The notes beneath the pieces are model-generated. The model had not been told where the DNA came from, ran no database searches, and worked only from the letters and a program-made list of their open reading frames with translations. A stretch of DNA of 64,000 nt, from positions 14,600 to 78,599 of the forward strand of contig JBAYVZ010000002.1 in NCBI GenBank assembly GCA_041674285.1. Reading direction: 5' to 3'. The DNA comes from Minisyncoccota bacterium (lineage in GTDB: Bacteria; Patescibacteriota; Minisyncoccia; Phycocordibacterales; UBA9973). Made by a program: the position numbers and the translations under genes. Shown here piece by piece: positions 1 through 64,000 of this stretch. How positions within the stretch are numbered: position 1 is the first letter of the stretch; every line of letters starts with the position of its first letter.

Positions 1-319
1 TGCTGCTATCATGTCATTAGTCCCTACCATTGGCACAGCCTTTATAGCAATACCTACAATTTTATATCTATTATTTATGGGGATGAATATTGATGCGATA
101 GGCTTGACTGTGTGGTGCATTGCCATAGTTGGCACAGTAGACAACTTCCTAAATCCACTAATAGTAGGCAAACAGACGAATCTACATCCGATACTCGTAC
201 TATTCTCAGTATTAGGAGGTATTGCATTGATGGGTCCTATGGGCATACTCATCGGTCCACTAGCAGTCAGCCTACTCCGAGCACTTTTCCTAATATACAG
301 AGAGGAAATCAAACAATAA
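1..319 (+). CDS. AI-2E family transporter (PerM/YdiK-like), C-terminal part; 5' end lies outside the window
   Basis: ORF open to the window edge; C-terminal TM helices with the DNFLxPxxVG...HPxxVLxSVLGG pattern typical of AI-2E/UPF0118 permeases; hairpin terminator follows. Confidence 0.55.
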   Translation, partial: AAIMSLVPTIGTAFIAIPTILYLLFMGMNIDAIGLTVWCIAIVGTVDNFLNPLIVGKQTNLHPILVLFSVLGGIALMGPMGILIGPLAVSLLRALFLIYREEIKQ

Positions 320-323
320 AAAA

Positions 324-358
324 ATCCCCACAGGTCCGACCTGTGGGGATTTTTTTTA
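324..358. terminator. bidirectional rho-independent terminator
   Basis: ccccacaggt/acctgtgggg 10 bp stem followed by a T-run; sits between convergent genes. Confidence 0.7.
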
Positions 359-592
359 TTCAGATTTTGCTTCAGCTTTTACATGTATTACCTTTGGCTT
401 CTTTGGTACAATCAGCATCATTGCAAAGTATCCTAGTATTCCAGGGAATATTCCAGTGAACACACCAAACACTAGATAGAATACACGGAACAGTACAGGG
501 TCTGTATCAAAGTATTCCCCTAGACCGCCCATGATTCCTGCTACTATCTTATTATCCTCACTTCTGTATAATTTCTTTTCGTATGTTTTCAT
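356..592 (-). CDS. PspC-domain membrane protein
   Basis: 78 aa; IAGIMGGLGEYFDTDPVLFRVFYLVF followed by a TM helix matches the PspC domain. Confidence 0.7.
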   Translation of the reverse strand: MKTYEKKLYRSEDNKIVAGIMGGLGEYFDTDPVLFRVFYLVFGVFTGIFPGILGYFAMMLIVPKKPKVIHVKAEAKSE

Positions 593-620
593 ATATTTAT
601 TATATATTATTTTTAATCTA
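584..620. repeat. 37 bp direct repeat, copy A (spans stop-spacer-start junction)
   Basis: tgttttcatatatttattatatattatttttaatcta; 36/37 identical to 1474..1510. Confidence 0.9.
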
Positions 621-1482
621 AAACTGAAGGATCTCGCCGAACATGAAGATTGATATTCATTGAGTCTAAAAGATTCATATCTTCAACATCTAATGAAAAA
701 TCAAATACATTAAGATTCTCTTTAATTCTTTCTATGTGAACAGATTTTGGTAAAGGTATCACACCATGCTCTATCGCCCATCTGATAAGTATCTGTGTTT
801 TGGTCTTGCCATGCTTTTTAGCAATCTCTTCGATATTAGGATTTTCGTGCCCTACACTTTTTGGATCGACAGACGGAGCAAGAGGAGAATGAGCTTCAAC
901 AACAATTTTATTTTGATTGCAGTAGTCTAATAAATCTTTTTGATACAAGAATGGATGAAACTCAATTTGATTCACCATAGGCAAAACAGTTGCGTATGTT
1001 TTCATTTCCTCCAGATGACCAATAGTATAATTTGAAACTCCAATCGCTTTTGCTTTGCCAGATTTATAGATATCTTCCATTCCTCTCCAAGTCTCTTTTC
1101 TCTTATTAAGACTCATATAACTTGTACCTGCCTCATTTGGCTCGACGCTTGCAGTAGGCCAGTGAACTAAATATAGATCTACATAATCTAGTCCCAATTT
1201 TTCAAGAGATACCTCTATAGCTTTTAAAGTGCTCTCATACCCTTGATCTAGATTCCAAAGCTTTGTAGTGATAAACAATTGCTCTCTAGGAATTCCGCAA
1301 TTCTTGATAGCCATTCCAACGCCTTCCTCGTTCTGATATATCATAGCCGTATCTATGTGACGATACCCCGTATGAATAGCAGATATAACTGCACTCTCAA
1401 CCTCTTCCCCCTCTTTTACACGAAAAACTCCAAATCCAATATTGGGAATATCAAGACCGTTATGTAATTTAATGTTATTCAT
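613..1482 (-). CDS. aldo/keto reductase (2,5-diketo-D-gluconate reductase-like)
   Basis: 289 aa; AKR N-terminal GFGVFRV and IDTAxxYxNE motifs; about 280 aa TIM-barrel length. Confidence 0.85.
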   Translation of the reverse strand: MNNIKLHNGLDIPNIGFGVFRVKEGEEVESAVISAIHTGYRHIDTAMIYQNEEGVGMAIKNCGIPREQLFITTKLWNLDQGYESTLKAIEVSLEKLGLDYVDLYLVHWPTASVEPNEAGTSYMSLNKRKETWRGMEDIYKSGKAKAIGVSNYTIGHLEEMKTYATVLPMVNQIEFHPFLYQKDLLDYCNQNKIVVEAHSPLAPSVDPKSVGHENPNIEEIAKKHGKTKTQILIRWAIEHGVIPLPKSVHIERIKENLNVFDFSLDVEDMNLLDSMNINLHVRRDPSVLD

Positions 1483-1510
1483 ATATTTATTATATATTAT
1501 TTTTAATCTA
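1474..1510. repeat. 37 bp direct repeat, copy B
   Basis: tgttattcatatatttattatatattatttttaatcta; pairs with 584..620 and brackets the AKR gene. Confidence 0.9.
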
Positions 1511-1784
1511 CTTTTTCAAGCTTCTTGTAAAGTGTCCCCGTAAACAACAGAATCAATATACCAATAGATAGCAGTACAAGTGGATGCTCTTTAAAGAAAT
1601 GGACATCTTCCAAGAAGAATCTCATCCCCTCGATTATAGCAGTCACTCCAAAAGTCAGCAGAAACATAAACAGTAGTGGGTACCTGTCGAACACAGGCTG
1701 TGTATATTTACCAGCTTTATGATTTATATGCTTTATAATATTCTCTGCCTTTTGGATTGGGTCTTGTGTATTCATATATATCAA
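1503..1784 (-). CDS. small hypothetical membrane protein
   Basis: 93 aa ORF with two predicted TM helices; no recognised family. Confidence 0.4.
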   Translation of the reverse strand: MIYMNTQDPIQKAENIIKHINHKAGKYTQPVFDRYPLLFMFLLTFGVTAIIEGMRFFLEDVHFFKEHPLVLLSIGILILLFTGTLYKKLEKVD

Positions 1785-1864
1785 TTATACCTAAAACAAG
1801 AAATAAATATATTTGACTTTTTTTATAAATAGTTTATAAATATAAAAAATAATACTCTAAAATT

Positions 1865-2086
1865 ATGGAATTAATAGATTTAGTAGCTCAAAAATTATTT
1901 GAGGAAACGATAAATGAAGAAAACCCCAAAGAATACTTAAATAAGAACTTTAAGGAACTGATGGGTAAATTCAGAGAAGAATTTGGCTTTAAAAAGCTTA
2001 GCAAGGGAGGATTTATCTCAAAATACAAAGGAGCCAAGAATAAAGCTGAGGGAATGATACTGTCACAGCCAAAACGAAAAAAGTAA
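1865..2086 (+). CDS. hypothetical small charged protein
   Basis: 73 aa ORF followed by a strong hairpin terminator at 2089..2127. Confidence 0.35.
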   Translation: MELIDLVAQKLFEETINEENPKEYLNKNFKELMGKFREEFGFKKLSKGGFISKYKGAKNKAEGMILSQPKRKK

Positions 2087-2088
2087 CG

Positions 2089-2127
2089 ATTGCCATGAAT
2101 ACATATCTGTATTCATGGCAATTTCTA
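2089..2127 (+). terminator. rho-independent terminator
   Basis: attgccatgaataca/tgtattcatggcaat 15 bp stem followed by a T-run. Confidence 0.7.
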
Positions 2128-2177
2128 TATATATTGAAAAATAAGTCATTTTAGTATAGAATCCATATGTTATCTAT

Positions 2178-2248
2178 TAGGGGATCGTCTAACGGTAGGA
2201 CAGAAGCCTTTGAAGCTTTTAATCTAGGTTCGATTCCTAGTCCCCTAG
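2178..2248 (+). tRNA. tRNA-Gln (anticodon UUG)
   Basis: Cloverleaf: acceptor tagggga/tccccta, anticodon stem gaagc/gcttt, loop cTTTGaa, T-arm ctagg-ttcgatt-cctag, discriminator G; resembles bacterial tRNA-Gln; no encoded CCA. Confidence 0.85.
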
Positions 2249-2253
2249 CAAAA

Positions 2254-2285
2254 AAGAAAACCCGCCCTCAAAGGCGTGGTTTTCT
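2254..2285 (+). terminator. terminator after tRNA-Gln
   Basis: gaaaacccgcc/ggcgtggttttc stem with a T-run. Confidence 0.55.
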
Positions 2286-2486
2286 TTTGCTAGGGGAAGC
2301 AAATGAACTGCTTCACTTGCGTCTAGGAATCGAAGACCTTGAGCTTGTATTTTGAAATGTTAATTTCAAAATACGCGAAAGGTGTACTGAACCTGTAAGG
2401 TTCGATAAGCTCTAAAGGATTAGTATTTGTAAATAATCGCTACACTCTTATACAAATACTGAACGTACTCGCGGTCCTAGTCCATT

Positions 2487-3533
2487 TTATTTCTCAATAT
2501 TCAAAATCTTTATGAGTGCGAGTTCTAGTGGTAGCTCTTTGATACTACTGTGTCCAGACATTTGATATGCCTCGAGTAATATTAAAAGTGCACGAGATGA
2601 GATATGCTCTGGCTTTTCGAGGACTAGCTCCCCTAGGAATGTTTTATCCTTTTCTGAGAGGGGTATGATACTCGCCATCTTTGGCGCATAGCGTAGCAGT
2701 AATGCAGCACGCATCTTTACAAGTACCATCTTCATATATAGATGCATGTCACTATTCTGTGCAGAGACTGCATTGATAGCCATATACCCCCGCTCGATAT
2801 CATTGTGTGCGAGAGCTCGGAGAAAGTCATCTACTAGTGTGATATCCGGTGAGCCAGTCACTTCGAGGATTTGCTCCAAACTTATTTTTTTACTTTGTGA
2901 GAATGATATGACTTTTTGTAGAGTAGATTGTGCGTCACGAAAAGCTCCATCTGATATGAGTGCGATGACTTCTGCCCCACCTGCCTCGAGTGTATACCCT
3001 TCTTTCTTTGCAGTACTGCTGACCACATCAGCGAGAATTTTCTCTGTAGGTTTTTTGAAAGTAAAAGTCTGACATCGGGATACGATAGTCTCTGGTACTT
3101 TTGATAGCTCTGTTGTAGCGAGGATAAATACCACATATTCAGGTGGCTCCTCTATAGTCTTTAGCAGTGCATTCCATGCCTCTTTTGTCAGCATGTGCAC
3201 CTCGTCGAGGATGTAGACTTTGTATTTATAATCAAATGGCATAGTACGCACACTCTCACGGATATCACGAGCGTCTTCTATCTTTCTGTTACTTGCTGCA
3301 TCCATCTCGTAGATATCATTTACACTTGTACCTAGTTCGCGGGCGATGATACGTGCGATAGTAGTCTTGCCAGTACCACGTGGGCCGGATAGTAGATACG
3401 CATGAGCCACCTTCCCCGCTGCAAAGGCACCTCGGATAGCATTCACGATATGATCCTGACCTATCACCTCGTCAAAATTCTCGGGGCGGTACTTTGTATA
3501 TAGAGCGATATTTGATTCTTCTTTTTTAGACAT
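2487..3533 (-). CDS. dnaX: DNA polymerase III subunit gamma/tau, short form (clamp-loader ATPase)
   Basis: 348 aa; Walker A GPRGTGKTT, DEVHML, SRC motif (VSRCQ), clamp-loader domains I-III; no tau C-terminal domains. Confidence 0.85.
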   Translation of the reverse strand: MSKKEESNIALYTKYRPENFDEVIGQDHIVNAIRGAFAAGKVAHAYLLSGPRGTGKTTIARIIARELGTSVNDIYEMDAASNRKIEDARDIRESVRTMPFDYKYKVYILDEVHMLTKEAWNALLKTIEEPPEYVVFILATTELSKVPETIVSRCQTFTFKKPTEKILADVVSSTAKKEGYTLEAGGAEVIALISDGAFRDAQSTLQKVISFSQSKKISLEQILEVTGSPDITLVDDFLRALAHNDIERGYMAINAVSAQNSDMHLYMKMVLVKMRAALLLRYAPKMASIIPLSEKDKTFLGELVLEKPEHISSRALLILLEAYQMSGHSSIKELPLELALIKILNIEK

Positions 3534-3650
3534 CCCGTTAGAGATAGGTAATGATTACATTACCGTATCGAGTTAACATATAGTAATAAATACGACTTAC
3601 TTTAAATAATATCCCATAGATAGAAATAGAACAAACACATCTCTAACGGG
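3534..3650 (-). mobile_element. MITE-like element, copy 1 (117 bp, 12 bp terminal inverted repeats) inserted at the dnaX start codon
   Basis: TIR cccgttagagat/atctctaacggg; flanked by (a)cat/aacat duplication containing the ATG; internal hairpin ggtaatg-atta-cattacc; first 70 nt about 90% identical to copy 2. Confidence 0.6.
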
Positions 3651-3671
3651 AACATATTTAGAGTATACCAA

Positions 3672-4754
3672 TTAACGTGTTTTTAAAAAAGCAGCCACTA
3701 TTTTATCTACCTCCTCTGCACTATTCGAATCCATCAGTTGCATGCGGAGTTCTTTTGCTCCGGGGAATCCATTGCAGTATGCCTTGTAGTGCTTTTTCAT
3801 TATCGAAAAGCTCTTTATATCACCGAGGAGTTCTTCGTATAGCTTTGTATGCTCTACTAGTACGCGCAGTCTCTCTGGTACTGGTATCTCTATTTTATTC
3901 TCAAGCCAGTATCTATCTTTATATGAAGGTACAAATCGAGAATAAATATTAACAAAAAATTGTTTTATTTTATTTGGACTTGAATATTTTTGAGAATTGA
4001 TATTTTTTATATCTGCGAACATCCATGGGTTGCCGAATATTGCGCGACCGATCATCACACCGTCGCACCCTGTTTCAAGGGCGAGCTGTCTACCGTGTGC
4101 TACATTTCGTACGTCACCATTACCGATGATTTTTGTTTTTACACCCATTTTATTTCGTATCTCTACCACTTTTTTTACATAGGACCAGTTAGCAGGCACA
4201 GATGACAATTCCTTGCGTGTACGAGCATGCACGGTCAGTGTGGCTATATCTTGTGATAGTAGGAATGGTATCCACTCATCAATCTGCACTTGGTTGTACC
4301 CCACGCGAGTTTTCACTGACAATGGAATATCTTTCCCAGCATCCTTTATTCCATCTTTTGCGGCCTGAATAATCTGCGCAGAAATTTCTGGAGTTTTTAT
4401 CATGGCAGCACCTGCACCTTGCTTTTCTATCGATCTATCTGGACATCCCATATTGATATCGATACCGTCATAACCCATCTCGGCTACAACCTTTGCAGCA
4501 ATTCGCATCTGTTCTGGGTGACTAGAAAAAAGCTGGGCGACTATTGGTCGCTCACCTTCTGTATAGGCTAGATCGCGGATCAATTTTTCTCGAGCCACAG
4601 GATGAGCCAATCCGTCCGCAGATACGAACTCTGTCCATGTCACATCTGGCTTGCCGTACTTTGCTATAACACGACGAAAAGCTGGATCAGTGACATCTGC
4701 CATTGGAGCCAATACAAAGAATGGTTTATTTAATTTTTCCAAGAAGTTGTTCAT
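3672..4754 (-). CDS. dusB: tRNA-dihydrouridine synthase
   Basis: 360 aa; LAPMADVTDPAFR N-terminus and FMN-binding TIM barrel typical of Dus. Confidence 0.85.
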   Translation of the reverse strand: MNNFLEKLNKPFFVLAPMADVTDPAFRRVIAKYGKPDVTWTEFVSADGLAHPVAREKLIRDLAYTEGERPIVAQLFSSHPEQMRIAAKVVAEMGYDGIDINMGCPDRSIEKQGAGAAMIKTPEISAQIIQAAKDGIKDAGKDIPLSVKTRVGYNQVQIDEWIPFLLSQDIATLTVHARTRKELSSVPANWSYVKKVVEIRNKMGVKTKIIGNGDVRNVAHGRQLALETGCDGVMIGRAIFGNPWMFADIKNINSQKYSSPNKIKQFFVNIYSRFVPSYKDRYWLENKIEIPVPERLRVLVEHTKLYEELLGDIKSFSIMKKHYKAYCNGFPGAKELRMQLMDSNSAEEVDKIVAAFLKTR

Positions 4755-4921
4755 TATCTTTTGAAGATTTTTTAAATTAATTCTTGAACGGGAACTTGCG
4801 CAGGCGCGACTGGTGCCGAGCAGAGCAGAAAAATTAGCAAATTTTTACGCGTGTCCCGAGAGAGAAGTTAATTTATAAAATCTTGATATGTGTGCTTTTT
4901 GAAAGAAGCTATTTTGAATTT

Positions 4922-5794
4922 TTATTGAAACTTATAAAAAACCTTATTATTAAATCTCATATCGATGTACAGGAGTGTATCATATTTTCCAGTTATTTCA
5001 TCTTTGAATTCTTTTTGAGACATTGCAGTGACTATATCCTCTCCCACTTTTTTCATATCAGTGTCTTTTTTAAAAATAATACGCGGATTGGTAGCACCAT
5101 CCTTATGTTTGAGATAAAGGGAGACAGTATCATCTTCCTCATAAACCAGATATGTGGGATCCAGATTTGCAGATTTTACATCTTCAACTAGTCGAACAAA
5201 TGACCTAAATAAATCAGAATTTATCATCTGACTACCCAGCACAGACTTATTATCAGAAAGGGGTGCGTAGTATTTAAAATATAAATTTCCAGATACGTAA
5301 GGCGCTTTATCAAAGATATACCCTTCATCATTTACAAAATAACAATTCTCGCCTTGGTCCAATGCAGATTCGGGAACCTTTGCCCCGCACCACATATGGG
5401 AGCCTGATCTTTCTTTTATGATGACCTCTAGTGTATTTACATTCTTTACATTCAAAGACAATTTTTCAATACGAGTGAATCTAGATAGTAGCCCATCATA
5501 GATAGAGTCCTGAGGATAGATAAAAGAATTCTTTCTCTGAAAAATATAAAGATACTTTCCAGATATTTTATCATTCACAAAATTTCTCACTTCGTCCTCC
5601 CCTAAGATCTTCGTACCTATCACATCCACCTGGTTAATAGTCATCTTTCTGTATCCCGACAGAAAAGACAGGCCGACGATACTCAATATTAGCAACACAA
5701 AACACAAAATAGAAATGCGAATGTTTGCATTTCTTTTTGTGCGTTTTATTTCTAGTACACGCGGAGATGATAGTATGTCACGCGTCTTAGACAT
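4922..5794 (-). CDS. ftsQ: cell division protein FtsQ/DivIB-like (POTRA domain)
   Basis: 290 aa; N-terminal TM anchor then POTRA-like INQVDVIGTKIL and beta domain; adjacent to serS. Confidence 0.55.
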   Translation of the reverse strand: MSKTRDILSSPRVLEIKRTKRNANIRISILCFVLLILSIVGLSFLSGYRKMTINQVDVIGTKILGEDEVRNFVNDKISGKYLYIFQRKNSFIYPQDSIYDGLLSRFTRIEKLSLNVKNVNTLEVIIKERSGSHMWCGAKVPESALDQGENCYFVNDEGYIFDKAPYVSGNLYFKYYAPLSDNKSVLGSQMINSDLFRSFVRLVEDVKSANLDPTYLVYEEDDTVSLYLKHKDGATNPRIIFKKDTDMKKVGEDIVTAMSQKEFKDEITGKYDTLLYIDMRFNNKVFYKFQ

Positions 5795-5795
5795 A

Positions 5796-7109
5796 TTATT
5801 TTGAGATTAAAGTTTTTCCTCCAAGATATTTTTGCAGAGCTTCTGGAATTTTAATAGAACCATCTTCTTGTTGGTAGTTTTCAATTATAGCAATCAATGT
5901 TCTTCCGATGGCTACTACGGTAGCATCATTCATATGAACTGGCTCTATTTTCCCATCAGCACGACGAACTCTAGTATTTAGGCGTCGAGATTGGAATCCT
6001 CCAGTAAAGTCCGCACTATGAGTTTCGCGATACCTATTCTGCCCTGGCATCCATGTCTCTATATCCATCTGTCTTGTATCTGGGAATCCCATATCACCAG
6101 TACATACAGCGATAACTTGATATGGCAAATTTAAAGTCTGCAAAACATGTTCTTGTATTGATACTAAGAAATTTTGCTCTAGTGTTGAATTCTCAGGCAG
6201 AGAGAAAACCTCCATCTCCAATTTATCAAATTGATGTTGTCTTAAAATTCCATTTGTATCTTTTCCTGCTGTACCTGCCTCACGTCTAAATGCAGTAGAG
6301 TATCCAGCATAACGAATCGGCAAATCACTCTCTTCGAAAATCTGATTCATATGCATAGATCCGAGAGTATGCTCTGCACTACCTATGAGCATCAAATCAT
6401 CATTGGGGAACATATAGTGATCCTCTGGAGTCATGTAGCGAGCCATCTTTACTTGGACAAGGGGCCTGACAAATACAGGAGGTATCACTGGCATAAATTC
6501 AGATACATTTAGAGATAATCCGGCCTTAGTAGCAATCTTCTGTAAAGTTTCTTTATTTGTCAAAAAATCTAAACACATCTGGATAAGAGCAAATTGCAAC
6601 AAAACCAAATCCCCTTTCAAGTATGCAAAACGAGAAGAAGCTACTTCCCCAGCTGTCTCGGTATCTATAATGCCTAGATCCTTACCGAGTTCAAAATGCT
6701 CTTTTGGTGTAAATGGGAATTGTGGTACTTCCCCCCATGATCTTATCACCTGATTTCCAGACTCATCTGGACCCTCGGGAGTATCAACAGATGGGATGTT
6801 TGGAATTTTCAACATTAAAGACTGCCATTTAGACATGACATCTTTTAGTTCTTCATCTTTTTCATTCAAGTCATCCTTTACTATTTTCATCTCGCTGATC
6901 ATCTGGTCGCGAATACTTGCATCACGTTCTATAGCTATGACTTTGCTCATTTTGTTCTGTTCACTTCTTAGACCTTCAACTACAGACATCAGGGCTAGAC
7001 GTTTTTCGTCTATATCAATGAGTTCATTTATATCCACCTTGCTGTTCTTTTTTAGAATACCAGCGATGACCAAATCCTTATTCTCTTTTATGAATTTAAT
7101 TTCTAACAT
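5796..7109 (-). CDS. serS: seryl-tRNA synthetase
   Basis: 437 aa; N-terminal coiled-coil arm (MLEIKFIREN-type) and class II catalytic core motifs. Confidence 0.9.
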   Translation of the reverse strand: MLEIKFIKENKDLVIAGILKKNSKVDINELIDIDEKRLALMSVVEGLRSEQNKMSKVIAIERDASIRDQMISEMKIVKDDLNEKDEELKDVMSKWQSLMLKIPNIPSVDTPEGPDESGNQVIRSWGEVPQFPFTPKEHFELGKDLGIIDTETAGEVASSRFAYLKGDLVLLQFALIQMCLDFLTNKETLQKIATKAGLSLNVSEFMPVIPPVFVRPLVQVKMARYMTPEDHYMFPNDDLMLIGSAEHTLGSMHMNQIFEESDLPIRYAGYSTAFRREAGTAGKDTNGILRQHQFDKLEMEVFSLPENSTLEQNFLVSIQEHVLQTLNLPYQVIAVCTGDMGFPDTRQMDIETWMPGQNRYRETHSADFTGGFQSRRLNTRVRRADGKIEPVHMNDATVVAIGRTLIAIIENYQQEDGSIKIPEALQKYLGGKTLISK

Positions 7110-7144
7110 ATTCCCAGTATAGTAAAAAATGGTAGAATATACAA

Positions 7145-8008
7145 ATGCAAGAAATTCTCAAATTAAAACCTGAGCAATTCCCCAAGGCACTCCTAGAAAT
7201 CCCCCAGCCACCAAAAGAGCTATATATACGTGGAGTACTCCCAAAAGAAAATGAATATGTATTCCTAGCTGTTGTCGGCTCACGCAATCATACAAACTAC
7301 GGTCGCGATATTTGTGAGAAATTAATCGCAGGCCTACGCGGATATCCTATCGTCATCGTATCAGGACTAGCTATGGGTATAGACACTATCGCACATCGCA
7401 GTGCTATGAAGGCCGGACTACTGACACTATCTATGCCGGGATCAGGTCTTGATCCAAAAGTTTTGTATCCGAAGAATAATATAAATCTTGCCGAGGAGAT
7501 AGTGGACAATGGCGGATGCCTACTCGCAGAATTCCCACCGATGATGAAAGCAGAGCTGTATACATTCCCCCAGCGCAACAGATTGATGGCGGGAATTTCG
7601 AAAGCCACTCTCGTAATAGAGGCCGCAGAGAAATCCGGCACCCTGATCACGGCACGCATGGCACTAGACTACAATCGTGATGTCCTCGTCATACCCGGTT
7701 CAGTATTCTCAAATACATCTAGTGGTACCAATAGATTGATCCGCCAAGGTGCCACACCTATCACAAATAGCACCGAACTCCTCGAAGCATTAGGCTTTGA
7801 GGTAGACAAGAGTATGAGTGAAAAAGACAAATATGCAGACTGCGGAGAGGATGAGATGAAGATAATAAAACTCCTCGATGATCCGATGGAGCGCGATGAT
7901 CTAGTCCGAGCATCCGGTATGAATATAGCCAGCGCCAATGCCCTACTTTCTATAATGGAAATAAAAGAATTGATATGTGAGGAACTGGGTGAGATAAGGA
8001 AGATATAA
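7145..8008 (+). CDS. dprA: DNA processing protein DprA (Smf)
   Basis: 287 aa; Rossmann-like SMF domain with GSRNxTxYG and VSGLAxGID motifs. Confidence 0.85.
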   Translation: MQEILKLKPEQFPKALLEIPQPPKELYIRGVLPKENEYVFLAVVGSRNHTNYGRDICEKLIAGLRGYPIVIVSGLAMGIDTIAHRSAMKAGLLTLSMPGSGLDPKVLYPKNNINLAEEIVDNGGCLLAEFPPMMKAELYTFPQRNRLMAGISKATLVIEAAEKSGTLITARMALDYNRDVLVIPGSVFSNTSSGTNRLIRQGATPITNSTELLEALGFEVDKSMSEKDKYADCGEDEMKIIKLLDDPMERDDLVRASGMNIASANALLSIMEIKELICEELGEIRKI

Positions 8009-8016
8009 AATAAAAC

Positions 8017-8050
8017 AAACCCATCCGAATAATCGAATGGGTTTGATAAA
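8017..8050. terminator. bidirectional terminator between dprA and the 8070..8369 gene
   Basis: acccatccg/cgaatgggt stem with flanking A/T runs. Confidence 0.5.
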
Positions 8051-8069
8051 TTTTTAAACAATAAATTTA

Positions 8070-8369
8070 CTAATTTTTAAAAAAACTACGGTAAACAATG
8101 TAAGCCAAGGCTTGAGCCTCTGATACTTTTTGAAAAAGAATTATAGTCTCTTCTTCATCATCATTAAACCGAATAGCTGCTTTATTAGATTCTAGCGAAT
8201 TAAATAAACTATCAGCTCTTGTTTTGCTGGGGTTACTACCCATTAGTTCGATTCTTAATTTATTAAGATCCGCAACTAGAAAACCTTTCTCAAATCCAAA
8301 GTAGGCAGCGAAGCAATTAACTTCTTCAACTTTAGAATCTAACAATGCTTGTTTAATTTTAATATCCAT
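8070..8369 (-). CDS. hypothetical protein
   Basis: 99 aa ORF with no recognised motifs. Confidence 0.35.
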   Translation of the reverse strand: MDIKIKQALLDSKVEEVNCFAAYFGFEKGFLVADLNKLRIELMGSNPSKTRADSLFNSLESNKAAIRFNDDEEETIILFQKVSEAQALAYIVYRSFFKN

Positions 8370-8453
8370 CTTTGTAAATTTTAATTTGTTAGCATTATAT
8401 CACTTTTATACATAAAAGTCAATAGATAAATGACAAATTTTCAAAGGCTAGAT

Positions 8454-8482
8454 TTGCAAAAAAATATTCTTTCGTGTAATAC
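8454..8482 (+). promoter_or_regulatory. sigma70-like promoter for topA (TTGCAA-17-TAATAC, TG-extended)
   Basis: -35 at 8454..8459, -10 at 8477..8482, 17 bp spacer; predicted TSS about 5 nt before the ATG at 8494, so the mRNA is nearly leaderless. Confidence 0.4.
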
Positions 8483-8493
8483 TAGACGAATAT

Positions 8494-10716
8494 ATGAAAC
8501 TTTTAATCGTAGAGTCACCTTCAAAAGCAAAGACAATTGAAAAATATTTAGACGGCGCATATACAGTCCGTGCATCTGTCGGACATATTCGTGATCTTCC
8601 AAAATCAAACAAGCAGGCTATCGATATCGAGGCTGGATTTGTCCCCCACTATGAGATATCCAAGGGTAAAGAAAAAGTAGTACACGAACTCCAAGAGCTA
8701 GCCAAGAAAGCTACAGACATCACACTAGCGACTGACCCGGATCGCGAAGGAGAAGCCATCGCATGGCACATAGAAGAATTACTCAAAGCTGATAAAAAAA
8801 TAAAGGCGCCGATCAATCGTGCGACTTTTCATGAGATCACAAAAGAAGCAGTAGAAGAGGCTCTCGCACATCCAAGACAAATAGATACAAATTTACGTCG
8901 GGCTCAAGAAGCTCGCCGAGTTCTAGACCGTCTCGTAGGATACGATCTATCAGGTGTGATCTGGAAGAAGGTCCGCTACGGTCTTTCTGCTGGTCGTGTA
9001 CAATCCCCTGCACTGCGCATCATCATGGAGCGCGAGCGAGAGATCCGTGCATTCGTACCAGAAAAATATTGGACACTCGAAGGACTCTTTGAATCAAAGA
9101 AAAAAGTGCAGATGACGCTATCATGTGTCGACGAACCTCGCGATGAAAAAATCGTAGAGAACATCATGAATCTCGGTCAAAAAGAAAAATGGTATGTCAC
9201 AGATCTAAAAGCGAGTGAACAGAAGCGCAGTGCTCGTGCACCATTCACTACATCCACACTCCAGCAGGTAGCATCTACTCGCCTTGGTTTTGCACCTTCA
9301 CGTACTATGCAGGTAGCACAAAAGCTCTACGAGCAAGGTCACATCACATACATGCGTACAGATAGTACAAATGTATCCGCTGTAGCCCAAGCTCAAATAC
9401 TGAAAGTCGTAGAGAAAAAGTATGGCAAGGAGTACGCAGAGGCTCACACATACAAGACAAAGTCCAAGAATGCTCAGGAAGCCCACGAAGCAATCCGTCC
9501 TACTCATGTCGAGAATATGAGTGAGGGATCAAATGAAGAACAAAAGAAATTGTACCGCCTCATCTGGGAGCGTGCTATTTCTTCACAGATGACTGATGCA
9601 AAACTCATGAAGACAAAGATAGTAGCGAATATCAAGAATGGAGAGATCCCAGACTTTACTGCAAATGGCTCACGCGTACTATTCCCTGGATGGCTCGCTT
9701 GTGATACAGATGCCCGTGGTGAAGACGTAGAACTACCCGAGGTTGAAGTAGGCGAAGAATTGAAACTCCTAGAACTTAAAAATACAGAAAAATTCACAGA
9801 GCCACCAAATAGGTACAGTGAAGCCGGACTCGTAAAGGAGCTAGAGGCTCGCGGTATCGGTCGTCCATCTACATATGCATCTATCATGCGCACACTCGAA
9901 GAGCGCGGATATGTGAACAAGGAAGGACGCACGCTATACCCTACAGATACTGGAGATGTAGTGTCTAGTTTTCTTGAAGCAAACTTTGCAGAATACATCA
10001 GCGATACATTCACAGCCGAGATGGAAGATGAGCTCGATGATATAGCCAATGGAGATCGCGAATATGTAAAGACTCTAAAAGACTTCTACACACCATTCCA
10101 AAAAGATGTAAAAGAAAAAGATAAACTAGCCAAGGCTACAAATATGGGCGAGGCTCCAGCGGAGATGAAGTGTCCAAAGTGTGAAGGGTCTATGATTGTA
10201 AAGCTCGCTCGCAATGGCAAGTTTTACTCTTGTGCAAATTACCCAGATTGTGATGGCGCACGAACACTCGAAGGCAATGAATTAGAAGGCCCAAAAGAAA
10301 CTGGTGAACTATGTCCCCTCTGCGGAGAGAAGAAGGGCAAGAGTGGCGGTGGAAAGCTAGTAATCCGACAAGGAAAATTTGGAGCATTCATATCTTGTTC
10401 ACGTTATCCAAAATGTAAATTCATAAAAGAAGACGAGGAAGAGAAGAAAAAGAAAATGTCCGGCGTAAAATGTCCTATGTGTAAAGATGGCGAGATGATG
10501 GAGCGCCGAGGACGATTTGGAATATGCTACTCTTGCTCGAATTATCCAACTTGCAAGAATGCGATAAAGACAAAACCTACTGGAAACATCTGCCCTATGT
10601 GCGACAGTCTGATGATGGAAGGTACAAAAACTATTCCAGAGAGATGTAGTAATAAAATGTGTAAGAATCACAACCCACACAAATTAGGAGACGAAATAAA
10701 ATCAAATAAGAAATAA
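8494..10716 (+). CDS. topA: DNA topoisomerase I with four C-terminal C4 zinc ribbons
   Basis: 740 aa; TOPRIM N-terminus (KLLIVESPSKAKTI), active-site region, then CPxC...CxxC zinc fingers. Confidence 0.9.
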   Translation: MKLLIVESPSKAKTIEKYLDGAYTVRASVGHIRDLPKSNKQAIDIEAGFVPHYEISKGKEKVVHELQELAKKATDITLATDPDREGEAIAWHIEELLKADKKIKAPINRATFHEITKEAVEEALAHPRQIDTNLRRAQEARRVLDRLVGYDLSGVIWKKVRYGLSAGRVQSPALRIIMEREREIRAFVPEKYWTLEGLFESKKKVQMTLSCVDEPRDEKIVENIMNLGQKEKWYVTDLKASEQKRSARAPFTTSTLQQVASTRLGFAPSRTMQVAQKLYEQGHITYMRTDSTNVSAVAQAQILKVVEKKYGKEYAEAHTYKTKSKNAQEAHEAIRPTHVENMSEGSNEEQKKLYRLIWERAISSQMTDAKLMKTKIVANIKNGEIPDFTANGSRVLFPGWLACDTDARGEDVELPEVEVGEELKLLELKNTEKFTEPPNRYSEAGLVKELEARGIGRPSTYASIMRTLEERGYVNKEGRTLYPTDTGDVVSSFLEANFAEYISDTFTAEMEDELDDIANGDREYVKTLKDFYTPFQKDVKEKDKLAKATNMGEAPAEMKCPKCEGSMIVKLARNGKFYSCANYPDCDGARTLEGNELEGPKETGELCPLCGEKKGKSGGGKLVIRQGKFGAFISCSRYPKCKFIKEDEEEKKKKMSGVKCPMCKDGEMMERRGRFGICYSCSNYPTCKNAIKTKPTGNICPMCDSLMMEGTKTIPERCSNKMCKNHNPHKLGDEIKSNKK

Positions 10717-10720
10717 AAAA

Positions 10721-10753
10721 ATTCCCGAAGATGTCTTCGGGAATTTTTTTATT
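10721..10753 (+). terminator. rho-independent terminator after topA
   Basis: attcccgaag/cttcgggaat stem followed by T7. Confidence 0.75.
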
Positions 10754-11160
10754 TAATCTAGGCACGGGTTACCCGTGTCCAGGAAATTAGCAGACAAAGC
10801 TAGGGCATGATCTAAATTTTCCTTATCACTTGCCTTAAAAGGTTCTTTTTTAAAAAATGTAAAATCAGACAAATTATGTTTTTTTGATTTGAAATAAAAA
10901 TCAATACATCCATCTCTGTTGAATATGATTTTCACAAAATTCAAATCTTTTTGTGCATAAAAATAGTGCATTGGCTGTTTGATTGAATCAAACATAATTT
11001 GTCGATCACCTACATGTATATTTTTATGCTTTAATGAATTTTTGATTCTACTACTCACGTAGTCTATAGAATGTAGAACTTGAAAGAAAAAATCATCATC
11101 GATTTTATCGTGTAGGCTTGCTACAGGGATAAAAGTCCAAGGTAATTTTGGATTTTTCAT
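10753..11160 (-). CDS. hypothetical protein
   Basis: 135 aa ORF, Phe-rich, no family recognised. Confidence 0.4.
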   Translation of the reverse strand: MKNPKLPWTFIPVASLHDKIDDDFFFQVLHSIDYVSSRIKNSLKHKNIHVGDRQIMFDSIKQPMHYFYAQKDLNFVKIIFNRDGCIDFYFKSKKHNLSDFTFFKKEPFKASDKENLDHALALSANFLDTGNPCLD

Positions 11161-11191
11161 AAAATTGTATTTTTCTTTTTACACTACCATT

Positions 11192-11220
11192 TTGATATAT
11201 TTCGGTCAATCAGCTATACT
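11192..11220 (+). promoter_or_regulatory. sigma70-like promoter (TTGATA-17-TATACT) upstream of rel
   Basis: consensus-like hexamers with 17 bp spacing; about 105 nt leader to the ATG at 11332. Confidence 0.4.
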
Positions 11221-11331
11221 CTATATACCTGTCCCGTATTAAATTTTTGATTAATCTAATTTGAGAAGACATAAAAATACAGGACAATCGTCGTATAGGC
11301 AAGAATATTATAAGTAAAATTTTAGTATGGG

Positions 11332-12810
11332 ATGACAACAGATATTAATGAAATCTATAAAATAGCTCCTAGGCTCAATGATGAAGATAAAGCATTAATA
11401 CAAAAGGCTTATGATGTGGCACACAAAGCTCATGCCGGCCAAATGCGCAAAAGCGGTGAACCCTATTTTATTCACGTATTTGCTACAGCAAAAAATCTAG
11501 CCTCCTTTGGTATGGACGCCAAGACTATCGCTGCTGGATTCCTACACGATACACTAGAAGATACAGACCTTCCAGAAGAAGAACTAATAGCCGAATTCGG
11601 CGAAGAAATAGTAAAACTAGTAAATGGTGTGACAAAGCTCGGTAAAGTAAAGTACCAAGGTCATGCACGACACGTAGAATCACTCCGTAAATTCTTTATG
11701 GCCATGGCAGATGACCTGCGAATACTGATTATTAAACTAGCAGACAGACTACACAATGTGCAGACGCTAGAGCACGTACGCGAAGACAAGAGGAAGAGAA
11801 TTGCATTAGAGACTATCGAGATACACGCACGTCTCGCTGACCGCATAGGTATGAACAGCCTAAAAGGTAATCTTGAAGATGCTGCTTTCCCCTACGCCTA
11901 TCCAAAAGAGTATGCTGAGCTTCAAAAAATATTGGCAAATGTAAAATCAGACAATACAAAAGATTTAGAAATGGTCACAGAAGAACTCACAAAAGAATTA
12001 ATCAACCAAAAAATAAACATTGTAGAGATTTCTCGTCGCTCAAAATATAAATATAGTCTTTGGAACAAACTCGTAAAGTACAATATGGACATTGAGAAGA
12101 TATACGATGTGGTCGCGCTCCGAGTGATTGTGAACAACATCGAGGATTGCTATAGAACTCTCGGTATTGTACATAGCATATGGAAGCCTCTACCAGGAAG
12201 AATCAAAGATTATATCTCCACACCAAAGCCAAATGGATACAGATCTCTACACACTACGATATTCACTGGTACTGGTGGAGTGATAGAAGTACAGATACGT
12301 ACACCCGAGATGCACGCCGAGGCTGTATACGGCATCGCTGCACACTTTATATACAAAGAAACTGGTGGCAAAAACTTTACTATCAAAGGTAGCAAAGATA
12401 GAAAATTTGAATGGCTATCTCAACTCCAAGAATTACACAAGACAGTAGATGACCCAGAGAAATTCCTCCAGCATCTACAGATGGATTTATTCCAGGATCG
12501 AATATTCGTATTTACCCCAAAGGGAGATGTAGTAGACCTACCAAAGGGGTCAACGATTATAGATTTTGCTTATGCCATACACTCTGACATTGGGGATCAC
12601 ACCCAAAGTGCATTGATAAACAATAAAAATGCGAGTCTTGGAACTGTACTTTCAAACCGTGACATCATAGAGATTATTGTGAATCCAAATACAAACCCAT
12701 CCTCAAAATGGCTAGAGTATGCCAAGACAAGTATTGCGAGAAAACACATAAATGCACACTTGAAAGAGAATAGCCTCCTCTCAAAATTCAGATCATTCGC
12801 AAAATTCTAA
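11332..12810 (+). CDS. rel: bifunctional (p)ppGpp synthetase/hydrolase, Rel/SpoT homolog (HD + synthetase + TGS)
   Basis: 492 aa; HD hydrolase motifs (HDTLED), RelA/SpoT synthetase domain, TGS domain (FTPKGDVVDLPKGSTIIDFAY). Confidence 0.85.
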   Translation: MTTDINEIYKIAPRLNDEDKALIQKAYDVAHKAHAGQMRKSGEPYFIHVFATAKNLASFGMDAKTIAAGFLHDTLEDTDLPEEELIAEFGEEIVKLVNGVTKLGKVKYQGHARHVESLRKFFMAMADDLRILIIKLADRLHNVQTLEHVREDKRKRIALETIEIHARLADRIGMNSLKGNLEDAAFPYAYPKEYAELQKILANVKSDNTKDLEMVTEELTKELINQKINIVEISRRSKYKYSLWNKLVKYNMDIEKIYDVVALRVIVNNIEDCYRTLGIVHSIWKPLPGRIKDYISTPKPNGYRSLHTTIFTGTGGVIEVQIRTPEMHAEAVYGIAAHFIYKETGGKNFTIKGSKDRKFEWLSQLQELHKTVDDPEKFLQHLQMDLFQDRIFVFTPKGDVVDLPKGSTIIDFAYAIHSDIGDHTQSALINNKNASLGTVLSNRDIIEIIVNPNTNPSSKWLEYAKTSIARKHINAHLKENSLLSKFRSFAKF

Positions 12811-12814
12811 AAAT

Positions 12815-12850
12815 AAAAAATGTACCAGTTAGACTGGTACATTTTTTATT
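12815..12850. terminator. bidirectional terminator (rel / parB)
   Basis: tgtaccagt/actggtaca stem with A-run and T-run on either side. Confidence 0.75.
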
Positions 12851-13875
12851 TATAGTGAGAAATTTTTTATGTTATACAATTCTTCTTCTACTTTTTGTTT
12901 CTCTTGATCATCTCTGTCGTCTAACATCTCTATCTCCTCTGCTACGATATCATTCACCTCTAGACTCGCACCGATAGGTACCATAGCTTCGAGACCACCC
13001 ACAGAAGCGATATGCCTATCTAGCATTTCAGTGGGCTTCTTGCCTTTTGATTCGACAGATTTCATAACTTCTAAGATATTGCGTAGGTCTTCATTTGTAA
13101 AGAAATCAATAGTGATCTGTCCCCCATTCTGACCTTTTTCTACGTGAACTCTTGTGCCTAGTGCCTCAGCTAGATGTTCTTCCATCTCTAATAGCTCCGG
13201 GTCTAGTATATATTCTTTGTTTCGTACACGATCCACTGCGATACGACGAGCGTACTTTTCTGCGTCACGTACATTCATCTTTTTAAATAATATTTCTTTG
13301 AACAATACCATCTGCTCCTCTGGCTTATCTGCGAGCATCATAATAGGGCGAGTATGACCCTCTGTGATTTTGCGAGCAGAGAGTGCGTCGAGTACTTCTT
13401 GAGGCAATGACAATAGACGAAGAGTATTGGATACATACTCACGACTCTTTCCTACCTTGGTACCCACCTGACCATGAGTGAATTTAAATTCTTCTACAAG
13501 TCGGAAGAATGCGCGAGCGCGCTCTACAGCATTCAGATCTTCACGCTGAAGATTCTCTATGATAGCCAATTCGAGCTTTGCCATATTGTCATCACCCACA
13601 CGGATGACTACTGGTACTTGAGGAAGCCCTGCGAGCTTTGATGCTCGTAGGCGGCGTTCACCAGCGATGAGCTCGTATTCTACTGCGATACCACCATCTT
13701 CTTTTATAACCTCCACGCGAGATACAGTCAGTGGCTGGAGTATGCCGTACTGACGGATAGAGTCAGATAGATCTTTTAACCGGGCCTCTTCGAATTCTCG
13801 ACGTGGCTGAAAAGGGTTGGGCTTGATCTTATCGACATCCACCCAAAATATTGAATTGCTGTATAGTTGTGACAT
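12850..13875 (-). CDS. parB: ParB/Spo0J chromosome partitioning protein
   Basis: 341 aa; ParB N-terminal box (IxPNPFQPRREF) and HTH (GELIAGERRLRA). Confidence 0.8.
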   Translation of the reverse strand: MSQLYSNSIFWVDVDKIKPNPFQPRREFEEARLKDLSDSIRQYGILQPLTVSRVEVIKEDGGIAVEYELIAGERRLRASKLAGLPQVPVVIRVGDDNMAKLELAIIENLQREDLNAVERARAFFRLVEEFKFTHGQVGTKVGKSREYVSNTLRLLSLPQEVLDALSARKITEGHTRPIMMLADKPEEQMVLFKEILFKKMNVRDAEKYARRIAVDRVRNKEYILDPELLEMEEHLAEALGTRVHVEKGQNGGQITIDFFTNEDLRNILEVMKSVESKGKKPTEMLDRHIASVGGLEAMVPIGASLEVNDIVAEEIEMLDDRDDQEKQKVEEELYNIKNFSL

Positions 13876-13913
13876 GCGTGTATTTTAGCATAATTTGAAA
13901 AGTAATTAAAATA

Positions 13914-13942
13914 TTGAAAAATTAATAGAAATCATGTATAGT
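13914..13942 (+). promoter_or_regulatory. sigma70-like promoter for tRNA-Tyr (TTGAAA-17-TATAGT, TG-extended)
   Basis: -35 at 13914..13919, -10 at 13937..13942; tRNA begins at 13971. Confidence 0.4.
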
Positions 13943-13970
13943 AACAATTATATGTAGTTTATACATATCT

Positions 13971-14053
13971 GCGTCGGTGGTGGAGTGGTCTATCACAACA
14001 GACTGTAAATCTGTCGGCTTCGGCCTTCGTTGGTTCGAATCCAACCCGGCGCA
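13971..14053 (+). tRNA. tRNA-Tyr (anticodon GUA), type II with long variable arm
   Basis: acceptor gcgtcgg/ccggcgc (G.U at position 4), anticodon stem acaga/tctgt, loop ctGTAaa, variable arm cggcttcggccttc, T-arm gttgg-ttcgaat-ccaac. Confidence 0.85.
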
Positions 14054-14055
14054 CA

Positions 14056-14095
14056 AAAAATCCCACAAGCTACTGCTTGTGGGATTTTTCTTTTT
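14056..14095 (+). terminator. terminator after tRNA-Tyr
   Basis: tcccacaagc/gcttgtggga 10 bp stem followed by a T-run. Confidence 0.75.
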
Positions 14096-14151
14096 AAGAG
14101 ATTTCACCTTATTTACCAAGGTGACCTCTTTTTTGGTTTACATTCACACGG

Positions 14152-14349
14152 TTAAATTTTAGTTTTTTTACTCTGAGCTTCTTTTTGAGAATCTTCCCCA
14201 TCTAAATGCTTAGATGTCGCAACTTGAACATGGATCTTATTTTTAATTCTTTTTTCTGTTTTGACCCCAGCCCTTTTTCTAATATTATTTTGATGATTAA
14301 AATTCGATCCAGAATTTTTTCTCCTTCTTTTTTTTCTTGTGTGTCCCAT
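14152..14349 (-). CDS. small highly basic ORF (questionable)
   Basis: 65 aa ORF with KKRRRK tract between two terminators; could be an artefact of AT-rich sequence. Confidence 0.2.
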   Translation of the reverse strand: MGHTRKKRRRKNSGSNFNHQNNIRKRAGVKTEKRIKNKIHVQVATSKHLDGEDSQKEAQSKKTKI

Positions 14350-14393
14350 AAAAGTATTAATTTGTTTTATTTTCAGATTATCATCTTTTTAAT

Positions 14394-14436
14394 ATTTGTC
14401 AAAGAAAAACAACGACAGTGTCGTTGTTTTTCTTTG
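14394..14436 (-). terminator. clpB terminator (20 bp perfect stem)
   Basis: tgtcaaagaaaaacaacgac-agt-gtcgttgtttttctttgaca immediately downstream of the clpB stop. Confidence 0.75.
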
Positions 14437-14439
14437 ACA

Positions 14440-17139
14440 TTATTTTGCTGTATAAGGACTTGGTTTTGATACTTTTAGATTAGACTTAATCTTTTTCTTT
14501 TTCATATCAATTACAAGTTCACCATCTTTCATAGTCACGAATACTGCCTCACCTTTTCCTACACCCTTTTCGATTATAAATGTAGCTACATGATTTAGAA
14601 TTTTGTTCTGTATCAATCGAGCCAGTGGTCGAGCACCATAATGAGGATCGTACCCTTCTTTTGCGAGATAGTCCATAGCTTCATCAGATATATCCAATTC
14701 AATACCTTTTGACAATAATCTATTTCGAACAACATCCATCTTGATAGATACAATATTGCGTATTACCTCAGGGGACAAAACATCAAATACGATAACATCG
14801 TCTAGGCGGTTTAAGAATTCTGGGCGGAAATGGTCTTTGAGACTTGCTAGGACTTTGTCTTTTGTATTTTGATAATCTTCTTTGATTGTATTTGTATTGA
14901 ATCCGATACTCTCCATCTTTTCAATCAAATGTGAACCGATATTTGAGGTCATTATTATGATTGAATTTTTAAAGTTTACAGTACGCCCTTTTGAATCTGT
15001 GAGCTTGCCCTCGTCGAGCACCTGGAGGAGTATATTGAAAACTTCTGGATGAGCCTTTTCTATCTCATCAAACAATATGACTGAATACGGTCGGTGGCGA
15101 ATCTGCTCTGTGAGCTGTCCTGATTCATCATATCCTACGTATCCTGGCGGTGAGCCGACTAACTTTGACACACTATGACGCTCCATGTATTCAGACATAT
15201 CAACTCTGATCAATGACTTCTCATCATCAAACATGAATTGCGCCAGTGCTTTTGTCAGTTCGGTCTTTCCTACACCAGTAGGTCCTAGGAATATAAATGA
15301 ACCGATTGGCTTGTTTGGATCTGATATGCCAGCACGTGAACGGCGGACAACATCAGAAATCTTTTTGATTGCTTCATCCTGCCCTACGACACGCTTTCGC
15401 AATTCATCCTCCATATGCGACAGCTTGCTACGCTCTTCTTCTAGCATTCTAGATAGTGGTACACCAGTCCACCTAGCGACAACCTCAGCGATATCTTCTG
15501 TCGTGATTTCTTCTTTCAAAATCCTGCGAGATTTTTGCAATTTTTTAAGTTTTGCCAATTTTAAATCTAAATCTTTCTGGAAATCGGGGATCTGCCCATA
15601 GCGAATCTCTGCCACACGAGCCAGGTCTCCACGCATCTCTGCATTGTCTGCCTCAAAACGAAGAGTTTCTAATTCTTTTTTAATCGCACGAATTTCTACT
15701 ACAGTATCTTTTTCATTCTTCCACTTCAGTTCAAGTTCTTTTGTCTTTTCTTTCAAGTTTGCTACTTCAGAATCGATCTCTTTTATTCGAGCTTTTGTAT
15801 CTTTATTTTCTTTTCCCGAGCGAGATTCCATACTTAGTTCATTAGATAGAGCCTCCTTTTCTATTTCAAAACGCATGATTTTCCTATGCGCCTCTTCGAG
15901 GGCAGCTGGCTTGTTCTCAAGTGAAATCTTGAGCGCAGAAGAAGCTTCATCGATCAGATCAACGGCTTTGTCAGGTAGATATCTACCTGTTATATATCTG
16001 GTCGACAAATTTACCGCTGCGATTATAGCATCATCGGTAATTCTAACCCCATGAAATAATTCATATTTCTCTTTGAGCCCTCGCAGTATCGCGATGGCAT
16101 CATCAGTAGATGGCTCATCGATAAATATAGGCTGAAATCTACGTGCGAGTGCAGGATCCTTCTCTATGTGTTTTTGATATTCTTTTAATGTTGTGGCGCC
16201 TACAGCACGTAGCTCCCCTCGAGCAAGTGCTGGCTTTAGCATATTCGAAGCATCTAGTGACCCCTCAGAGCTACCCGCCCCTACGATAGTATGTATCTCA
16301 TCGATGAATAGGATAACCTTGCCATCTGTCTTTTCAATCTCTTTCATGATACCGCGTAGACGCTCTTCTAATTCACCGCGATATTTTGTACCAGCAAGCA
16401 ACAATCCAAGATCAATAGATACAACTTCTTTATCACGAAGACTCTCTGGCACATCCCCTTTTGCTATTCTCAAGGCCAATGCTTCAGCAACGGCAGTCTT
16501 GCCTGTGCCGGCCTCACCTATGAGTATCGGATTATTTTTTGTACGACGAGACAGTATCTGCATGAGGCGCATAATCTCTGTATCTCGGCCGATAACTGGG
16601 TCGAGCTTATCTTCTCGTGCGAGCTTTGTCAGGCTACGAGTAAATTTAGTTAAAAGTTTTGGCTTTTTCGAGCTACCAGTATCTGTGATATTTTCTTTAC
16701 GAAACATCTCTACAATATTTACAATCTTTTCTCTTTCGATTTTAAATCTTCCGAGCATCTCACGGGCTTCACCTGGAGTCTCCAATAGTGAGATAAATAA
16801 ATGCTCAGTAGATACAAATTCGTCTTTGAGTGTGACCGCGACTTTACTAGAATTTTCAATTGCGGCAGCCAAATCTGGAGTCAGATATATCTGATAAGAA
16901 GGAGAAACTGTATTGCGAGCCTCTGGATTTTCAATCACTTCTGCTACGGTGTCTACCAGTAGCATAGTATCTACATCCATCTTTTCTAAGATAGAGATAA
17001 TCAGTGAATCCTCTTGCACTAGCAATGCAGTTAGCAGATGCAGACCATTTACATGATTCTGCCCACGCTCAATAGCCAGCTCGTGAGCCTTGCGAATTGC
17101 CTCTTTTGCTTTTGTTGTAAAATGATTGAATGGTGGCAT
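14440..17139 (-). CDS. clpB: ClpB-type AAA+ disaggregase chaperone
   Basis: 899 aa; Clp N domain, two AAA+ modules (GEAGTGKTA, GPTGVGKTE), coiled-coil M-domain between them. Confidence 0.9.
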   Translation of the reverse strand: MPPFNHFTTKAKEAIRKAHELAIERGQNHVNGLHLLTALLVQEDSLIISILEKMDVDTMLLVDTVAEVIENPEARNTVSPSYQIYLTPDLAAAIENSSKVAVTLKDEFVSTEHLFISLLETPGEAREMLGRFKIEREKIVNIVEMFRKENITDTGSSKKPKLLTKFTRSLTKLAREDKLDPVIGRDTEIMRLMQILSRRTKNNPILIGEAGTGKTAVAEALALRIAKGDVPESLRDKEVVSIDLGLLLAGTKYRGELEERLRGIMKEIEKTDGKVILFIDEIHTIVGAGSSEGSLDASNMLKPALARGELRAVGATTLKEYQKHIEKDPALARRFQPIFIDEPSTDDAIAILRGLKEKYELFHGVRITDDAIIAAVNLSTRYITGRYLPDKAVDLIDEASSALKISLENKPAALEEAHRKIMRFEIEKEALSNELSMESRSGKENKDTKARIKEIDSEVANLKEKTKELELKWKNEKDTVVEIRAIKKELETLRFEADNAEMRGDLARVAEIRYGQIPDFQKDLDLKLAKLKKLQKSRRILKEEITTEDIAEVVARWTGVPLSRMLEEERSKLSHMEDELRKRVVGQDEAIKKISDVVRRSRAGISDPNKPIGSFIFLGPTGVGKTELTKALAQFMFDDEKSLIRVDMSEYMERHSVSKLVGSPPGYVGYDESGQLTEQIRHRPYSVILFDEIEKAHPEVFNILLQVLDEGKLTDSKGRTVNFKNSIIIMTSNIGSHLIEKMESIGFNTNTIKEDYQNTKDKVLASLKDHFRPEFLNRLDDVIVFDVLSPEVIRNIVSIKMDVVRNRLLSKGIELDISDEAMDYLAKEGYDPHYGARPLARLIQNKILNHVATFIIEKGVGKGEAVFVTMKDGELVIDMKKKKIKSNLKVSKPSPYTAK

Positions 17140-17237
17140 TGATTTTGCGGAATCACATCGCGTACGCCCTTTTGACGCGATGCTCCCGATTCTTAATTTT
17201 GTAATTTTAAATTTTTAAACAAAAACAATATACATAT

Positions 17238-17807
17238 TTATTGCTTAGGAGCAGTATTTAAATCTACTGGTGTATCTGTCTCTTTTGGATCGGCAGGTTT
17301 TACTTCGTCTGTGATTTTTGATTTTGATTGAATTTGTAAAATCACAAAACCATTTCCATAACTTTTTAAAATCTTTGCTTCGAATAAATCTGAGCCTAGC
17401 ATTACTTTGTATGAATCTTCTTTTCCTGTGAGATTATTCATCTCGATCAAAATTAATCCAGAATCAGAGATTACTACACCTTGGCCCAATGGTCTGATGG
17501 GGTCTATCGCTACGATATCTTTATCTTCCTCACTAGGTGTGACAACTACATAATTTTTATCATATACAGACACCAGCACAGCATTATCAGAAAGACTGAT
17601 TCCTTGCTTCTTTTCTTCAGATGGAACCTGAACGGTGGTCACCTTTTCTATCGTTCTCTGAATTACGTTATTAATAGTCTGAGTGGCGCTCTTTGGCATC
17701 TGATTCATCAGAGTCACAGTTACTATACCAGTAGCGATTGATACAACAAACGTTATTAATAAGGTCAATAATATAAGTTGGGTTTTGTTTAATTCTTTGA
17801 TATCCAT
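17238..17807 (-). CDS. hypothetical membrane-anchored/secreted protein
   Basis: 189 aa; N-terminal TM helix then soluble domain; no family recognised. Confidence 0.5.
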   Translation of the reverse strand: MDIKELNKTQLILLTLLITFVVSIATGIVTVTLMNQMPKSATQTINNVIQRTIEKVTTVQVPSEEKKQGISLSDNAVLVSVYDKNYVVVTPSEEDKDIVAIDPIRPLGQGVVISDSGLILIEMNNLTGKEDSYKVMLGSDLFEAKILKSYGNGFVILQIQSKSKITDEVKPADPKETDTPVDLNTAPKQ

Positions 17808-17926
17808 CCCGTTAGAGATAGGTAATGTTTACATTACCGTATCTTGTTAATATATAGTAAAAATACGACTTTCTTTTTTTATAAACCACCCCGAATTAGA
17901 AAGATAACAAGCGCATCTCTAACGGG
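17808..17926 (-). mobile_element. MITE-like element, copy 2 (119 bp) at the start codon of the 17238..17807 gene
   Basis: TIR cccgttagagat/atctctaacggg; atccat duplicated on both sides; internal hairpin ggtaatg-ttta-cattacc. Confidence 0.6.
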
Positions 17927-17959
17927 ATCCATTAGTTCAGTATAGCATAGCAGTCAAGC

Positions 17960-19168
17960 TTATTTCCACTTTTTATATTTATTTAAAATCTTTTCAAGAG
18001 ATGAAATTAGATAGTCTAAGTCTGACTTTTTTGTGTCTCTACCGAGAGTAATACGTATAGAGTCATTATAATTTTCACGGAGCGCACGGATCACATGAGA
18101 ACCCTCGTCGCTATCTGCAGAGCAAGCAGATCGCTCGGATACGGCCATACCCCGCGCGTCGAGCTCTATCACTAGTAGTTCACTTGAAATACCCTCTACT
18201 GTGATATTTATATTATTCGGCAAACGATTTTCAATATCACCATTTAAAAATATTTTATACCCGACTTTTTCTCCGAGGTTCAATAATTTTGAGATAGTAT
18301 AATCACGCAGAGATGTAATTCTAACTATTTCTTTATTTTTAATTTTATTTGTGACGCGCAGGGCCTCTGCCAATCCGGCAATAGCTGGTACATTCTCTGT
18401 GCCAGAACGCAACCCACCCTCTTGTCCACCACCAGCATACAATGGAGACAATTCTATTCCTCTTTTTTTATATAGAACACCTACACCTTTTGGTCCATAA
18501 ATCTTTGTACTATTAAAAGACATCATATCTACACCTAGCCTGTCTACATTTTCAGTATCTAGATAATTCATCACCTGGGCAGCATCTGTATGGAACAAAG
18601 GAAATTCGTGCGTATTTCCGGAATGCTTTTTATAATGCCTAATCTCTTTTGCAATATCACGAATTGGTTGGATTGTTCCAATTTCATTGTTTGCATACAT
18701 CACAGATACGAGGACGGTATTCTCCTTTATCGCATCACGAATTTTTCTTGGGTCTACTATTCCATTTTCTTCGACGCTCACATACGTGACTTCTGCTTCG
18801 CCATGATTCTCGAGCATCTTGCAATTCTCAAGGACCGCAGAGTGCTCGATATTTGTAGTGACGATGTGAGGTATCAAGCTTTTTGTTGATAGCTTTTTGC
18901 TATTTGCACATACTACTCCCAAAATAGCCAAGGCATCAGATTCAGTACCAGAACCTGTAAAAAATATTTCATCCGGCAGAGCATTTATAGAGCTAGCGAT
19001 TGATTTACGAGATTCTTCCACGATATTTCGAGCAAAAACACCCCCACTATATATAGCACTAGGATTAAGCTCGACTTTGCGAGCTTGTTCAGATACAACT
19101 TTTGCTACCCTTTTATCAATAGGGGTCATAGATGCATAATCTAAATAGATTTTCCTCTTTTGAAACAT
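17960..19168 (-). CDS. cysteine desulfurase (class V aminotransferase, IscS/NifS-like)
   Basis: 402 aa; LDYASMTP N-terminus, PLP-lysine region, C-terminal active cysteine (SERSACSAD). Confidence 0.85.
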   Translation of the reverse strand: MFQKRKIYLDYASMTPIDKRVAKVVSEQARKVELNPSAIYSGGVFARNIVEESRKSIASSINALPDEIFFTGSGTESDALAILGVVCANSKKLSTKSLIPHIVTTNIEHSAVLENCKMLENHGEAEVTYVSVEENGIVDPRKIRDAIKENTVLVSVMYANNEIGTIQPIRDIAKEIRHYKKHSGNTHEFPLFHTDAAQVMNYLDTENVDRLGVDMMSFNSTKIYGPKGVGVLYKKRGIELSPLYAGGGQEGGLRSGTENVPAIAGLAEALRVTNKIKNKEIVRITSLRDYTISKLLNLGEKVGYKIFLNGDIENRLPNNINITVEGISSELLVIELDARGMAVSERSACSADSDEGSHVIRALRENYNDSIRITLGRDTKKSDLDYLISSLEKILNKYKKWK

Positions 19169-19315
19169 TATGTACCTACTATATCACGAAACCCCTCCTC
19201 AGTCCTCCTTACAGGAGCTATACACCTTTCGCATCTGAATACAGAATGCTCAAGGTCTTGCGCTTGGGTCCCTATTGTCCCAAGCTCACCCCTTGGCAGG
19301 AGGAGGAAGTTCTCA

Positions 19316-19344
19316 TTGTAAAAAATGATTATTTGTTGTATACT
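19316..19344 (+). promoter_or_regulatory. sigma70-like promoter (TTGTAA-17-TATACT) for the 19356 gene / infB operon
   Basis: -35 at 19316..19321, -10 at 19339..19344; ATG at 19356 is about 5 nt from the predicted TSS. Confidence 0.4.
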
Positions 19345-19355
19345 ACTCACTATCT

Positions 19356-19799
19356 ATGAGTATCACTATCCTTACATATATACTTGGATTTTTTATTGCC
19401 ATTCTTCTTGGATGGATAACTTATCTACATATACGTATGAAGCGTCTTTTTATGGGCACAAAAGCAAAAGACCTCGAGGATGTGATGTACACCCTAGGTA
19501 AGCACACAGAACAACTAGAAATAACACAGAGAGAGATCAATCGTCACCTAGAGCATCTAGACAACAAAATGAAAAAGACTATCCGAGGTGTGGAGACTAT
19601 CCGATTCAATCCATTCCCTGACCATGGCAGCAATCAATCATTTGCTATTTCATTTATAAATGATGAAGGAGATGGAGTAGTTATGTCTAGTCTATACGCT
19701 CGTGATCGAATGAGTATATTTGCAAAACCAATAAAAGGAGGCAAATCAGACTATGAACTTTCTGAAGAAGAGAAAGACGTTTTAAATAAAACAAAATAA
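19356..19799 (+). CDS. hypothetical membrane protein (DUF4446-like)
   Basis: 147 aa; N-terminal TM helix then a charged coiled region; the stop is 5 nt upstream of infB. Confidence 0.45.
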   Translation: MSITILTYILGFFIAILLGWITYLHIRMKRLFMGTKAKDLEDVMYTLGKHTEQLEITQREINRHLEHLDNKMKKTIRGVETIRFNPFPDHGSNQSFAISFINDEGDGVVMSSLYARDRMSIFAKPIKGGKSDYELSEEEKDVLNKTK

Positions 19800-19804
19800 A
19801 CAAT

Positions 19805-21304
19805 ATGTCAGAAAACAAAACACAAACAAATAGACCACCGGTAGTTGTGGTGATGGGACACGTCGACCACGGAAAGTCGACGCTTCTTGACTATATCCGC
19901 AAGTCAAACATAGTAGACGGAGAAGCAGGAGGAATCACTCAGCATATTTCTGCGTATGAGGTAACACACAAAGACGAGGGAGGTGCAGATCAAAAGATTA
20001 CATTCCTAGATACCCCAGGTCACGAGGCTTTTTCTAAAATGCGTGCACGAGGAGCATCTGCTGCTGATATCGCGATTCTAGTAGTATCGGCTGAAGACTC
20101 AGTCAAAGCTCAGACTCTAGAGGCTTACAATACAATCATCGACAGCAAAGTACCCTACATCGTAGCTATCAACAAGATAGACAAACCCAATGCGAACATC
20201 GAAAAGACAAAGATGGACCTAGTAGAAAAAGGTATATACCTAGAAGGTATGGGTGGAGATATACCGTTTGTTCCAATCTCTGCAAAATCAGGAGCAGGCA
20301 TACCAGAACTACTAGATATGATCCTACTCGTCGCAGATATGAACTTATACACAGGAGATAAAAAGTTGGGTGCATCTGGTGTCATCATCGAGGCAAACCG
20401 TGATCCAAAACGTGGAATCACAGCTACCTGTCTAATCAAGAATGGAACTGTTAAAAACGGCATGTTCGTAGTAGCCGGCAATGCGATAGTAGCTACACGT
20501 ATCATGGAAAATTTTCTAGGTAAACCTATAAAAGAAGCCACATTCTCATCCCCTATCCGCCTTGTAGGTTTTGATATCATGCCCGAGGTAGGTAGTACTT
20601 TTGATACTTTTGAAAGTAAAAAAGAAGCAGAAAAATTCCAAGTTGAAATGCGTGAACTGGTAAACAAAAAAGCAAATACAAAAACAGAAAGATTTGAAGG
20701 TAAAGTAATTCCTATTATAGTCAAGACAGATGTAGCAGGCACAGCAGAAGCTCTAGAAAAGGAAATGTCTAAACTAAACACAGCAGATATATCTTTCAAG
20801 ATTATTTCTTGCGGAGTAGGTGCCATATCTGAGACTGATCTGAAGATGGCAAGCTCTGACAAAGAGAGTGTCGTCGTAGGATTCACAGTCAAGATGGATA
20901 GAGGTGCTGCAGATCTGAACGAGACATTGAAGGTAAATGTGCAGAGTTTCGACATTATCTATAAACTCACAGACTGGCTAAAGGAGCTCGTAGAAGAGCG
21001 CCGCCCAAGATCAGAGACCCAAGAAGTCACAGGTGCGGTAAAGATATTGAAGACTTTTAGTGCTACAAAGGACAAGCAAGTAATCGGTGGAAAAGTCACA
21101 GAAGGCCGTATCACCCTAGGTGGTATCGTGCGTATCATACGTCGTGAAAATGAGATCGGCCGTGGCAAGATAGTAGAGCTACAAGCTGGTAAAATAAAAT
21201 CCAAGGAAGTTCTAGAAGGTAATGAATGTGGAATGCAAGTTGAATCTAAAATAGAGATATCTGGAGGAGATGTACTAGAAGCATTCACAACAGTTATTAA
21301 GTAA
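19805..21304 (+). CDS. infB: translation initiation factor IF-2 (short form, G-domain onward)
   Basis: 499 aa; GTPase motifs GHVDHGKST, DTPGHEAF, NKID; beta-barrel domains at the C-terminus. Confidence 0.9.
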   Translation: MSENKTQTNRPPVVVVMGHVDHGKSTLLDYIRKSNIVDGEAGGITQHISAYEVTHKDEGGADQKITFLDTPGHEAFSKMRARGASAADIAILVVSAEDSVKAQTLEAYNTIIDSKVPYIVAINKIDKPNANIEKTKMDLVEKGIYLEGMGGDIPFVPISAKSGAGIPELLDMILLVADMNLYTGDKKLGASGVIIEANRDPKRGITATCLIKNGTVKNGMFVVAGNAIVATRIMENFLGKPIKEATFSSPIRLVGFDIMPEVGSTFDTFESKKEAEKFQVEMRELVNKKANTKTERFEGKVIPIIVKTDVAGTAEALEKEMSKLNTADISFKIISCGVGAISETDLKMASSDKESVVVGFTVKMDRGAADLNETLKVNVQSFDIIYKLTDWLKELVEERRPRSETQEVTGAVKILKTFSATKDKQVIGGKVTEGRITLGGIVRIIRRENEIGRGKIVELQAGKIKSKEVLEGNECGMQVESKIEISGGDVLEAFTTVIK

Positions 21305-21396
21305 TTTTTAATGATAAATTTTAAATTTTATAAATAATCATTAAATGTTTCAATTTTTAAAAATTAAAAAATTAAAAATTCAAAAATTTTAACCTT

Positions 21397-21723
21397 ATGG
21401 CAAATCACAGAGACGAAAAAATAACATCAAGAATACGAGAACTGGCAGCTACCTTTATTGAGAAAGAAGGTGGTATTTCTTCATTAATCACTGTCACTGG
21501 AGTAGAGATGACTCCAGACGGCAGGAATGCAAAGATATTAATAACCGCACTTCCAGCAGACAAAGAGCAAGCTGCATATGGATTCGTGAAGAGAAATCTT
21601 GGTGAAATGCGTACATTTATCATGAAGCAACTCAAGATTCACCCTATTCCATATCTTGATGTAGCAATCGACCTCGGAGAAAAGAATCGCCAAAAAATTG
21701 ACGAATTACTCAAAAACGGTTAG
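21397..21723 (+). CDS. rbfA: ribosome-binding factor A
   Basis: 108 aa KH-like RbfA fold; conserved infB-rbfA gene order. Confidence 0.75.
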   Translation: MANHRDEKITSRIRELAATFIEKEGGISSLITVTGVEMTPDGRNAKILITALPADKEQAAYGFVKRNLGEMRTFIMKQLKIHPIPYLDVAIDLGEKNRQKIDELLKNG

Positions 21724-21750
21724 TATGTAAAGGCACAATGATGTAATGAA

Positions 21751-21822
21751 GGCCTAGTGGCCAAGTGGTAAGGCAAAGATCTGCAAAATCTTTATACGGC
21801 GGTTCGATTCCGCCCTAGGCCT
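21751..21822 (+). tRNA. tRNA-Cys (anticodon GCA)
   Basis: acceptor ggcctag/ctaggcc, anticodon stem aagat/atctt, loop ctGCAaa, T-arm ggcgg-ttcgatt-ccgcc. Confidence 0.85.
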
Positions 21823-21853
21823 CAGGGTGCATTAGGTATTGAAAAGTAAATAT

Positions 21854-21937
21854 GCCGGGGTGGCGAAATTGGTAGACGCACTTGCCTTAGGAGCAAGCGA
21901 GGTTACACTCATGGAAGTTCAAGTCTTCTCCCCGGCA
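21854..21937 (+). tRNA. tRNA-Leu (anticodon UAG), type II
   Basis: acceptor gccgggg/ccccggc, anticodon stem cttgc/gcaag, loop ctTAGga, long variable arm, T-arm ggaag-ttcaagt-cttct. Confidence 0.85.
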
Positions 21938-21941
21938 CAAT

Positions 21942-21972
21942 AAAAAAGACCCTTTAGTGGGTCTTTTTTATT
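21942..21972 (+). terminator. terminator after the tRNA-Cys/tRNA-Leu pair
   Basis: aaaaaagaccc-tttagt-gggtctttttt. Confidence 0.75.
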
Positions 21973-22116
21973 GTGCACACGATTTATTCGTGTGACACAA
22001 AAATACTTTTTTGTGTGGGGAGAAGCTTGAAAGACGGAGGCTGTCGAGCCGAGTCGGGGTCGCGCAAATTTTCACCATAAAATTATGTGTGACCAAGTCT
22101 TCTAATTTAAATAAAA

Positions 22117-22150
22117 AAGACCCCAGTTTCTCAACTGAGGTCTTTTTTCA
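22117..22150. terminator. bidirectional terminator
   Basis: agaccccag/ctgaggtct stem (one mismatch) with A-run and T-run on either side. Confidence 0.55.
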
Positions 22151-22165
22151 TTTAGTTTACTGCTA

Positions 22166-22567
22166 CTATCGTAGCAAGGTAACTTCTTTACCGATAACTC
22201 TTACTGCAACAATGGTGCTATCGTTGATGATACTACTTGCAGTAGCACTATCAACCTCCAAATTGTATGCAAGTCCATCCTTGGAATTAATTTTTAAAGA
22301 CAAATTCCATGAATTTAAGGGTATCGCATAGGATACACTCATAGGTATCCCAATAATTTCAATAGGTGTACCTTGCAATTCGCCATCCTCCCCAATGGAA
22401 AACCCAGGGTCGATGTCTTTTTGTGGCTCCAAAGATATGGAATCTTTTTTAGCTTTCTCGGCAGCCTCCCACTCCTTGAGTTTTTTACCAGACATACTCT
22501 CACCACCACAACTCATCATTACGGCCATCATCCCGACAGCGGCAATGTAAAAGATTAACTTCTTCAT
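22166..22567 (-). CDS. hypothetical lipoprotein
   Basis: likely start MKKLIFYIAAVGMMAVMMSCGG (signal peptide plus lipobox Cys); about 133 aa. Confidence 0.45.
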   Translation of the reverse strand: MKKLIFYIAAVGMMAVMMSCGGESMSGKKLKEWEAAEKAKKDSISLEPQKDIDPGFSIGEDGELQGTPIEIIGIPMSVSYAIPLNSWNLSLKINSKDGLAYNLEVDSATASSIINDSTIVAVRVIGKEVTLLR

Positions 22568-22664
22568 GCTTTTTATAAATAATTTGTGTATATTATACAC
22601 CTAAAATGCATTTTTGTCAATATATCTATTCAACCTTTATTTATCAATAAATCCCCTCTTTTTC

Positions 22665-22693
22665 TTGCATTTTACCCCCAAATAAGGTAGTAT
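22665..22693 (+). promoter_or_regulatory. sigma70-like promoter for secG (TTGCAT-17-TAGTAT); leaderless transcript predicted
   Basis: -10 ends 6 nt before the ATG at 22700. Confidence 0.4.
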
Positions 22694-22699
22694 ATACAT

Positions 22700-22933
22700 A
22701 TGACGATTATTGCTAACCTATTACCGTATATACAGATTATCTTGTCTGTTATTTTGGTTGTTGCTATATTACTCCAGCAATCCGACAGTGGTGCCGGTGG
22801 TGCTTTTGGAGGCGGAGACAGTGGTGCTCTATTCCACACACGCCGCGGATTCGAAAAGATCCTATTTATAACTACAATTATAATCAGCATACTTTTTGCT
22901 GCTTCAGCTTTTATTGCGATACTCGTTAAGTAA
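22700..22933 (+). CDS. secG: preprotein translocase subunit SecG
   Basis: 77 aa; two TM helices flanking a Gly-rich loop (LLQQSDSGAGGAFGGGDSG). Confidence 0.75.
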   Translation: MTIIANLLPYIQIILSVILVVAILLQQSDSGAGGAFGGGDSGALFHTRRGFEKILFITTIIISILFAASAFIAILVK

Positions 22934-22993
22934 ATCGTTTACTTAATTATTAAACTCACATAGCGGGGATACCCCTCTCTATTCTATTTTACA

Positions 22994-24802
22994 ATGCAAT
23001 CATTTTTTTCATTTATAAAAGATTTCAAATTACCAAACAAAACAGAAATTAAAAATTCTTTTAACAGACTGACTCCAAAGCAACTGGCTTTATTCTTTTT
23101 ATCCTGCGTAGTGGCTCTGTCTATGTTCACGACTATTCTAGCAAAGGTAAACAATTACTACATGGTATCCATCCCAAAAACTGGTGGTAGCATGTCCGAA
23201 GGTATAATAGGAATACCTACATTCGTGAATCCAGTACTGGCAGTATCTAGTGCAGACAAGGACATGACTACACTAGTATATTCAGGACTTATGAGAAAGA
23301 TGCCCGATGGATCTATCATTCCTGACCTTGCAAAATCATACGAAGTTTCGAACAACGGATTAACATATACTTTTACACTAAAAGACAACCTATCATTCCA
23401 CGACAAGGAACCTCTATCTGCAGATGATATTATATTCACAATAGAGAAGATTAAGGATCCATTGATAAAGAGCCCACGAAAAGCACAGTGGGATAGTATA
23501 GAAGTATCAAAAATAGACGAAAAGACCGTGGCTTTTTATCTAAAACAGCCATACGCATCATTCCTAGGGAACAATGCGACTTTGGGAATACTGCCGAATC
23601 ATATATGGAAAAATATTGGATCTTCCGAGTTCCCTCTTTCGGGATTCAATATCAAAGCTATAGGTACAGGTCCATACATGATCGATAGTATTTCAAAAAG
23701 CAAAGACGGGACTCCCGAGACATACTCACTTTCTCGATTTAAAAAATTTGCATTAGGTGCTCCGAATATAAAAACAGTAGATATAACCTCATACTCAAAT
23801 GAAAAAGATTTAGTTGATGCATTATTAGGTGGTGACATAGACCAAGCTGGAGGAATAAGCCCTGAAAATACAGACAAGGTGATTAAGAATGGATACACAG
23901 TTCACACATCCACCCTACCTCGTATGTTTGGATTATTCTTTAATCAAAACAAGAACAATATTTTCTCGGATAAGGCGGTAATCAATGCAATGGAAAAAGC
24001 CCTAGACAAGCAATCCATTGTAGACACAGTGCTATATGGTCACGGCACTACGATAGATAACCCTATCCCAGCAACAATATTGTCAAAAGAAATAATAAGT
24101 GAATCTTATTCAATTGATGAGGCTAACAAGATTCTAGACAATGCTGGTTGGATAAAAGGTGAAGACGGATACCGCACAAAAGGTGGAACCACAAGGACGG
24201 TAACTACTACATCAAAGGTCAAAGGTAAAACTGTAAAGAAAACCAGCACAGTTTCCACTGGACCCAAGATTGCGCTGTCTTTCTCAATAACAACTGGAGA
24301 CGATACAGAGCTAGATCGTGCTGCAAGCATAATAGCAAGCCAGCTAAAAGAGATCGGGGTGCGAGTTGAGATAAAGAATTATGACATGGGGGCATTAAAC
24401 AATCTGATCCGTTCCAGGGATTATGATAGTCTATTTTTTGGTCAGATTGTAAACAATGACTCAGATCTTTATGCCTTCTGGCATTCATCACAGAGGACAG
24501 ACCCCGGACTGAATATTGCCATGTACTCAAATTCTACAGTTGACGCAATACTCGAAAAATCAAGTAAAACATTACAAGAAGAAGAAAAAGAAAATCTTTA
24601 TAAAATTTTTATAAAAGAATTCAAAAAAGACAAACCAGCATTATTTATATATTCACCACAGTATATATACGCAACGAAAAATGACGTAACCAATGTAGTA
24701 CTACCAGCACTCAATGCATCGTCTAATCGTTTTGTATCTATATACACATGGTACGCAGAAACAGACCGTGTATGGAGAATATTTGCTAAAGAAAATAATT
24801 AA
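22994..24802 (+). CDS. ABC transporter substrate-binding protein, family 5 (peptide/nickel, OppA-like)
   Basis: 602 aa; N-terminal TM/signal anchor then SBP_bac_5-like domain. Confidence 0.7.
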   Translation: MQSFFSFIKDFKLPNKTEIKNSFNRLTPKQLALFFLSCVVALSMFTTILAKVNNYYMVSIPKTGGSMSEGIIGIPTFVNPVLAVSSADKDMTTLVYSGLMRKMPDGSIIPDLAKSYEVSNNGLTYTFTLKDNLSFHDKEPLSADDIIFTIEKIKDPLIKSPRKAQWDSIEVSKIDEKTVAFYLKQPYASFLGNNATLGILPNHIWKNIGSSEFPLSGFNIKAIGTGPYMIDSISKSKDGTPETYSLSRFKKFALGAPNIKTVDITSYSNEKDLVDALLGGDIDQAGGISPENTDKVIKNGYTVHTSTLPRMFGLFFNQNKNNIFSDKAVINAMEKALDKQSIVDTVLYGHGTTIDNPIPATILSKEIISESYSIDEANKILDNAGWIKGEDGYRTKGGTTRTVTTTSKVKGKTVKKTSTVSTGPKIALSFSITTGDDTELDRAASIIASQLKEIGVRVEIKNYDMGALNNLIRSRDYDSLFFGQIVNNDSDLYAFWHSSQRTDPGLNIAMYSNSTVDAILEKSSKTLQEEEKENLYKIFIKEFKKDKPALFIYSPQYIYATKNDVTNVVLPALNASSNRFVSIYTWYAETDRVWRIFAKENN

Positions 24803-24844
24803 CAATTTAAAAAGTATCCGCCAATGGCGCGATAAACAACAATT

Positions 24845-26833
24845 ATGAATGAAATAAAAAAACCGACAAGAAATGAAGAGAGGAAAACTGTTGGAGGCGG
24901 TCGTCCGATGCGGACACCACAAATACGTGTAGCACAAAAATCAAGCACTCCTCAACCAACAAAACCAACACAGAATACAAATCAAAACAATAAAAACAGA
25001 GGACCCCAGCAGAGAAACAATCAAAACCCAAAAAAGATAAACCGTGGAAGTTATCAATATGGGAGCAAAAATGGTGGTCGTCGCCCCCATGCTACACCTG
25101 GTGCGCACGCACCAAGACCTAGCACAAAAAAGCAGTCGACAATACCAGCCCCAGCAGAAGGAGTTGTGCGTATTATTCCACTTGGTGGAGTAGAAGAGAT
25201 CGGCAAGAATATGACAGCCATCGAAATCGGTAATGATATAATCGTCATCGATGCTGGGATGCAATTTAAGACTGAAGATACGCCAGGTATCGACTATATA
25301 ATCCCAAACACTACATATCTAGAAGAGCGCAAGGATAAAATCCGAGCTATGTTTGTGACCCACGGCCACCTAGACCACATAGGAGGTATCCCCCTCGTTA
25401 TGAGCCGTATCGGGAATCCCCCATTATATTCTAGAAATCTATCTATCTTATTGATGAAAAAGAGACAAGAAGAATTTCCTCATCTACCCGCATTAAAAGC
25501 TGAGATAGTAGAAAAGGATTCTGTGGTCACAGTAGGAAATATTCGCGTCAGATTCTTTGGTGTAACACACACAGTACCTGACTCTATGGGTATCATAGTA
25601 GAGACACCATATGGCTCAATAGTAACACCAGGAGACTACAAGTTAGACCAGATAGATGGAGTAGTATCAGATGAAGAAGAAAAAGAGTATGCATTTTTTG
25701 ATAAAGAAAATGTACTATGTCTCCTTACTGACTCTACAAATATCGAAAATGAAGGATTCTCACTACCTGAATCTCGAGTGAATGAAGGCCTAGGGAATCT
25801 CCTTACAAAATGCAACGGTCGTATAATTATCGCGGCTTTTGCTTCACATATAACCCGCCTAGTAAAGATTGTAGAAAAAGCAGAGTCACTAGGTAAAAAG
25901 GTAGTACTCGAAGGTAGGTCACTGAAGACAAATATGGAAGTATGTGAACAAGCAGGATTATTCACTCCGCAAAAAGGCACGATCATCCCCGTTGAAGATA
26001 TCGGCAACTACCCTCCGAACAAGATAGTAGTATTGATGACTGGTGCCCAAGGTGAAGAATTTGCCGCACTGAATCGTGCCGCAAATAAGACTCACAAGAA
26101 ATTCACAATTACAAAAGGAGACACTATTATCTTGTCTGCTTCTATTGTGCCAGGAAACGAAATATCTGTTCAAAAACTAAAAGACAATCTAGCTCGTCAC
26201 GGAGTAAAGATCATCAGTTACCGTACATCTGAGGAGACTATCCATGCTACAGGTCACGGAAACCAAGAGGATGTAAAATGGCTACACCGCAAGACTCACC
26301 CAAAATTCTTTATCCCAATACACGGATGGCACTCTATGCTTGTAAAACACAAGGAGATAGCTATGGAACTAGGAATGTCCGAAGACAACGTTATTGTTCC
26401 TGATAATGGATCTCTAATTGAAATCACTGACAACGGAACAAAGATTGGTGTTAGAAAAGAAAAAGCACCAGCGTCCCCTATGATGGTTGATGGATTCTCT
26501 GTCGGTGACGAACAAGAGGTAGTTATTCGTGATCGTGTCATGCTTGCACAAGATGGTATGTTTGTTCTTATTGCTACCATAGATTCTGTAAGCGGTAAAC
26601 TAAGGAAATCTCCAGATATAATCTCTCGTGGATTTATCTATCTAAAAGAAAACCAGGACCTACTACACCAAGTAAGATTGATAATCAAAAAGACAATCGA
26701 GGAAGGGACTCGTGATACCCACCCAGCAAATTTTGATTTAATCAAAACAACACTAGGTGACAATATATCTAAATTCCTATTCCAAAATACAGCAAAGCGA
26801 CCATTGGTGATACCGGTACTATTATCTGTATAA
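24845..26833 (+). CDS. rnj: ribonuclease J with a ~110 aa basic Q/N/P-rich N-terminal extension
   Basis: 662 aa; metallo-beta-lactamase HxHxDH (VTHGHLDHIGG), beta-CASP and C-terminal domain. Confidence 0.85.
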   Translation: MNEIKKPTRNEERKTVGGGRPMRTPQIRVAQKSSTPQPTKPTQNTNQNNKNRGPQQRNNQNPKKINRGSYQYGSKNGGRRPHATPGAHAPRPSTKKQSTIPAPAEGVVRIIPLGGVEEIGKNMTAIEIGNDIIVIDAGMQFKTEDTPGIDYIIPNTTYLEERKDKIRAMFVTHGHLDHIGGIPLVMSRIGNPPLYSRNLSILLMKKRQEEFPHLPALKAEIVEKDSVVTVGNIRVRFFGVTHTVPDSMGIIVETPYGSIVTPGDYKLDQIDGVVSDEEEKEYAFFDKENVLCLLTDSTNIENEGFSLPESRVNEGLGNLLTKCNGRIIIAAFASHITRLVKIVEKAESLGKKVVLEGRSLKTNMEVCEQAGLFTPQKGTIIPVEDIGNYPPNKIVVLMTGAQGEEFAALNRAANKTHKKFTITKGDTIILSASIVPGNEISVQKLKDNLARHGVKIISYRTSEETIHATGHGNQEDVKWLHRKTHPKFFIPIHGWHSMLVKHKEIAMELGMSEDNVIVPDNGSLIEITDNGTKIGVRKEKAPASPMMVDGFSVGDEQEVVIRDRVMLAQDGMFVLIATIDSVSGKLRKSPDIISRGFIYLKENQDLLHQVRLIIKKTIEEGTRDTHPANFDLIKTTLGDNISKFLFQNTAKRPLVIPVLLSV

Positions 26834-26834
26834 A

Positions 26835-28013
26835 ATGACGATCCAAAAGATACACAAAACATATATCCTGTCTTTCCTATTTGCTCTACATGTGGCCATC
26901 GCTGCATATATAAATTCGAGCTTCCTTACACAGATAGTATCTGAGAAATATGTAGGGCTGATATTCTCTATAGGGTCTATCATCTCACTTGTTTTCCTGT
27001 CCCAGAGTTCATCTATATTGAAAAGTTTTGGGAACAGAAAACTTGCATTATCTTTTATTTCGATGAATATATTGGGGGTACTGGGGATGATTTTATCGAA
27101 CCATCCGATACTCACCGGTATATCTTTTGTTGTTTTTAATGTTACAAATATATTATTCTTTTTCTGTATTGATATATTTGTAGAACATTTTAGCGAAAGG
27201 AGCACGATAGGAAAAGCTCGAGGAGTGTACCTGACTGTGTACAATATAGGATGGATGACTTCCCCATTTATTACAGGATTTCTAACTACATTAGGATATG
27301 GATACACTCCTGTATATATGATGTCATTGTTAATTGCATTAATAGTGATGATCGGATTTATATTCTGGATACCGTCATTCACAGATGCATCGTATGCCAA
27401 GGTACCATTTACCCAAGCTTACAAATTCCTCCGGGAAAAGCATCACCTTGGAGCTATCAATATAATCAATTTTATATTGCAATTCTTCTATGTGTGGATG
27501 GTCATATATACACCTATATACTTGATAGAACATATTGGTTTTACATGGAAGAGTCTATCTGTGATATTCACAGTCATGCTCATACCATTTGTAGTCATGC
27601 CTATCAGTATCAGTAGAGCGATAACACGATTTAATTTACACAAGACAAAGCTGATAATAATAGGGACATTGATTATGAGTTCTGCTACTGTACTCATTGC
27701 TTTTAATCATACGAATAGCATAGTATTGTGGGCAGTGCTCCTATGTATGACTCGCATTGGTGCATCGACAGTAGAAGCAGTATCAGAGATATACTTCTTT
27801 ACTCACGTAAAAGAAGAAGACGCTCACCTACTATCACTATTCCGAGATATGGCCCCACTATCCTACCTAGTAGCACCATTATTAGGAACTGCGGTACTGT
27901 CACTACTACCGTTTAATTATTTATTCATAGCATTAGGTATAATAGTACTATCTATACTATACTATGTACCTAGACTAAAACATTCATCAGATGAACTTCA
28001 CTTATCCAATTAG
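26835..28013 (+). CDS. MFS transporter
   Basis: 392 aa; about 12 predicted TM helices in two 6-helix halves. Confidence 0.6.
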   Translation: MTIQKIHKTYILSFLFALHVAIAAYINSSFLTQIVSEKYVGLIFSIGSIISLVFLSQSSSILKSFGNRKLALSFISMNILGVLGMILSNHPILTGISFVVFNVTNILFFFCIDIFVEHFSERSTIGKARGVYLTVYNIGWMTSPFITGFLTTLGYGYTPVYMMSLLIALIVMIGFIFWIPSFTDASYAKVPFTQAYKFLREKHHLGAINIINFILQFFYVWMVIYTPIYLIEHIGFTWKSLSVIFTVMLIPFVVMPISISRAITRFNLHKTKLIIIGTLIMSSATVLIAFNHTNSIVLWAVLLCMTRIGASTVEAVSEIYFFTHVKEEDAHLLSLFRDMAPLSYLVAPLLGTAVLSLLPFNYLFIALGIIVLSILYYVPRLKHSSDELHLSN

Positions 28014-28716
28014 AATAAACAGATACCTAGCGCTCAATAACTACGCCACTCGAAAAGGCGCAGATGTACTTGTCGAAAAAGGACACGTATTGATAAATGG
28101 CAAGAAAGCTATACTAGGAGACCTAGTGTATGAGAATGACGAGGTGGAGGTACGAGAGAGCGCAGTAAAACGTGATTATGTATATTATGCATATAACAAA
28201 GCTCGAGGAGTATCTACTAATCCAGAAAAAGGATGCAAGGATATCCTAAAAATTACAAAATTTAATGAAAAAGTATTCCCTGTCGGACGCCTAGACAAAG
28301 ATTCTCACGGATTGATTATCATGACAAATGATGGACGTATAACAGACAGACTGCTCTCCCCTAAATACATCCACGAAAAAGAATATGTAGTAAAACTCAA
28401 ATTAGATTTCTCTGATATATTCCTAGACATGATGGGGACAGGAATAAGAATCGATGGTTTTACCACAAAGAAATGTAAGATATGGCGCGCCACAAAGGCT
28501 GGTAAGCCAAGTACTGACACATTCAAGATAATCCTCACAGAAGGCAAGAAACGTCAGATTAGACGCATGTGTGAGGCCCTACACCATGATGTCCTAGACC
28601 TATTCCGTACACGTATTATGAATATCCAGATCGGAAAGATCGCAGATAGTGATTACAGAAAGATAGAGGGTCAGGAGCTTAAAGATTTCCTAGGCCTATT
28701 GGGTATAGAAAAATAG
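27991..28716 (+). CDS. pseudouridine synthase, RsuA/RluB family (S4 domain + catalytic domain)
   Basis: 241 aa; S4 RNA-binding N-terminus, catalytic Asp motif (PVGRLDKDSHGLII). Confidence 0.8.
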   Translation: MNFTYPIRINRYLALNNYATRKGADVLVEKGHVLINGKKAILGDLVYENDEVEVRESAVKRDYVYYAYNKARGVSTNPEKGCKDILKITKFNEKVFPVGRLDKDSHGLIIMTNDGRITDRLLSPKYIHEKEYVVKLKLDFSDIFLDMMGTGIRIDGFTTKKCKIWRATKAGKPSTDTFKIILTEGKKRQIRRMCEALHHDVLDLFRTRIMNIQIGKIADSDYRKIEGQELKDFLGLLGIEK

Positions 28717-28727
28717 TTTAAATAGAT

Positions 28728-28768
28728 ACGAACAAAAGCCCCGGCATACTGCCGGGGCTTTTTTGCAC
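28728..28768. terminator. bidirectional terminator
   Basis: gccccggca-tac-tgccggggc followed by a T-run. Confidence 0.8.
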
Positions 28769-28769
28769 T

Positions 28770-30743
28770 CTAATTAGCCTTCTTACAAGAACTGTTAATC
28801 AACTCCCTCGTCTTTGGTCCTACTAATCCATCACCAGTGACACCAAATTTGTTTTGCATTTTAACAACTATTGATTTTGTATTTGGTCCAAATATTCCAT
28901 CCTCTTTGACTGGTCCGTATCCTAGTCTGTTCATATGAGATTGGAGTATCTTTACATCACTGACTACATTCTTGGTATATGTATTGTACACACCGTCTCT
29001 GGCTCCAGATCTGATCTTTTGAGTTAATGCAGTACACTTTGTATTTGGAATTGTAGTTGGTGTAGGAACAGTGACTGGTACTACGACAGGAGCGGGTGCA
29101 ACTACGACTGATACAGCAGGGGCAGAGTATCTTGAAGATGAAGAAGAACTTCCATATCTTCTAGGGCACGATGATGTAGTAAATGTATCGTCAGATCCAT
29201 TTGTAGTACCTGCTGTGTTAGTAGAGAAAGCACGGTAGTGATATGTAGTATTACATGAGAGTCCTGTGATATCTGCAGTATATGCACCAGTACTGTATGA
29301 ACCTGATTCAGATGATGTAGATCCGTAGCTGTCTGTTAGGCCATAGTGGAATCCACGGGCAGTGTTGTTCTCACCTCCTGTGTTTGTGATGTTACCACCT
29401 AGTGTCGCAGTCTCAGTAGTGATACTGGATGCAGATGTAGTGGAGATTGTAGGGGCACATGCTGTAGTAGTGAAAGTAGAATCAGAGCCATTGGTCGTAC
29501 CTGCTGTATTTGTAGCAAATGCACGGTAGTGATACAGAGTGTTACATGATAGTCCTGTGATATCTGCAGTGTATGCACCAGTACTGTATGAACCTGATTC
29601 AGATGATGTAGATCCGTAACTGTCTGTTAGACCGTAGTGGAATCCTCGAGCAGTGTTGTTCTCACCTCCTGTGTTTGTGATGTTACCACCTAGTGTCGCA
29701 GTTGTGGCAGTTACGCTAGATGAAGATCCGGTGGTGATTGTGGGGGCGACAGTATATGTGATATCTGCGGTCCAAATATTCATATTAGAACTTCCAACTG
29801 CAATTTTTGTTCCATCAGCTGACAAAGCAACTACAGATGAATCTCTAGATCCAGCAGATGTTTGACTTGTCCACGTAGCTCCGCTATCACCTGATATATA
29901 AACATAATCACTATACCCAGATGCTGCAATCTTAGTACCATCAGAAGACATAGCTACCGATGCCCACTGACGACTACCAGAAGAATTACTATTTGTAGAC
30001 CAAGTCACTCCACTATCTGTGGATGTATATATATAACCACCACTATCTGCTGCTGCAATTTTTGTACCATCAGAAGACATAGCGATTGAGGACCACTGAC
30101 GACTACCAGAAGAATTACTATTTGTAAACCAAGTCACTCCACTATCTGTGGATGTATATATATAACCACCACTATCTGCTGCTGCAATTTTTGTACCATC
30201 AGAAGACATAGCAACTGATGTCCAATTCCTATCCCCTGCAGCATTTAAATTATTGGTCCAATTGGCACCACTATCCCCTGAAGTATAAACTTTTTCATAA
30301 TATCCCAAAGCTACTAGCTTTGTACCATCGGAAGATGAATCAACACCTTTCCAATAACGAGAAAATCCGGAAGGTGCCACTGGGTCAGAAACTATCTGTG
30401 TCCAAGTAGCTCCACTATTTGAAGAAATATAAAGATAATCATTATAAGCTGATGCTATCAGTTTTGTTCCATCAGAAGATGAAGAGATTGAATTCCAGTT
30501 TTTACTACCTGAAGAATTTCCGTTTGTAGACCACGTTACCCCACTATCCGTAGAAGTATAAATATAACCAAAAGATACTGCAGCAGCGAGCTTTGTACCA
30601 TCGGAAGAAGAAGCTATGGCATTCCACGATGCAACACCAGAACCTGTATGCTCTGTCCAAGTAGCAGATACAGCAGAAGCTTGCATTGGCAAGAGACTCA
30701 CGACTAGAAACAAGATAGATAAAATTGAATAAAATTTTTTCAT
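28770..30743 (-). CDS. secreted cell-surface protein: BNR/Asp-box beta-propeller + two Fn3-like repeats + C-terminal peptidoglycan-binding domain
   Basis: signal peptide MKKFYSILSILFLVVSLLPMQASA; at least 6 SxDxGxTW Asp-boxes; duplicated 97-aa Fn3-like modules; PG_binding_1-like C-terminus; TGnTATAAT promoter element upstream. Confidence 0.7.
   Translation of the reverse strand: MKKFYSILSILFLVVSLLPMQASAVSATWTEHTGSGVASWNAIASSSDGTKLAAAVSFGYIYTSTDSGVTWSTNGNSSGSKNWNSISSSSDGTKLIASAYNDYLYISSNSGATWTQIVSDPVAPSGFSRYWKGVDSSSDGTKLVALGYYEKVYTSGDSGANWTNNLNAAGDRNWTSVAMSSDGTKIAAADSGGYIYTSTDSGVTWFTNSNSSGSRQWSSIAMSSDGTKIAAADSGGYIYTSTDSGVTWSTNSNSSGSRQWASVAMSSDGTKIAASGYSDYVYISGDSGATWTSQTSAGSRDSSVVALSADGTKIAVGSSNMNIWTADITYTVAPTITTGSSSSVTATTATLGGNITNTGGENNTARGFHYGLTDSYGSTSSESGSYSTGAYTADITGLSCNTLYHYRAFATNTAGTTNGSDSTFTTTACAPTISTTSASSITTETATLGGNITNTGGENNTARGFHYGLTDSYGSTSSESGSYSTGAYTADITGLSCNTTYHYRAFSTNTAGTTNGSDDTFTTSSCPRRYGSSSSSSRYSAPAVSVVVAPAPVVVPVTVPTPTTIPNTKCTALTQKIRSGARDGVYNTYTKNVVSDVKILQSHMNRLGYGPVKEDGIFGPNTKSIVVKMQNKFGVTGDGLVGPKTRELINSSCKKAN
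29150..29730. repeat. 291 bp tandem duplication (2 copies) encoding the Fn3-like modules
   Basis: cacggtagtg anchors at 29231 and 29522; copies about 90% identical. Confidence 0.85.
29936..30225. repeat. 129 bp near-identical tandem repeats (2.2 copies) inside the BNR-protein gene
   Basis: taccatcagaagacatagc... units at 29936, 30065 and 30194; about 96% identical; encode 43-aa BNR blades. Confidence 0.9.
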
Positions 30744-30787
30744 GTAATGGCAATAAATAATTGTAATATACATACTATTATACAATA

Positions 30788-30828
30788 CCCACAAAAAAAC
30801 ACCACGAATGTGGTGTTTTTTTGTGGGT
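30788..30828. terminator. bidirectional terminator (rpsR / BNR-protein gene)
   Basis: acaaaaaaacaccac-gaat-gtggtgtttttttgt. Confidence 0.75.
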
Positions 30829-30829
30829 A

Positions 30830-31030
30830 TTATTTTGCTACGTATGGTAGTAGACCCATGAATCTTGCGCGCTTTACAGCTTCTGCTAGCTTGCGTTGAT
30901 TTTTAGCTGTGACACTTGTGCGTCGGCGAGCCATCATCTTTGCAGCTGGAGACAAGAAACGTTTTAGCAATTCGATATCTTTATAATCGATATGCTTTAT
31001 GTTGTTTGAACTAAAGTAATCTTGTTTCAT
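30830..31030 (-). CDS. rpsR: 30S ribosomal protein bS18
   Basis: 66 aa; [12 protein letters not shown]...[18 protein letters not shown] matches the S18 signature. Confidence 0.85.
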
Positions 31031-31147
31031 CCCGTTAGAGATAGGAAGTCCTGAGACTTCCGTATCTTATTGATTATTGTTAATAATATAGACCTGAGTA
31101 TTTTTTGATACTACCCGATAAAGACATAACGAAACATCTCTAACGGG
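31031..31147 (-). mobile_element. MITE-like element, copy 3 (117 bp) filling the ssb-rpsR intergenic space
   Basis: TIR cccgttagagat/atctctaacggg; tttcat duplicated on both sides; internal hairpin ggaagtc-ctga-gacttcc (compensatory changes relative to copies 1 and 2). Confidence 0.6.
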
Positions 31148-31160
31148 ATTTCATAATTTT

Positions 31161-31610
31161 TTAGAATGGGATATCCTCTACATTGATTGCATCATCTGGG
31201 TATTCGATACTGTCCATTGATGAATCTTCTTTTGGAGCTGGTGCCCCAGGAGTAGAAGGTCTTGGGCTACCAGATGGTGATCCAGTAGAACCAAATTGTA
31301 CACGGTCAGCGATGACTTCAGTGCGATACTTCTTTGTACCAGTGCCTGCATCATCCCAACTTCTTGTCTGCATTCTTCCTTCAATCATAACCTGACTACC
31401 CTTTTTCATGTATTGAGCCACTGTTTCTGCTTGGCGTCCGAATACTACGATATTGTGATAATCAGCAGCTTCTTGTTTTGCACCATTTGCATCTTTCCAG
31501 ACACGATTAGTTGCTACAGAGAAACTACAAACTTTGATTCCAGAAGGCAGTGCCTTTATCTCTGGATCACGAGTCAAATTTCCGATAATAAATGCTTTGT
31601 TTAAGTACAT
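31161..31610 (-). CDS. ssb: single-stranded DNA-binding protein
   Basis: 149 aa; OB-fold N-terminus, Gly/Pro-rich linker, acidic C-terminal tip DIPF. Confidence 0.85.
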   Translation of the reverse strand: MYLNKAFIIGNLTRDPEIKALPSGIKVCSFSVATNRVWKDANGAKQEAADYHNIVVFGRQAETVAQYMKKGSQVMIEGRMQTRSWDDAGTGTKKYRTEVIADRVQFGSTGSPSGSPRPSTPGAPAPKEDSSMDSIEYPDDAINVEDIPF

Positions 31611-31724
31611 CCCGTTAGAAGCAGGAAATGTTTACATTTCCGTTACTTGGTTATTGTTATAATATCGACATAAATAGAATATTATTTATATTTACCCGCT
31701 CTAGCCATAAAAGCTTCTAACGGG
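31611..31724 (-). mobile_element. MITE-like element, copy 4 (114 bp) filling the rpsF-ssb intergenic space
   Basis: TIR cccgttagaagc/gcttctaacggg (perfect 12 bp, variant sequence); tacat duplicated; hairpin ggaaatg-ttta-catttcc. Confidence 0.6.
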
Positions 31725-31733
31725 ATACATATA

Positions 31734-32207
31734 TTATTCTAGCACGAGAGCGTCGATTTCTTTATCAACAGCCTCTTCATCGATCGGAGCCATCTCTGCC
31801 TCTGTCTTTGTGTGCGCTGGCTTGCGGCGTGGACCGTCAGCTTTGTATGCACGCTTTTGAGACATAGTATTCTCGCGAACAGTCTTGATCATGATGTAGC
31901 GGATGAATGTCTCATTCTTGTCCATCATGTCTTTGATAACAACTGCAGCTTCTGTATTTGTCTCAAACTTTACCCAGCCAAAGTATCCATAAGAAAACTT
32001 TTGCTTTTTGTTCATAATACTGCGACTCATTTCATATGCTAGTTCCATCATACGAGGATACTCATCTGAAATAAATGTCACACCTTTTGCAGTTAAAATA
32101 TCTTTAAATGCTGTAACTTCTGCACCTAGATTCTCTTCTGCGATAGAAGGAACCATAAGGTAACCTATCTCATACACACTTGTACGAGCTTTTGTTTCAT
32201 TTTCCAT
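31734..32207 (-). CDS. rpsF: 30S ribosomal protein bS6 with acidic C-terminal extension
   Basis: 157 aa; S6 fold-like N-terminus (YEIGYLMVPS); conserved rpsF-ssb-rpsR order. Confidence 0.65.
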   Translation of the reverse strand: MENETKARTSVYEIGYLMVPSIAEENLGAEVTAFKDILTAKGVTFISDEYPRMMELAYEMSRSIMNKKQKFSYGYFGWVKFETNTEAAVVIKDMMDKNETFIRYIMIKTVRENTMSQKRAYKADGPRRKPAHTKTEAEMAPIDEEAVDKEIDALVLE

Positions 32208-32341
32208 GATTTTTGCGTAAAAATACGCTTATAATTACTACTTTTAAAATACTGTTGTTGTGGACCTTTGTATCCCCGTTTTCAGTACGAGGATAAACGA
32301 CAGTAGAGTTATATTAGCAGAAAAACCCTATTTTGGCAAGG

Positions 32342-32411
32342 CCCGTTAGAAGCCGCCCCCGATAGTAATCGGGTGACTACGGTCACCCTGGGGCGACCTG
32401 CTTCTAACGGG
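32342..32411 (-). mobile_element. MITE-like element, copy 7 (70 bp, GC-rich interior)
   Basis: same TIR as copy 4 (cccgttagaagc/gcttctaacggg); flanked by caagg direct repeat; interior forms nested hairpins (cccga-tagtaa-tcggg, gtgac-tacg-gtcac); not at a start codon. Confidence 0.55.
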
Positions 32412-32417
32412 CCAAGG

Positions 32418-33260
32418 TTATATTTTGAACACCCTTTTAGCATTGGCTATGATAGTCTCTGCCACTACTTCAGGGTCCAGACCCTTTATCTCAGCGATTT
32501 TTTTTGTGATTTCTTGTACATATACGGGTTCATTGCGCTTGCCTCTATAAGGCTTTGGACTGACATATGGCGAGTCCGTCTCTGTCATGATCATATCAAT
32601 CGGAGTCTGCCTTATCACCTCATCATAGTCATGGGTGAATGTGACTACCCCTGTAAAAGATAGAGTAAAACCAAATTCTACAAATGCACGAGCGACATCT
32701 GGTGAACCAGCAAAAAAGTGCACATCCCCTTTTACCTTGGCATGTTGTTTTAAAATTTCTAGTGAATCAGCATATGCATCATATGTCTTATCCTCGGGAT
32801 TATTGCGGATGTGGAGCATCAGTGGCTTGCATACTTCATTTGCGATTTCAATTTGTCCGATGAATGCTTCTTTTTGTTTTTGTATTGTCTCTGGAGTACA
32901 CCTGTAATAATCCAATCCGCACTCACCGACTGCGACTACTTTTGGATCACGGAGTAATCCTATGTATTTTTCTTTATCAAAAATTTCTCCACGAGAAGTG
33001 AATTCTATTCCACCCTCACCCAATTCCTTTTCATCGTGATATGAGGCGCCAGTATGTATCGGATGCAGTCCGATGATGGCATATACGCCCTCATTATATT
33101 CATGTGCCATCTCCACCGCCTTGCGACTTGTGTCTATCTGTGTACCCACATTTATCACCCATGTATCCGCATCGAGTGCCCTACGAATAACAGCATCACG
33201 ATCTTCATCGAATGCCTTGAAATTCACATGTGAATGTATGTCTATATATTTTGGTGTCAT
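32418..33260 (-). CDS. tatD: TatD family metal-dependent hydrolase/DNase
   Basis: 280 aa; IDIHSHV N-terminal His pair and TIM-barrel TatD motifs. Confidence 0.85.
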   Translation of the reverse strand: MTPKYIDIHSHVNFKAFDEDRDAVIRRALDADTWVINVGTQIDTSRKAVEMAHEYNEGVYAIIGLHPIHTGASYHDEKELGEGGIEFTSRGEIFDKEKYIGLLRDPKVVAVGECGLDYYRCTPETIQKQKEAFIGQIEIANEVCKPLMLHIRNNPEDKTYDAYADSLEILKQHAKVKGDVHFFAGSPDVARAFVEFGFTLSFTGVVTFTHDYDEVIRQTPIDMIMTETDSPYVSPKPYRGKRNEPVYVQEITKKIAEIKGLDPEVVAETIIANAKRVFKI

Positions 33261-34745
33261 TTAATCCTTTCTTAAAAATAGTGGGACCTCCGGCTTTTTA
33301 TTTTCTTTTATTAAAGCTTTTAGTTTTACATTTGTCTCCGGCATTATTGGATTGAGCATTCGCGCGATAGTATAAAGTTCAAGTATCATTTCAGAAATTA
33401 ATTGCTTACCTTTTTCTGGGTCAGTTTTTACAACCTTGAATGGCTCAGTAGTTTGAATTTTTTTATCCAATTCTTGTATTTTATCCCAAATACTATCAAC
33501 TGCTTTTTTGATATCAAAAGATTCATACAGAGAAAAGTATTCAGAAAAATCTGTTCTTTCTGGAATCTCAGGACACTGGTCTAAATATTTTTCAGAGAGA
33601 GTTAATAATCTTGAAGAAAGATTCCCCAATCCATTCGCAAGGCCACTGTTGTATGAATCTTTGAATCTTTCGATAGTGAATGGTGAATCTTCAAATGAAG
33701 ACACTTCACGAAGAAGGAAATAGCGCAGTGCATCTGTGCCGTATTCGGATACGATATCCTGCGGATCAACTACATTACCCAATGTCTTGGACATCTTCAG
33801 TCCTCCATCAGCTGTGATGAATCCATTGATCACTATCTGCTTTGAATTTGGCACTCCTGCAGCCATGAGCATTGACTGCCACATTGCACTCTGAAAGCGT
33901 AGATTATCCTTGCCACAGTATTGTGTGGGTGAACCATTGACCCAGTATTTCTGGAATTTTTCACTTGCGACAAGTGCATCGAGTGTATCTACTCCATCGT
34001 CGGCCAAGGTAGAGATATAGTTTGTAAGTGCATCGAACCATACATACATCACATGATCAGAGTCATCTGGCACGGGTATACCCCATGGCATCTTGGTAGC
34101 GAGGCGTGAAATAGAAAAATCTTGTAGACCTCTTGCGACGAATGCTTTGATCTCGTTGTAGCGGAAATCTGGCACGACAAAATTTGGATTTGCATTATAA
34201 AAATCTGTGAGCTTTTCTGTAAAAGCAGAATACTTGAAGAAATAATTTTCTTCTTCGATGACTTCAAGTGCGCGTCCAGGATGATCCGGACACTCCCCAT
34301 TTACCAGTTCACTATCAGACTTTTCAGACTCACAACCTACGCAGTATTTTGTCTGATAATTTTTCTTGTAGATATAACCATTCTCTTTACACTTCATCCA
34401 AAAACTTTGTGCAATCTTCTCATGCCTCTTGTCAGTAGTACGGATAAAATGTATATCATCGGATAATCCAAAGATATTTACAGACTCGCGAAAATTTTGA
34501 AAACTATGATCGACGAATTCTTGCGCAGTCAGGTTTTGTGATTGTGCTTTCTCGTAGATCTTCATACCGTGCTCGTCTGTACCAGTATTGAAATACACAT
34601 CAAAATCATTGAGCTTTTTGTATCGTACTATCGCATCCGCACGCACAAATTCCAATGCATGCCCCATATGGAGATTTGCATTTACGTATGGTAGTGTAGT
34701 TGTCAGGTAAAATGGTTTTTTATTCATATTAATTCGTTCGGGCAA
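33261..34745 (-). CDS. metG: methionyl-tRNA synthetase
   Basis: 494 aa; HMGH (NLHMGHAL) and KMSKS (KMSKTLGN) class I motifs. Confidence 0.9.
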   Translation of the reverse strand: MPERINMNKKPFYLTTTLPYVNANLHMGHALEFVRADAIVRYKKLNDFDVYFNTGTDEHGMKIYEKAQSQNLTAQEFVDHSFQNFRESVNIFGLSDDIHFIRTTDKRHEKIAQSFWMKCKENGYIYKKNYQTKYCVGCESEKSDSELVNGECPDHPGRALEVIEEENYFFKYSAFTEKLTDFYNANPNFVVPDFRYNEIKAFVARGLQDFSISRLATKMPWGIPVPDDSDHVMYVWFDALTNYISTLADDGVDTLDALVASEKFQKYWVNGSPTQYCGKDNLRFQSAMWQSMLMAAGVPNSKQIVINGFITADGGLKMSKTLGNVVDPQDIVSEYGTDALRYFLLREVSSFEDSPFTIERFKDSYNSGLANGLGNLSSRLLTLSEKYLDQCPEIPERTDFSEYFSLYESFDIKKAVDSIWDKIQELDKKIQTTEPFKVVKTDPEKGKQLISEMILELYTIARMLNPIMPETNVKLKALIKENKKPEVPLFLRKD

Positions 34746-35799
34746 GAATCTTTTTCTTTTCTATATCATCTAGGAATTCCAGTAGACACACAGCACCAGG
34801 AATAGCGAGTATCACACCCCAGAATCCAGCCAATTCAAAACCGATAATCACAGCGAGTATCACCACGAGTGGAGATATACCTACCACCTTTTTGATTATC
34901 AATGGGGCGATGAGATATGTCTCAAATTGATGCAGTATTATATATATCACAAAACTCATGATAGCCATAGGTATACCACCAGATAGGAACCCAAACATGA
35001 TAGCCGGCACCATAGCCAGATATATACCAAAAGGAATCAACTCAAACAATGCAGTGATGATCGCTATGACCAGAGAGTACTGTACTCCGAGTATGGTCAG
35101 TGATAGGTATGCGAGCATTCCTATAATCACACCTAGTAGCAGCTGACCCTGCATCCATAGACCAATCTTTCTCTCTGTCCTCTGCCATAGAGATATCGCA
35201 TATTCCTCATGAGCATCAGGGATAACTATTCTTAGGAAATTCTCAATACCTTTTTCTTTTGCCGAAAGATAAAAAGATATAATCACGATTAGGATTAGAT
35301 TGAATACACTACCAAAAGCATTCCCAGCTACTTCAAAGAATCCACCAGAGAAAGTAGATATCAGATTCTGAGTACTCTTTATCAAATCAGGCAGAGAGGC
35401 TTTACTAGAGGATATTGTCTTTACTACATTTTGAGCTCCACTAATAGTATCTGTCTGGAAACTATTTAGGATACTACTATTGGGTATGTATTTGCCTAGC
35501 TGAGCTACGAGACCAGACATCTCACTCACAAACACAGGTATAAAGATAGAAGACAACCACACTAGCAGACTGATAGTAACAGTATAAATCAGGAAGACAG
35601 CGAGAGTTCTATTTGGGATGAACTTCCGTAATTTCAAGAATGAGAACTCTACAAAAGAAGCCAACACTATAGACGTCAGAGTGACGAGTATAATATTCGT
35701 CAATTTGAATAATGCCAACATTATCAAGATAAATACAAAAATCCGCACCAATGTACTAGTAGATATGCTAACCTCATGTTTTGTAATATGTTCACTCAT
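34729..35799 (-). CDS. AI-2E family transporter
   Basis: 356 aa; 7-8 TM helices with PF01594-like C-terminal core. Confidence 0.7.
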   Translation of the reverse strand: MSEHITKHEVSISTSTLVRIFVFILIMLALFKLTNIILVTLTSIVLASFVEFSFLKLRKFIPNRTLAVFLIYTVTISLLVWLSSIFIPVFVSEMSGLVAQLGKYIPNSSILNSFQTDTISGAQNVVKTISSSKASLPDLIKSTQNLISTFSGGFFEVAGNAFGSVFNLILIVIISFYLSAKEKGIENFLRIVIPDAHEEYAISLWQRTERKIGLWMQGQLLLGVIIGMLAYLSLTILGVQYSLVIAIITALFELIPFGIYLAMVPAIMFGFLSGGIPMAIMSFVIYIILHQFETYLIAPLIIKKVVGISPLVVILAVIIGFELAGFWGVILAIPGAVCLLEFLDDIEKKKILARTN

Positions 35800-35826
35800 A
35801 ATTATGATTATAACACAATTTACAAC

Positions 35827-37107
35827 TTAAAATGACAATATTTTTTTATAGGACTCAGAATCTTTATCTGGGCCGATCATAGCTAGGGTCAGATTTTTGT
35901 CTACAAAAATCTTTTGGGCCATTTTCTTTATATCTGCAGATGTAACCTTTTCAATCAATTTGATTCTCTCTTCTACTGTCTTCATATCCCCCTTCATCAG
36001 CTCTTGTGTGCCATAGTAGCTAGCGATATCATCTGTAGCTTCTAGTGCCATCTTCATATTGCCAGAGAGAAATGACTTTACTTTTTTCAATTCTAAATCA
36101 CTGACTAATTCAGTTTTTAACTTTGCGCATTCTTTTAAAATTTCTACTATCACTTCTTTTGTACGAGCATTGTTTACACCTGCAGATATTTGGAATACTC
36201 CATGATCGGAAGATGTACTATTATAACTACGCACATAATACGCCACGCCCATCTCCTCGCGAAGCTTTATAAATAGTCGTGAGCTCATACCCGCACCGAG
36301 TACACCAGACAGTACAGATAGTATCGGATTACGTGGATCAAACATGTCAAAGGTACGTACACCTAATACAAAGTGAGTCTGATCTGTGGTCTTGTGTTTT
36401 AGTAGCACTTTTGGTTCACTCTGTTTAACAACAGTCTTCTTTTTTTTACCTTTTGCTGATGCAGAGATGTCACCAAAATATTTCTTAACCTCTTCATTAA
36501 CTTCTTTTTCAGTCACATTACCAGATACAACTATCACAGTGCTACCTGATACGTAGTGTGCATTTTTGTATTTTACAAAATCACCCCTTGTCATCTTTTT
36601 AATATTTTCTTTTGGACCGGCGATATTCCACCCGGCAGGTTGATCCCCGTAGAGTGCCTCAGCAAACATATCCTGCACATGACTCTGAGGCATGTCCTCG
36701 TACATATTTATCTCCTCGATGATCACACCCTTTTCTTTTTCCATCTCACTCTCAGGGAAAGTAGAGTTCAGATAGATATCAGAAACCACATCGAAAATCT
36801 GTTTGAATTTTTTACTATCGGCCTTGGCGTAGTACCCTGTCATCTCGTGATCAGTAAAGGCATTATATTGTGATCCGAGTGCATCGAGCTCGTGGGATAT
36901 AGATTGTGCCGTAGGTCGCTTTATAGTCCCCTTGAAGCACATATGCTCCAAAAAGTGAGAGATACCATTGATATCCCTAGTCTCATAGTCAGATCCAGTA
37001 CCTACCAGTACTAGCACTGTAACAGTGGGATTATCCTTCATAGGGACAGTAACCACCCGCAATCCATTCTTTAAAATTTTCTTTTTTGGTTTTAACATAT
37101 AGTCCAA
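35827..37107 (-). CDS. M16 family zinc peptidase (insulinase-like)
   Basis: 426 aa; inverted zinc motif HxxEH (SHFLEHM) and two M16 domains. Confidence 0.8.
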   Translation of the reverse strand: MDYMLKPKKKILKNGLRVVTVPMKDNPTVTVLVLVGTGSDYETRDINGISHFLEHMCFKGTIKRPTAQSISHELDALGSQYNAFTDHEMTGYYAKADSKKFKQIFDVVSDIYLNSTFPESEMEKEKGVIIEEINMYEDMPQSHVQDMFAEALYGDQPAGWNIAGPKENIKKMTRGDFVKYKNAHYVSGSTVIVVSGNVTEKEVNEEVKKYFGDISASAKGKKKKTVVKQSEPKVLLKHKTTDQTHFVLGVRTFDMFDPRNPILSVLSGVLGAGMSSRLFIKLREEMGVAYYVRSYNSTSSDHGVFQISAGVNNARTKEVIVEILKECAKLKTELVSDLELKKVKSFLSGNMKMALEATDDIASYYGTQELMKGDMKTVEERIKLIEKVTSADIKKMAQKIFVDKNLTLAMIGPDKDSESYKKILSF

Positions 37108-37147
37108 TATATCATAAAAATACTCATTTTTAAGGTTTTTCTATTTA

Positions 37148-37176
37148 TTGACAAAATACCTCAAAAGGTGTATAAT
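37148..37176 (+). promoter_or_regulatory. consensus sigma70 promoter (TTGACA-17-TATAAT, TG-extended)
   Basis: perfect hexamers at 37148..37153 and 37171..37176; about 20 nt leader to the ATG at 37203. Confidence 0.6.
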
Positions 37177-37202
37177 ATACAAAAAATTAAACCCAATTAA
37201 CA

Positions 37203-37871
37203 ATGAAAAATTTATTCAAACTTATGTTGCTATGGGCAACTAGAATTGCTATTTTGACTTTTGTACTATTTACTATTATTGAGATTACTGTGAACAATCT
37301 ACCAGGCAGGTTCATTAATCTTAAAGATTTACTTGATAACTTTTCCCTTGAACTAAGATGGGACCGGATATTATATTCTGTTATCATTTCCGTAGTTTCT
37401 TATATGCTAGTATTAATTTACTCTAAAATAGACTACAAAAACCTACCCGAAAGATTCCATTTTTTATCATTAACTGAAAAAAATTGGAAACAAGAGAAAA
37501 GTAGCTTGAGAGTTGAAGTAATATTTGGTTTGATATGGGGACTTGTTTATGTTGTAATAAAAGACGTAAAGGGCATCCAAATAACGACTGAAATTTCTAT
37601 GACAAAAGATTTTTTTTATTGGATTGCAATAGCTCTTGTAGCTATATATTCTTTATTTGAAAGATCGACGCTAAGGTCCTTAATTTTTGCATTATCTTTT
37701 ATTCTTACAATTACCATTGGGGTAAATTTTCTAAAGGATATGAACGATACTATTACTTTTAGAGATCCACTATTTAATTATATCCTTACTTTAATTATTA
37801 TTGTTATTTTTAGAATAATTAGAATATGTGTGAATTTTATATTTAAGACACACGATTTTGAGAAAGATTAG
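37203..37871 (+). CDS. hypothetical polytopic membrane protein
   Basis: 222 aa; about 6 predicted TM helices; no family recognised. Confidence 0.45.
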   Translation: MKNLFKLMLLWATRIAILTFVLFTIIEITVNNLPGRFINLKDLLDNFSLELRWDRILYSVIISVVSYMLVLIYSKIDYKNLPERFHFLSLTEKNWKQEKSSLRVEVIFGLIWGLVYVVIKDVKGIQITTEISMTKDFFYWIAIALVAIYSLFERSTLRSLIFALSFILTITIGVNFLKDMNDTITFRDPLFNYILTLIIIVIFRIIRICVNFIFKTHDFEKD

Positions 37872-37889
37872 GTAGAGATATAACACCAA

Positions 37890-37925
37890 AATAAAAAGTC
37901 CGGAGCACATTGTGCCCCGGACTTT
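37890..37925. terminator. bidirectional terminator
   Basis: gtccggag-cacattgtg-ccccggac followed by a T-run. Confidence 0.7.
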
Positions 37926-37927
37926 TT

Positions 37928-39225
37928 TTATCCCAATTTTTCTTTTATATAATCCACGAGTTCTATGATCGCAATACGTTCCTGAGTGCCAGTATCACGA
38001 TCTCGGATAGTCACTGTATCATCAGTCAGAGTATCAAAGTCGATGACTATACACCATGGTGTACCTATCTCGTCTTGTCTTCTGTATCTCTTTCCAATAT
38101 TTCCATTGTCATCCCACATCACACGGCCGAATTCATTCTTGAGCGTGCCGTATACCATACGAGCTTTTTCGATGAGTTCTGGCTTGTTCTTCAATAGTGG
38201 TGACACAGCGCAGACAACCGGTGCTATATGCGGAGCAAATTTTAGATAGCTACGCACCTCCCCATCCTTGTCATCTTCCATATATGCAGATGTCAGCAGT
38301 GCGAGTACGGTACGATCTACACCAAAAGATGGCTCAATAACATGAGGGATAAATTTTTGAGCAGTCTCCTCATCTTGATATGAAAGATTATGAATTTTTA
38401 AATCAAAATCTGTTCTATATGCAAGACCATATAGTTCCTTTCTCCCAAAAGGAAAATCAAACTCAAAATCCACAGTACGTGAAGAGTAGTGAGCAAGGTC
38501 CCCCTCTGCTACTTCTAGCTCGTGAACCTTTGTCATATCGATGCCGATACTATCCATCCACTCTATCATCTCCTCTTTAAAGAAAGTAAAATACTTTTCC
38601 CAATCATCAGGTCGGACAAAATACTCTATCTCCATCTGCTCTATCTCGCGCACACGAAATATAAAATCGCGAGGGGTGATCTCATTGCGGAAAGCTTTAC
38701 CGATCTGACCGATACCAAATGGTAGCTTTGGATGGAATGAGTCTACAATATTTTTGAAGTTTACAAATATACCCTGTGCGGTCTCTGGACGTAGATATAC
38801 AGTCGCTGCACTATCCTCTACTGCACCAATCTTTGTAGAGAACATCATATTAAAATTACGAGCTTCACCTGTCGGAGCACCACAATCATCACACTTGCCT
38901 GATACAGCTAGATTATCTTCACGGAATCTTTTTTTACATTTTGTACATTCTACAAGTGGATCAGTAAAAGTATCCACATGGCCAGAGGCCATCCATACAC
39001 CTGGATGCATCAATATAGCAGCATCCACTTCATACATATCATTGCGAGACGAGACAAATTTCTTTCTCCATCCATCCTTGATATTATTCTTCAACATGAC
39101 ACCTAGTGGACCATAGTCAAATGTACCCGCTAGACCTCCATATACCTCAGAGCCTGATATACAAAGCCTCTTCGTTTGCAGAGAGAGATTATCTTCTCCA
39201 TTAGTTTATCATCGTTTTTATCCAT
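37928..39225 (-). CDS. glyS: glycyl-tRNA synthetase (class II, GlyQS type) with apparent 1-nt frameshift near codon 24
   Basis: N-terminal 32-codon ORF (39130..39225, MDKNDDKLMEKIISLCKRRGFVYQ...) and main ORF 37928..39097 both match GlyRS (RRGFV / SGSEVYGGLAGTFDYGPLG); restoring one C near 39155 joins them. Confidence 0.75.
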
Positions 39226-39342
39226 CCCGTACGAAATAGGAAATGTTTACATTTCCGTATTTAATTATAGTTATCATTAATAATACCGACTAAGTCTATT
39301 ATTAGAAATCCGTAGAAACATGACATACACATTTCGTACGGG
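39226..39342 (-). mobile_element. MITE-like element, copy 5 (117 bp) at the glyS start codon
   Basis: TIR cccgtacgaaat/atttcgtacggg (third variant); atccat duplicated; hairpin ggaaatg-ttta-catttcc. Confidence 0.6.
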
Positions 39343-39351
39343 ATCCATATA

Positions 39352-41238
39352 CTACTTTATAACACGTTCATCGCCGGATTTAAAGACCGGATCATTTTTA
39401 AGATTTGTATTCAGTGGCCCCCTACTACTACGTACAGTTGCACCCGCAAAAGTATCCTGCCCCACTAAAACCACACTCTTTATTATCTCTGGTATTGTAC
39501 CTACCTGAGATAGAGATGGGACAAAAGATACTACGAAGTCCGCCTCGCGATTATTGGAGCCAGATCCAGTATTTGGGCTGACGCTACCGATCTTCCAGAT
39601 GACTTCACGAGATACATCATTGTAAGATATATTCTCAGTATTCCCAGACACACGACCTACATATTTTACATATAGAGGTAGAGTCGCTCGAGCCTCTGCT
39701 CCAGATATTGAATTGGTGGAATTTGATAATACCCAACTTATTTTATACCTAGTCTCAGTCTCTGCTTTTGGAGGTAGCGACCCTGAAACATAGCTCATAC
39801 TAGCGGCTAACTGCATATCAGACATTATCTTGATTATCTTTTTTGAAAAATTATTCACAGCCACAAAACCATTCCCGGAATCTGACTGCATTCCTTTTAT
39901 ACTAACCTCGACTACTATCTGAGGACTGCTTATTTTTGAATCTGCTCCTACTAATGACACGGGGATAAAATCAAAATTCAACCGACCTTGCTCTCCTGGT
40001 GCTACATAAGACAAATCGGGCATAGTATTTTTATTCCAAATAATCTGACTAGAAGTAGAATCATAGAATCCAGATGGAGCAGATACAGCACTCTTATCCA
40101 AAACATTTCCAGATATTTTTGCACTAATCTGTACGTCCGAGATAGAAGCAGGTAGATTGTTTGACCATATAATATCAGCACTCACTCTCTGCCCTCCAGA
40201 TACACTCGGTATATCCACATCATTGCCACCAATCACCACTCTAGCATCTAGGAATGGTCGTACTATGCTGATAGTCTGCAAGAATGAATTGTATACTACA
40301 TCCACAGATGACTTACCTGCCTTTTTTGTCCCGACATACACGTGAAAAGCTTGCTCGTCTCCATCCTGACCCACCATATGACCAGTCACAGATAATTTAA
40401 ATGGAGTAGTTTTTGTTAGATCTTTTAGGCTCCACATTGTGTTGCCATTTGTAGGTGATGGACTAGCACTATCAAACACAAATCCCTGAGGGTAGCTAAC
40501 TTCTAGTACAGTTTCCTCTTCTGGTAGATTTGTATTTAAGGTAGCATTTATATTAAAAGTAAAAGGCTGATTTGCACTGGTCTGTGTAGGTGAGTCTACA
40601 ATCAGAGATATAGGAGAAGAATTAATAGTCACAGGATATATAGACTCTTTTGTGAATATTGCATTGGATCCAGCTGGATGGTATTCCAATTTTATTTTTA
40701 CATTGCGAACTAGACCCTGATCTCCATAGAGAGTCACTTTGAATAATCTTTCTGCGCGGGCCCCCGCAGGTATAGTACCTATAGACTCGCGAGCGAGGCG
40801 CACCACCTCGGTAGGATTGTCACTAGCACCTCTGGGATACTCGATCACCAGATTGGCAAGTTCTAGATCTGCTTTGTTTCTATTTACGATCTCCACTTGT
40901 AGAGGCAACTCACTGCCCCCTTCTGTAAAGGCATTGCCTAGGACTGTGATATCTATATTGTCATTGGATACAGAGCTAGCTCCACGGAAAAACATATAAG
41001 CAGCGAATCCAATAGCAAATACAAAAAATATAAGAGTGGCGATAAAAAACTTTTTAAAAAATGTTGTTGGTTTTGTTTTTGTCATTTCTAATTCTTTTTC
41101 TTTGTTCCAATTCGTATTTGCTTCGTGATGCACGGGGTGGAGCACTCCCTGTCGATCGTGCGAAGATAGAGTAGAGGACCTGTCGTATAACCTCCTTTTT
41201 ACATCTTCTATTTTACTTATATTTTCATTTTCTTTCAT
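39352..41238 (-). CDS. hypothetical membrane-anchored protein with large extracytoplasmic beta-rich domain
   Basis: 628 aa; cytoplasmic N-terminus, single TM helix (FFKKFFIATLIFFVFAIGFAAYMFF), then about 520 aa Ser/Thr/Asn-rich domain. Confidence 0.5.
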   Translation of the reverse strand: MKENENISKIEDVKRRLYDRSSTLSSHDRQGVLHPVHHEANTNWNKEKELEMTKTKPTTFFKKFFIATLIFFVFAIGFAAYMFFRGASSVSNDNIDITVLGNAFTEGGSELPLQVEIVNRNKADLELANLVIEYPRGASDNPTEVVRLARESIGTIPAGARAERLFKVTLYGDQGLVRNVKIKLEYHPAGSNAIFTKESIYPVTINSSPISLIVDSPTQTSANQPFTFNINATLNTNLPEEETVLEVSYPQGFVFDSASPSPTNGNTMWSLKDLTKTTPFKLSVTGHMVGQDGDEQAFHVYVGTKKAGKSSVDVVYNSFLQTISIVRPFLDARVVIGGNDVDIPSVSGGQRVSADIIWSNNLPASISDVQISAKISGNVLDKSAVSAPSGFYDSTSSQIIWNKNTMPDLSYVAPGEQGRLNFDFIPVSLVGADSKISSPQIVVEVSIKGMQSDSGNGFVAVNNFSKKIIKIMSDMQLAASMSYVSGSLPPKAETETRYKISWVLSNSTNSISGAEARATLPLYVKYVGRVSGNTENISYNDVSREVIWKIGSVSPNTGSGSNNREADFVVSFVPSLSQVGTIPEIIKSVVLVGQDTFAGATVRSSRGPLNTNLKNDPVFKSGDERVIK

Positions 41239-41256
41239 AAAAAAATTATAACATTT

Positions 41257-41847
41257 TTATAGTCCACTTTCACGCAATGCACGATTGATATGTGATATTA
41301 TGGATTTCTTTTCAGATAGCAATTTATGTATCTTGTCTTTATCAAATATGCCACCGATATAATCATGCATATCATCGCTATCACCGACATAACCCAGAGA
41401 GTGCACTATAGATAGTACGGTGTGAAGCTCCAATGCAGACAATGACTCATGATTAAAATTCTCATCATCCAATAATAAGAATGATTGGATAATCAAATCA
41501 AAAACTTCATCATTCCCCTCCTCGCCACGACACAGGCGATCGATCAGTGCAGATACCCTAGACATGAAGACAATAGATTCTTTTTTACTACGAGCCAAAG
41601 GGAAGGATGATATGGTTGTAGCCGAAGTCACTCGCCAGATATCTCGGCCTTTTACTAGATCAATCTTGGCATAGGACATATCTTGCAGTGTATATCGGAG
41701 CTTGGATTTTGCGAGCCTAATACCACCGGCCATAGCACGGACTAGGCCTAGCTCTCTAGTATATATAGATAGCATCTTATTAGCCTCACCGCTTGCGCGT
41801 GAAGATATGATGAACCCATGTGTGTGATAGATATGATGCTGAGCCAT
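41257..41847 (-). CDS. recO: DNA repair protein RecO
   Basis: 196 aa; N-terminal OB-fold pattern GxIIxxRxxGExNKxLxIYTRExGLVRAxAxGIRxxKSK typical of RecO. Confidence 0.6.
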   Translation of the reverse strand: MAQHHIYHTHGFIISSRASGEANKMLSIYTRELGLVRAMAGGIRLAKSKLRYTLQDMSYAKIDLVKGRDIWRVTSATTISSFPLARSKKESIVFMSRVSALIDRLCRGEEGNDEVFDLIIQSFLLLDDENFNHESLSALELHTVLSIVHSLGYVGDSDDMHDYIGGIFDKDKIHKLLSEKKSIISHINRALRESGL

Positions 41848-41849
41848 AT

Positions 41850-42278
41850 TTATTTATTTAAATTATCTAAATATTTTCTCACTTCTTTCATAATCACCTT
41901 TTGATCATCAAATGTAAAAGTCTCCATAGCTTCATCGTATGTCACCCATTTAAAGTCTACTATTTCGCCTTCTTGGATTTTCACATCGACTTGTAGTGCA
42001 TAAGCGATAAAATATTCATTCACCTTGTGGCGAATATCTCCACTATGATTGAAATCATATTCTTCTATGAGGGTAGGTAGTTCAGCAAATTTAAATTCTG
42101 TAATACCTGTCTCCTCCTGCAGTTCTCGGATAGCAGCAGTTTTAGAATCTTCCCCCTCTTCGAGATGCCCTTTTGGAAAACTCCAATTGCCAGACAATTG
42201 TTTTATTAATAGAAATTTATCTTCCTCGCCATCCTTGCGTAGTACGAGGATAAATCCCGCAGAGTGCTCTGTAATCAT
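41850..42278 (-). CDS. NUDIX hydrolase
   Basis: NUDIX box GHLEEGEDSKTAAIRELQEETGI. Confidence 0.8.
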   Translation of the reverse strand: MITEHSAGFILVLRKDGEEDKFLLIKQLSGNWSFPKGHLEEGEDSKTAAIRELQEETGITEFKFAELPTLIEEYDFNHSGDIRHKVNEYFIAYALQVDVKIQEGEIVDFKWVTYDEAMETFTFDDQKVIMKEVRKYLDNLNK

Positions 42279-42316
42279 ATATCCAGTTTACCACACAAGA
42301 CATCTTTATTAAAAAA

Positions 42317-42350
42317 GGTAAATATTGATGCGATAGCATCAATATTTACC
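42317..42350. terminator. hairpin terminator, paralog A (14 bp stem)
   Basis: ggtaaatattgatgc-gata-gcatcaatatttacc with flanking A6/T4; the 3' arm contains the stop codon of the 42346 gene. Confidence 0.65.
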
Positions 42351-42843
42351 TTTTGTATTTACTATGTAAACTATAATCTTTAGCTAATTTAAAAGTTTTC
42401 ACCCCATCTTCAATTCCTATTTTCTTAACATAATCAACAAACTCTTTTGGTAATGGTGACGGGCCCACCCAGACACTCTTTTGAACCATAATATAATCAA
42501 ATGATCTTAATTGTTTTCTTAGCCAATTACGCTCCGAATTCTTACTAGAAGGCACATCGAACATTAATAGCAAATTCTTTGGTGCCCCGTCTTTAAATGG
42601 TGATTCAAAATTTTTGAATTCTAGATATTTTTTTATCTTGCACTCCTTTCCCTTCTTTGTTATAAACCAACCATTTTCGTCTTTATCTATTAATCCATTT
42701 TTCTTTAATTGATATGCTGTAGACTTAAGAGAGTTGTAATTTTTACTTGAAAGACGAGGTATACCAAAAATATTTACACGAACTCCTTTGTAATTTAATT
42801 CAGTATTCCATAATTCAGTTAAAATATTTTCAACCAAACTCAT
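42346..42843 (-). CDS. winged-helix + Cas2-like (PaaX_C-like) domain protein, putative transcriptional regulator
   Basis: 165 aa; N-terminal wHTH (STAYQLKKNGLIDKDENGWFITKKG) and C-terminal LLLMFDVP...RNWLRKQLRSFDYIMVQKSVWV resembling the Cas2 core; no cas1 or CRISPR array nearby. Confidence 0.5.
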   Translation of the reverse strand: MSLVENILTELWNTELNYKGVRVNIFGIPRLSSKNYNSLKSTAYQLKKNGLIDKDENGWFITKKGKECKIKKYLEFKNFESPFKDGAPKNLLLMFDVPSSKNSERNWLRKQLRSFDYIMVQKSVWVGPSPLPKEFVDYVKKIGIEDGVKTFKLAKDYSLHSKYKR

Positions 42844-42875
42844 ATAAATAAATTATAACAAAGGTCTATATAAAA

Positions 42876-42909
42876 AGTAAATACTGATGCGATGGCATCA
42901 GTATTTACT
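42876..42909. terminator. hairpin terminator, paralog B (14 bp stem)
   Basis: agtaaatactgatgc-gatg-gcatcagtatttact; homologous to 42317..42350 with a compensatory T/C to A/G change in the stem. Confidence 0.65.
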
Positions 42910-42914
42910 TTTTA

Positions 42915-43535
42915 TTATTTTAATATATTTTCCACTGCTTGAGTCAAGTCATTTGGATTATCAATAATATATGCAGGACACCCCTTCTCAAGATTTTTCC
43001 TATCATGGAAACCCCAAGTAACAGCAATCGATTTTACACCACAGTCAGTTCCTTCTCTTATGTCACCAAGTGTATCAGTTATAAAAACGGCACTATCTGA
43101 TTCTAATGAATACTTATTAAGAATCATTTTTATTTTATAAACTTTATTTATATGAATATCTCTTCCGAGTATTTCAGTAAAATACTCGGAAATATTTTCT
43201 CGATCAATGATTTTTTTAATAAGATCTGTTGGTGTTGATGAAATAATGCAGATATTAAATTTAAACGAAAGCTCTTTAATAATATCTTTTAATTCTTGTG
43301 GAATTTTCAATCCCCTAGTTTTTATTTCATAATGAAAATCAAAATCTGGATGCTTATTAAACTTCCCCTCATTTTTAGATAATGAATCAAAAATATTACC
43401 ATCAAAACAAGTTTTATAAAAATCTAAAGATAAATCTTCATTAAACTCTTGACTAATCTCGTAGCAAGGGATGAGAGTGTCAACTAATACACCATCAAAA
43501 TCAAACATTACTATTTTTTTAATATCATCTTTCAT
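42915..43535 (-). CDS. HAD superfamily hydrolase
   Basis: 206 aa; motif I FDFDGVLVDT, Rossmannoid HAD core. Confidence 0.8.
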   Translation of the reverse strand: MKDDIKKIVMFDFDGVLVDTLIPCYEISQEFNEDLSLDFYKTCFDGNIFDSLSKNEGKFNKHPDFDFHYEIKTRGLKIPQELKDIIKELSFKFNICIISSTPTDLIKKIIDRENISEYFTEILGRDIHINKVYKIKMILNKYSLESDSAVFITDTLGDIREGTDCGVKSIAVTWGFHDRKNLEKGCPAYIIDNPNDLTQAVENILK

Positions 43536-43536
43536 T

Positions 43537-46500
43537 TTATTTTTCTATCTTTACTACGAATATTAGGTCTCCGATTTTTATTTCATCGCCAGATGTATCA
43601 CCCCATACTACCTCTCTCACTCCTGTAGTCTTTTGGAATTCAGGGAGAAATGTATTTACAATATCTTTTTCTATCTCGCCACACTGCACATATAGAGTCA
43701 CCACATCAGCAGGCATAAGCCCTGTCTTTTTTCGTAGGTCTTGTGCTGCACGGACAAACTCGCGATACTGACCCTCTTTTTTAAGTTCTGGTGTTATCTC
43801 GAAATCCATTACTACATCAGACAAAGACTTATCGCAGACTATTTCTTTTACATTCAATTCATCTTTAATAATCTCTATATACAAAGATGTGAATTCCATT
43901 GGTATACTAAATTTTCCAAGAGGCTGACGCACAGGGACACCAGCTTTTTGACGAGACTGCAGTCCTAGTGTGACTACATCACGAACTTGCTGCATCATAC
44001 CTACAACATCAGAATTTTCATAAGAGAATGCTGACCAATCACAAAGATGTACAGATTCTGCATCGTTTTCATTCTTTAATTTTTGCCATACACTCTCTGA
44101 TATAAATGGTGCGAATGGCGCCAATACAGAAACTGTAGTTTTCAATACAGAGTATAGAGTCTTCTTTGCATTTATATCACCATCTTTTAGGCGATCACGA
44201 GAGCGTCGTAGATACCAAGTAGAAAGATCTTCTATGAACAATTCAAAAGGTCTCGTAGCTCCGGCCATATCGTATGCATCCATAGATACAGTCACCTCCG
44301 ACACGAGGGAGCTTAATCGAGCTAGGATCCATTGATCCAGTACATTTGTATTTTTTTCTAAATCAAGTTCACCATTTTCAATAGATACATCTCTGTAGAG
44401 CTCATAGAATGTAGCTACGTTTTCTAGGCGAGATACGATCTTGCTTGCGATATCCTGGACCCCCTTCTCAGAGAAGTTCACATCTTCACCCTTCATCAGA
44501 GTAGAAGACATCAGATAGAATCGTAATGCATCCACTCCGTATTTATCAAATAGTATCCATGGATCTGGATAATTGTTTTTTGATTTACTCATCTTGCTAC
44601 CGTCCTCGGCTAGTACTGTACCCGTAGTGACGACGTTCTTGAATGGTGCCTCTCCAAATAGCATAGTAGATATAGCATGAGTATAGTAGAACCATGTTCT
44701 CGTCTGAGCTATATATTCAGCAACAAATCCTCCGGGGAAATTATTTTGTTTCCATTCTGGATTCTCGAATGGATAGTGATCCTGAGCAAACGGCATAGAG
44801 CCGGATTCAAACCAGCAGTCTATAACCTCGGGGATTCTCTTGTACTCCCGACCCTCCCCATCTACCAATACTATGTGGTCTATGTATGGACGGTGTAAGT
44901 CTAGATCATAATTTGCATTGTGTGGAAGTGGAGAAAAATCCAATTCAAAATACTCAGCATTGCCTAAGTAGTGAAAGTCTTTTCTATCACGAATCATAGA
45001 CAGTGCTTCATCTGCATTGTACCCACGAGAACCCGCAGATAGTAGCCATGATGGTCCACCATGAGTGACAATCACAATATTTTTATTTTTATATTTTGAT
45101 TCTATCTCATAGATAAAATCCATAACACGATTCTTTAAAGATTGATATGATTCACCTCCAGTATAGGCAAAAGAGAAATTCTCTACAGTCTTTGGTAGTT
45201 TATCGTGATATTCCTTCCAAGTTTTAAAATCTTTATTCCCAATCATAAACTCACCCAATCTCTCATCAACCAAAATAGATTCAGAATCAACTGAGATATT
45301 TTCAGCGAGCACAGAGGCAGTCTCTCTCGCCCTCATGAATGGTGAAGCAAAAATAATATCAATTTTTTTATCTTTAAAATCTTGTGCTGATTTTTTTACT
45401 TGATCAGTTCCATTTTCAGTTAGATGATTTATTTCATTTACATCATCCGAGATCATCCCCCCGATATTGTGAGATGCTTCCCCATGACGCATTACAAAGT
45501 ATTTGTTGCCAGATTTTTTAACTTTTGATTTTAGATCATCAACAGAGCTAGTAAACATCATTTGCCCACTCTCTGATTTCCAGATAGGCAAAGGACTGGC
45601 CCAATATCTATTGCGAGAGATAGTCCAATCCGGTGCATTTTCCATCGTATGATGGAATCTTCCATCTTTTAAGTGTGCTGGGACCCAGTTCATTGATTCA
45701 GCTTTTTCCAGGAGATCCGCTTTTACTTTTTGAATATTTACAAACCATGAAGGTAGTGCGTAGTACAGTAGTGGTGTATCACATCGGTAGCAGTGTGGGT
45801 ATGAGTGCTTTATCTTTTCTTTATCAAAATACGCCCCACTCTCTTGCAAATATTTTATAATATTAATATCAGCTTGAAATCTTATTTTTTCATCTTCACT
45901 TTTTGGTTTTACATATTGACCAGCAAAATCAGTCACTTCTACAGAAAATACTCCGTTTGGTTCTACGTGACGGATAAATGGAATATTGTTTTCTTTGGCT
46001 AGATTCATATCGTCCTCACCAAAAGCCGGAGCTTCGTGAGCGATACCAGTACCTGCATCTGCTGTTATAAAATCCGCATGCCAAACTTTCCAAATATTTT
46101 CTTTATTTGGCATATCTGTATTTTTATAATAATCAAAAACCGGTTCGTATGATAATCCCACTAATTCATTACCAGAAACTTCTTTTATGATTTCTGGATT
46201 TACAAATTTTGTCTTTAGATTTTCAAAAAGATCTTTTGCGATTATGAATGTCTCATCTTTATCTGGAACATTGTTTTTTACATATACATACTGCAAATCT
46301 TTATTTATAGCAATCGCAGTGTTGCCCGGTAGCGTCCATGGAGTAGTAGTCCAAGCTAACAAATAAGTATTTTCAACATCTACTAATTTGAATTTTACAT
46401 ATACAGAAATATCAGTTATATCTTTGTAGCTGTTGTCCATGGCAATCTCAGAGTTTGCAATCGGAGTCTCACATCGTGGACAGTATGCGAGTACTCGCAC

Positions 46501-47022
46501 ACCTTCATAAAGGAGCCCCTTGTTATTCAGCTCACCCAGGGCCCACCAGACACTCTCGATAAAACTATTATCCATAGTCTTGTATGAATTATCGAAATCC
46601 ACCCATCGCCCCATACGCTCGACAGTCTTTTTCCATTCTGATACATAGGTCAATACCTTGCTACGAGCATGTTCCGAGAATTTCTCTATGCCGTATTCTT
46701 CGATAGCTTTTTTACCAGAGATGCCTAGATCTTTTTCTACGATATTCTCTATCGGTAGACCATGACAATCCCAACCCCATCTACGAGGTACAGAGTAACC
46801 ACGCATAGTCTGATATCTACCTACGACATCTTTTGCAGTAGATCCTAGAATATGGCCATAGTGCGGGAGTCCTGTAGCAAAAGGTGGTCCATCATAGAAA
46901 ACATACTTCCCTTTTGGTGCTTCCTTTTCGATACTCTTTTTAAAAGTATCGTTTTCTTTCCAAAACGATAGTATCTTTTCCTCGCGCTCTGCATTTTGTG
47001 ATTTTATATTTTTTTCTTCCAT
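43537..47022 (-). CDS. ileS: isoleucyl-tRNA synthetase (type 2) carrying an inserted histidine-phosphatase (PGAM/SixA-like) domain
   Basis: 1161 aa; PPFATGLPHYGHIL (HIGH), KMSKS (KMSKSKNN), editing domain; about 200 aa insert at aa ~500-700 with RHGEASHN, SPFMRARETA and VTHGG motifs. Confidence 0.9.
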   Translation of the reverse strand: MEEKNIKSQNAEREEKILSFWKENDTFKKSIEKEAPKGKYVFYDGPPFATGLPHYGHILGSTAKDVVGRYQTMRGYSVPRRWGWDCHGLPIENIVEKDLGISGKKAIEEYGIEKFSEHARSKVLTYVSEWKKTVERMGRWVDFDNSYKTMDNSFIESVWWALGELNNKGLLYEGVRVLAYCPRCETPIANSEIAMDNSYKDITDISVYVKFKLVDVENTYLLAWTTTPWTLPGNTAIAINKDLQYVYVKNNVPDKDETFIIAKDLFENLKTKFVNPEIIKEVSGNELVGLSYEPVFDYYKNTDMPNKENIWKVWHADFITADAGTGIAHEAPAFGEDDMNLAKENNIPFIRHVEPNGVFSVEVTDFAGQYVKPKSEDEKIRFQADINIIKYLQESGAYFDKEKIKHSYPHCYRCDTPLLYYALPSWFVNIQKVKADLLEKAESMNWVPAHLKDGRFHHTMENAPDWTISRNRYWASPLPIWKSESGQMMFTSSVDDLKSKVKKSGNKYFVMRHGEASHNIGGMISDDVNEINHLTENGTDQVKKSAQDFKDKKIDIIFASPFMRARETASVLAENISVDSESILVDERLGEFMIGNKDFKTWKEYHDKLPKTVENFSFAYTGGESYQSLKNRVMDFIYEIESKYKNKNIVIVTHGGPSWLLSAGSRGYNADEALSMIRDRKDFHYLGNAEYFELDFSPLPHNANYDLDLHRPYIDHIVLVDGEGREYKRIPEVIDCWFESGSMPFAQDHYPFENPEWKQNNFPGGFVAEYIAQTRTWFYYTHAISTMLFGEAPFKNVVTTGTVLAEDGSKMSKSKNNYPDPWILFDKYGVDALRFYLMSSTLMKGEDVNFSEKGVQDIASKIVSRLENVATFYELYRDVSIENGELDLEKNTNVLDQWILARLSSLVSEVTVSMDAYDMAGATRPFELFIEDLSTWYLRRSRDRLKDGDINAKKTLYSVLKTTVSVLAPFAPFISESVWQKLKNENDAESVHLCDWSAFSYENSDVVGMMQQVRDVVTLGLQSRQKAGVPVRQPLGKFSIPMEFTSLYIEIIKDELNVKEIVCDKSLSDVVMDFEITPELKKEGQYREFVRAAQDLRKKTGLMPADVVTLYVQCGEIEKDIVNTFLPEFQKTTGVREVVWGDTSGDEIKIGDLIFVVKIEK

Positions 47023-47039
47023 GTTATTTACGGAGCAAA

Positions 47040-47335
47040 TTATTTTCTTTTCGAACGGTCTGGCCTCGTGTAATCACGAGGAGATCCGAGGACCTGAGAA
47101 AAGAATATAATTTGCGAAGTACTATATTAATAATATTAAATGAAAAATCGCCCTTGAATAATGTCCCGTCGGGACACATTCCAAGGGCGATTTTTTACCG
47201 CGGTACCACCTTGCTTACTTCTCATTTACTGGGTTCTACTTTTGCATAGGTTGGACCTCTGCAGATTTCTTCCCAAGACTCCAGGGTGATAGCCCCTTCG
47301 ACATCTGTATATACAGAATAACCATAAAGCACTAA
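47040..47335 (-). promoter_or_regulatory. T-box riboswitch leader of ileS
   Basis: minus-strand AAGCAAGGTGGTACCGCGG (T-box consensus, rc of 47198..47216) directly upstream of a terminator hairpin aatcgcccttg/caagggcgatt + U-tract (47143..47195); AUC triplet present in the candidate specifier region. Confidence 0.7.
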
Positions 47336-47372
47336 AAAAGCAAGATTTTCATCTTGCTTTTTTATTACATTT
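47333..47372. terminator. terminator after argS
   Basis: aagcaagat-tttc-atcttgctt with flanking A/T runs. Confidence 0.7.
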
Positions 47373-49080
47373 TTTCTGGAGTTTTGATACCTAGAAGATA
47401 AAGGCCGTTTTGCATTGTAGTGTGGAATGCAGATACGAGAGCCACACGATACGGTGCATATGGATCATTCTTGTTCACTATCACAGTATTGCCATAGAAA
47501 GAGTTGAATGCAGATGCGAGCTCGGTCAGATACGTAGCGATATGATGGGGTTCTAGTTGTTCATATGCATGCGCTACTACCTCTGGGAATCTGTACAGAG
47601 TCTTTTCCAAAACAGTGATATCAGATGGTATGTCTGTATACGCTACGCAAATACCCTCGCCCTCGGCTTTCTTGTGGATACCATTTGCGCGCACTGCTGT
47701 GTACTGCAGATATGGACCAGAGTCACCATCAAAAGAAATAGATTTTTCAAAATCATAGATGATATCAGATCCGAGTGATGAACGGAGGATAGAATATTTC
47801 AGTGCGGCTACTCCTACAGTCTGAGCGATATTATCTTTCTCCTCGGCAGATAGCTCACGCTCGGCTACCTTTTCTCGAACTACATCCATAGAATCCTGGA
47901 GAAGTGATTCACCTGTGACTACATTACCCTTGCGAGAAGACATCTTGCCAGAGGCGAGGCGCATCATACCATGAGTGATATGCTTCATCTTTTTCTCAAG
48001 ATCTGGATGCATGAGTGATATAGCCTGTTGAACTACCTTCATATACTCGCCCTGCTCAATAGCTGTAGTCACTATAGATAGATCGAGGTTTTCTTCCTTT
48101 TCGAATTTTGTCATTGTCAGACCGATCTCCTTTGTCTCGTATAGTGGCAGACCACTACTAGTGATGAATACTCGAGTGTGTAGTTTTGGATTGTATTTAT
48201 CTGCTTTGAATACTATTGCACCATCAGACTCCTCGAATACATTTGGAGTATTCGCACGGACGATCTTCTCACCGATTGGAGCCATGACAGACTCGAAGAA
48301 ATAGTGATTGAATTTTGTACCTAGAAGTGAATAGATTTTTTCAAAGGCAGCGAGTGTCACTTCTCTACCCCATGCGTAGATTTTATTTATCTCTTCATCA
48401 CTCTTGTCATAAACTTTTTTATTTATCGCATCTATAGCACTCTTTGCATCAGGATTATTCTCGTACTCATCACTACCTTTTGCATACTGCACTCCTATAT
48501 ACTGTGCCTTTTCTGAGACAGAAAGATTCTCATCTGGCATACCAAAATTCTGCAATCCATATATCGCTTTTGCTACGTGTAGACCCACATCCCCTTGATA
48601 GTTCGCACGAACAGTCTTTGCACCAGAGAATTCTACGATACGAGCGATAGATTCACCAATAGCATTGGTCATAAGGTGCCCGATATGAAATGGCTTGAAT
48701 GGATTCGGATCTGTATACTCCACCATTATTTTCTTGCCATTAGACAATTCATTTTTCCCCCAATTTTCTTTTTTATTCAAAATATCTTTTACGCTACCGA
48801 CAAAGAATTCACGTGATAGGTAAAAGTTTATAAATCCTGCCCCTGCTACTTCTATTTTTGAGATTTCTTTTGGAAGATTCTTTTCAATCTCAATCTTTAT
48901 CTCGTCTGCGAGAGCGCGAGGATTCTTACCAGATTGCTTTGCATAGGCCATGGCTACATTTGTAGAGTAGTCTCCATTATTCAAATCAGCAGGATGCTCC
49001 AGGGTAATAGCCGTAGCCTCGATTCCGAGGTTCTTTAGAGCTTCTAGTATTGTATTTTGTATCTGTATTTTTATATTCAT
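47365..49080 (-). CDS. argS: arginyl-tRNA synthetase
   Basis: HIGH (PFHIGHLMT), DALR anticodon-binding C-terminus; start taken at MNIKIQ (49080), 1 nt after the dut stop. Confidence 0.9.
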   Translation of the reverse strand: MNIKIQIQNTILEALKNLGIEATAITLEHPADLNNGDYSTNVAMAYAKQSGKNPRALADEIKIEIEKNLPKEISKIEVAGAGFINFYLSREFFVGSVKDILNKKENWGKNELSNGKKIMVEYTDPNPFKPFHIGHLMTNAIGESIARIVEFSGAKTVRANYQGDVGLHVAKAIYGLQNFGMPDENLSVSEKAQYIGVQYAKGSDEYENNPDAKSAIDAINKKVYDKSDEEINKIYAWGREVTLAAFEKIYSLLGTKFNHYFFESVMAPIGEKIVRANTPNVFEESDGAIVFKADKYNPKLHTRVFITSSGLPLYETKEIGLTMTKFEKEENLDLSIVTTAIEQGEYMKVVQQAISLMHPDLEKKMKHITHGMMRLASGKMSSRKGNVVTGESLLQDSMDVVREKVAERELSAEEKDNIAQTVGVAALKYSILRSSLGSDIIYDFEKSISFDGDSGPYLQYTAVRANGIHKKAEGEGICVAYTDIPSDITVLEKTLYRFPEVVAHAYEQLEPHHIATYLTELASAFNSFYGNTVIVNKNDPYAPYRVALVSAFHTTMQNGLYLLGIKTPEKM

Positions 49081-49081
49081 A

Positions 49082-49504
49082 TTACTTTTTTCCCGTACTA
49101 CCGAATGCACCCTCACCACGGACTGACTCACTCAATATATCAACTTCCTCTAATTCTGCAATAGCTACTGGGTAAATGATGAGCTGGGCGACTTTGTCAC
49201 CCTCTTCTACTGTATACGGTTCACTACCTAGATTCACTAGATGTGTATTGTACTCTCCACGGTATCCAGCGTCATATACACCACCCATAGTATGGAGTCC
49301 TGCACGAGATACACTACTCTTGTCCTTCACTATCGCAGCATACCCAGTCGGGAATTCGAGTCCAAATCCATGAAAGAAAATATGATGTGCCCCCGGTTGT
49401 AATACCACTGTCTCCATCGCATACATATCCGTACCTACATCCCCCGGATTGGCATACTGTGGCAGCTTTGCATTCTCTTTTAATTTTTTAATTTTTATTT
49501 TCAT
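49082..49504 (-). CDS. dut: dUTP diphosphatase
   Basis: 140 aa; dUTPase motifs (GDVGTDMYA, SRAGL, GVYDAGYRGE). Confidence 0.85.
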   Translation of the reverse strand: MKIKIKKLKENAKLPQYANPGDVGTDMYAMETVVLQPGAHHIFFHGFGLEFPTGYAAIVKDKSSVSRAGLHTMGGVYDAGYRGEYNTHLVNLGSEPYTVEEGDKVAQLIIYPVAIAELEEVDILSESVRGEGAFGSTGKK

Positions 49505-49995
49505 GATAGAAATAATTCCTTAACTTCTTTACTATGCATTGCTCCTACAAAATCATTTGGGTTTTCTTTTAACTCTCTCAATAGTTCTTCTTTTGTGAAC
49601 CATTTTAATTGTTCCACTTCACTCTCTTGGGCAGTCAATTTTTTTTCTCTTGAGAATTGTGCAGTGAATATCTGTAAAAATCTTTTTCCAGCAGTAGTAT
49701 CACCGTACATTTTTTTTGACATAGTAAGAGGTACATCATTCACTCCTATCTCCTCCTCCATTTCCTTGTATGCATTGCTCTCATATGTCTCGCCTTCTTC
49801 TACGGTTCCAGCTACTGCTGCACTCCATAATCCTGGATTATTTTTTTTATCCAATTTTCTTTGTTGCATCAAGACATCACCATTCTCATCTGTAATCCAT
49901 ATAGATGTTATACGAATAATATCCTCAGGGTTTCTATCTGATCTATCTTTATAACCTATTATCTCATCTTGCTCATTTACTACTGGGATCTTCAT
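49501..49995 (-). CDS. NUDIX hydrolase
   Basis: NUDIX box GTVEEGETYESNAYKEMEEEIGV. Confidence 0.75.
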   Translation of the reverse strand: MKIPVVNEQDEIIGYKDRSDRNPEDIIRITSIWITDENGDVLMQQRKLDKKNNPGLWSAAVAGTVEEGETYESNAYKEMEEEIGVNDVPLTMSKKMYGDTTAGKRFLQIFTAQFSREKKLTAQESEVEQLKWFTKEELLRELKENPNDFVGAMHSKEVKELFLS

Positions 49996-50071
49996 ATAAA
50001 GTAATTATACACATAAAAAGGCAAACAAAAAGTCCCTTCTTTTTATCGAGAGGACTTTTGCTTTAATGGTG

Positions 50072-50407
50072 TCAACGTTTAATGATATGTTCTGCTGTGA
50101 AGAAATACTCCTCAAATAGTGCTTGGGTTATTGATTCGTAAGCAATTAAATTTGCTAAATCATCAAAAGCCCTAACAACTTCTCGGTATGTATATTCATC
50201 AATTTCTTCTTTTGCTCTCCATGAGTATTCAAAGCAGTCATTTTTAGTAGCTTCAAAATCTTCTTTTGAGAAAAAATTATCTTGATAGATAACACGAGAA
50301 AAATAAGCGAGATCAATTTCTTTATTGATCAGCTTTCCAAAAACATAGTTTCTGAAAAGATCTAAGCTGTGGTTTGACATAAAATTGGGATTTAATTTTA
50401 CCTTCAT
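50072..50407 (-). CDS. hypothetical protein
   Basis: 111 aa acidic ORF; no family recognised. Confidence 0.35.
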   Translation of the reverse strand: MKVKLNPNFMSNHSLDLFRNYVFGKLINKEIDLAYFSRVIYQDNFFSKEDFEATKNDCFEYSWRAKEEIDEYTYREVVRAFDDLANLIAYESITQALFEEYFFTAEHIIKR

Positions 50408-50437
50408 ACTACCCCTATACCATATATTGTCAATACC

Positions 50438-51157
50438 TTACTTTTTGGGTACCTTTTTGATTTTTGGGAGGGATTTGATTGCTTTGGCGTACACTTCCTC
50501 ATGTATATCTTCTCGAGTACGCAGAGTATTTTTGATAGAGCAATCCACCTGTACATAATTCTTTTGTGTCTTGGCTAGCCACAGTGCACTCGCACGAGAA
50601 TTCTCGAGAAAATTATTATCCTTTTCATGGACATCCTGCTTCTTGCCTAGATAAGCACGTGCATCCTTTTTATTCCTCTCGGCCATTAAAGCTTTACTGA
50701 TAGCTATAGGTAGACTCAGGTAGAATATCACATCCGGTCTTGGTATCTTGAATACTTCATGCTCCATCTCGTCTAGCCACTCTATGAATGCTTGGCGCTT
50801 TTTTGTATTCTTTATCTTTCCACCTTGATGGATCTGATTGGCACTCACATACCTATTCGCAATCACGATATAGCCCTTTGCGAGCCAATCCTCCATCTGC
50901 CCCTTGGACTCAAATCTATCTGCCGCGTACAGGACCGAGGCGATCTTTGGGTGAACATTCACAAAATTGTAGTACTGCTCGGAGAGGCAGTGCCCGATGA
51001 ATTTACCAAAAAAGTTCTGATAGTATTCTGGAAAATCTACAGTCTTTACTGTATAACCATCCCACTTTAATCTCTTCATCAATAAATCCACCTGAGTAGC
51101 CTTACCACTACCATCTGTACCATCTATCACTATTAGTTTTCCTTTTATTTTTTTCAT
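50438..51157 (-). CDS. tmk: thymidylate kinase
   Basis: P-loop IVIDGTDGSGKATQ, DRF-like motif (AADRFESK), LID region; start taken at MKKIKGK. Confidence 0.75.
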   Translation of the reverse strand: MKKIKGKLIVIDGTDGSGKATQVDLLMKRLKWDGYTVKTVDFPEYYQNFFGKFIGHCLSEQYYNFVNVHPKIASVLYAADRFESKGQMEDWLAKGYIVIANRYVSANQIHQGGKIKNTKKRQAFIEWLDEMEHEVFKIPRPDVIFYLSLPIAISKALMAERNKKDARAYLGKKQDVHEKDNNFLENSRASALWLAKTQKNYVQVDCSIKNTLRTREDIHEEVYAKAIKSLPKIKKVPKK

Positions 51158-51161
51158 ATAT

Positions 51162-52031
51162 TTATCCCAAGGGTACTGCATCAGAAATTTCTTCTTGATC
51201 AGGATATTCCTTTCTTATTTTTTCTATATCATCATTATCCATTATAAAATCCAATGCTCCAAGATTTTGATTTAAATGTTCTTCACTACGAGTCTTTGAA
51301 AGAGTTATCACGTATGGTTGAGAAACTAACCAATTGATAGCGATTTGAGCTGGAGTTTTTTTATATTTTTCAGCCATATCTAAAATAATCTGAGGGGCGT
51401 CTTCTGAAAACATTCCTTTTTGTAATGGCCTCCATGCACTAATAAAAATATCATTTTTCTGGCAATATTCAACGACACCTTTCAGCTCTGGCTCCCTAAA
51501 AATCAAATTGTAGTGCACTTGATTGCAAACAATTTTATTATTCGTATAACTTTGAGCTTCTTTTAAACTCTCAACGGTGAAATTACAAACTCCAATATTT
51601 TTTATAAAACCATTTTCTTTTAGAAAATCTAGGGCTCTCATTGTCTCCTGCAATGGGATTTCTGGATTACAAAAATGAATCAGATAAAGATCTAGATAAT
51701 CTACGCCCAATCTTTCCAAGCTTTTCTTGCAAGAATTTATAACACCGTCAAATGAAAGATTTTCTTTTTTTACTTTTGAAGCTATAAATAATGTAGATCG
51801 ATCAAAATCTTTAATAGCTTTACCTATCAATACCTCGGTATAACCATCAGCATATAATTCAGCCGTATCTATATGTGTAATACCAGCATTTATGGCCGCT
51901 TTTATTCCATTTATATCAGCAGAGTCATCGTTTGAAATATCTCTTTCTAATCTACCCCCCATCTGCCATGTACCCAATCCATACACTGGCATTTCAAATC
52001 CTGTATTTAATTTTTTTGTTGGAATTTTCAT
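51162..52031 (-). CDS. aldo/keto reductase
   Basis: 289 aa; AKR motifs (YGLGTW, IDTAELYADG, tetrad residues). Confidence 0.85.
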   Translation of the reverse strand: MKIPTKKLNTGFEMPVYGLGTWQMGGRLERDISNDDSADINGIKAAINAGITHIDTAELYADGYTEVLIGKAIKDFDRSTLFIASKVKKENLSFDGVINSCKKSLERLGVDYLDLYLIHFCNPEIPLQETMRALDFLKENGFIKNIGVCNFTVESLKEAQSYTNNKIVCNQVHYNLIFREPELKGVVEYCQKNDIFISAWRPLQKGMFSEDAPQIILDMAEKYKKTPAQIAINWLVSQPYVITLSKTRSEEHLNQNLGALDFIMDNDDIEKIRKEYPDQEEISDAVPLG

Positions 52032-52032
52032 A

Positions 52033-52455
52033 TTATTTTTCTATATCAAAAAAATTGCGACCAGTTTTATAAGAATCAATACCCTGCATTGTAAAATCAA
52101 AAATAGGACTAGGGAGATTGTCTAGGTCGTACCAGCCCCAGTCTCCAATCTTTTCATTCTCAAAAGTTACAGGCTCACCACTCTCCCATTCAGCATACAT
52201 CTCTATATTCACATAATGCTTTGGGGCATAATTAAAATTATTTGATACATATAAAAACTTAATGTTTTTTACTTCCAAACCACACTCCTCTCTGATCTCC
52301 CGACGAATACATTCTTCAAAAGATTCACCATATTCAAGGTGACCACCTGGCGCAGAATACTCTCCTTCTCCAAAAGAATTCTTTCTTTTACCCAAGAGAA
52401 TTTTCCCATCTTTCAATAGAACTACCCCCATACCCACTTTTGGTCTTTGATCCAT
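52033..52455 (-). CDS. NUDIX hydrolase
   Basis: NUDIX box GGHLEYGESFEECIRREIREECGL. Confidence 0.8.
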   Translation of the reverse strand: MDQRPKVGMGVVLLKDGKILLGKRKNSFGEGEYSAPGGHLEYGESFEECIRREIREECGLEVKNIKFLYVSNNFNYAPKHYVNIEMYAEWESGEPVTFENEKIGDWGWYDLDNLPSPIFDFTMQGIDSYKTGRNFFDIEK

Positions 52456-52459
52456 AAAA

Positions 52460-52951
52460 TTATTTCTCTCCTAATTCTTTTAATGCTTCGGATGCGTAGA
52501 ATAGTACATTGGGCACAAGGCTTGCATTCTCTAATTCTTCCATTGTGAACCATTTTGTCTCGACACCCTTTTCGTGATCAAGAATGGAATCCGCAATTAC
52601 ATCACTATCTGTAGTAGCAAAATACACTAGTGCAATATGCTCATGATCATCAGACACTGGATGTCTACCCATATATCTAGGTGGTATAAGGTATTTATAT
52701 CCACGATTCGACGGACTATCTTCATCCATACCATCTGCGGACCCCACTATTTTAATATCCAGACCAACTTCCTCCTTTACCTCACGGTATGCAGCTTGCA
52801 CAGGATCCTCGTCTAGCTCTATATGCCCACCGATCGATAACCAGAATTTATATTTGTCATGCATACGAAGTAACACTTTGTTTTTATATACAATAAATAC
52901 TTCTACACAAAAATCTATCTTTTCATGAATATGCGCCATACTATTTTTCAA
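52460..52951 (-). CDS. NUDIX hydrolase
   Basis: NUDIX box GGHIELDEDPVQAAYREVKEEVGL. Confidence 0.75.
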   Translation of the reverse strand: MKNSMAHIHEKIDFCVEVFIVYKNKVLLRMHDKYKFWLSIGGHIELDEDPVQAAYREVKEEVGLDIKIVGSADGMDEDSPSNRGYKYLIPPRYMGRHPVSDDHEHIALVYFATTDSDVIADSILDHEKGVETKWFTMEELENASLVPNVLFYASEALKELGEK

Positions 52952-53354
52952 AAATATTTTGCATGATTTCGACTATTTCAGATTCTGATGTATATGGATG
53001 AATTTCAAAATCCTTATTACCGACAATCATAGCAGAAACTTTTTTACCTTCTACTTTTAAATACAGACAATAAATCTTTTTATTTAATTTTTCCGCATAG
53101 GCGATCTCGTACCCGACTCCAAGGGATGGATTGGTGATATCAGCGATGACGATGTCGCACTCCTCTATCAACCCTACATCTCTAGTATATATCTCTTCAT
53201 CAGTCATATTTGTGGATCCGTAGCTTGTCATATTTTTATCTGCTACGAATTCGGAAAGAACTTCACCATAATTAGAAATTTGTTTTACGATAAAGTCATA
53301 CCATACCTGATAATCCCTCCCTCCGCTTATTGACCCTGAGAAATATATTTTCAT
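52941..53354 (-). CDS. 2'-deoxynucleoside 5'-phosphate N-hydrolase (DNPH1/Rcl-like, nucleoside 2-deoxyribosyltransferase fold)
   Basis: 137 aa; MKIYFSGSISGGR...VLSEFVADK...DIVIADITNPSLGVGYEIAYA lines up with the DNPH1 signature (YFCGSIRGGR...PSLGVGYELGRA). Confidence 0.65.
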   Translation of the reverse strand: MKIYFSGSISGGRDYQVWYDFIVKQISNYGEVLSEFVADKNMTSYGSTNMTDEEIYTRDVGLIEECDIVIADITNPSLGVGYEIAYAEKLNKKIYCLYLKVEGKKVSAMIVGNKDFEIHPYTSESEIVEIMQNIFEK

Positions 53355-53357
53355 AGA

Positions 53358-54539
53358 TTATTTACCTCTTAAAATCTTATCCATCTTTACGGCAATCTTT
53401 ATCATATCCTTTTCCTTTCTTCCGCGAGTAGTCTCTGCACATGTACCGAGGCGGATACCAGATGGATCCATCACGGAGCGCTTGTCTCCTGGAATAGTAT
53501 TCATATTCACTATGATGCCTGCCTTTTCTAACTTCTTGCTCGCATCACTACCTGCAACGCCAGCACCATCCATCCATGTATCTACTAGGATCAGATGTGA
53601 ATCTGTACCACCAGAGATGATATGCCACCCGAGCTTTTTCAATTCTTTTGCTAGTGTCTGCGCATTCTTCACTACTTGCTTTGCATACTTTTTGAATTCT
53701 GGTTTTGAAGCTTCAGCCAGTGCTATAGCTACTGCTGCTATATTGTTCTCGTGTGGACCACCGAAAAGTCCAGGGATGACCATCTTGTCGAGTTTCTTGT
53801 CAAAACCTCTCTCGTCTTTTTTAACAAAGAGGAGTGCTTGTCTCGGACCACGGAGAGATTTGTGAGTAGTAGTCATCACAGAGTCAGCATATGGGAATGG
53901 TGATGGATATGCACCACCAGCTACTAGTCCTCCAAAGTGTGACATGTCTACATGAAGTATCGCACCGCATGCATCAGCGATAGCACGGAATTTCTTGAAG
54001 TCTACAGTACGTGGGTATGCAGTGAATCCTGCGACGATTATCGCTGGCTTCTCTTTCTTTGCTATTTCCATGAGTGCATCATAGTCTATCACTTCACTTT
54101 CTCCATCGAGTTCGAATTGCACAGGCTTCCAGAGCTTGCCTGTCATAGACAGTGGGTGTCCGTGTGTGAGGTGTCCACCGGATGTGAGCTTCATACCCAT
54201 GATCTTCTCCCCTAGCGGTACGAGCGCAGAGTACAGTGCAAAGTTCGCAGGAGATCCGGATAGTAGCTGGGCATTCACATGCCAATCAGTATTTTTCAAT
54301 TTGAATAGTTTTAGAGCACGATCGATGCAGAGCTGTTCTACCTGATCTATTATCTCATTGCCACCATAGTAGCGACGGCCCGGGTACCCCTCGGCATATT
54401 TGTTTGTCAGCGTTGAACCCAATGCGGCGAGCACATCCCGTGATACATAGTTCTCAGATGCGATTAGATTCACCACACTCTTCTGACGCTTGTCTTCTGC
54501 CTTTATAAGTTTTTCTACCTGTTTGTCTTTCATTGCCAT
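53358..54539 (-). CDS. glyA: serine hydroxymethyltransferase
   Basis: 393 aa; LIASENYVS, PLP-lysine region (TTTHKSLRGPR). Confidence 0.9.
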   Translation of the reverse strand: MAMKDKQVEKLIKAEDKRQKSVVNLIASENYVSRDVLAALGSTLTNKYAEGYPGRRYYGGNEIIDQVEQLCIDRALKLFKLKNTDWHVNAQLLSGSPANFALYSALVPLGEKIMGMKLTSGGHLTHGHPLSMTGKLWKPVQFELDGESEVIDYDALMEIAKKEKPAIIVAGFTAYPRTVDFKKFRAIADACGAILHVDMSHFGGLVAGGAYPSPFPYADSVMTTTHKSLRGPRQALLFVKKDERGFDKKLDKMVIPGLFGGPHENNIAAVAIALAEASKPEFKKYAKQVVKNAQTLAKELKKLGWHIISGGTDSHLILVDTWMDGAGVAGSDASKKLEKAGIIVNMNTIPGDKRSVMDPSGIRLGTCAETTRGRKEKDMIKIAVKMDKILRGK

Positions 54540-54630
54540 ATAGATTTAAAAAAATTAGGGATTAATATAGGTATTCTATCACAGTAAAAAGATAAACAAA
54601 AAGCCAGTATTTTCCTTGGAAAATCTGGCT

Positions 54631-55101
54631 TTAGTGTGCAACAATCTGTTTTGTGCACAATAATGTGTCGTTATTATCATAGAAGAAATAACGAACACAG
54701 ACATAAGGGTAATCTCCTAATCTTTTCTTTTTAAAGATATAGGTAAAAGAATCTTTGGCGCAAGTGTCTTCAATAAATTTTTCCTTTATAATTTCACCTT
54801 TACGAAAAACAGCTCCCCATGTAGAGATGCATATCCTGCCCCCGACTAATTTCGGGCGAGATATGTACACATCAGAATCATCTGGTCCGCCACGAATATA
54901 AGCTTTTGACTTAAATGGCATTGGGATTTTTAGGCTATCTACGGAATTTGGCCAATAATTTGGCTGTGTTTCTATACTACTTTTATTTAATATTTTCTCT
55001 TGTTCAGTTTTTTTGATAAAAGGGAAAATAACAATAAAAATTAATATAACAAAAATAGTAGACAATTCATTGAACAGCGTATTTTGTTTTATGTCGTCCA
55101 T
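54631..55101 (-). CDS. hypothetical membrane-anchored protein
   Basis: 156 aa; N-terminal TM helix; terminator hairpin downstream. Confidence 0.4.
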   Translation of the reverse strand: MDDIKQNTLFNELSTIFVILIFIVIFPFIKKTEQEKILNKSSIETQPNYWPNSVDSLKIPMPFKSKAYIRGGPDDSDVYISRPKLVGGRICISTWGAVFRKGEIIKEKFIEDTCAKDSFTYIFKKKRLGDYPYVCVRYFFYDNNDTLLCTKQIVAH

Positions 55102-55188
55102 AATGTAATTATTTTAATTAAAATGTACGCCTAAAATACAAAATCGTCAAGGGTGGTGCTCTCTGTATAAAAAAAGTACAATATATCC

Positions 55189-56130
55189 ATGGACAAATAT
55201 CACGCAGATAACATATATCTAGATCTAATAGAAAGGATTAAAAATGAGGGTTCTCAAAAGGGTGACCGCACGGGGACAGGGACATTATCAATATTCGGGC
55301 ATCAGATGCGTTTTGATTTATCAAAAGGCTTTCCACTACTTACAACAAAAAAAGTCCCCATAAAAGCAATCATTCATGAATTGATTTGGTTCGTACGGGG
55401 AGATAGCAACTTGAAATATCTCGCGGACAACAATGTGCACATATGGGACGAGTGGCCATACAAGGCATATCTCATAAGGAACAATATCCCCGTACCTGCC
55501 ACAGGTAGCGAAGAGTGGAGTAAAGGGATAAAAGAATTCATTGAAAAAATAAAAGCAGATGAAGATTTTGCAAAAGATTACGGAAACCTAGGGCCAATAT
55601 ATGGATATCAATGGCGCAACTGGCCTACACCAAATGGTGGACACATAGATCAATTGAAAAATGTCATCGAGCAATTAAAGAAAAATCCAAACGACAGGAG
55701 GATGATAGTATCAGCATGGAATGTAGCAGACATCGATGAGATGGCCAAAGCAGGCCTACCGCCATGCCACTGCCTATTCCAATTCTATGTAGCCAATGGA
55801 AAATTGTCTTGCCAGCTATACCAACGTAGCTGTGATACATTCCTGGGTGTACCATTCAACATAGCGTCATATTCAATACTGATAATGATGATCGCTCAAG
55901 TCACAGGATTAGAGCCTGGTGAATTTGTTTGGACTGGCGGAGATGTACATCTATATAATAATCACATGGAGCAAACAGAAATTCAATTGTCTCGCAGGCA
56001 AGACATTCGCCCTATGCCAAAAATGAAGATTAATCCTGAAATTAAAAATATTGAAGATTTTACTATTAATGATTTCGAGCTTTTAGATTACAACCCACAC
56101 GATTCGATCAAAGCTCCTATCGCAGTATAA
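55189..56130 (+). CDS. thyA: thymidylate synthase (ThyA)
   Basis: 313 aa; active site [11 protein letters not shown], dUMP-binding motifs ([21 protein letters not shown]). Confidence 0.9.
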
Positions 56131-56136
56131 TAATAT

Positions 56137-56637
56137 ATGAAATTATCACTCATCGCAGCCATAGGTCGCAACAATGAACTAGGAAAGGCAAATACCCTAC
56201 TGTGGGATTTGCCCCGTGATATGAAGCATTTCCGTGAGACTACCAGTGGACGGACTATCGTCATGGGTCAAAAGACTTTTGAATCCCTAGGTCGCCCACT
56301 ACCTAGGCGCAGGAATATCGTACTGACAAAAGATGAAGCATTCCACCCAGAGGGGGTGGAGATAGTGTACTCTACAGAGGAGATAGATGAGCTACTGAAA
56401 AACACTGCGACTCCAGATGAAGAGATATTTATAATCGGTGGAGGTCAGATATACAAGATCATGATCTAAAAAGCAGACAGACTATATATCACTCATGTCG
56501 ATATGGAAGACAAAGAAGCAGAGATATACTTCCCTGCTATAGATGAGAACATATGGGGTAAAATAAAGAACGAACATTTTGATGCCGACAATGAAAATAT
56601 ATACAATCTAGATTTTGCAATTTACGAAAGAAAATAA
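56137..56637 (+). CDS. folA: dihydrofolate reductase interrupted by an in-frame TAA at 56467..56469
   Basis: N-part MKLSLIAAIGRNNELG...GGGQIYKIMI and C-part KADRLYITHVDMEDKEAEIYFPAIDENIW are in the same frame and together match DHFR (E. coli ...[27 protein letters not shown]...). Confidence 0.75.
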
Positions 56638-56639
56638 AA

Positions 56640-56675
56640 TAATCCCGACCTAGGTCGGGATTATTTTATTTTATG
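56640..56675. terminator. bidirectional terminator (folA / MazG-like)
   Basis: aatcccgacc-tag-gtcgggatt followed by a T-run. Confidence 0.75.
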
Positions 56676-57003
56676 GATCAATATCTGTTTTTTCTCTAAT
56701 GAATATATCTTTGCCATCTGGAGATTTTGTCTTGATATATTTTCTGTGTTTATTAACCTCAATCTTTCTGACTAACTCTTTTTCCAAATCATAGCCCAGA
56801 ATCTCACACATACCGAGTATGAATATCATCACATCAGCAAGCTCCTCTGCTACTCCGTCTTGATTTTTATTGAATTTAGAAAATGCTTCAGAGAGCTCCT
56901 CATGGGCACGACAAAAATCCAAAGCCATATCGGTAGTATTAAAACCTTTCTCAACCTTATTCCTCATCACTTCTGTTTGTAATTCTTTGAGATCTACTGA
57001 CAT
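56671..57003 (-). CDS. MazG-like nucleotide pyrophosphohydrolase
   Basis: EExxE...EELADVMIFILGMCEILGYDLE pattern of the MazG NTP-PPase domain; start taken at MSVDLKELQ. Confidence 0.55.
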   Translation of the reverse strand: MSVDLKELQTEVMRNKVEKGFNTTDMALDFCRAHEELSEAFSKFNKNQDGVAEELADVMIFILGMCEILGYDLEKELVRKIEVNKHRKYIKTKSPDGKDIFIREKTDIDP

Positions 57004-57010
57004 AAAATTA

Positions 57011-57517
57011 TTATTGATCCTTATAAGGCTCAACTTCATTATTTATAATTACTAGCTCAATACCAGCTTTTTGGAAAATATCTTTTGATTGCTTTGTGGC
57101 ATGATAATCCCGCAATGCCACCACGCGCACGATACCCGAATTGATAATCATCTTTGCGCATGTATAGCACGGGACCATTTTGCAGTACACAGTACCTCCG
57201 TCTATAGACACTCCGGATTTTGCAGCATTTGCAATAGCATTCTGCTCGGCATGAGCAGTACGAATACAATGGCGAGACACTGTACCATCGTCATGAGTGA
57301 CCGTATGCATCTCGTGACCTACTTCATCGCAATGAGGTAAACCTATAGGAGAACCGACATATCCAGTAGAGAGAATTCTTTTATCACGAGTGATGACTGA
57401 GCCAGCCCTACCACGATCACAAGTGCCACGGGTACCAACCATGCCTGCAAGCTCTAAAAAGTATTCATCCCAAGTAGGGCGAATGTGAACATCAGTATGA
57501 TCTTCCGGTGTATTCAT
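57011..57517 (-). CDS. dCMP deaminase (ComEB-type)
   Basis: 168 aa; zinc motifs HAEQNAI and PCYTCAKMII. Confidence 0.85.
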   Translation of the reverse strand: MNTPEDHTDVHIRPTWDEYFLELAGMVGTRGTCDRGRAGSVITRDKRILSTGYVGSPIGLPHCDEVGHEMHTVTHDDGTVSRHCIRTAHAEQNAIANAAKSGVSIDGGTVYCKMVPCYTCAKMIINSGIVRVVALRDYHATKQSKDIFQKAGIELVIINNEVEPYKDQ

Positions 57518-57610
57518 ATATCAGATTATATGCCTTTTATCCATAAAAGCCAAGATAACAAAAGAGCCTTTAATCTTTCGATCAAAGGCTCCTTATTTCG
57601 GTTTAGAAAA

Positions 57611-58237
57611 TTATTTACAACAGAGGATTTCAAGGGCTTTTTGATAAGCCGGTCCATCACAAAGTGTTTTCATGTTTCCCTGAATAAGTACAGGGTCGTT
57701 TACATCACCTGGCTTGTAAGGATCAGATACACAGATTATCTCCCCGCAGTCATAATCACCGGGATCCACATAATGTATAGTGGAACAGAATTCAGACTGG
57801 CCATCCATAAAGGCACCCACCACAGCGTTGTCGCCTCTGTACTTTGGTTTTTTGTCATCACCCAAAATCCGTAAGTCAGCTGGATGAACATTCACAATTT
57901 TCTTATGATAAGTATCAATAAAAGAATTAGGAATAATCAACATAAATCCAGCGAGCAATACCAAGTCAACCTGATAGGTATCCAGTATTGTTTCAATTCC
58001 AAAAAAATACTGGGCTCGTTTTTCTTTTGATGAAAGATCTGTGCGAAATTTTTTCCAATCTTTTACAATACAAGGTATTCCTATTTTTTGAAAATACGAA
58101 ATACCACTGGCACCCTCAGCACTCGACACAGCACAAACGAATTCATAATTTTTATCACAATTCGGGTCTTTCTCAGACAGAAATACACCGGAGCTGCCGC
58201 CGCCAGTAAACAAAATAGCAATTCTAAGTTTTTTCAT
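57611..58237 (-). CDS. formyltransferase-family protein (PurN/Fmt N-domain-like)
   Basis: Rossmann start MKKLRIAILFTGGGS; NVHPADL and TIHYVDPGDYDCGEIIC match the formyl_trans_N catalytic region. Confidence 0.55.
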   Translation of the reverse strand: MKKLRIAILFTGGGSSGVFLSEKDPNCDKNYEFVCAVSSAEGASGISYFQKIGIPCIVKDWKKFRTDLSSKEKRAQYFFGIETILDTYQVDLVLLAGFMLIIPNSFIDTYHKKIVNVHPADLRILGDDKKPKYRGDNAVVGAFMDGQSEFCSTIHYVDPGDYDCGEIICVSDPYKPGDVNDPVLIQGNMKTLCDGPAYQKALEILCCK

Positions 58238-58323
58238 ACGTATTAAATTAAAATGGGTTTTTTGTGATATTACCACAAAATAATAAAAAAACAATGGATC
58301 ATAAATCCATTGTTTTTTTATTA

Positions 58324-59601
58324 TTAAGAAACTTTTTCTAGTTTAATATTTATTAGTCTGATTATGTTGCCGGACAATACTTTTAATTCTACGTAGTCAC
58401 CTACATTTTTATCTCTAATCAGAAAAGTAAAATCTCCTTCTTCATCTATCTTTTGACCGTCTATTTCCAGGATGACATCACCCTCTTTGATGCCTGCTTT
58501 CTCAGCTGGAGAATTTGGCACAATAGCTGTTTCCCCCTTGGATCCTTTTGTAATCCACACACCATAGTCCACAGTCAGACCCTTGCTCTTTTTAATCTCT
58601 GGATTTATCGTGACGTATCTTACTCCTACATAAGGCCTAGATATAGTACCGGTCTTTTTTACAGAATCAATAACACTCTTTATGCTATTGATAGGTAGAG
58701 CAAACCCAATATTCTCAGACCCAGAAACAACAGCGACATTTACTCCAATAACATTAGAATTAATGTCGAGCAGTGGGCCACCTGAATTCCCTGGATTGAT
58801 AGCTGCGTCAGTCTGAATCACTTTACTTAATTTTTCAGATCCGCCCCCGCCAGTCGATGCAGTTACAGACCTAGACAATCCAGACACCACACCCACAGAT
58901 ACAGTATTTTTAAATTGACCCAGAGCATTACCTATAGCTACTACACTCTGCCCCACCTCAATAGTATCTGAGTCCCCTAATTGCAAATATGAGAATTTAT
59001 CCGTTGAAGATACTTTTAATATTGCTACGTCTAGCACATCATCCCGTGCAAGAACCGTCGCATCATATACCTTGCTATTATTCAGAGTGACACTGTACGA
59101 AGCACTAGTATCAGATACTACATGCTTATTTGTGACTATATATCCATCAGAAGATATGAGGAAGCCTGTCCCACTACCAGTCTTTTTCTTCTCCGTACCG
59201 TTCTGGACATAAGTAGGGGTTCTAAATATTCCACCAAAAACATTGGTGTCATTGTAAACTACATCATATTTAGGGACATCTTTCATCCCCACGATAGAGA
59301 CTACAGCTACATTTGATTTACGAACTACGTCTACGACAGTTGGATTCTTTACCTGTTGCGATGCGACAGGCGTAGGCTCAGTATCCAATACAGGCTCTGG
59401 TATATTTGAGTAGACAGAGACAATCTGATTATCCTGACTAGTTATAATAAAATCAATAATTCTATTTTTATTCAAAAAAATAACCAAACAAAAAACCAAG
59501 AGTGTAGCTACTGTGGTCAAAAAACTCACCGCAACAGTTTTGCGTATTTTGCGACTTATAATCTTATTTATTTTTTGAAAATTAATTTTTTGCACAATCA
59601 A
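58324..59601 (-). CDS. htrA: HtrA/DegP-family serine protease with PDZ domain
   Basis: 425 aa; TM anchor, trypsin-like triad motifs (TNKHVV, GNSGGPLL), C-terminal PDZ. Confidence 0.85.
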   Translation of the reverse strand: MIVQKINFQKINKIISRKIRKTVAVSFLTTVATLLVFCLVIFLNKNRIIDFIITSQDNQIVSVYSNIPEPVLDTEPTPVASQQVKNPTVVDVVRKSNVAVVSIVGMKDVPKYDVVYNDTNVFGGIFRTPTYVQNGTEKKKTGSGTGFLISSDGYIVTNKHVVSDTSASYSVTLNNSKVYDATVLARDDVLDVAILKVSSTDKFSYLQLGDSDTIEVGQSVVAIGNALGQFKNTVSVGVVSGLSRSVTASTGGGGSEKLSKVIQTDAAINPGNSGGPLLDINSNVIGVNVAVVSGSENIGFALPINSIKSVIDSVKKTGTISRPYVGVRYVTINPEIKKSKGLTVDYGVWITKGSKGETAIVPNSPAEKAGIKEGDVILEIDGQKIDEEGDFTFLIRDKNVGDYVELKVLSGNIIRLINIKLEKVS

Positions 59602-59606
59602 TAAAA

Positions 59607-60218
59607 TTATCTAATAATGAAAAACCCTAGAACCATAGCTATAAAATTCAATATAGTATGACTAATAGATATAAGTATTATATTTGGCTTATATATATAC
59701 ATCCAGGCAAAACCTATTCCCGCAATAAAAGTCAGAGGTAATACAAATACTGCATTTGCATATATCACATGAATTAAAGCAAACACTAAAGCATTTATAA
59801 ATATCACAATCTTTATATCCTCAAAAGCTTTCAATAGCATTTTAATTAGCACTCCACGGAAAACTATCTCTTGTAAAATACTTATAGGGGCAAATAATAA
59901 TAAAAATTTCTTATTCTCGTACCAATTCATCATCGGATTATGAGGGACTAGGGTCTCGAGCCACAACAAGAAAAAAATTGCACCAAAAGTAAATAGCAAG
60001 TAGGATTTCCAGTCTGACAACCAGTCTTTTTTAAAACCTATGTCTTCATATGTCCAAGCCGCTCTATGTATAACACCGAGAAGCATAATCGCTACAAAAA
60101 ATAAAACCAGGAAACGATAACTACCAGGAATAATATTGAAGTACAATAAAAACACGGGCAAGAGAAACAAATAAAATATCTGGACCAAAACTATTTCTTT
60201 TTCTCTGAATGTGTCCAT
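59607..60218 (-). CDS. CPBP family intramembrane metalloprotease (CAAX protease/Abi)
   Basis: 203 aa; motif EExxxRG (QEIVFRGVL) and FxxxH (FALIHVIY) within a TM bundle. Confidence 0.75.
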   Translation of the reverse strand: MDTFREKEIVLVQIFYLFLLPVFLLYFNIIPGSYRFLVLFFVAIMLLGVIHRAAWTYEDIGFKKDWLSDWKSYLLFTFGAIFFLLWLETLVPHNPMMNWYENKKFLLLFAPISILQEIVFRGVLIKMLLKAFEDIKIVIFINALVFALIHVIYANAVFVLPLTFIAGIGFAWMYIYKPNIILISISHTILNFIAMVLGFFIIR

Positions 60219-60222
60219 GGGA

Positions 60223-60594
60223 TTATTTTAAAATTCTATTTACCTTTTCTACGTCACGAGCGATCTGCTCTACCAGGTCGACGGTCTCATCAAACATCTG
60301 TATGTCGCGTATATATTCTACTATATCAACTTCGATATCTAAGCCATCTGTATTTGGGAAATTGTCATCGGTAACATCTATCAGATACACTTCGAGCTGT
60401 GATTCCTTTTCTCCAAAAGTAGGGACCGGACCAAAGTGTAATGCACCCTTGTATGCCCTACCACCAATATCTACCCATGCGGCGTAAATACCCTCTTCGA
60501 GCATTATCTCTTCGGGGATAGTCAGATTAATCGTCGGGAAACCCAGATTCTTGCCGCGACCGATACCTTTTATATGTCTTGATTGAAATACCAT
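60223..60594 (-). CDS. riboflavin kinase (flavokinase domain only)
   Basis: 123 aa; GxGxGKxLGFPTxN and PTFGE...QLEVYLID match the RibF C-terminal domain. Confidence 0.65.
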   Translation of the reverse strand: MVFQSRHIKGIGRGKNLGFPTINLTIPEEIMLEEGIYAAWVDIGGRAYKGALHFGPVPTFGEKESQLEVYLIDVTDDNFPNTDGLDIEVDIVEYIRDIQMFDETVDLVEQIARDVEKVNRILK

Positions 60595-60617
60595 TTTAAT
60601 ATTTTACACTATTTAGA

Positions 60618-61538
60618 TTAATTTGTAATCTGGACAGATTGATTGATGCGGGCGATTTTATATATAGCAAAACAAAGCACAAAAGCAGCAATTAGCTGAG
60701 ATGCGGACAAGAAGTTATTGTATAGCTTCATATCTATGAGTATGGCCACAAATGGGAATGTGAGTTCTAAAATTGTAGCGATGTGGACTTTTGTCATAGA
60801 CAGACCCTTGTAGTAGATCACCAGGGCAACCATCCCCGTAGACACAGCAATCAAACTAAACAAGCCGAACTGATTCAGGGTCGGTAGAAATAATGAACCT
60901 CCATATCCAAGGACCAAAAGCACAACCAGAGAGATGACACCAGTAAATAAAAATCTATAGAAAGTAGTCACTTCGTGGGAAATTTTTGTCAGTATCATCT
61001 TTGAAAATGTAGTTGATGTACCCCATGCAAATGCAGCACCCACAGCATAGAGTGCGGCTATCACAGTATCCCCTCCTGTAGCCATATTCACATAGCCATC
61101 TTTGAATGTCACAAAAAATGCTGCGATGATAGCAATCACAGCCCACTTTATATATGACTTTTCAAATTTTTCTTTCAATAAAATCGAGGAACTAGTGATG
61201 GCAAAGATAGGCTGAATCTTTTGTAATAAAAATACTACAGAGAAAGATATAAAATGTACTTTCAAAAGTGCAGTAGTAAACCATAGAGTACCGAGTAGAC
61301 CACTGAGTATAGCGACAAGTAATAGTAACCAAAAACTACGCCTATCTATCTTCTCTAAAATAATTTTCTTCCAAACAAAAGGTAGCAGTATGACTAGGCC
61401 TATTATATGTTCAAAAAATATTATAGTTATAGGTGGCAGACTATACAAAGACCTCCTGATAACCCCATCAAAAGCCCATAGTAGCGCAGCAATTATTATA
61501 AATACCGGTCCCCAATTTTTAATTCCCATTTTATTCAT
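60618..61538 (-). CDS. DMT-superfamily (EamA-like) transporter
   Basis: 306 aa; 10 TM helices as two EamA-like repeats. Confidence 0.7.
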   Translation of the reverse strand: MNKMGIKNWGPVFIIIAALLWAFDGVIRRSLYSLPPITIIFFEHIIGLVILLPFVWKKIILEKIDRRSFWLLLLVAILSGLLGTLWFTTALLKVHFISFSVVFLLQKIQPIFAITSSSILLKEKFEKSYIKWAVIAIIAAFFVTFKDGYVNMATGGDTVIAALYAVGAAFAWGTSTTFSKMILTKISHEVTTFYRFLFTGVISLVVLLVLGYGGSLFLPTLNQFGLFSLIAVSTGMVALVIYYKGLSMTKVHIATILELTFPFVAILIDMKLYNNFLSASQLIAAFVLCFAIYKIARINQSVQITN

Positions 61539-61574
61539 ATAGATGATAGTATACTAATAAAATTAATATTTAAA

Positions 61575-61598
61575 AAGCCCCATATTGGGGCTTTTTAT
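61575..61598 (-). terminator. terminator after the 61597..62023 gene
   Basis: aaaaagcccca-tatt-ggggcttttt. Confidence 0.7.
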
Positions 61599-62023
61599 TA
61601 TCTAGATAAAGTTGTCGGTCTAATCTGAACAGAGGTTGCTGTGACTGAGCCATCACTATTTGTAGTACCATTTATCATCACTTGCTTACCTGTGGATACG
61701 TCAGAGATTAAACCTTAAGCAAACTTACTAATCTCAGTAGATGGAGAATACAATACTATCTTGGAACTACCGTCTCGCATCTTTACTACCATACTATTTG
61801 TATCGACAGACAAGACTTCGCCACTCACAAAACCACCACCTCTCATACTCATACCACCTTGACCTCTATTCATAGACCCACCCTTTGCAGAAAATCCAGA
61901 ATCCATACCTCCCTTCATCGTCGAAGTAGAACTACTATTTCCTACAAAAAATCCTACCCCTCCACCAATAATAAATGCAATAATCACTATAACCAAGAAA
62001 TGCTCCTTTTTTATATTTTTCAT
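61597..62023 (-). CDS. small secreted/membrane-anchored Gly-rich protein with an in-frame TAA at 61715..61717
   Basis: 102-aa ORF continues in the same frame for about 38 more codons (GLISDVSTGKQVMINGTTNSDGSV...) up to the terminator; the two halves are internally repeated (GEVLSVD... / GLISDVS...). Confidence 0.4.
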
Positions 62024-62073
62024 ATGTTTAAAATAATTAGTTAAATAATTAATAATACTAATAAAATAAATCG

Positions 62074-63297
62074 TTATTCATACCTCAGGGCTTCAATGGG
62101 ATTGAGCTTTGAAGCTTTTTTTGCAGGATAATAACCAAATACAATACCAATAGCAGCAGAGACACCAAATGACAACAAGACAGAAGATACAGATACAGTA
62201 GTCTGAAGTATCCCCAACTTGGAAACAAGCGCCGAGACACCCCACCCGAGAGCCACACCTATGACACCTCCGATAAATGTCAGCATTATGGCTTCGATTA
62301 AAAATTGACGATTTATATCACGACGCTGTGCACCGATAGCTTTGCGTAGGCCAATCTCCCGAGTACGCTCGGTTACAGTAGTGAGCATCATATTCATGAT
62401 GCCGATACCTCCTACTACCAATGATATACCCGCAACAGCAGCTAGTAATATAGTAAATGTACCAGTGACAGAGGAAGCTGTAGCTATGATATCTGCTTGA
62501 TTCAAAGTAGAAAAATCTGCAGCAGAAGGGTCAGTAATATCATGACGCGACAACAACAGATTAGTAATTTCTGATTGTACGACAGTAGTGGTATCTGCGT
62601 CCTCTGCACTGACAGAGATACTAGACACATACTCATCCCCAGAAAGAAACTTTTGAGCAGTTGTGACTGGAATAAAAATCATATCATCTGAATTCTGAAA
62701 ACCAGATCCACCTTTTGATCGAGTTACACCTATAACTTTAAAATTAATTTGTTTTATTTTTATGGTCTTGCCGATAGGATCAGTATCTTCACCAAACAAA
62801 TCCACCTGAACGGTAGGACCGATGACTGCAACTTTGGCTGAGCTGTCTACATTTTGATCGGTAATAAATGATCCATTATCTACAAATAAATTACGGACAT
62901 CTGAATACGAGGCAGTGGTACCTACTACTGATGTATTTGTATTTGTACCTTTTGCAGATACTTGATATCGACTAGTAACTTCGGGTGATACAGACCGAAC
63001 CCCAACTATACCGGACTGTATAGCATACGCATCATCTAGAGTTAGACTCTTGGCAGTACCTCTACCACCACTAACTTGAAATCCAGGTCCACGAGCCGTA
63101 CCCGGAGTCACTATAATTAAGTTAGATCCGATTGATTGTATTGATGCCTGAATCGAGGACTGAGCCCCTTGACCGATAGCTGTCATAGCGATTACGGATG
63201 CGATACCAATAACGATACCGAGCATAGTCAGACCTGATCGGATTTTGTTACTGGATAGTGCAATCCATGTCTCTTCTAAAATATCTTTTGTTTTCAT
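62074..63297 (-). CDS. ABC transporter permease (FtsX/MacB family)
   Basis: 407 aa; N-terminal TM, large periplasmic domain, 3 C-terminal TM helices (FtsX domain). Confidence 0.8.
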   Translation of the reverse strand: MKTKDILEETWIALSSNKIRSGLTMLGIVIGIASVIAMTAIGQGAQSSIQASIQSIGSNLIIVTPGTARGPGFQVSGGRGTAKSLTLDDAYAIQSGIVGVRSVSPEVTSRYQVSAKGTNTNTSVVGTTASYSDVRNLFVDNGSFITDQNVDSSAKVAVIGPTVQVDLFGEDTDPIGKTIKIKQINFKVIGVTRSKGGSGFQNSDDMIFIPVTTAQKFLSGDEYVSSISVSAEDADTTTVVQSEITNLLLSRHDITDPSAADFSTLNQADIIATASSVTGTFTILLAAVAGISLVVGGIGIMNMMLTTVTERTREIGLRKAIGAQRRDINRQFLIEAIMLTFIGGVIGVALGWGVSALVSKLGILQTTVSVSSVLLSFGVSAAIGIVFGYYPAKKASKLNPIEALRYE

Positions 63298-63414
63298 CCC
63301 GTATGAAATAGGAAATGTCTACATTTCCGTATTTAATTATATTCATCATTAATAATACCGACTGAGTTTATCTTTTAAATCCGTAAAAAATAAAACAAAC
63401 ACATTTCGTACGGG
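63298..63414 (-). mobile_element. MITE-like element, copy 6 (117 bp) at the permease start codon
   Basis: TIR cccgtatgaaat/atttcgtacggg (T.G wobble on the plus strand only); ttcat duplicated; interior about 80% identical to copy 5. Confidence 0.6.
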
Positions 63415-63425
63415 ATTCATATTAT

Positions 63426-64000
63426 TTAAACTTTTGTTTTTTTATCACTGAGAATCAATCCGTCCTTGATATGAATAATCCTATCTGCATGCATAGCGAC
63501 GTCTAGTTCATGAGTAATCAATATAATAGTACGACCATGTTCACGATTTAATTTTTCAAAAGTTCCTAATACTATATCCCCAGTCTTTGAGTCTAGATTA
63601 CCAGTCGGCTCATCCGCCAGAATCAACGTAGGGTCATTCACCAATGCACGAGCAATCGCTACGCGCTGTATCTGCCCACCAGACAACTGATTAGAAAGAT
63701 GGTTAAAATGCTGTTCATCGAGACCCGCGGCCAATAGTGCAGAGCTTGCCCTCTTTATCCTTTCTGATTCTTCAACTCCAGCATATACTAACGGCAAACT
63801 CACATTTCGTATGACAGTAGTACGAGGAAGTAGATTGAATGATTGAAAGACAAAACCGATTTTATCTTTTCTTATATTTGCCAATTCATCATCAGACAAA
63901 GTAGAGACATCTCTATTGTCTAAAAAATAAGAACCTGAAGTCGGATTATCTAATGCTCCCAATATATGCATCAATGTAGATTTTCCTGAACCAGACGGAC
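63426..64000 (-). CDS. ABC transporter ATP-binding protein (MacB/LolD-like), N-terminus outside the window
   Basis: Walker [10 protein letters not shown] at the window edge, ABC signature LSGGQ ([15 protein letters not shown]), Walker [12 protein letters not shown]. Confidence 0.85.

Follow-up and report, generated by a model that had tools for sequence, protein, structure and literature searches.

The window, by which we mean the whole stretch of 64,000 nucleotides analysed here from a Minisyncoccota bacterium, carries on its minus strand an ileS gene in which a histidine phosphatase (HP) domain is nested within a type-2 isoleucyl-tRNA synthetase (IleRS). The gene lies between argS upstream and recO downstream, with three lineage-specific genes separating it from the latter, and the MetRS, SerRS and ArgRS encoded in the same window are of ordinary size. 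The features of the locus are listed below; where a residue has two conservation counts, the first refers to the close relatives and the second to a divergent set.

41257..41847, minus strand: recO, the downstream neighbour (Pfam RecO_N); RecO occurs in 63-64 of 80 nested loci
43537..47022, minus strand: the whole gene, type-2 IleRS with nested HP, as one uninterrupted ORF of 1161 aa plus stop
43537..44382, minus strand: anticodon-binding and type-2 C-terminal domains, aa 881-1161 (Pfam Anticodon_1 at aa 896-1035, DUF5915 at aa 1070-1161)
44383..44832, minus strand: second half of the Rossmann domain, aa 731-880, with 'CWFESGSMPF', 'QTRTWFY' and KMSKS (Pfam, alignment, motifs, invariant columns)
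44581-44595, minus strand: KMSKS, aa 810-814 (motif search)
44833..44922, minus strand: C-terminal flank of CP3, aa 701-730, 'HNANYDLDLHRPYIDHIVLVDGEGREYKR', formerly the second CxxC arm (aligns to 8c8u)
~44923..45510, minus strand: nested HP domain, aa ~505-700, ~196 aa (Pfam PF00300, AlphaFold2, Foldseek)
45061..45063, minus strand: H654, predicted second catalytic His, in 'IVTHGG' (VTHGGP, aa 652-657); 121/121 and 81/81
45250..45252, minus strand: E591, predicted general acid/base, in 'DERLGEF'; 120/121 plus one D, and 80/81 plus one D
45331..45333, minus strand: R564, predicted second Arg of the phosphate pocket, in 'SPFMRARET' (FMRARETA, aa 562-569); 121/121 and 80/81
45481..45489, minus strand: RHG (R512, H513, G514), H513 being the predicted phospho-accepting nucleophile
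45511..45594, minus strand: N-terminal flank of CP3, aa 477-504 (aligns to 8c8u 'WECEGCQHQVAPKSIKEL'; secondary structure from the model)
45595..47022, minus strand: N-terminal part of IleRS, aa 1-476, with the first half of the Rossmann domain, the CP core zinc site (C181/C184 and C411/C414), the CP1 editing domain, CP2 and the CP2-3 linker 'APDWTISRNRYWAS' (Pfam tRNA-synt_1 at aa 17-504, motif positions, invariant columns)
46852-46863, minus strand: the HIGH motif, as HYGH, aa 54-57 (motif search)
47365..49131, minus strand: argS (arginyl-tRNA synthetase), the upstream neighbour of ileS/HP (ORF); ArgRS occurs in 56 of 80 nested loci

The synthetase body and its insertion site

Few known enzymes are as highly conserved as the aminoacyl-tRNA synthetases; of catalytic domains nested within them, the CP1 editing domain is the classic case. 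In a profile search with the NCBIfam models, the window protein scores 864.1 bits against TIGR00392 (ileS; cut-off 621.4), while its best solved relative by sequence is the P. megaterium IleRS2 (8c8u, E=2e-221), followed by further enzymes of the IleRS2/eukaryote type. An AlphaFold2 model of the whole protein (pLDDT 85.5 overall) matches the same enzyme in Foldseek (8c8v, E=2e-80, TMt 0.74). The entire synthetase body is shared with the P. megaterium enzyme and with T. thermophilus IleRS (1ile), the match to IleRS2 extending over HIGH, KMSKS, the CP core zinc site, CP1, CP2, CP3, and the anticodon-binding and type-2 C-terminal domains. CP1 lies within an alignment to 8c8u that is unbroken over aa 1-497, and 1wk8, an isolated IleRS fragment of the CP1 region, matches aa 198-410. 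With HYGH and KMSKS in place and the residues of the editing domain and zinc site invariant, the IleRS body appears to be that of a complete, functional-looking type-2 enzyme. Matches to the mupirocin-resistance proteins MupA and MupB (NF000257 and NF000258; 695 and 715 bits, cut-off 1900) reflect general IleRS2 similarity only.

The Pfam family His_Phos_1 (PF00300) is found at aa 509-672 (E=2.9e-28, 99.3 bits, cut-off 21.7), where it divides tRNA-synt_1 in two. Between W481, at the end of WASPLPIW (aa 474-481), and L709, at the start of LHRPYIDH (aa 709-716), we count 227 residues, close to the ~230 of the preliminary description; the same interval spans ~29-33 residues in 8c8u and in insert-free IleRS of Parcubacteria, within the 25-45 that it had taken as canonical. 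Alignment with 8c8u, which pairs query residues 1-497 with chain residues 1-474 and 701-1084 with 480-869, places the insert in CP3 (named as in PMC7191050), between query residues 497 and 701, where 8c8u has about 5 residues. In 8c8u and 1ile, CP3 comprises ~30 residues between 'PLxxW' and 'HxPYxD', folded in T. thermophilus as a zinc knuckle; in the window protein this segment holds an enzyme domain of ~196 aa and its four zinc-ligand cysteines are absent. The N-terminal flank consists of a beta-hairpin, once the CxxC arm of the knuckle and here 'WKSESGQ', followed by the helix 'SVDDLKSKVKK', the C-terminal flank retains the invariant residues D708, H710, R711, P712 and D715, and the junctions between insert and flanks are conserved among homologues. 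This confirms a phosphatase nested in CP3, at the tip of the zinc-knuckle subdomain, in place of the ~30-aa loop of an ordinary IleRS.

How far the knuckle survives varies among relatives, the cysteines being kept in 4 of 121 close relatives and lost in 117, whereas in the divergent set they are lost in 52 of 81 and the flanking CxxC..CxxC persists together with the phosphatase in 27. The position of the domain at the knuckle tip and the persistence of the knuckle around it dispose of the alternative that the extra residues are a known IleRS subdomain.

Fold, catalytic residues and enzyme type of the phosphatase

The inserted domain belongs to the histidine phosphatases by its PF00300 score, by its set of RHG, Arg, His and acidic residues, and by its phosphoglycerate-mutase-like alpha/beta fold (TM 0.66-0.79 to solved members, and 0.73-0.79 to 4ij5/4ij6, 6s2q, 4pz9 and 1h2e). 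Modelled alone, it adopts the histidine-phosphatase fold at a pLDDT of 92.6, and within the whole-protein model this part reaches 94-97. The fold accounts for the entire insert, and the best Foldseek match of the domain model is PspA (4ij6, TM 0.78, E=9e-14), followed by 6s2q, 4pz9, 9mmh, 6e4b and 1h2e. These results, well outside what chance would give, bear out the initial proposal, from the letters alone, of a complete phosphatase domain at 44925-45525 (aa ~500-699), and its RHG, second Arg and C-terminal His motifs lie where it had placed them (aa 512-519, 562-569 and 652-657).

The first of these motifs reads RHGEASHN (aa 512-519, 45466-45489). Its R512 and H513 are present in 121 of 121 close relatives and G514 in 120, the corresponding counts in the divergent set being 81, 80 and 81 of 81. 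Across those 81 genomes the domain is only about 40% identical, yet the catalytic set is retained in 80-81 of them. Judged by this pattern, the module is apparently an active, catalytically competent histidine phosphatase of branch 1.

Assignment to a characterised subfamily is another matter, since under every curated cut-off tested the domain falls short of being a dPGM, PspA, CobC, SixA or GpmB. Scores for the cofactor-dependent phosphoglycerate mutases dPGM/GpmB were 89.1 bits with NF038349 (dPGM_arch; cut-off 225) and 33.8 with NF002901 (cut-off 261), for phosphoserine phosphatases of the PspA type 54.5 with NF045917 (cut-off 350) and 50.4 with NF009994 (cut-off 277), and for the alpha-ribazole phosphatase CobC 79.5 with TIGR03162 (cut-off 162.9) and 51.9 with NF011580 (cut-off 250), while the phosphohistidine phosphatase SixA (TIGR00249) gave 37.9 against 74.5 and matched aa 508-579 alone, roughly the first 70 residues. 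The nearest solved relatives, at 22-26% identity, are metabolite phosphomonoesterases, with no nucleotide or protein phosphatase among them: PspA (4ij5/4ij6), PhoE (1h2e), CobC (6nru, 6e4b), GpgP Rv2419c (4pz9), a riboflavin-pathway HFP (9mmh) and the mycobacterial hydrolase 6s2q. These small-molecule enzymes share with the insert its size of ~200 aa and the RHG, Arg, Glu and His, but none of them is nested in another enzyme. The domain is therefore best described as PhoE/PspA/CobC-like, most likely acting on a small phosphorylated metabolite, an assignment that depends on nearest neighbours because the characterised subfamily cut-offs are not reached. The nucleotide, alarmone or phosphoprotein substrates suggested in the preliminary description are speculative; given the family's established chemistry, cleavage of pyrophosphate bonds such as those in Ap4A or ppGpp is not expected. 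A phosphatase of CobC/PhoE-like type is also joined to a nucleic-acid enzyme in the RNase H/acid phosphatase of the Rv2228c type (NF005567), to whose model the phosphatase part of the window protein contributes 71.5 bits, under the cut-off of 326; there, however, the fusion is terminal rather than nested and the partner enzyme is a different one.

Distribution and linkage of phosphatase and ileS

The nested architecture is ancient and widespread in Paceibacteria. All 120 of the 120 closest database homologues (60-97% identity, 1145-1232 aa) carry both PF00133 and PF00300; retrieving them needed the full-length protein as query, as the insert with its flanks returned only fragments of less than 500 aa. 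The database search for such fusions found the nested form in at least 447 GTDB species representatives, of which all the named ones are Patescibacteria/Paceibacteria. In an exhaustive search of representatives, IleRS parts surround the phosphatase in 95 of 144 newly retrieved proteins, the host being IleRS in all 95 with a detectable host, and no other type of synthetase was seen as host among the proteins scanned with Pfam. The full-text literature (open-access papers and bioRxiv) yielded no description of IleRS-HP or IleRS-GNAT nesting, in agreement with the earlier impression that the architecture was undescribed.

The closest counterparts of the nested form are stand-alone genes of the same subfamily in Candidatus Staskawiczbacteria and other Parcubacteria, which encode proteins of 186-195 aa and lie 2-5 nt upstream of ileS genes for IleRS of 954-987 aa without PF00300. 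These stand-alone phosphatases are 31-39% identical to the insert and have 20 positions in common with it that are equally conserved in both forms, including RHG and a family-specific N-x-Y preceding it. The synteny is shared as well, the order in these other Parcubacteria being argS-HP-ileS with recO after ileS, and argS stands directly upstream of the phosphatase in nearly all stand-alone loci. Among 68 informative metagenomic loci, ileS follows within 300 nt in 58 and within 2 kb in 5 more. The difference is that the phosphatase is here a separate gene product, and that the IleRS beside it shares 34-44% identity with the window protein, has an ordinary length and keeps the CxxC..CxxC knuckle of CP3 intact. 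With the closest stand-alone phosphatases encoded directly upstream of insert-free ileS, the link between phosphatase and IleRS takes one of two forms, neighbouring genes of an operon or a single polypeptide. Such an alternation of adjacent and nested forms is a Rosetta-stone signal, pointing to two activities that go together. In neighbour-joining trees of the phosphatase cores, the 64 stand-alone sequences form a monophyletic group, and midpoint rooting makes the nested forms paraphyletic.

Beyond the phosphatase itself, the only conserved neighbours are argS, recO and a glycyl-tRNA-synthetase-like ORF, the latter called by eye from its N-terminal sequence. Other neighbours in the window were considered as partners and set aside on their frequency in 80 related loci: a HAD hydrolase 1 nt downstream (7/80), a PaaX/Cas2-like gene (2/80) and two Nudix genes (5/80). 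We likewise discarded the idea that the net charge of the stand-alone phosphatases (median +15, against -7 for the acidic nested cores) is a sign of binding to RNA or to an acidic IleRS, because IleRS and other ORFs show the same lineage-wide shift, being basic at stand-alone loci (median pI 8.6/9.3, GC 34%) and acidic at nested ones (5.8/6.0, GC 42%).

Additional domains occur at other points of the synthetase. In rare relatives, further phosphatase copies that keep the RHG/RHA and (S/T)H motifs are inserted at two more sites, the loop between 'WFESG' and 'QTRGWF' and a position after KMSKS; one protein (P0281) bears a tandem array of at least three copies, with a partial fourth match cut by the end of the protein. 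The WFESG..QTRGWF loop is also where the GNAT domain of P0322 and the P-loop kinase-like domain of P0361 are found, both proteins having the CP3 phosphatase as well. The NCBIfam family NF040702 ('ileS_w_GNAT') follows the same principle of an accessory enzyme domain within the catalytic body of IleRS, with a domain of another family at this other site; the window protein scores 335.7 bits against it (cut-off 1999), and its Pfam scan contains no acetyltransferase family. These cases fit the view that permissive surface loops of IleRS may host independent modules.

Possible roles of the nested phosphatase

The reading that we favour, to which we give a probability of about one half, is of a bifunctional protein in which a complete type-2 IleRS would carry, at the tip of CP3, a competent branch-1 phosphomonoesterase as an independent tethered module. 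The phosphatase would hydrolyse a phosphomonoester through a phospho-His513 intermediate, with R512, R564 and H654 holding the phosphate and E591 serving as general acid/base, while aminoacylation and editing would run as in other IleRS2 enzymes. The module would work by itself on the surface of IleRS, and nesting would chiefly ensure that two already co-transcribed partners are made in a 1:1 ratio and stay together; in most lineages the module may also have taken the place of the CP3 zinc ligands. To our knowledge, no chemistry of IleRS involves a phosphomonoester. In reduced genomes, selection is expected to act on each additional 600 bases, and here a second hydrolase, unrelated to CP1, is nested in CP3 across a class of ultra-small, genome-reduced bacteria. 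The nesting may be a way for minimal genomes to attach essential housekeeping enzymes to scaffolds that are themselves essential or, alternatively, the substrate could reveal a new auxiliary step in the charging of tRNA or its protection. In these reduced genomes, the analysis identified no metabolic pathway that would need such a phosphatase.

The HP-ileS link persists among IleRS that are as little as 34% identical, which argues for closer functional coupling, to IleRS or to tRNA, than would be expected of independent modules. We entertain, as a tentative second reading, that the phosphatase acts on something passing the active-site region of IleRS and so forms part of the aminoacylation workflow, candidates being a tRNA with a blocking 2'- or 3'-phosphate that is healed before charging, a phosphorylated adenylate-like inhibitor, or another phosphomonoester bound by IleRS. 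A phosphatase built into an enzyme of the tRNA 3' end has a precedent in the HD domain of the E. coli CCA-adding enzyme. Retention of the link in operon and nested forms across deep divergence speaks for such coupling, as do the insertions at three sites of IleRS, although the latter could also have arisen by local duplication into permissive loops, because GNAT and kinase-like domains occupy the same loops. The location is suggestive too, since CP3 directly follows the CP2-3 linker, which in yeast IleRS ('ARDWNVSRNRYWG') lines the reveromycin A pocket at the tRNA binding site (PMC7955072). On the other side, the nearest relatives are metabolite phosphatases rather than RNA-end or protein phosphatases, the basic charge of the stand-alone forms is a property of whole proteomes and no evidence of RNA binding, and a repair of tRNA ends should serve all tRNAs, yet IleRS is the host in 95 of 95 detected cases; the tandem copies of P0281 are also hard to rationalise for end-healing.

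More specifically, and rather doubtfully, the phosphatase may be a built-in repair or guard activity that clears a blocking phosphate, whether on the acceptor end of the tRNA, on the KMSKS region of IleRS itself or on a phosphorylated inhibitor directed against IleRS. Were this so, the synthetase of Paceibacteria would have a third catalytic site beside those for synthesis and editing. Repeated acquisition would have placed this site at CP3, between WFESG and QTRGWF, and after KMSKS, and in sister lineages the neighbouring gene would provide it in trans.

It is unlikely that the domain instead controls IleRS as a phosphoprotein phosphatase or a sensor of a phosphometabolite, either by removing an inhibitory phosphorylation near the KMSKS loop or by coupling charging to a phosphorylated metabolite. 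The superfamily does include protein phosphatases such as PGAM5 and Sts, and toxin kinases are known that phosphorylate class I synthetases near KMSKS (HipA on GltX, HipT on TrpS), a region that the insertion sites flank in sequence. Yet the weak match to SixA stays below its cut-off and covers only the beginning of the domain, the top structural neighbours are metabolite enzymes, and the conserved neighbourhoods of nested and stand-alone loci showed no kinase partner.

A purely structural role is a poor prospect. Here the domain would be a non-catalytic module, stabilising the protein or binding protein or RNA in place of the zinc knuckle, with its phosphate pocket no more than a binding site. 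That most nested forms have lost the zinc ligands suggests that the phosphatase took over a structural role, and human IARS1 uses CP3 as a surface for protein interactions (PMC13439101). A mere binding module, however, has no need of a nucleophilic His or an acid/base Glu, and the catalytic set is 99-100% conserved in a domain that is otherwise ~40% identical; moreover, the 27 divergent forms noted above keep zinc ligands and phosphatase together, and stand-alone homologues exist with the same conserved residues.

Lastly, the insert has a negligible chance of being a chimera of assembly, a wrongly called gene fusion or a selfish element resembling an intein: for all that the protein is unusually long and some database entries are fragmented gene calls, the frame is continuous, the insert-flank junctions are conserved, its base composition shows no discontinuity exceeding the variation within the gene, the Pfam scan of the protein contains no Hint or intein family at E<=0.01, as anticipated when a domain fusion was first proposed, and the same architecture turns up in hundreds of separate assemblies from many studies. 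One such fragment, P0024, had looked like a stand-alone relative and proved to be the phosphatase piece of a frameshifted ileS; another sequence, P0041, lies on a contig of 970 bp, without context.

Two practical points follow. The three permissive insertion sites of IleRS, which between them accept phosphatase, GNAT and kinase-like domains, could serve protein engineering. Automated annotation, under names such as 'class I tRNA ligase family protein' or 'isoleucyl-tRNA synthetase', conceals the second enzyme.

A histidine phosphatase domain within isoleucyl-tRNA synthetase

The isoleucyl-tRNA synthetase (IleRS) gene of the window encodes a protein in which the motifs of the synthetase are interrupted by those of a histidine phosphatase (HP; Pfam His_Phos_1, PF00300), with the following layout from motif mapping:

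43537–47022, minus strand: ileS with nested HP, one unbroken open reading frame of 1161 aa
aa 54–57, 474–481, 709–716 and 810–814: IleRS motifs HYGH, WASPLPIW, LHRPYIDH and KMSKS
aa 512–519, 562–569 and 652–657: HP motifs RHGEASHN, FMRARETA and VTHGGP

A preliminary description of this DNA had located an HP domain at 44925–45525, which corresponds to approximately aa 500–699 of the 1161-aa IleRS, and all of the motifs it quoted are found where it placed them. The protein is assigned to ileS by NCBIfam (TIGR00392, 864 bits against a cutoff of 621), and a Pfam scan divides its tRNA-synt_1 match into two stretches with His_Phos_1 between them (aa 509–672, E=2.9e-28, 99.3 bits against a cutoff of 21.7), while also detecting Anticodon_1 and the type-2 C-terminal DUF5915. 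The same scan gives no intein or Hint family in this IleRS, in keeping with the earlier statement that intein signatures are absent. The motifs establish that intact IleRS signatures and a full predicted HP catalytic centre reside in the same protein.

An AlphaFold2 model of the full protein, built from 121 aligned sequences, has a pLDDT of 85.5 and a pTM of 0.77, with 10-residue block means across the insert (aa ~505–700) of 88–97, mostly 94–97, and the HP domain modelled alone reaches a pLDDT of 92.6. Foldseek searches of the PDB match the full model to IleRS2 and yeast IleRS and the HP domain to branch-1 histidine phosphatases acting on small metabolites, namely the phosphoserine phosphatase PspA of H. 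thermophilus (4ij6; E=9e-14, TM 0.78), the mycobacterial hydrolase 6s2q, the glucosyl-3-phosphoglycerate phosphatase Rv2419c, the riboflavin-pathway HFP 9mmh, CobC, E. histolytica PSP and PhoE; a sequence search of the PDB with the HP domain agrees with these neighbours. As modelled, the insert is a real, folded histidine phosphatase. Assignment to dPGM_arch, PspA, CobC, SixA or GpmB was rejected, the domain scoring below the curated cut-off for each, and by sequence it is placed within the superfamily and outside every characterised subfamily tested.

The point of insertion can be defined against the closest solved relative, Priestia megaterium IleRS2 (8c8u, E=2e-221), residues 1–474 of which pair with aa 1–497 of the query and residues 480–869 with aa 701–1084. 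As the alignment ends at 8c8u residue 474 and resumes at 480, approximately 200 residues stand in place of about five. On the N-terminal side, the flank 'WKSESGQ..SVDDLKSKVKK' matches 'WECEGCQ..KSIKELQKH' of 8c8u and, on the C-terminal side, 'LHRPYIDHIVLVDGEGREYKR' matches a 22-residue segment of 8c8u, which puts the HP domain on the tip of the CxxC..CxxC knuckle. This knuckle is termed the CP3 subdomain in structural papers, binds zinc in Thermus thermophilus IleRS and differs in topology among IleRSs (PMC7191050; PMC10810186). It is immediately preceded by the CP2-3 linker, 'APDWTISRNRYWAS' in the window IleRS; the linker of yeast IleRS, 'ARDWNVSRNRYWG', lines the pocket taken by reveromycin A at the tRNA binding site (PMC7955072). 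The four knuckle cysteines have been lost from the window protein, from 117 of 121 close relatives and from 52 of 81 distant ones, with cysteines and HP insert both kept in 27 of the 81.

Within the insert, R512, H513, R564 and H654 are invariant in the close set of 121 sequences, where E591 is present in 120 and N519 in 114. In the divergent set of 81 species-level sequences, R512 and H654 are found in all 81 and H513, R564 and E591 in 80 each, even though mean identity to the query is 40% across the HP core versus 59–63% in the Rossmann-fold parts. The retention of catalytic residues despite this divergence indicates that the predicted HP enzyme has been selected for catalysis, being neither a decaying nor a purely structural insert.

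Distribution of the nested form and its stand-alone counterpart

PF00133 and PF00300 occur together in all 120 of the best full-protein matches (60–97% identity, 1145–1232 aa), and those with a source name are all labelled Patescibacteria, Paceibacterota, Pacebacteria or Nomurabacteria except one, given as 'bacterium' only. Searching exhaustively with just the insert, and without a profile, recovered 9968 relatives at E<=1e-3, and 95 of 144 newly retrieved top representatives have IleRS sequence beside the HP on one or both sides. When each GTDB species was represented by a single genome, a scan found the nested form in at least 447 species; the 80 loci kept have 39–53% identity across the insert and carry the names Kaiser-, Zambryski-, Adler-, Taylor-, Lloyd-, Yonath- and Nomurabacteria, Paceibacterota and Parcubacteria. 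Several nested-form records bear the generic and unconfirmed label 'uncultured Candidatus Saccharibacteria'. There is no break in base composition at the insert beyond variation within the gene. Recurrence of the architecture in the 120 best matches and in at least 447 species genomes excludes an assembly artefact, and with it the chimera that had been named as an alternative. One relative (L081; ERZ25039540:contig_54002, 1937–8435) has an ileS-HP gene that is broken up, probably through sequencing frameshifts, to give at least four ORFs; genes for Cas1 and an IS605 OrfB-like protein separate argS from these ileS fragments.

Among stand-alone proteins, the nearest relatives of the insert are His_Phos_1 proteins of 186–195 aa from other Parcubacteria, including Candidatus Staskawiczbacteria and 'Parcubacteria group bacterium Licking1014_1'. 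On all three long contigs inspected, the stand-alone HP gene lies 2–5 nt upstream of an ileS encoding 954–987 aa without PF00300, and the order argS-HP-ileS-recO reproduces the synteny of the window and of the nested loci. When metagenomes were scanned with a profile of the stand-alone form, 80 loci were returned, of which 68 were informative once two of nested type and ten with too short a stretch of downstream DNA were removed. Among these, ileS starts within 300 nt downstream on the same strand in 58 and within 2 kb in five more, other genes follow in 5/68, including toxin-antitoxin-like and methyltransferase-like ORFs (ORF translations, judged by eye), and argS immediately precedes HP in nearly all. 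The neighbouring IleRS proteins, 34–44% identical to that of the window, have the CxxC..CxxC knuckle and a short loop where the window protein has HP, and the same 20 positions are conserved in nested and stand-alone HPs, among them a family-specific N-x-Y just ahead of RHG. The HP-ileS linkage is therefore conserved, with phosphatase and synthetase tied in two alternative ways, as operon neighbours or as one nested protein, over a large evolutionary distance.

In the few stand-alone loci in which HP is not followed by ileS, the intervening ORFs resemble mobile or defence cargo when their translations are judged by eye, with methyltransferase-like and other ORFs in L088 (5621–10416) and a RelE/ParE-like pair in L090 (5672–6153). 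This suggests occasional integration at the HP-ileS junction.

The two parent families are each well known, and appended domains are a common feature of synthetases. What is unusual here is an accessory enzyme within the catalytic body, conserved class-wide and with an operon/fusion pair behind it. The preliminary description was not aware of a published account of this architecture, and our search of full-text literature (open-access papers and bioRxiv) likewise found no description of an IleRS with nested HP. In public databases the nested proteins have generic names ('class I tRNA ligase family protein', 'isoleucyl-tRNA synthetase'), with fragments listed as 'histidine phosphatase family protein' or 'broad specificity phosphatase PhoE'.

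Further inserted domains and neighbouring genes

Some relatives retrieved with the insert contain more than one HP. One protein, P0281, has at least three tandem copies and a fourth match that is truncated where the protein ends; RHG is present in all of these. P0282, P0295 and P0366 each have two or three copies. Across these four proteins, every copy has RHG or RHA and every complete copy mapped has (S/T)H. Motif mapping places the copies in tandem in CP3 and/or in the WFESG..QTRGWF loop and after KMSKS, and in P0282 all three kinds of site are occupied, each by a single copy. A census of 300 domains assigned 254 to CP3, two to the WFESG..QTRGWF loop and four to the region after KMSKS, with 40 unplaced by the motif rules. 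Other enzymes also occur beside a CP3 HP: P0322 has a GNAT acetyltransferase in the loop flanked by 'CWFESGSMPY' and 'AEGLDQTRGWF', and in the same loop P0361 has a P-loop kinase-like domain (AAA_18/AAA_33) whose Walker A motif is GAGKT. An NCBIfam model, 'ileS_w_GNAT' (NF040702), already exists. From these extra HP, GNAT and kinase-like domains, the IleRS of Patescibacteria acts as a scaffold whose permissive loops accept accessory enzyme domains. In P0322, aa 340–461 additionally match the IS200-like Y1_Tnp; this region is part of CP1 in ordinary IleRS.

Other genes of the window considered here are:

11332–12810, plus strand: Rel/SpoT, 492 aa, compact, with HD, synthetase and TGS domains
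19805–21304, plus strand: IF2, 499 aa, compact
33261–34745, minus strand: MetRS, 494 aa, compact
41850–42278 and 49501–49995, minus strand: two Nudix hydrolase genes flanking the argS-ileS unit
42346–42843, minus strand: PaaX_M/Cas2-like small protein (E=3e-13), between ileS and recO
42915–43535, minus strand: HAD-superfamily hydrolase, 206 aa, motif DFDGV, starting 1 nt past the ileS stop
49082–49504: dUTPase, beyond argS
50438–51181: thymidylate kinase, beyond argS

Because the HAD hydrolase gene starts 1 nt past the ileS stop, a second phosphatase-type enzyme probably shares a transcript with the IleRS-phosphatase; only seven of the 80 related loci have a homologue. Among stand-alone-HP loci, a PaaX_M protein is encoded upstream of argS in L085 (4889–5428), and a Nudix gene lies a few kb upstream, beside a PolX-like gene, in L083, L085 and L086. 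The HAD, PaaX/Cas2-like and Nudix genes were rejected as conserved neighbours of ileS, not being conserved across the 80 related loci. No further HP gene was found in the 64-kb window or the 12-kb nested loci. The other synthetases of the window are ordinary or minimal in size (MetRS 494 aa, SerRS 437 aa, ArgRS 588 aa), and its compact core proteins point to a streamlined genome, against which the ~600 extra bases of ileS stand out.

Predicted catalysis and possible roles

By the established chemistry of the family, H513 would attack a phosphomonoester to form a phospho-enzyme, the phosphate being held by R512, R564 and H654, and E591 would protonate the leaving group and then activate water. 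The nearest neighbours of the domain make a small phosphorylated metabolite the most likely substrate. The simplest reading, to which we give a probability of about one half, is that a co-transcribed pair was merged by insertion and that the two catalytic sites are independent: the coding sequence of the upstream gene would have been inserted into the permissive surface knuckle encoded by the downstream one, turning two co-transcribed proteins into one polypeptide.

A more tentative proposal is that the phosphatase serves the synthetase, whether coupled to it in healing tRNA ends or hydrolysing an inhibitor, or regulating it by dephosphorylating the KMSKS region. This proposal is favoured by how unusually persistent the HP-ileS link is and by the repeated insertion at several IleRS sites, but the homology of HP to metabolite enzymes, its restriction to IleRS and the tandem arrays speak against it. 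A purely structural HP is unlikely because the catalytic residues are conserved.

A contrast in charge between nested (-7) and stand-alone (+15) HPs was rejected as a functional clue, as it is a lineage-wide property of the proteome. The nested-HP loci encode acidic proteins (median pI about 6, 42% GC) and the stand-alone-HP loci basic ones (median pI about 9.2, 34% GC), a marked proteome-wide difference in charge between related groups of Parcubacteria.
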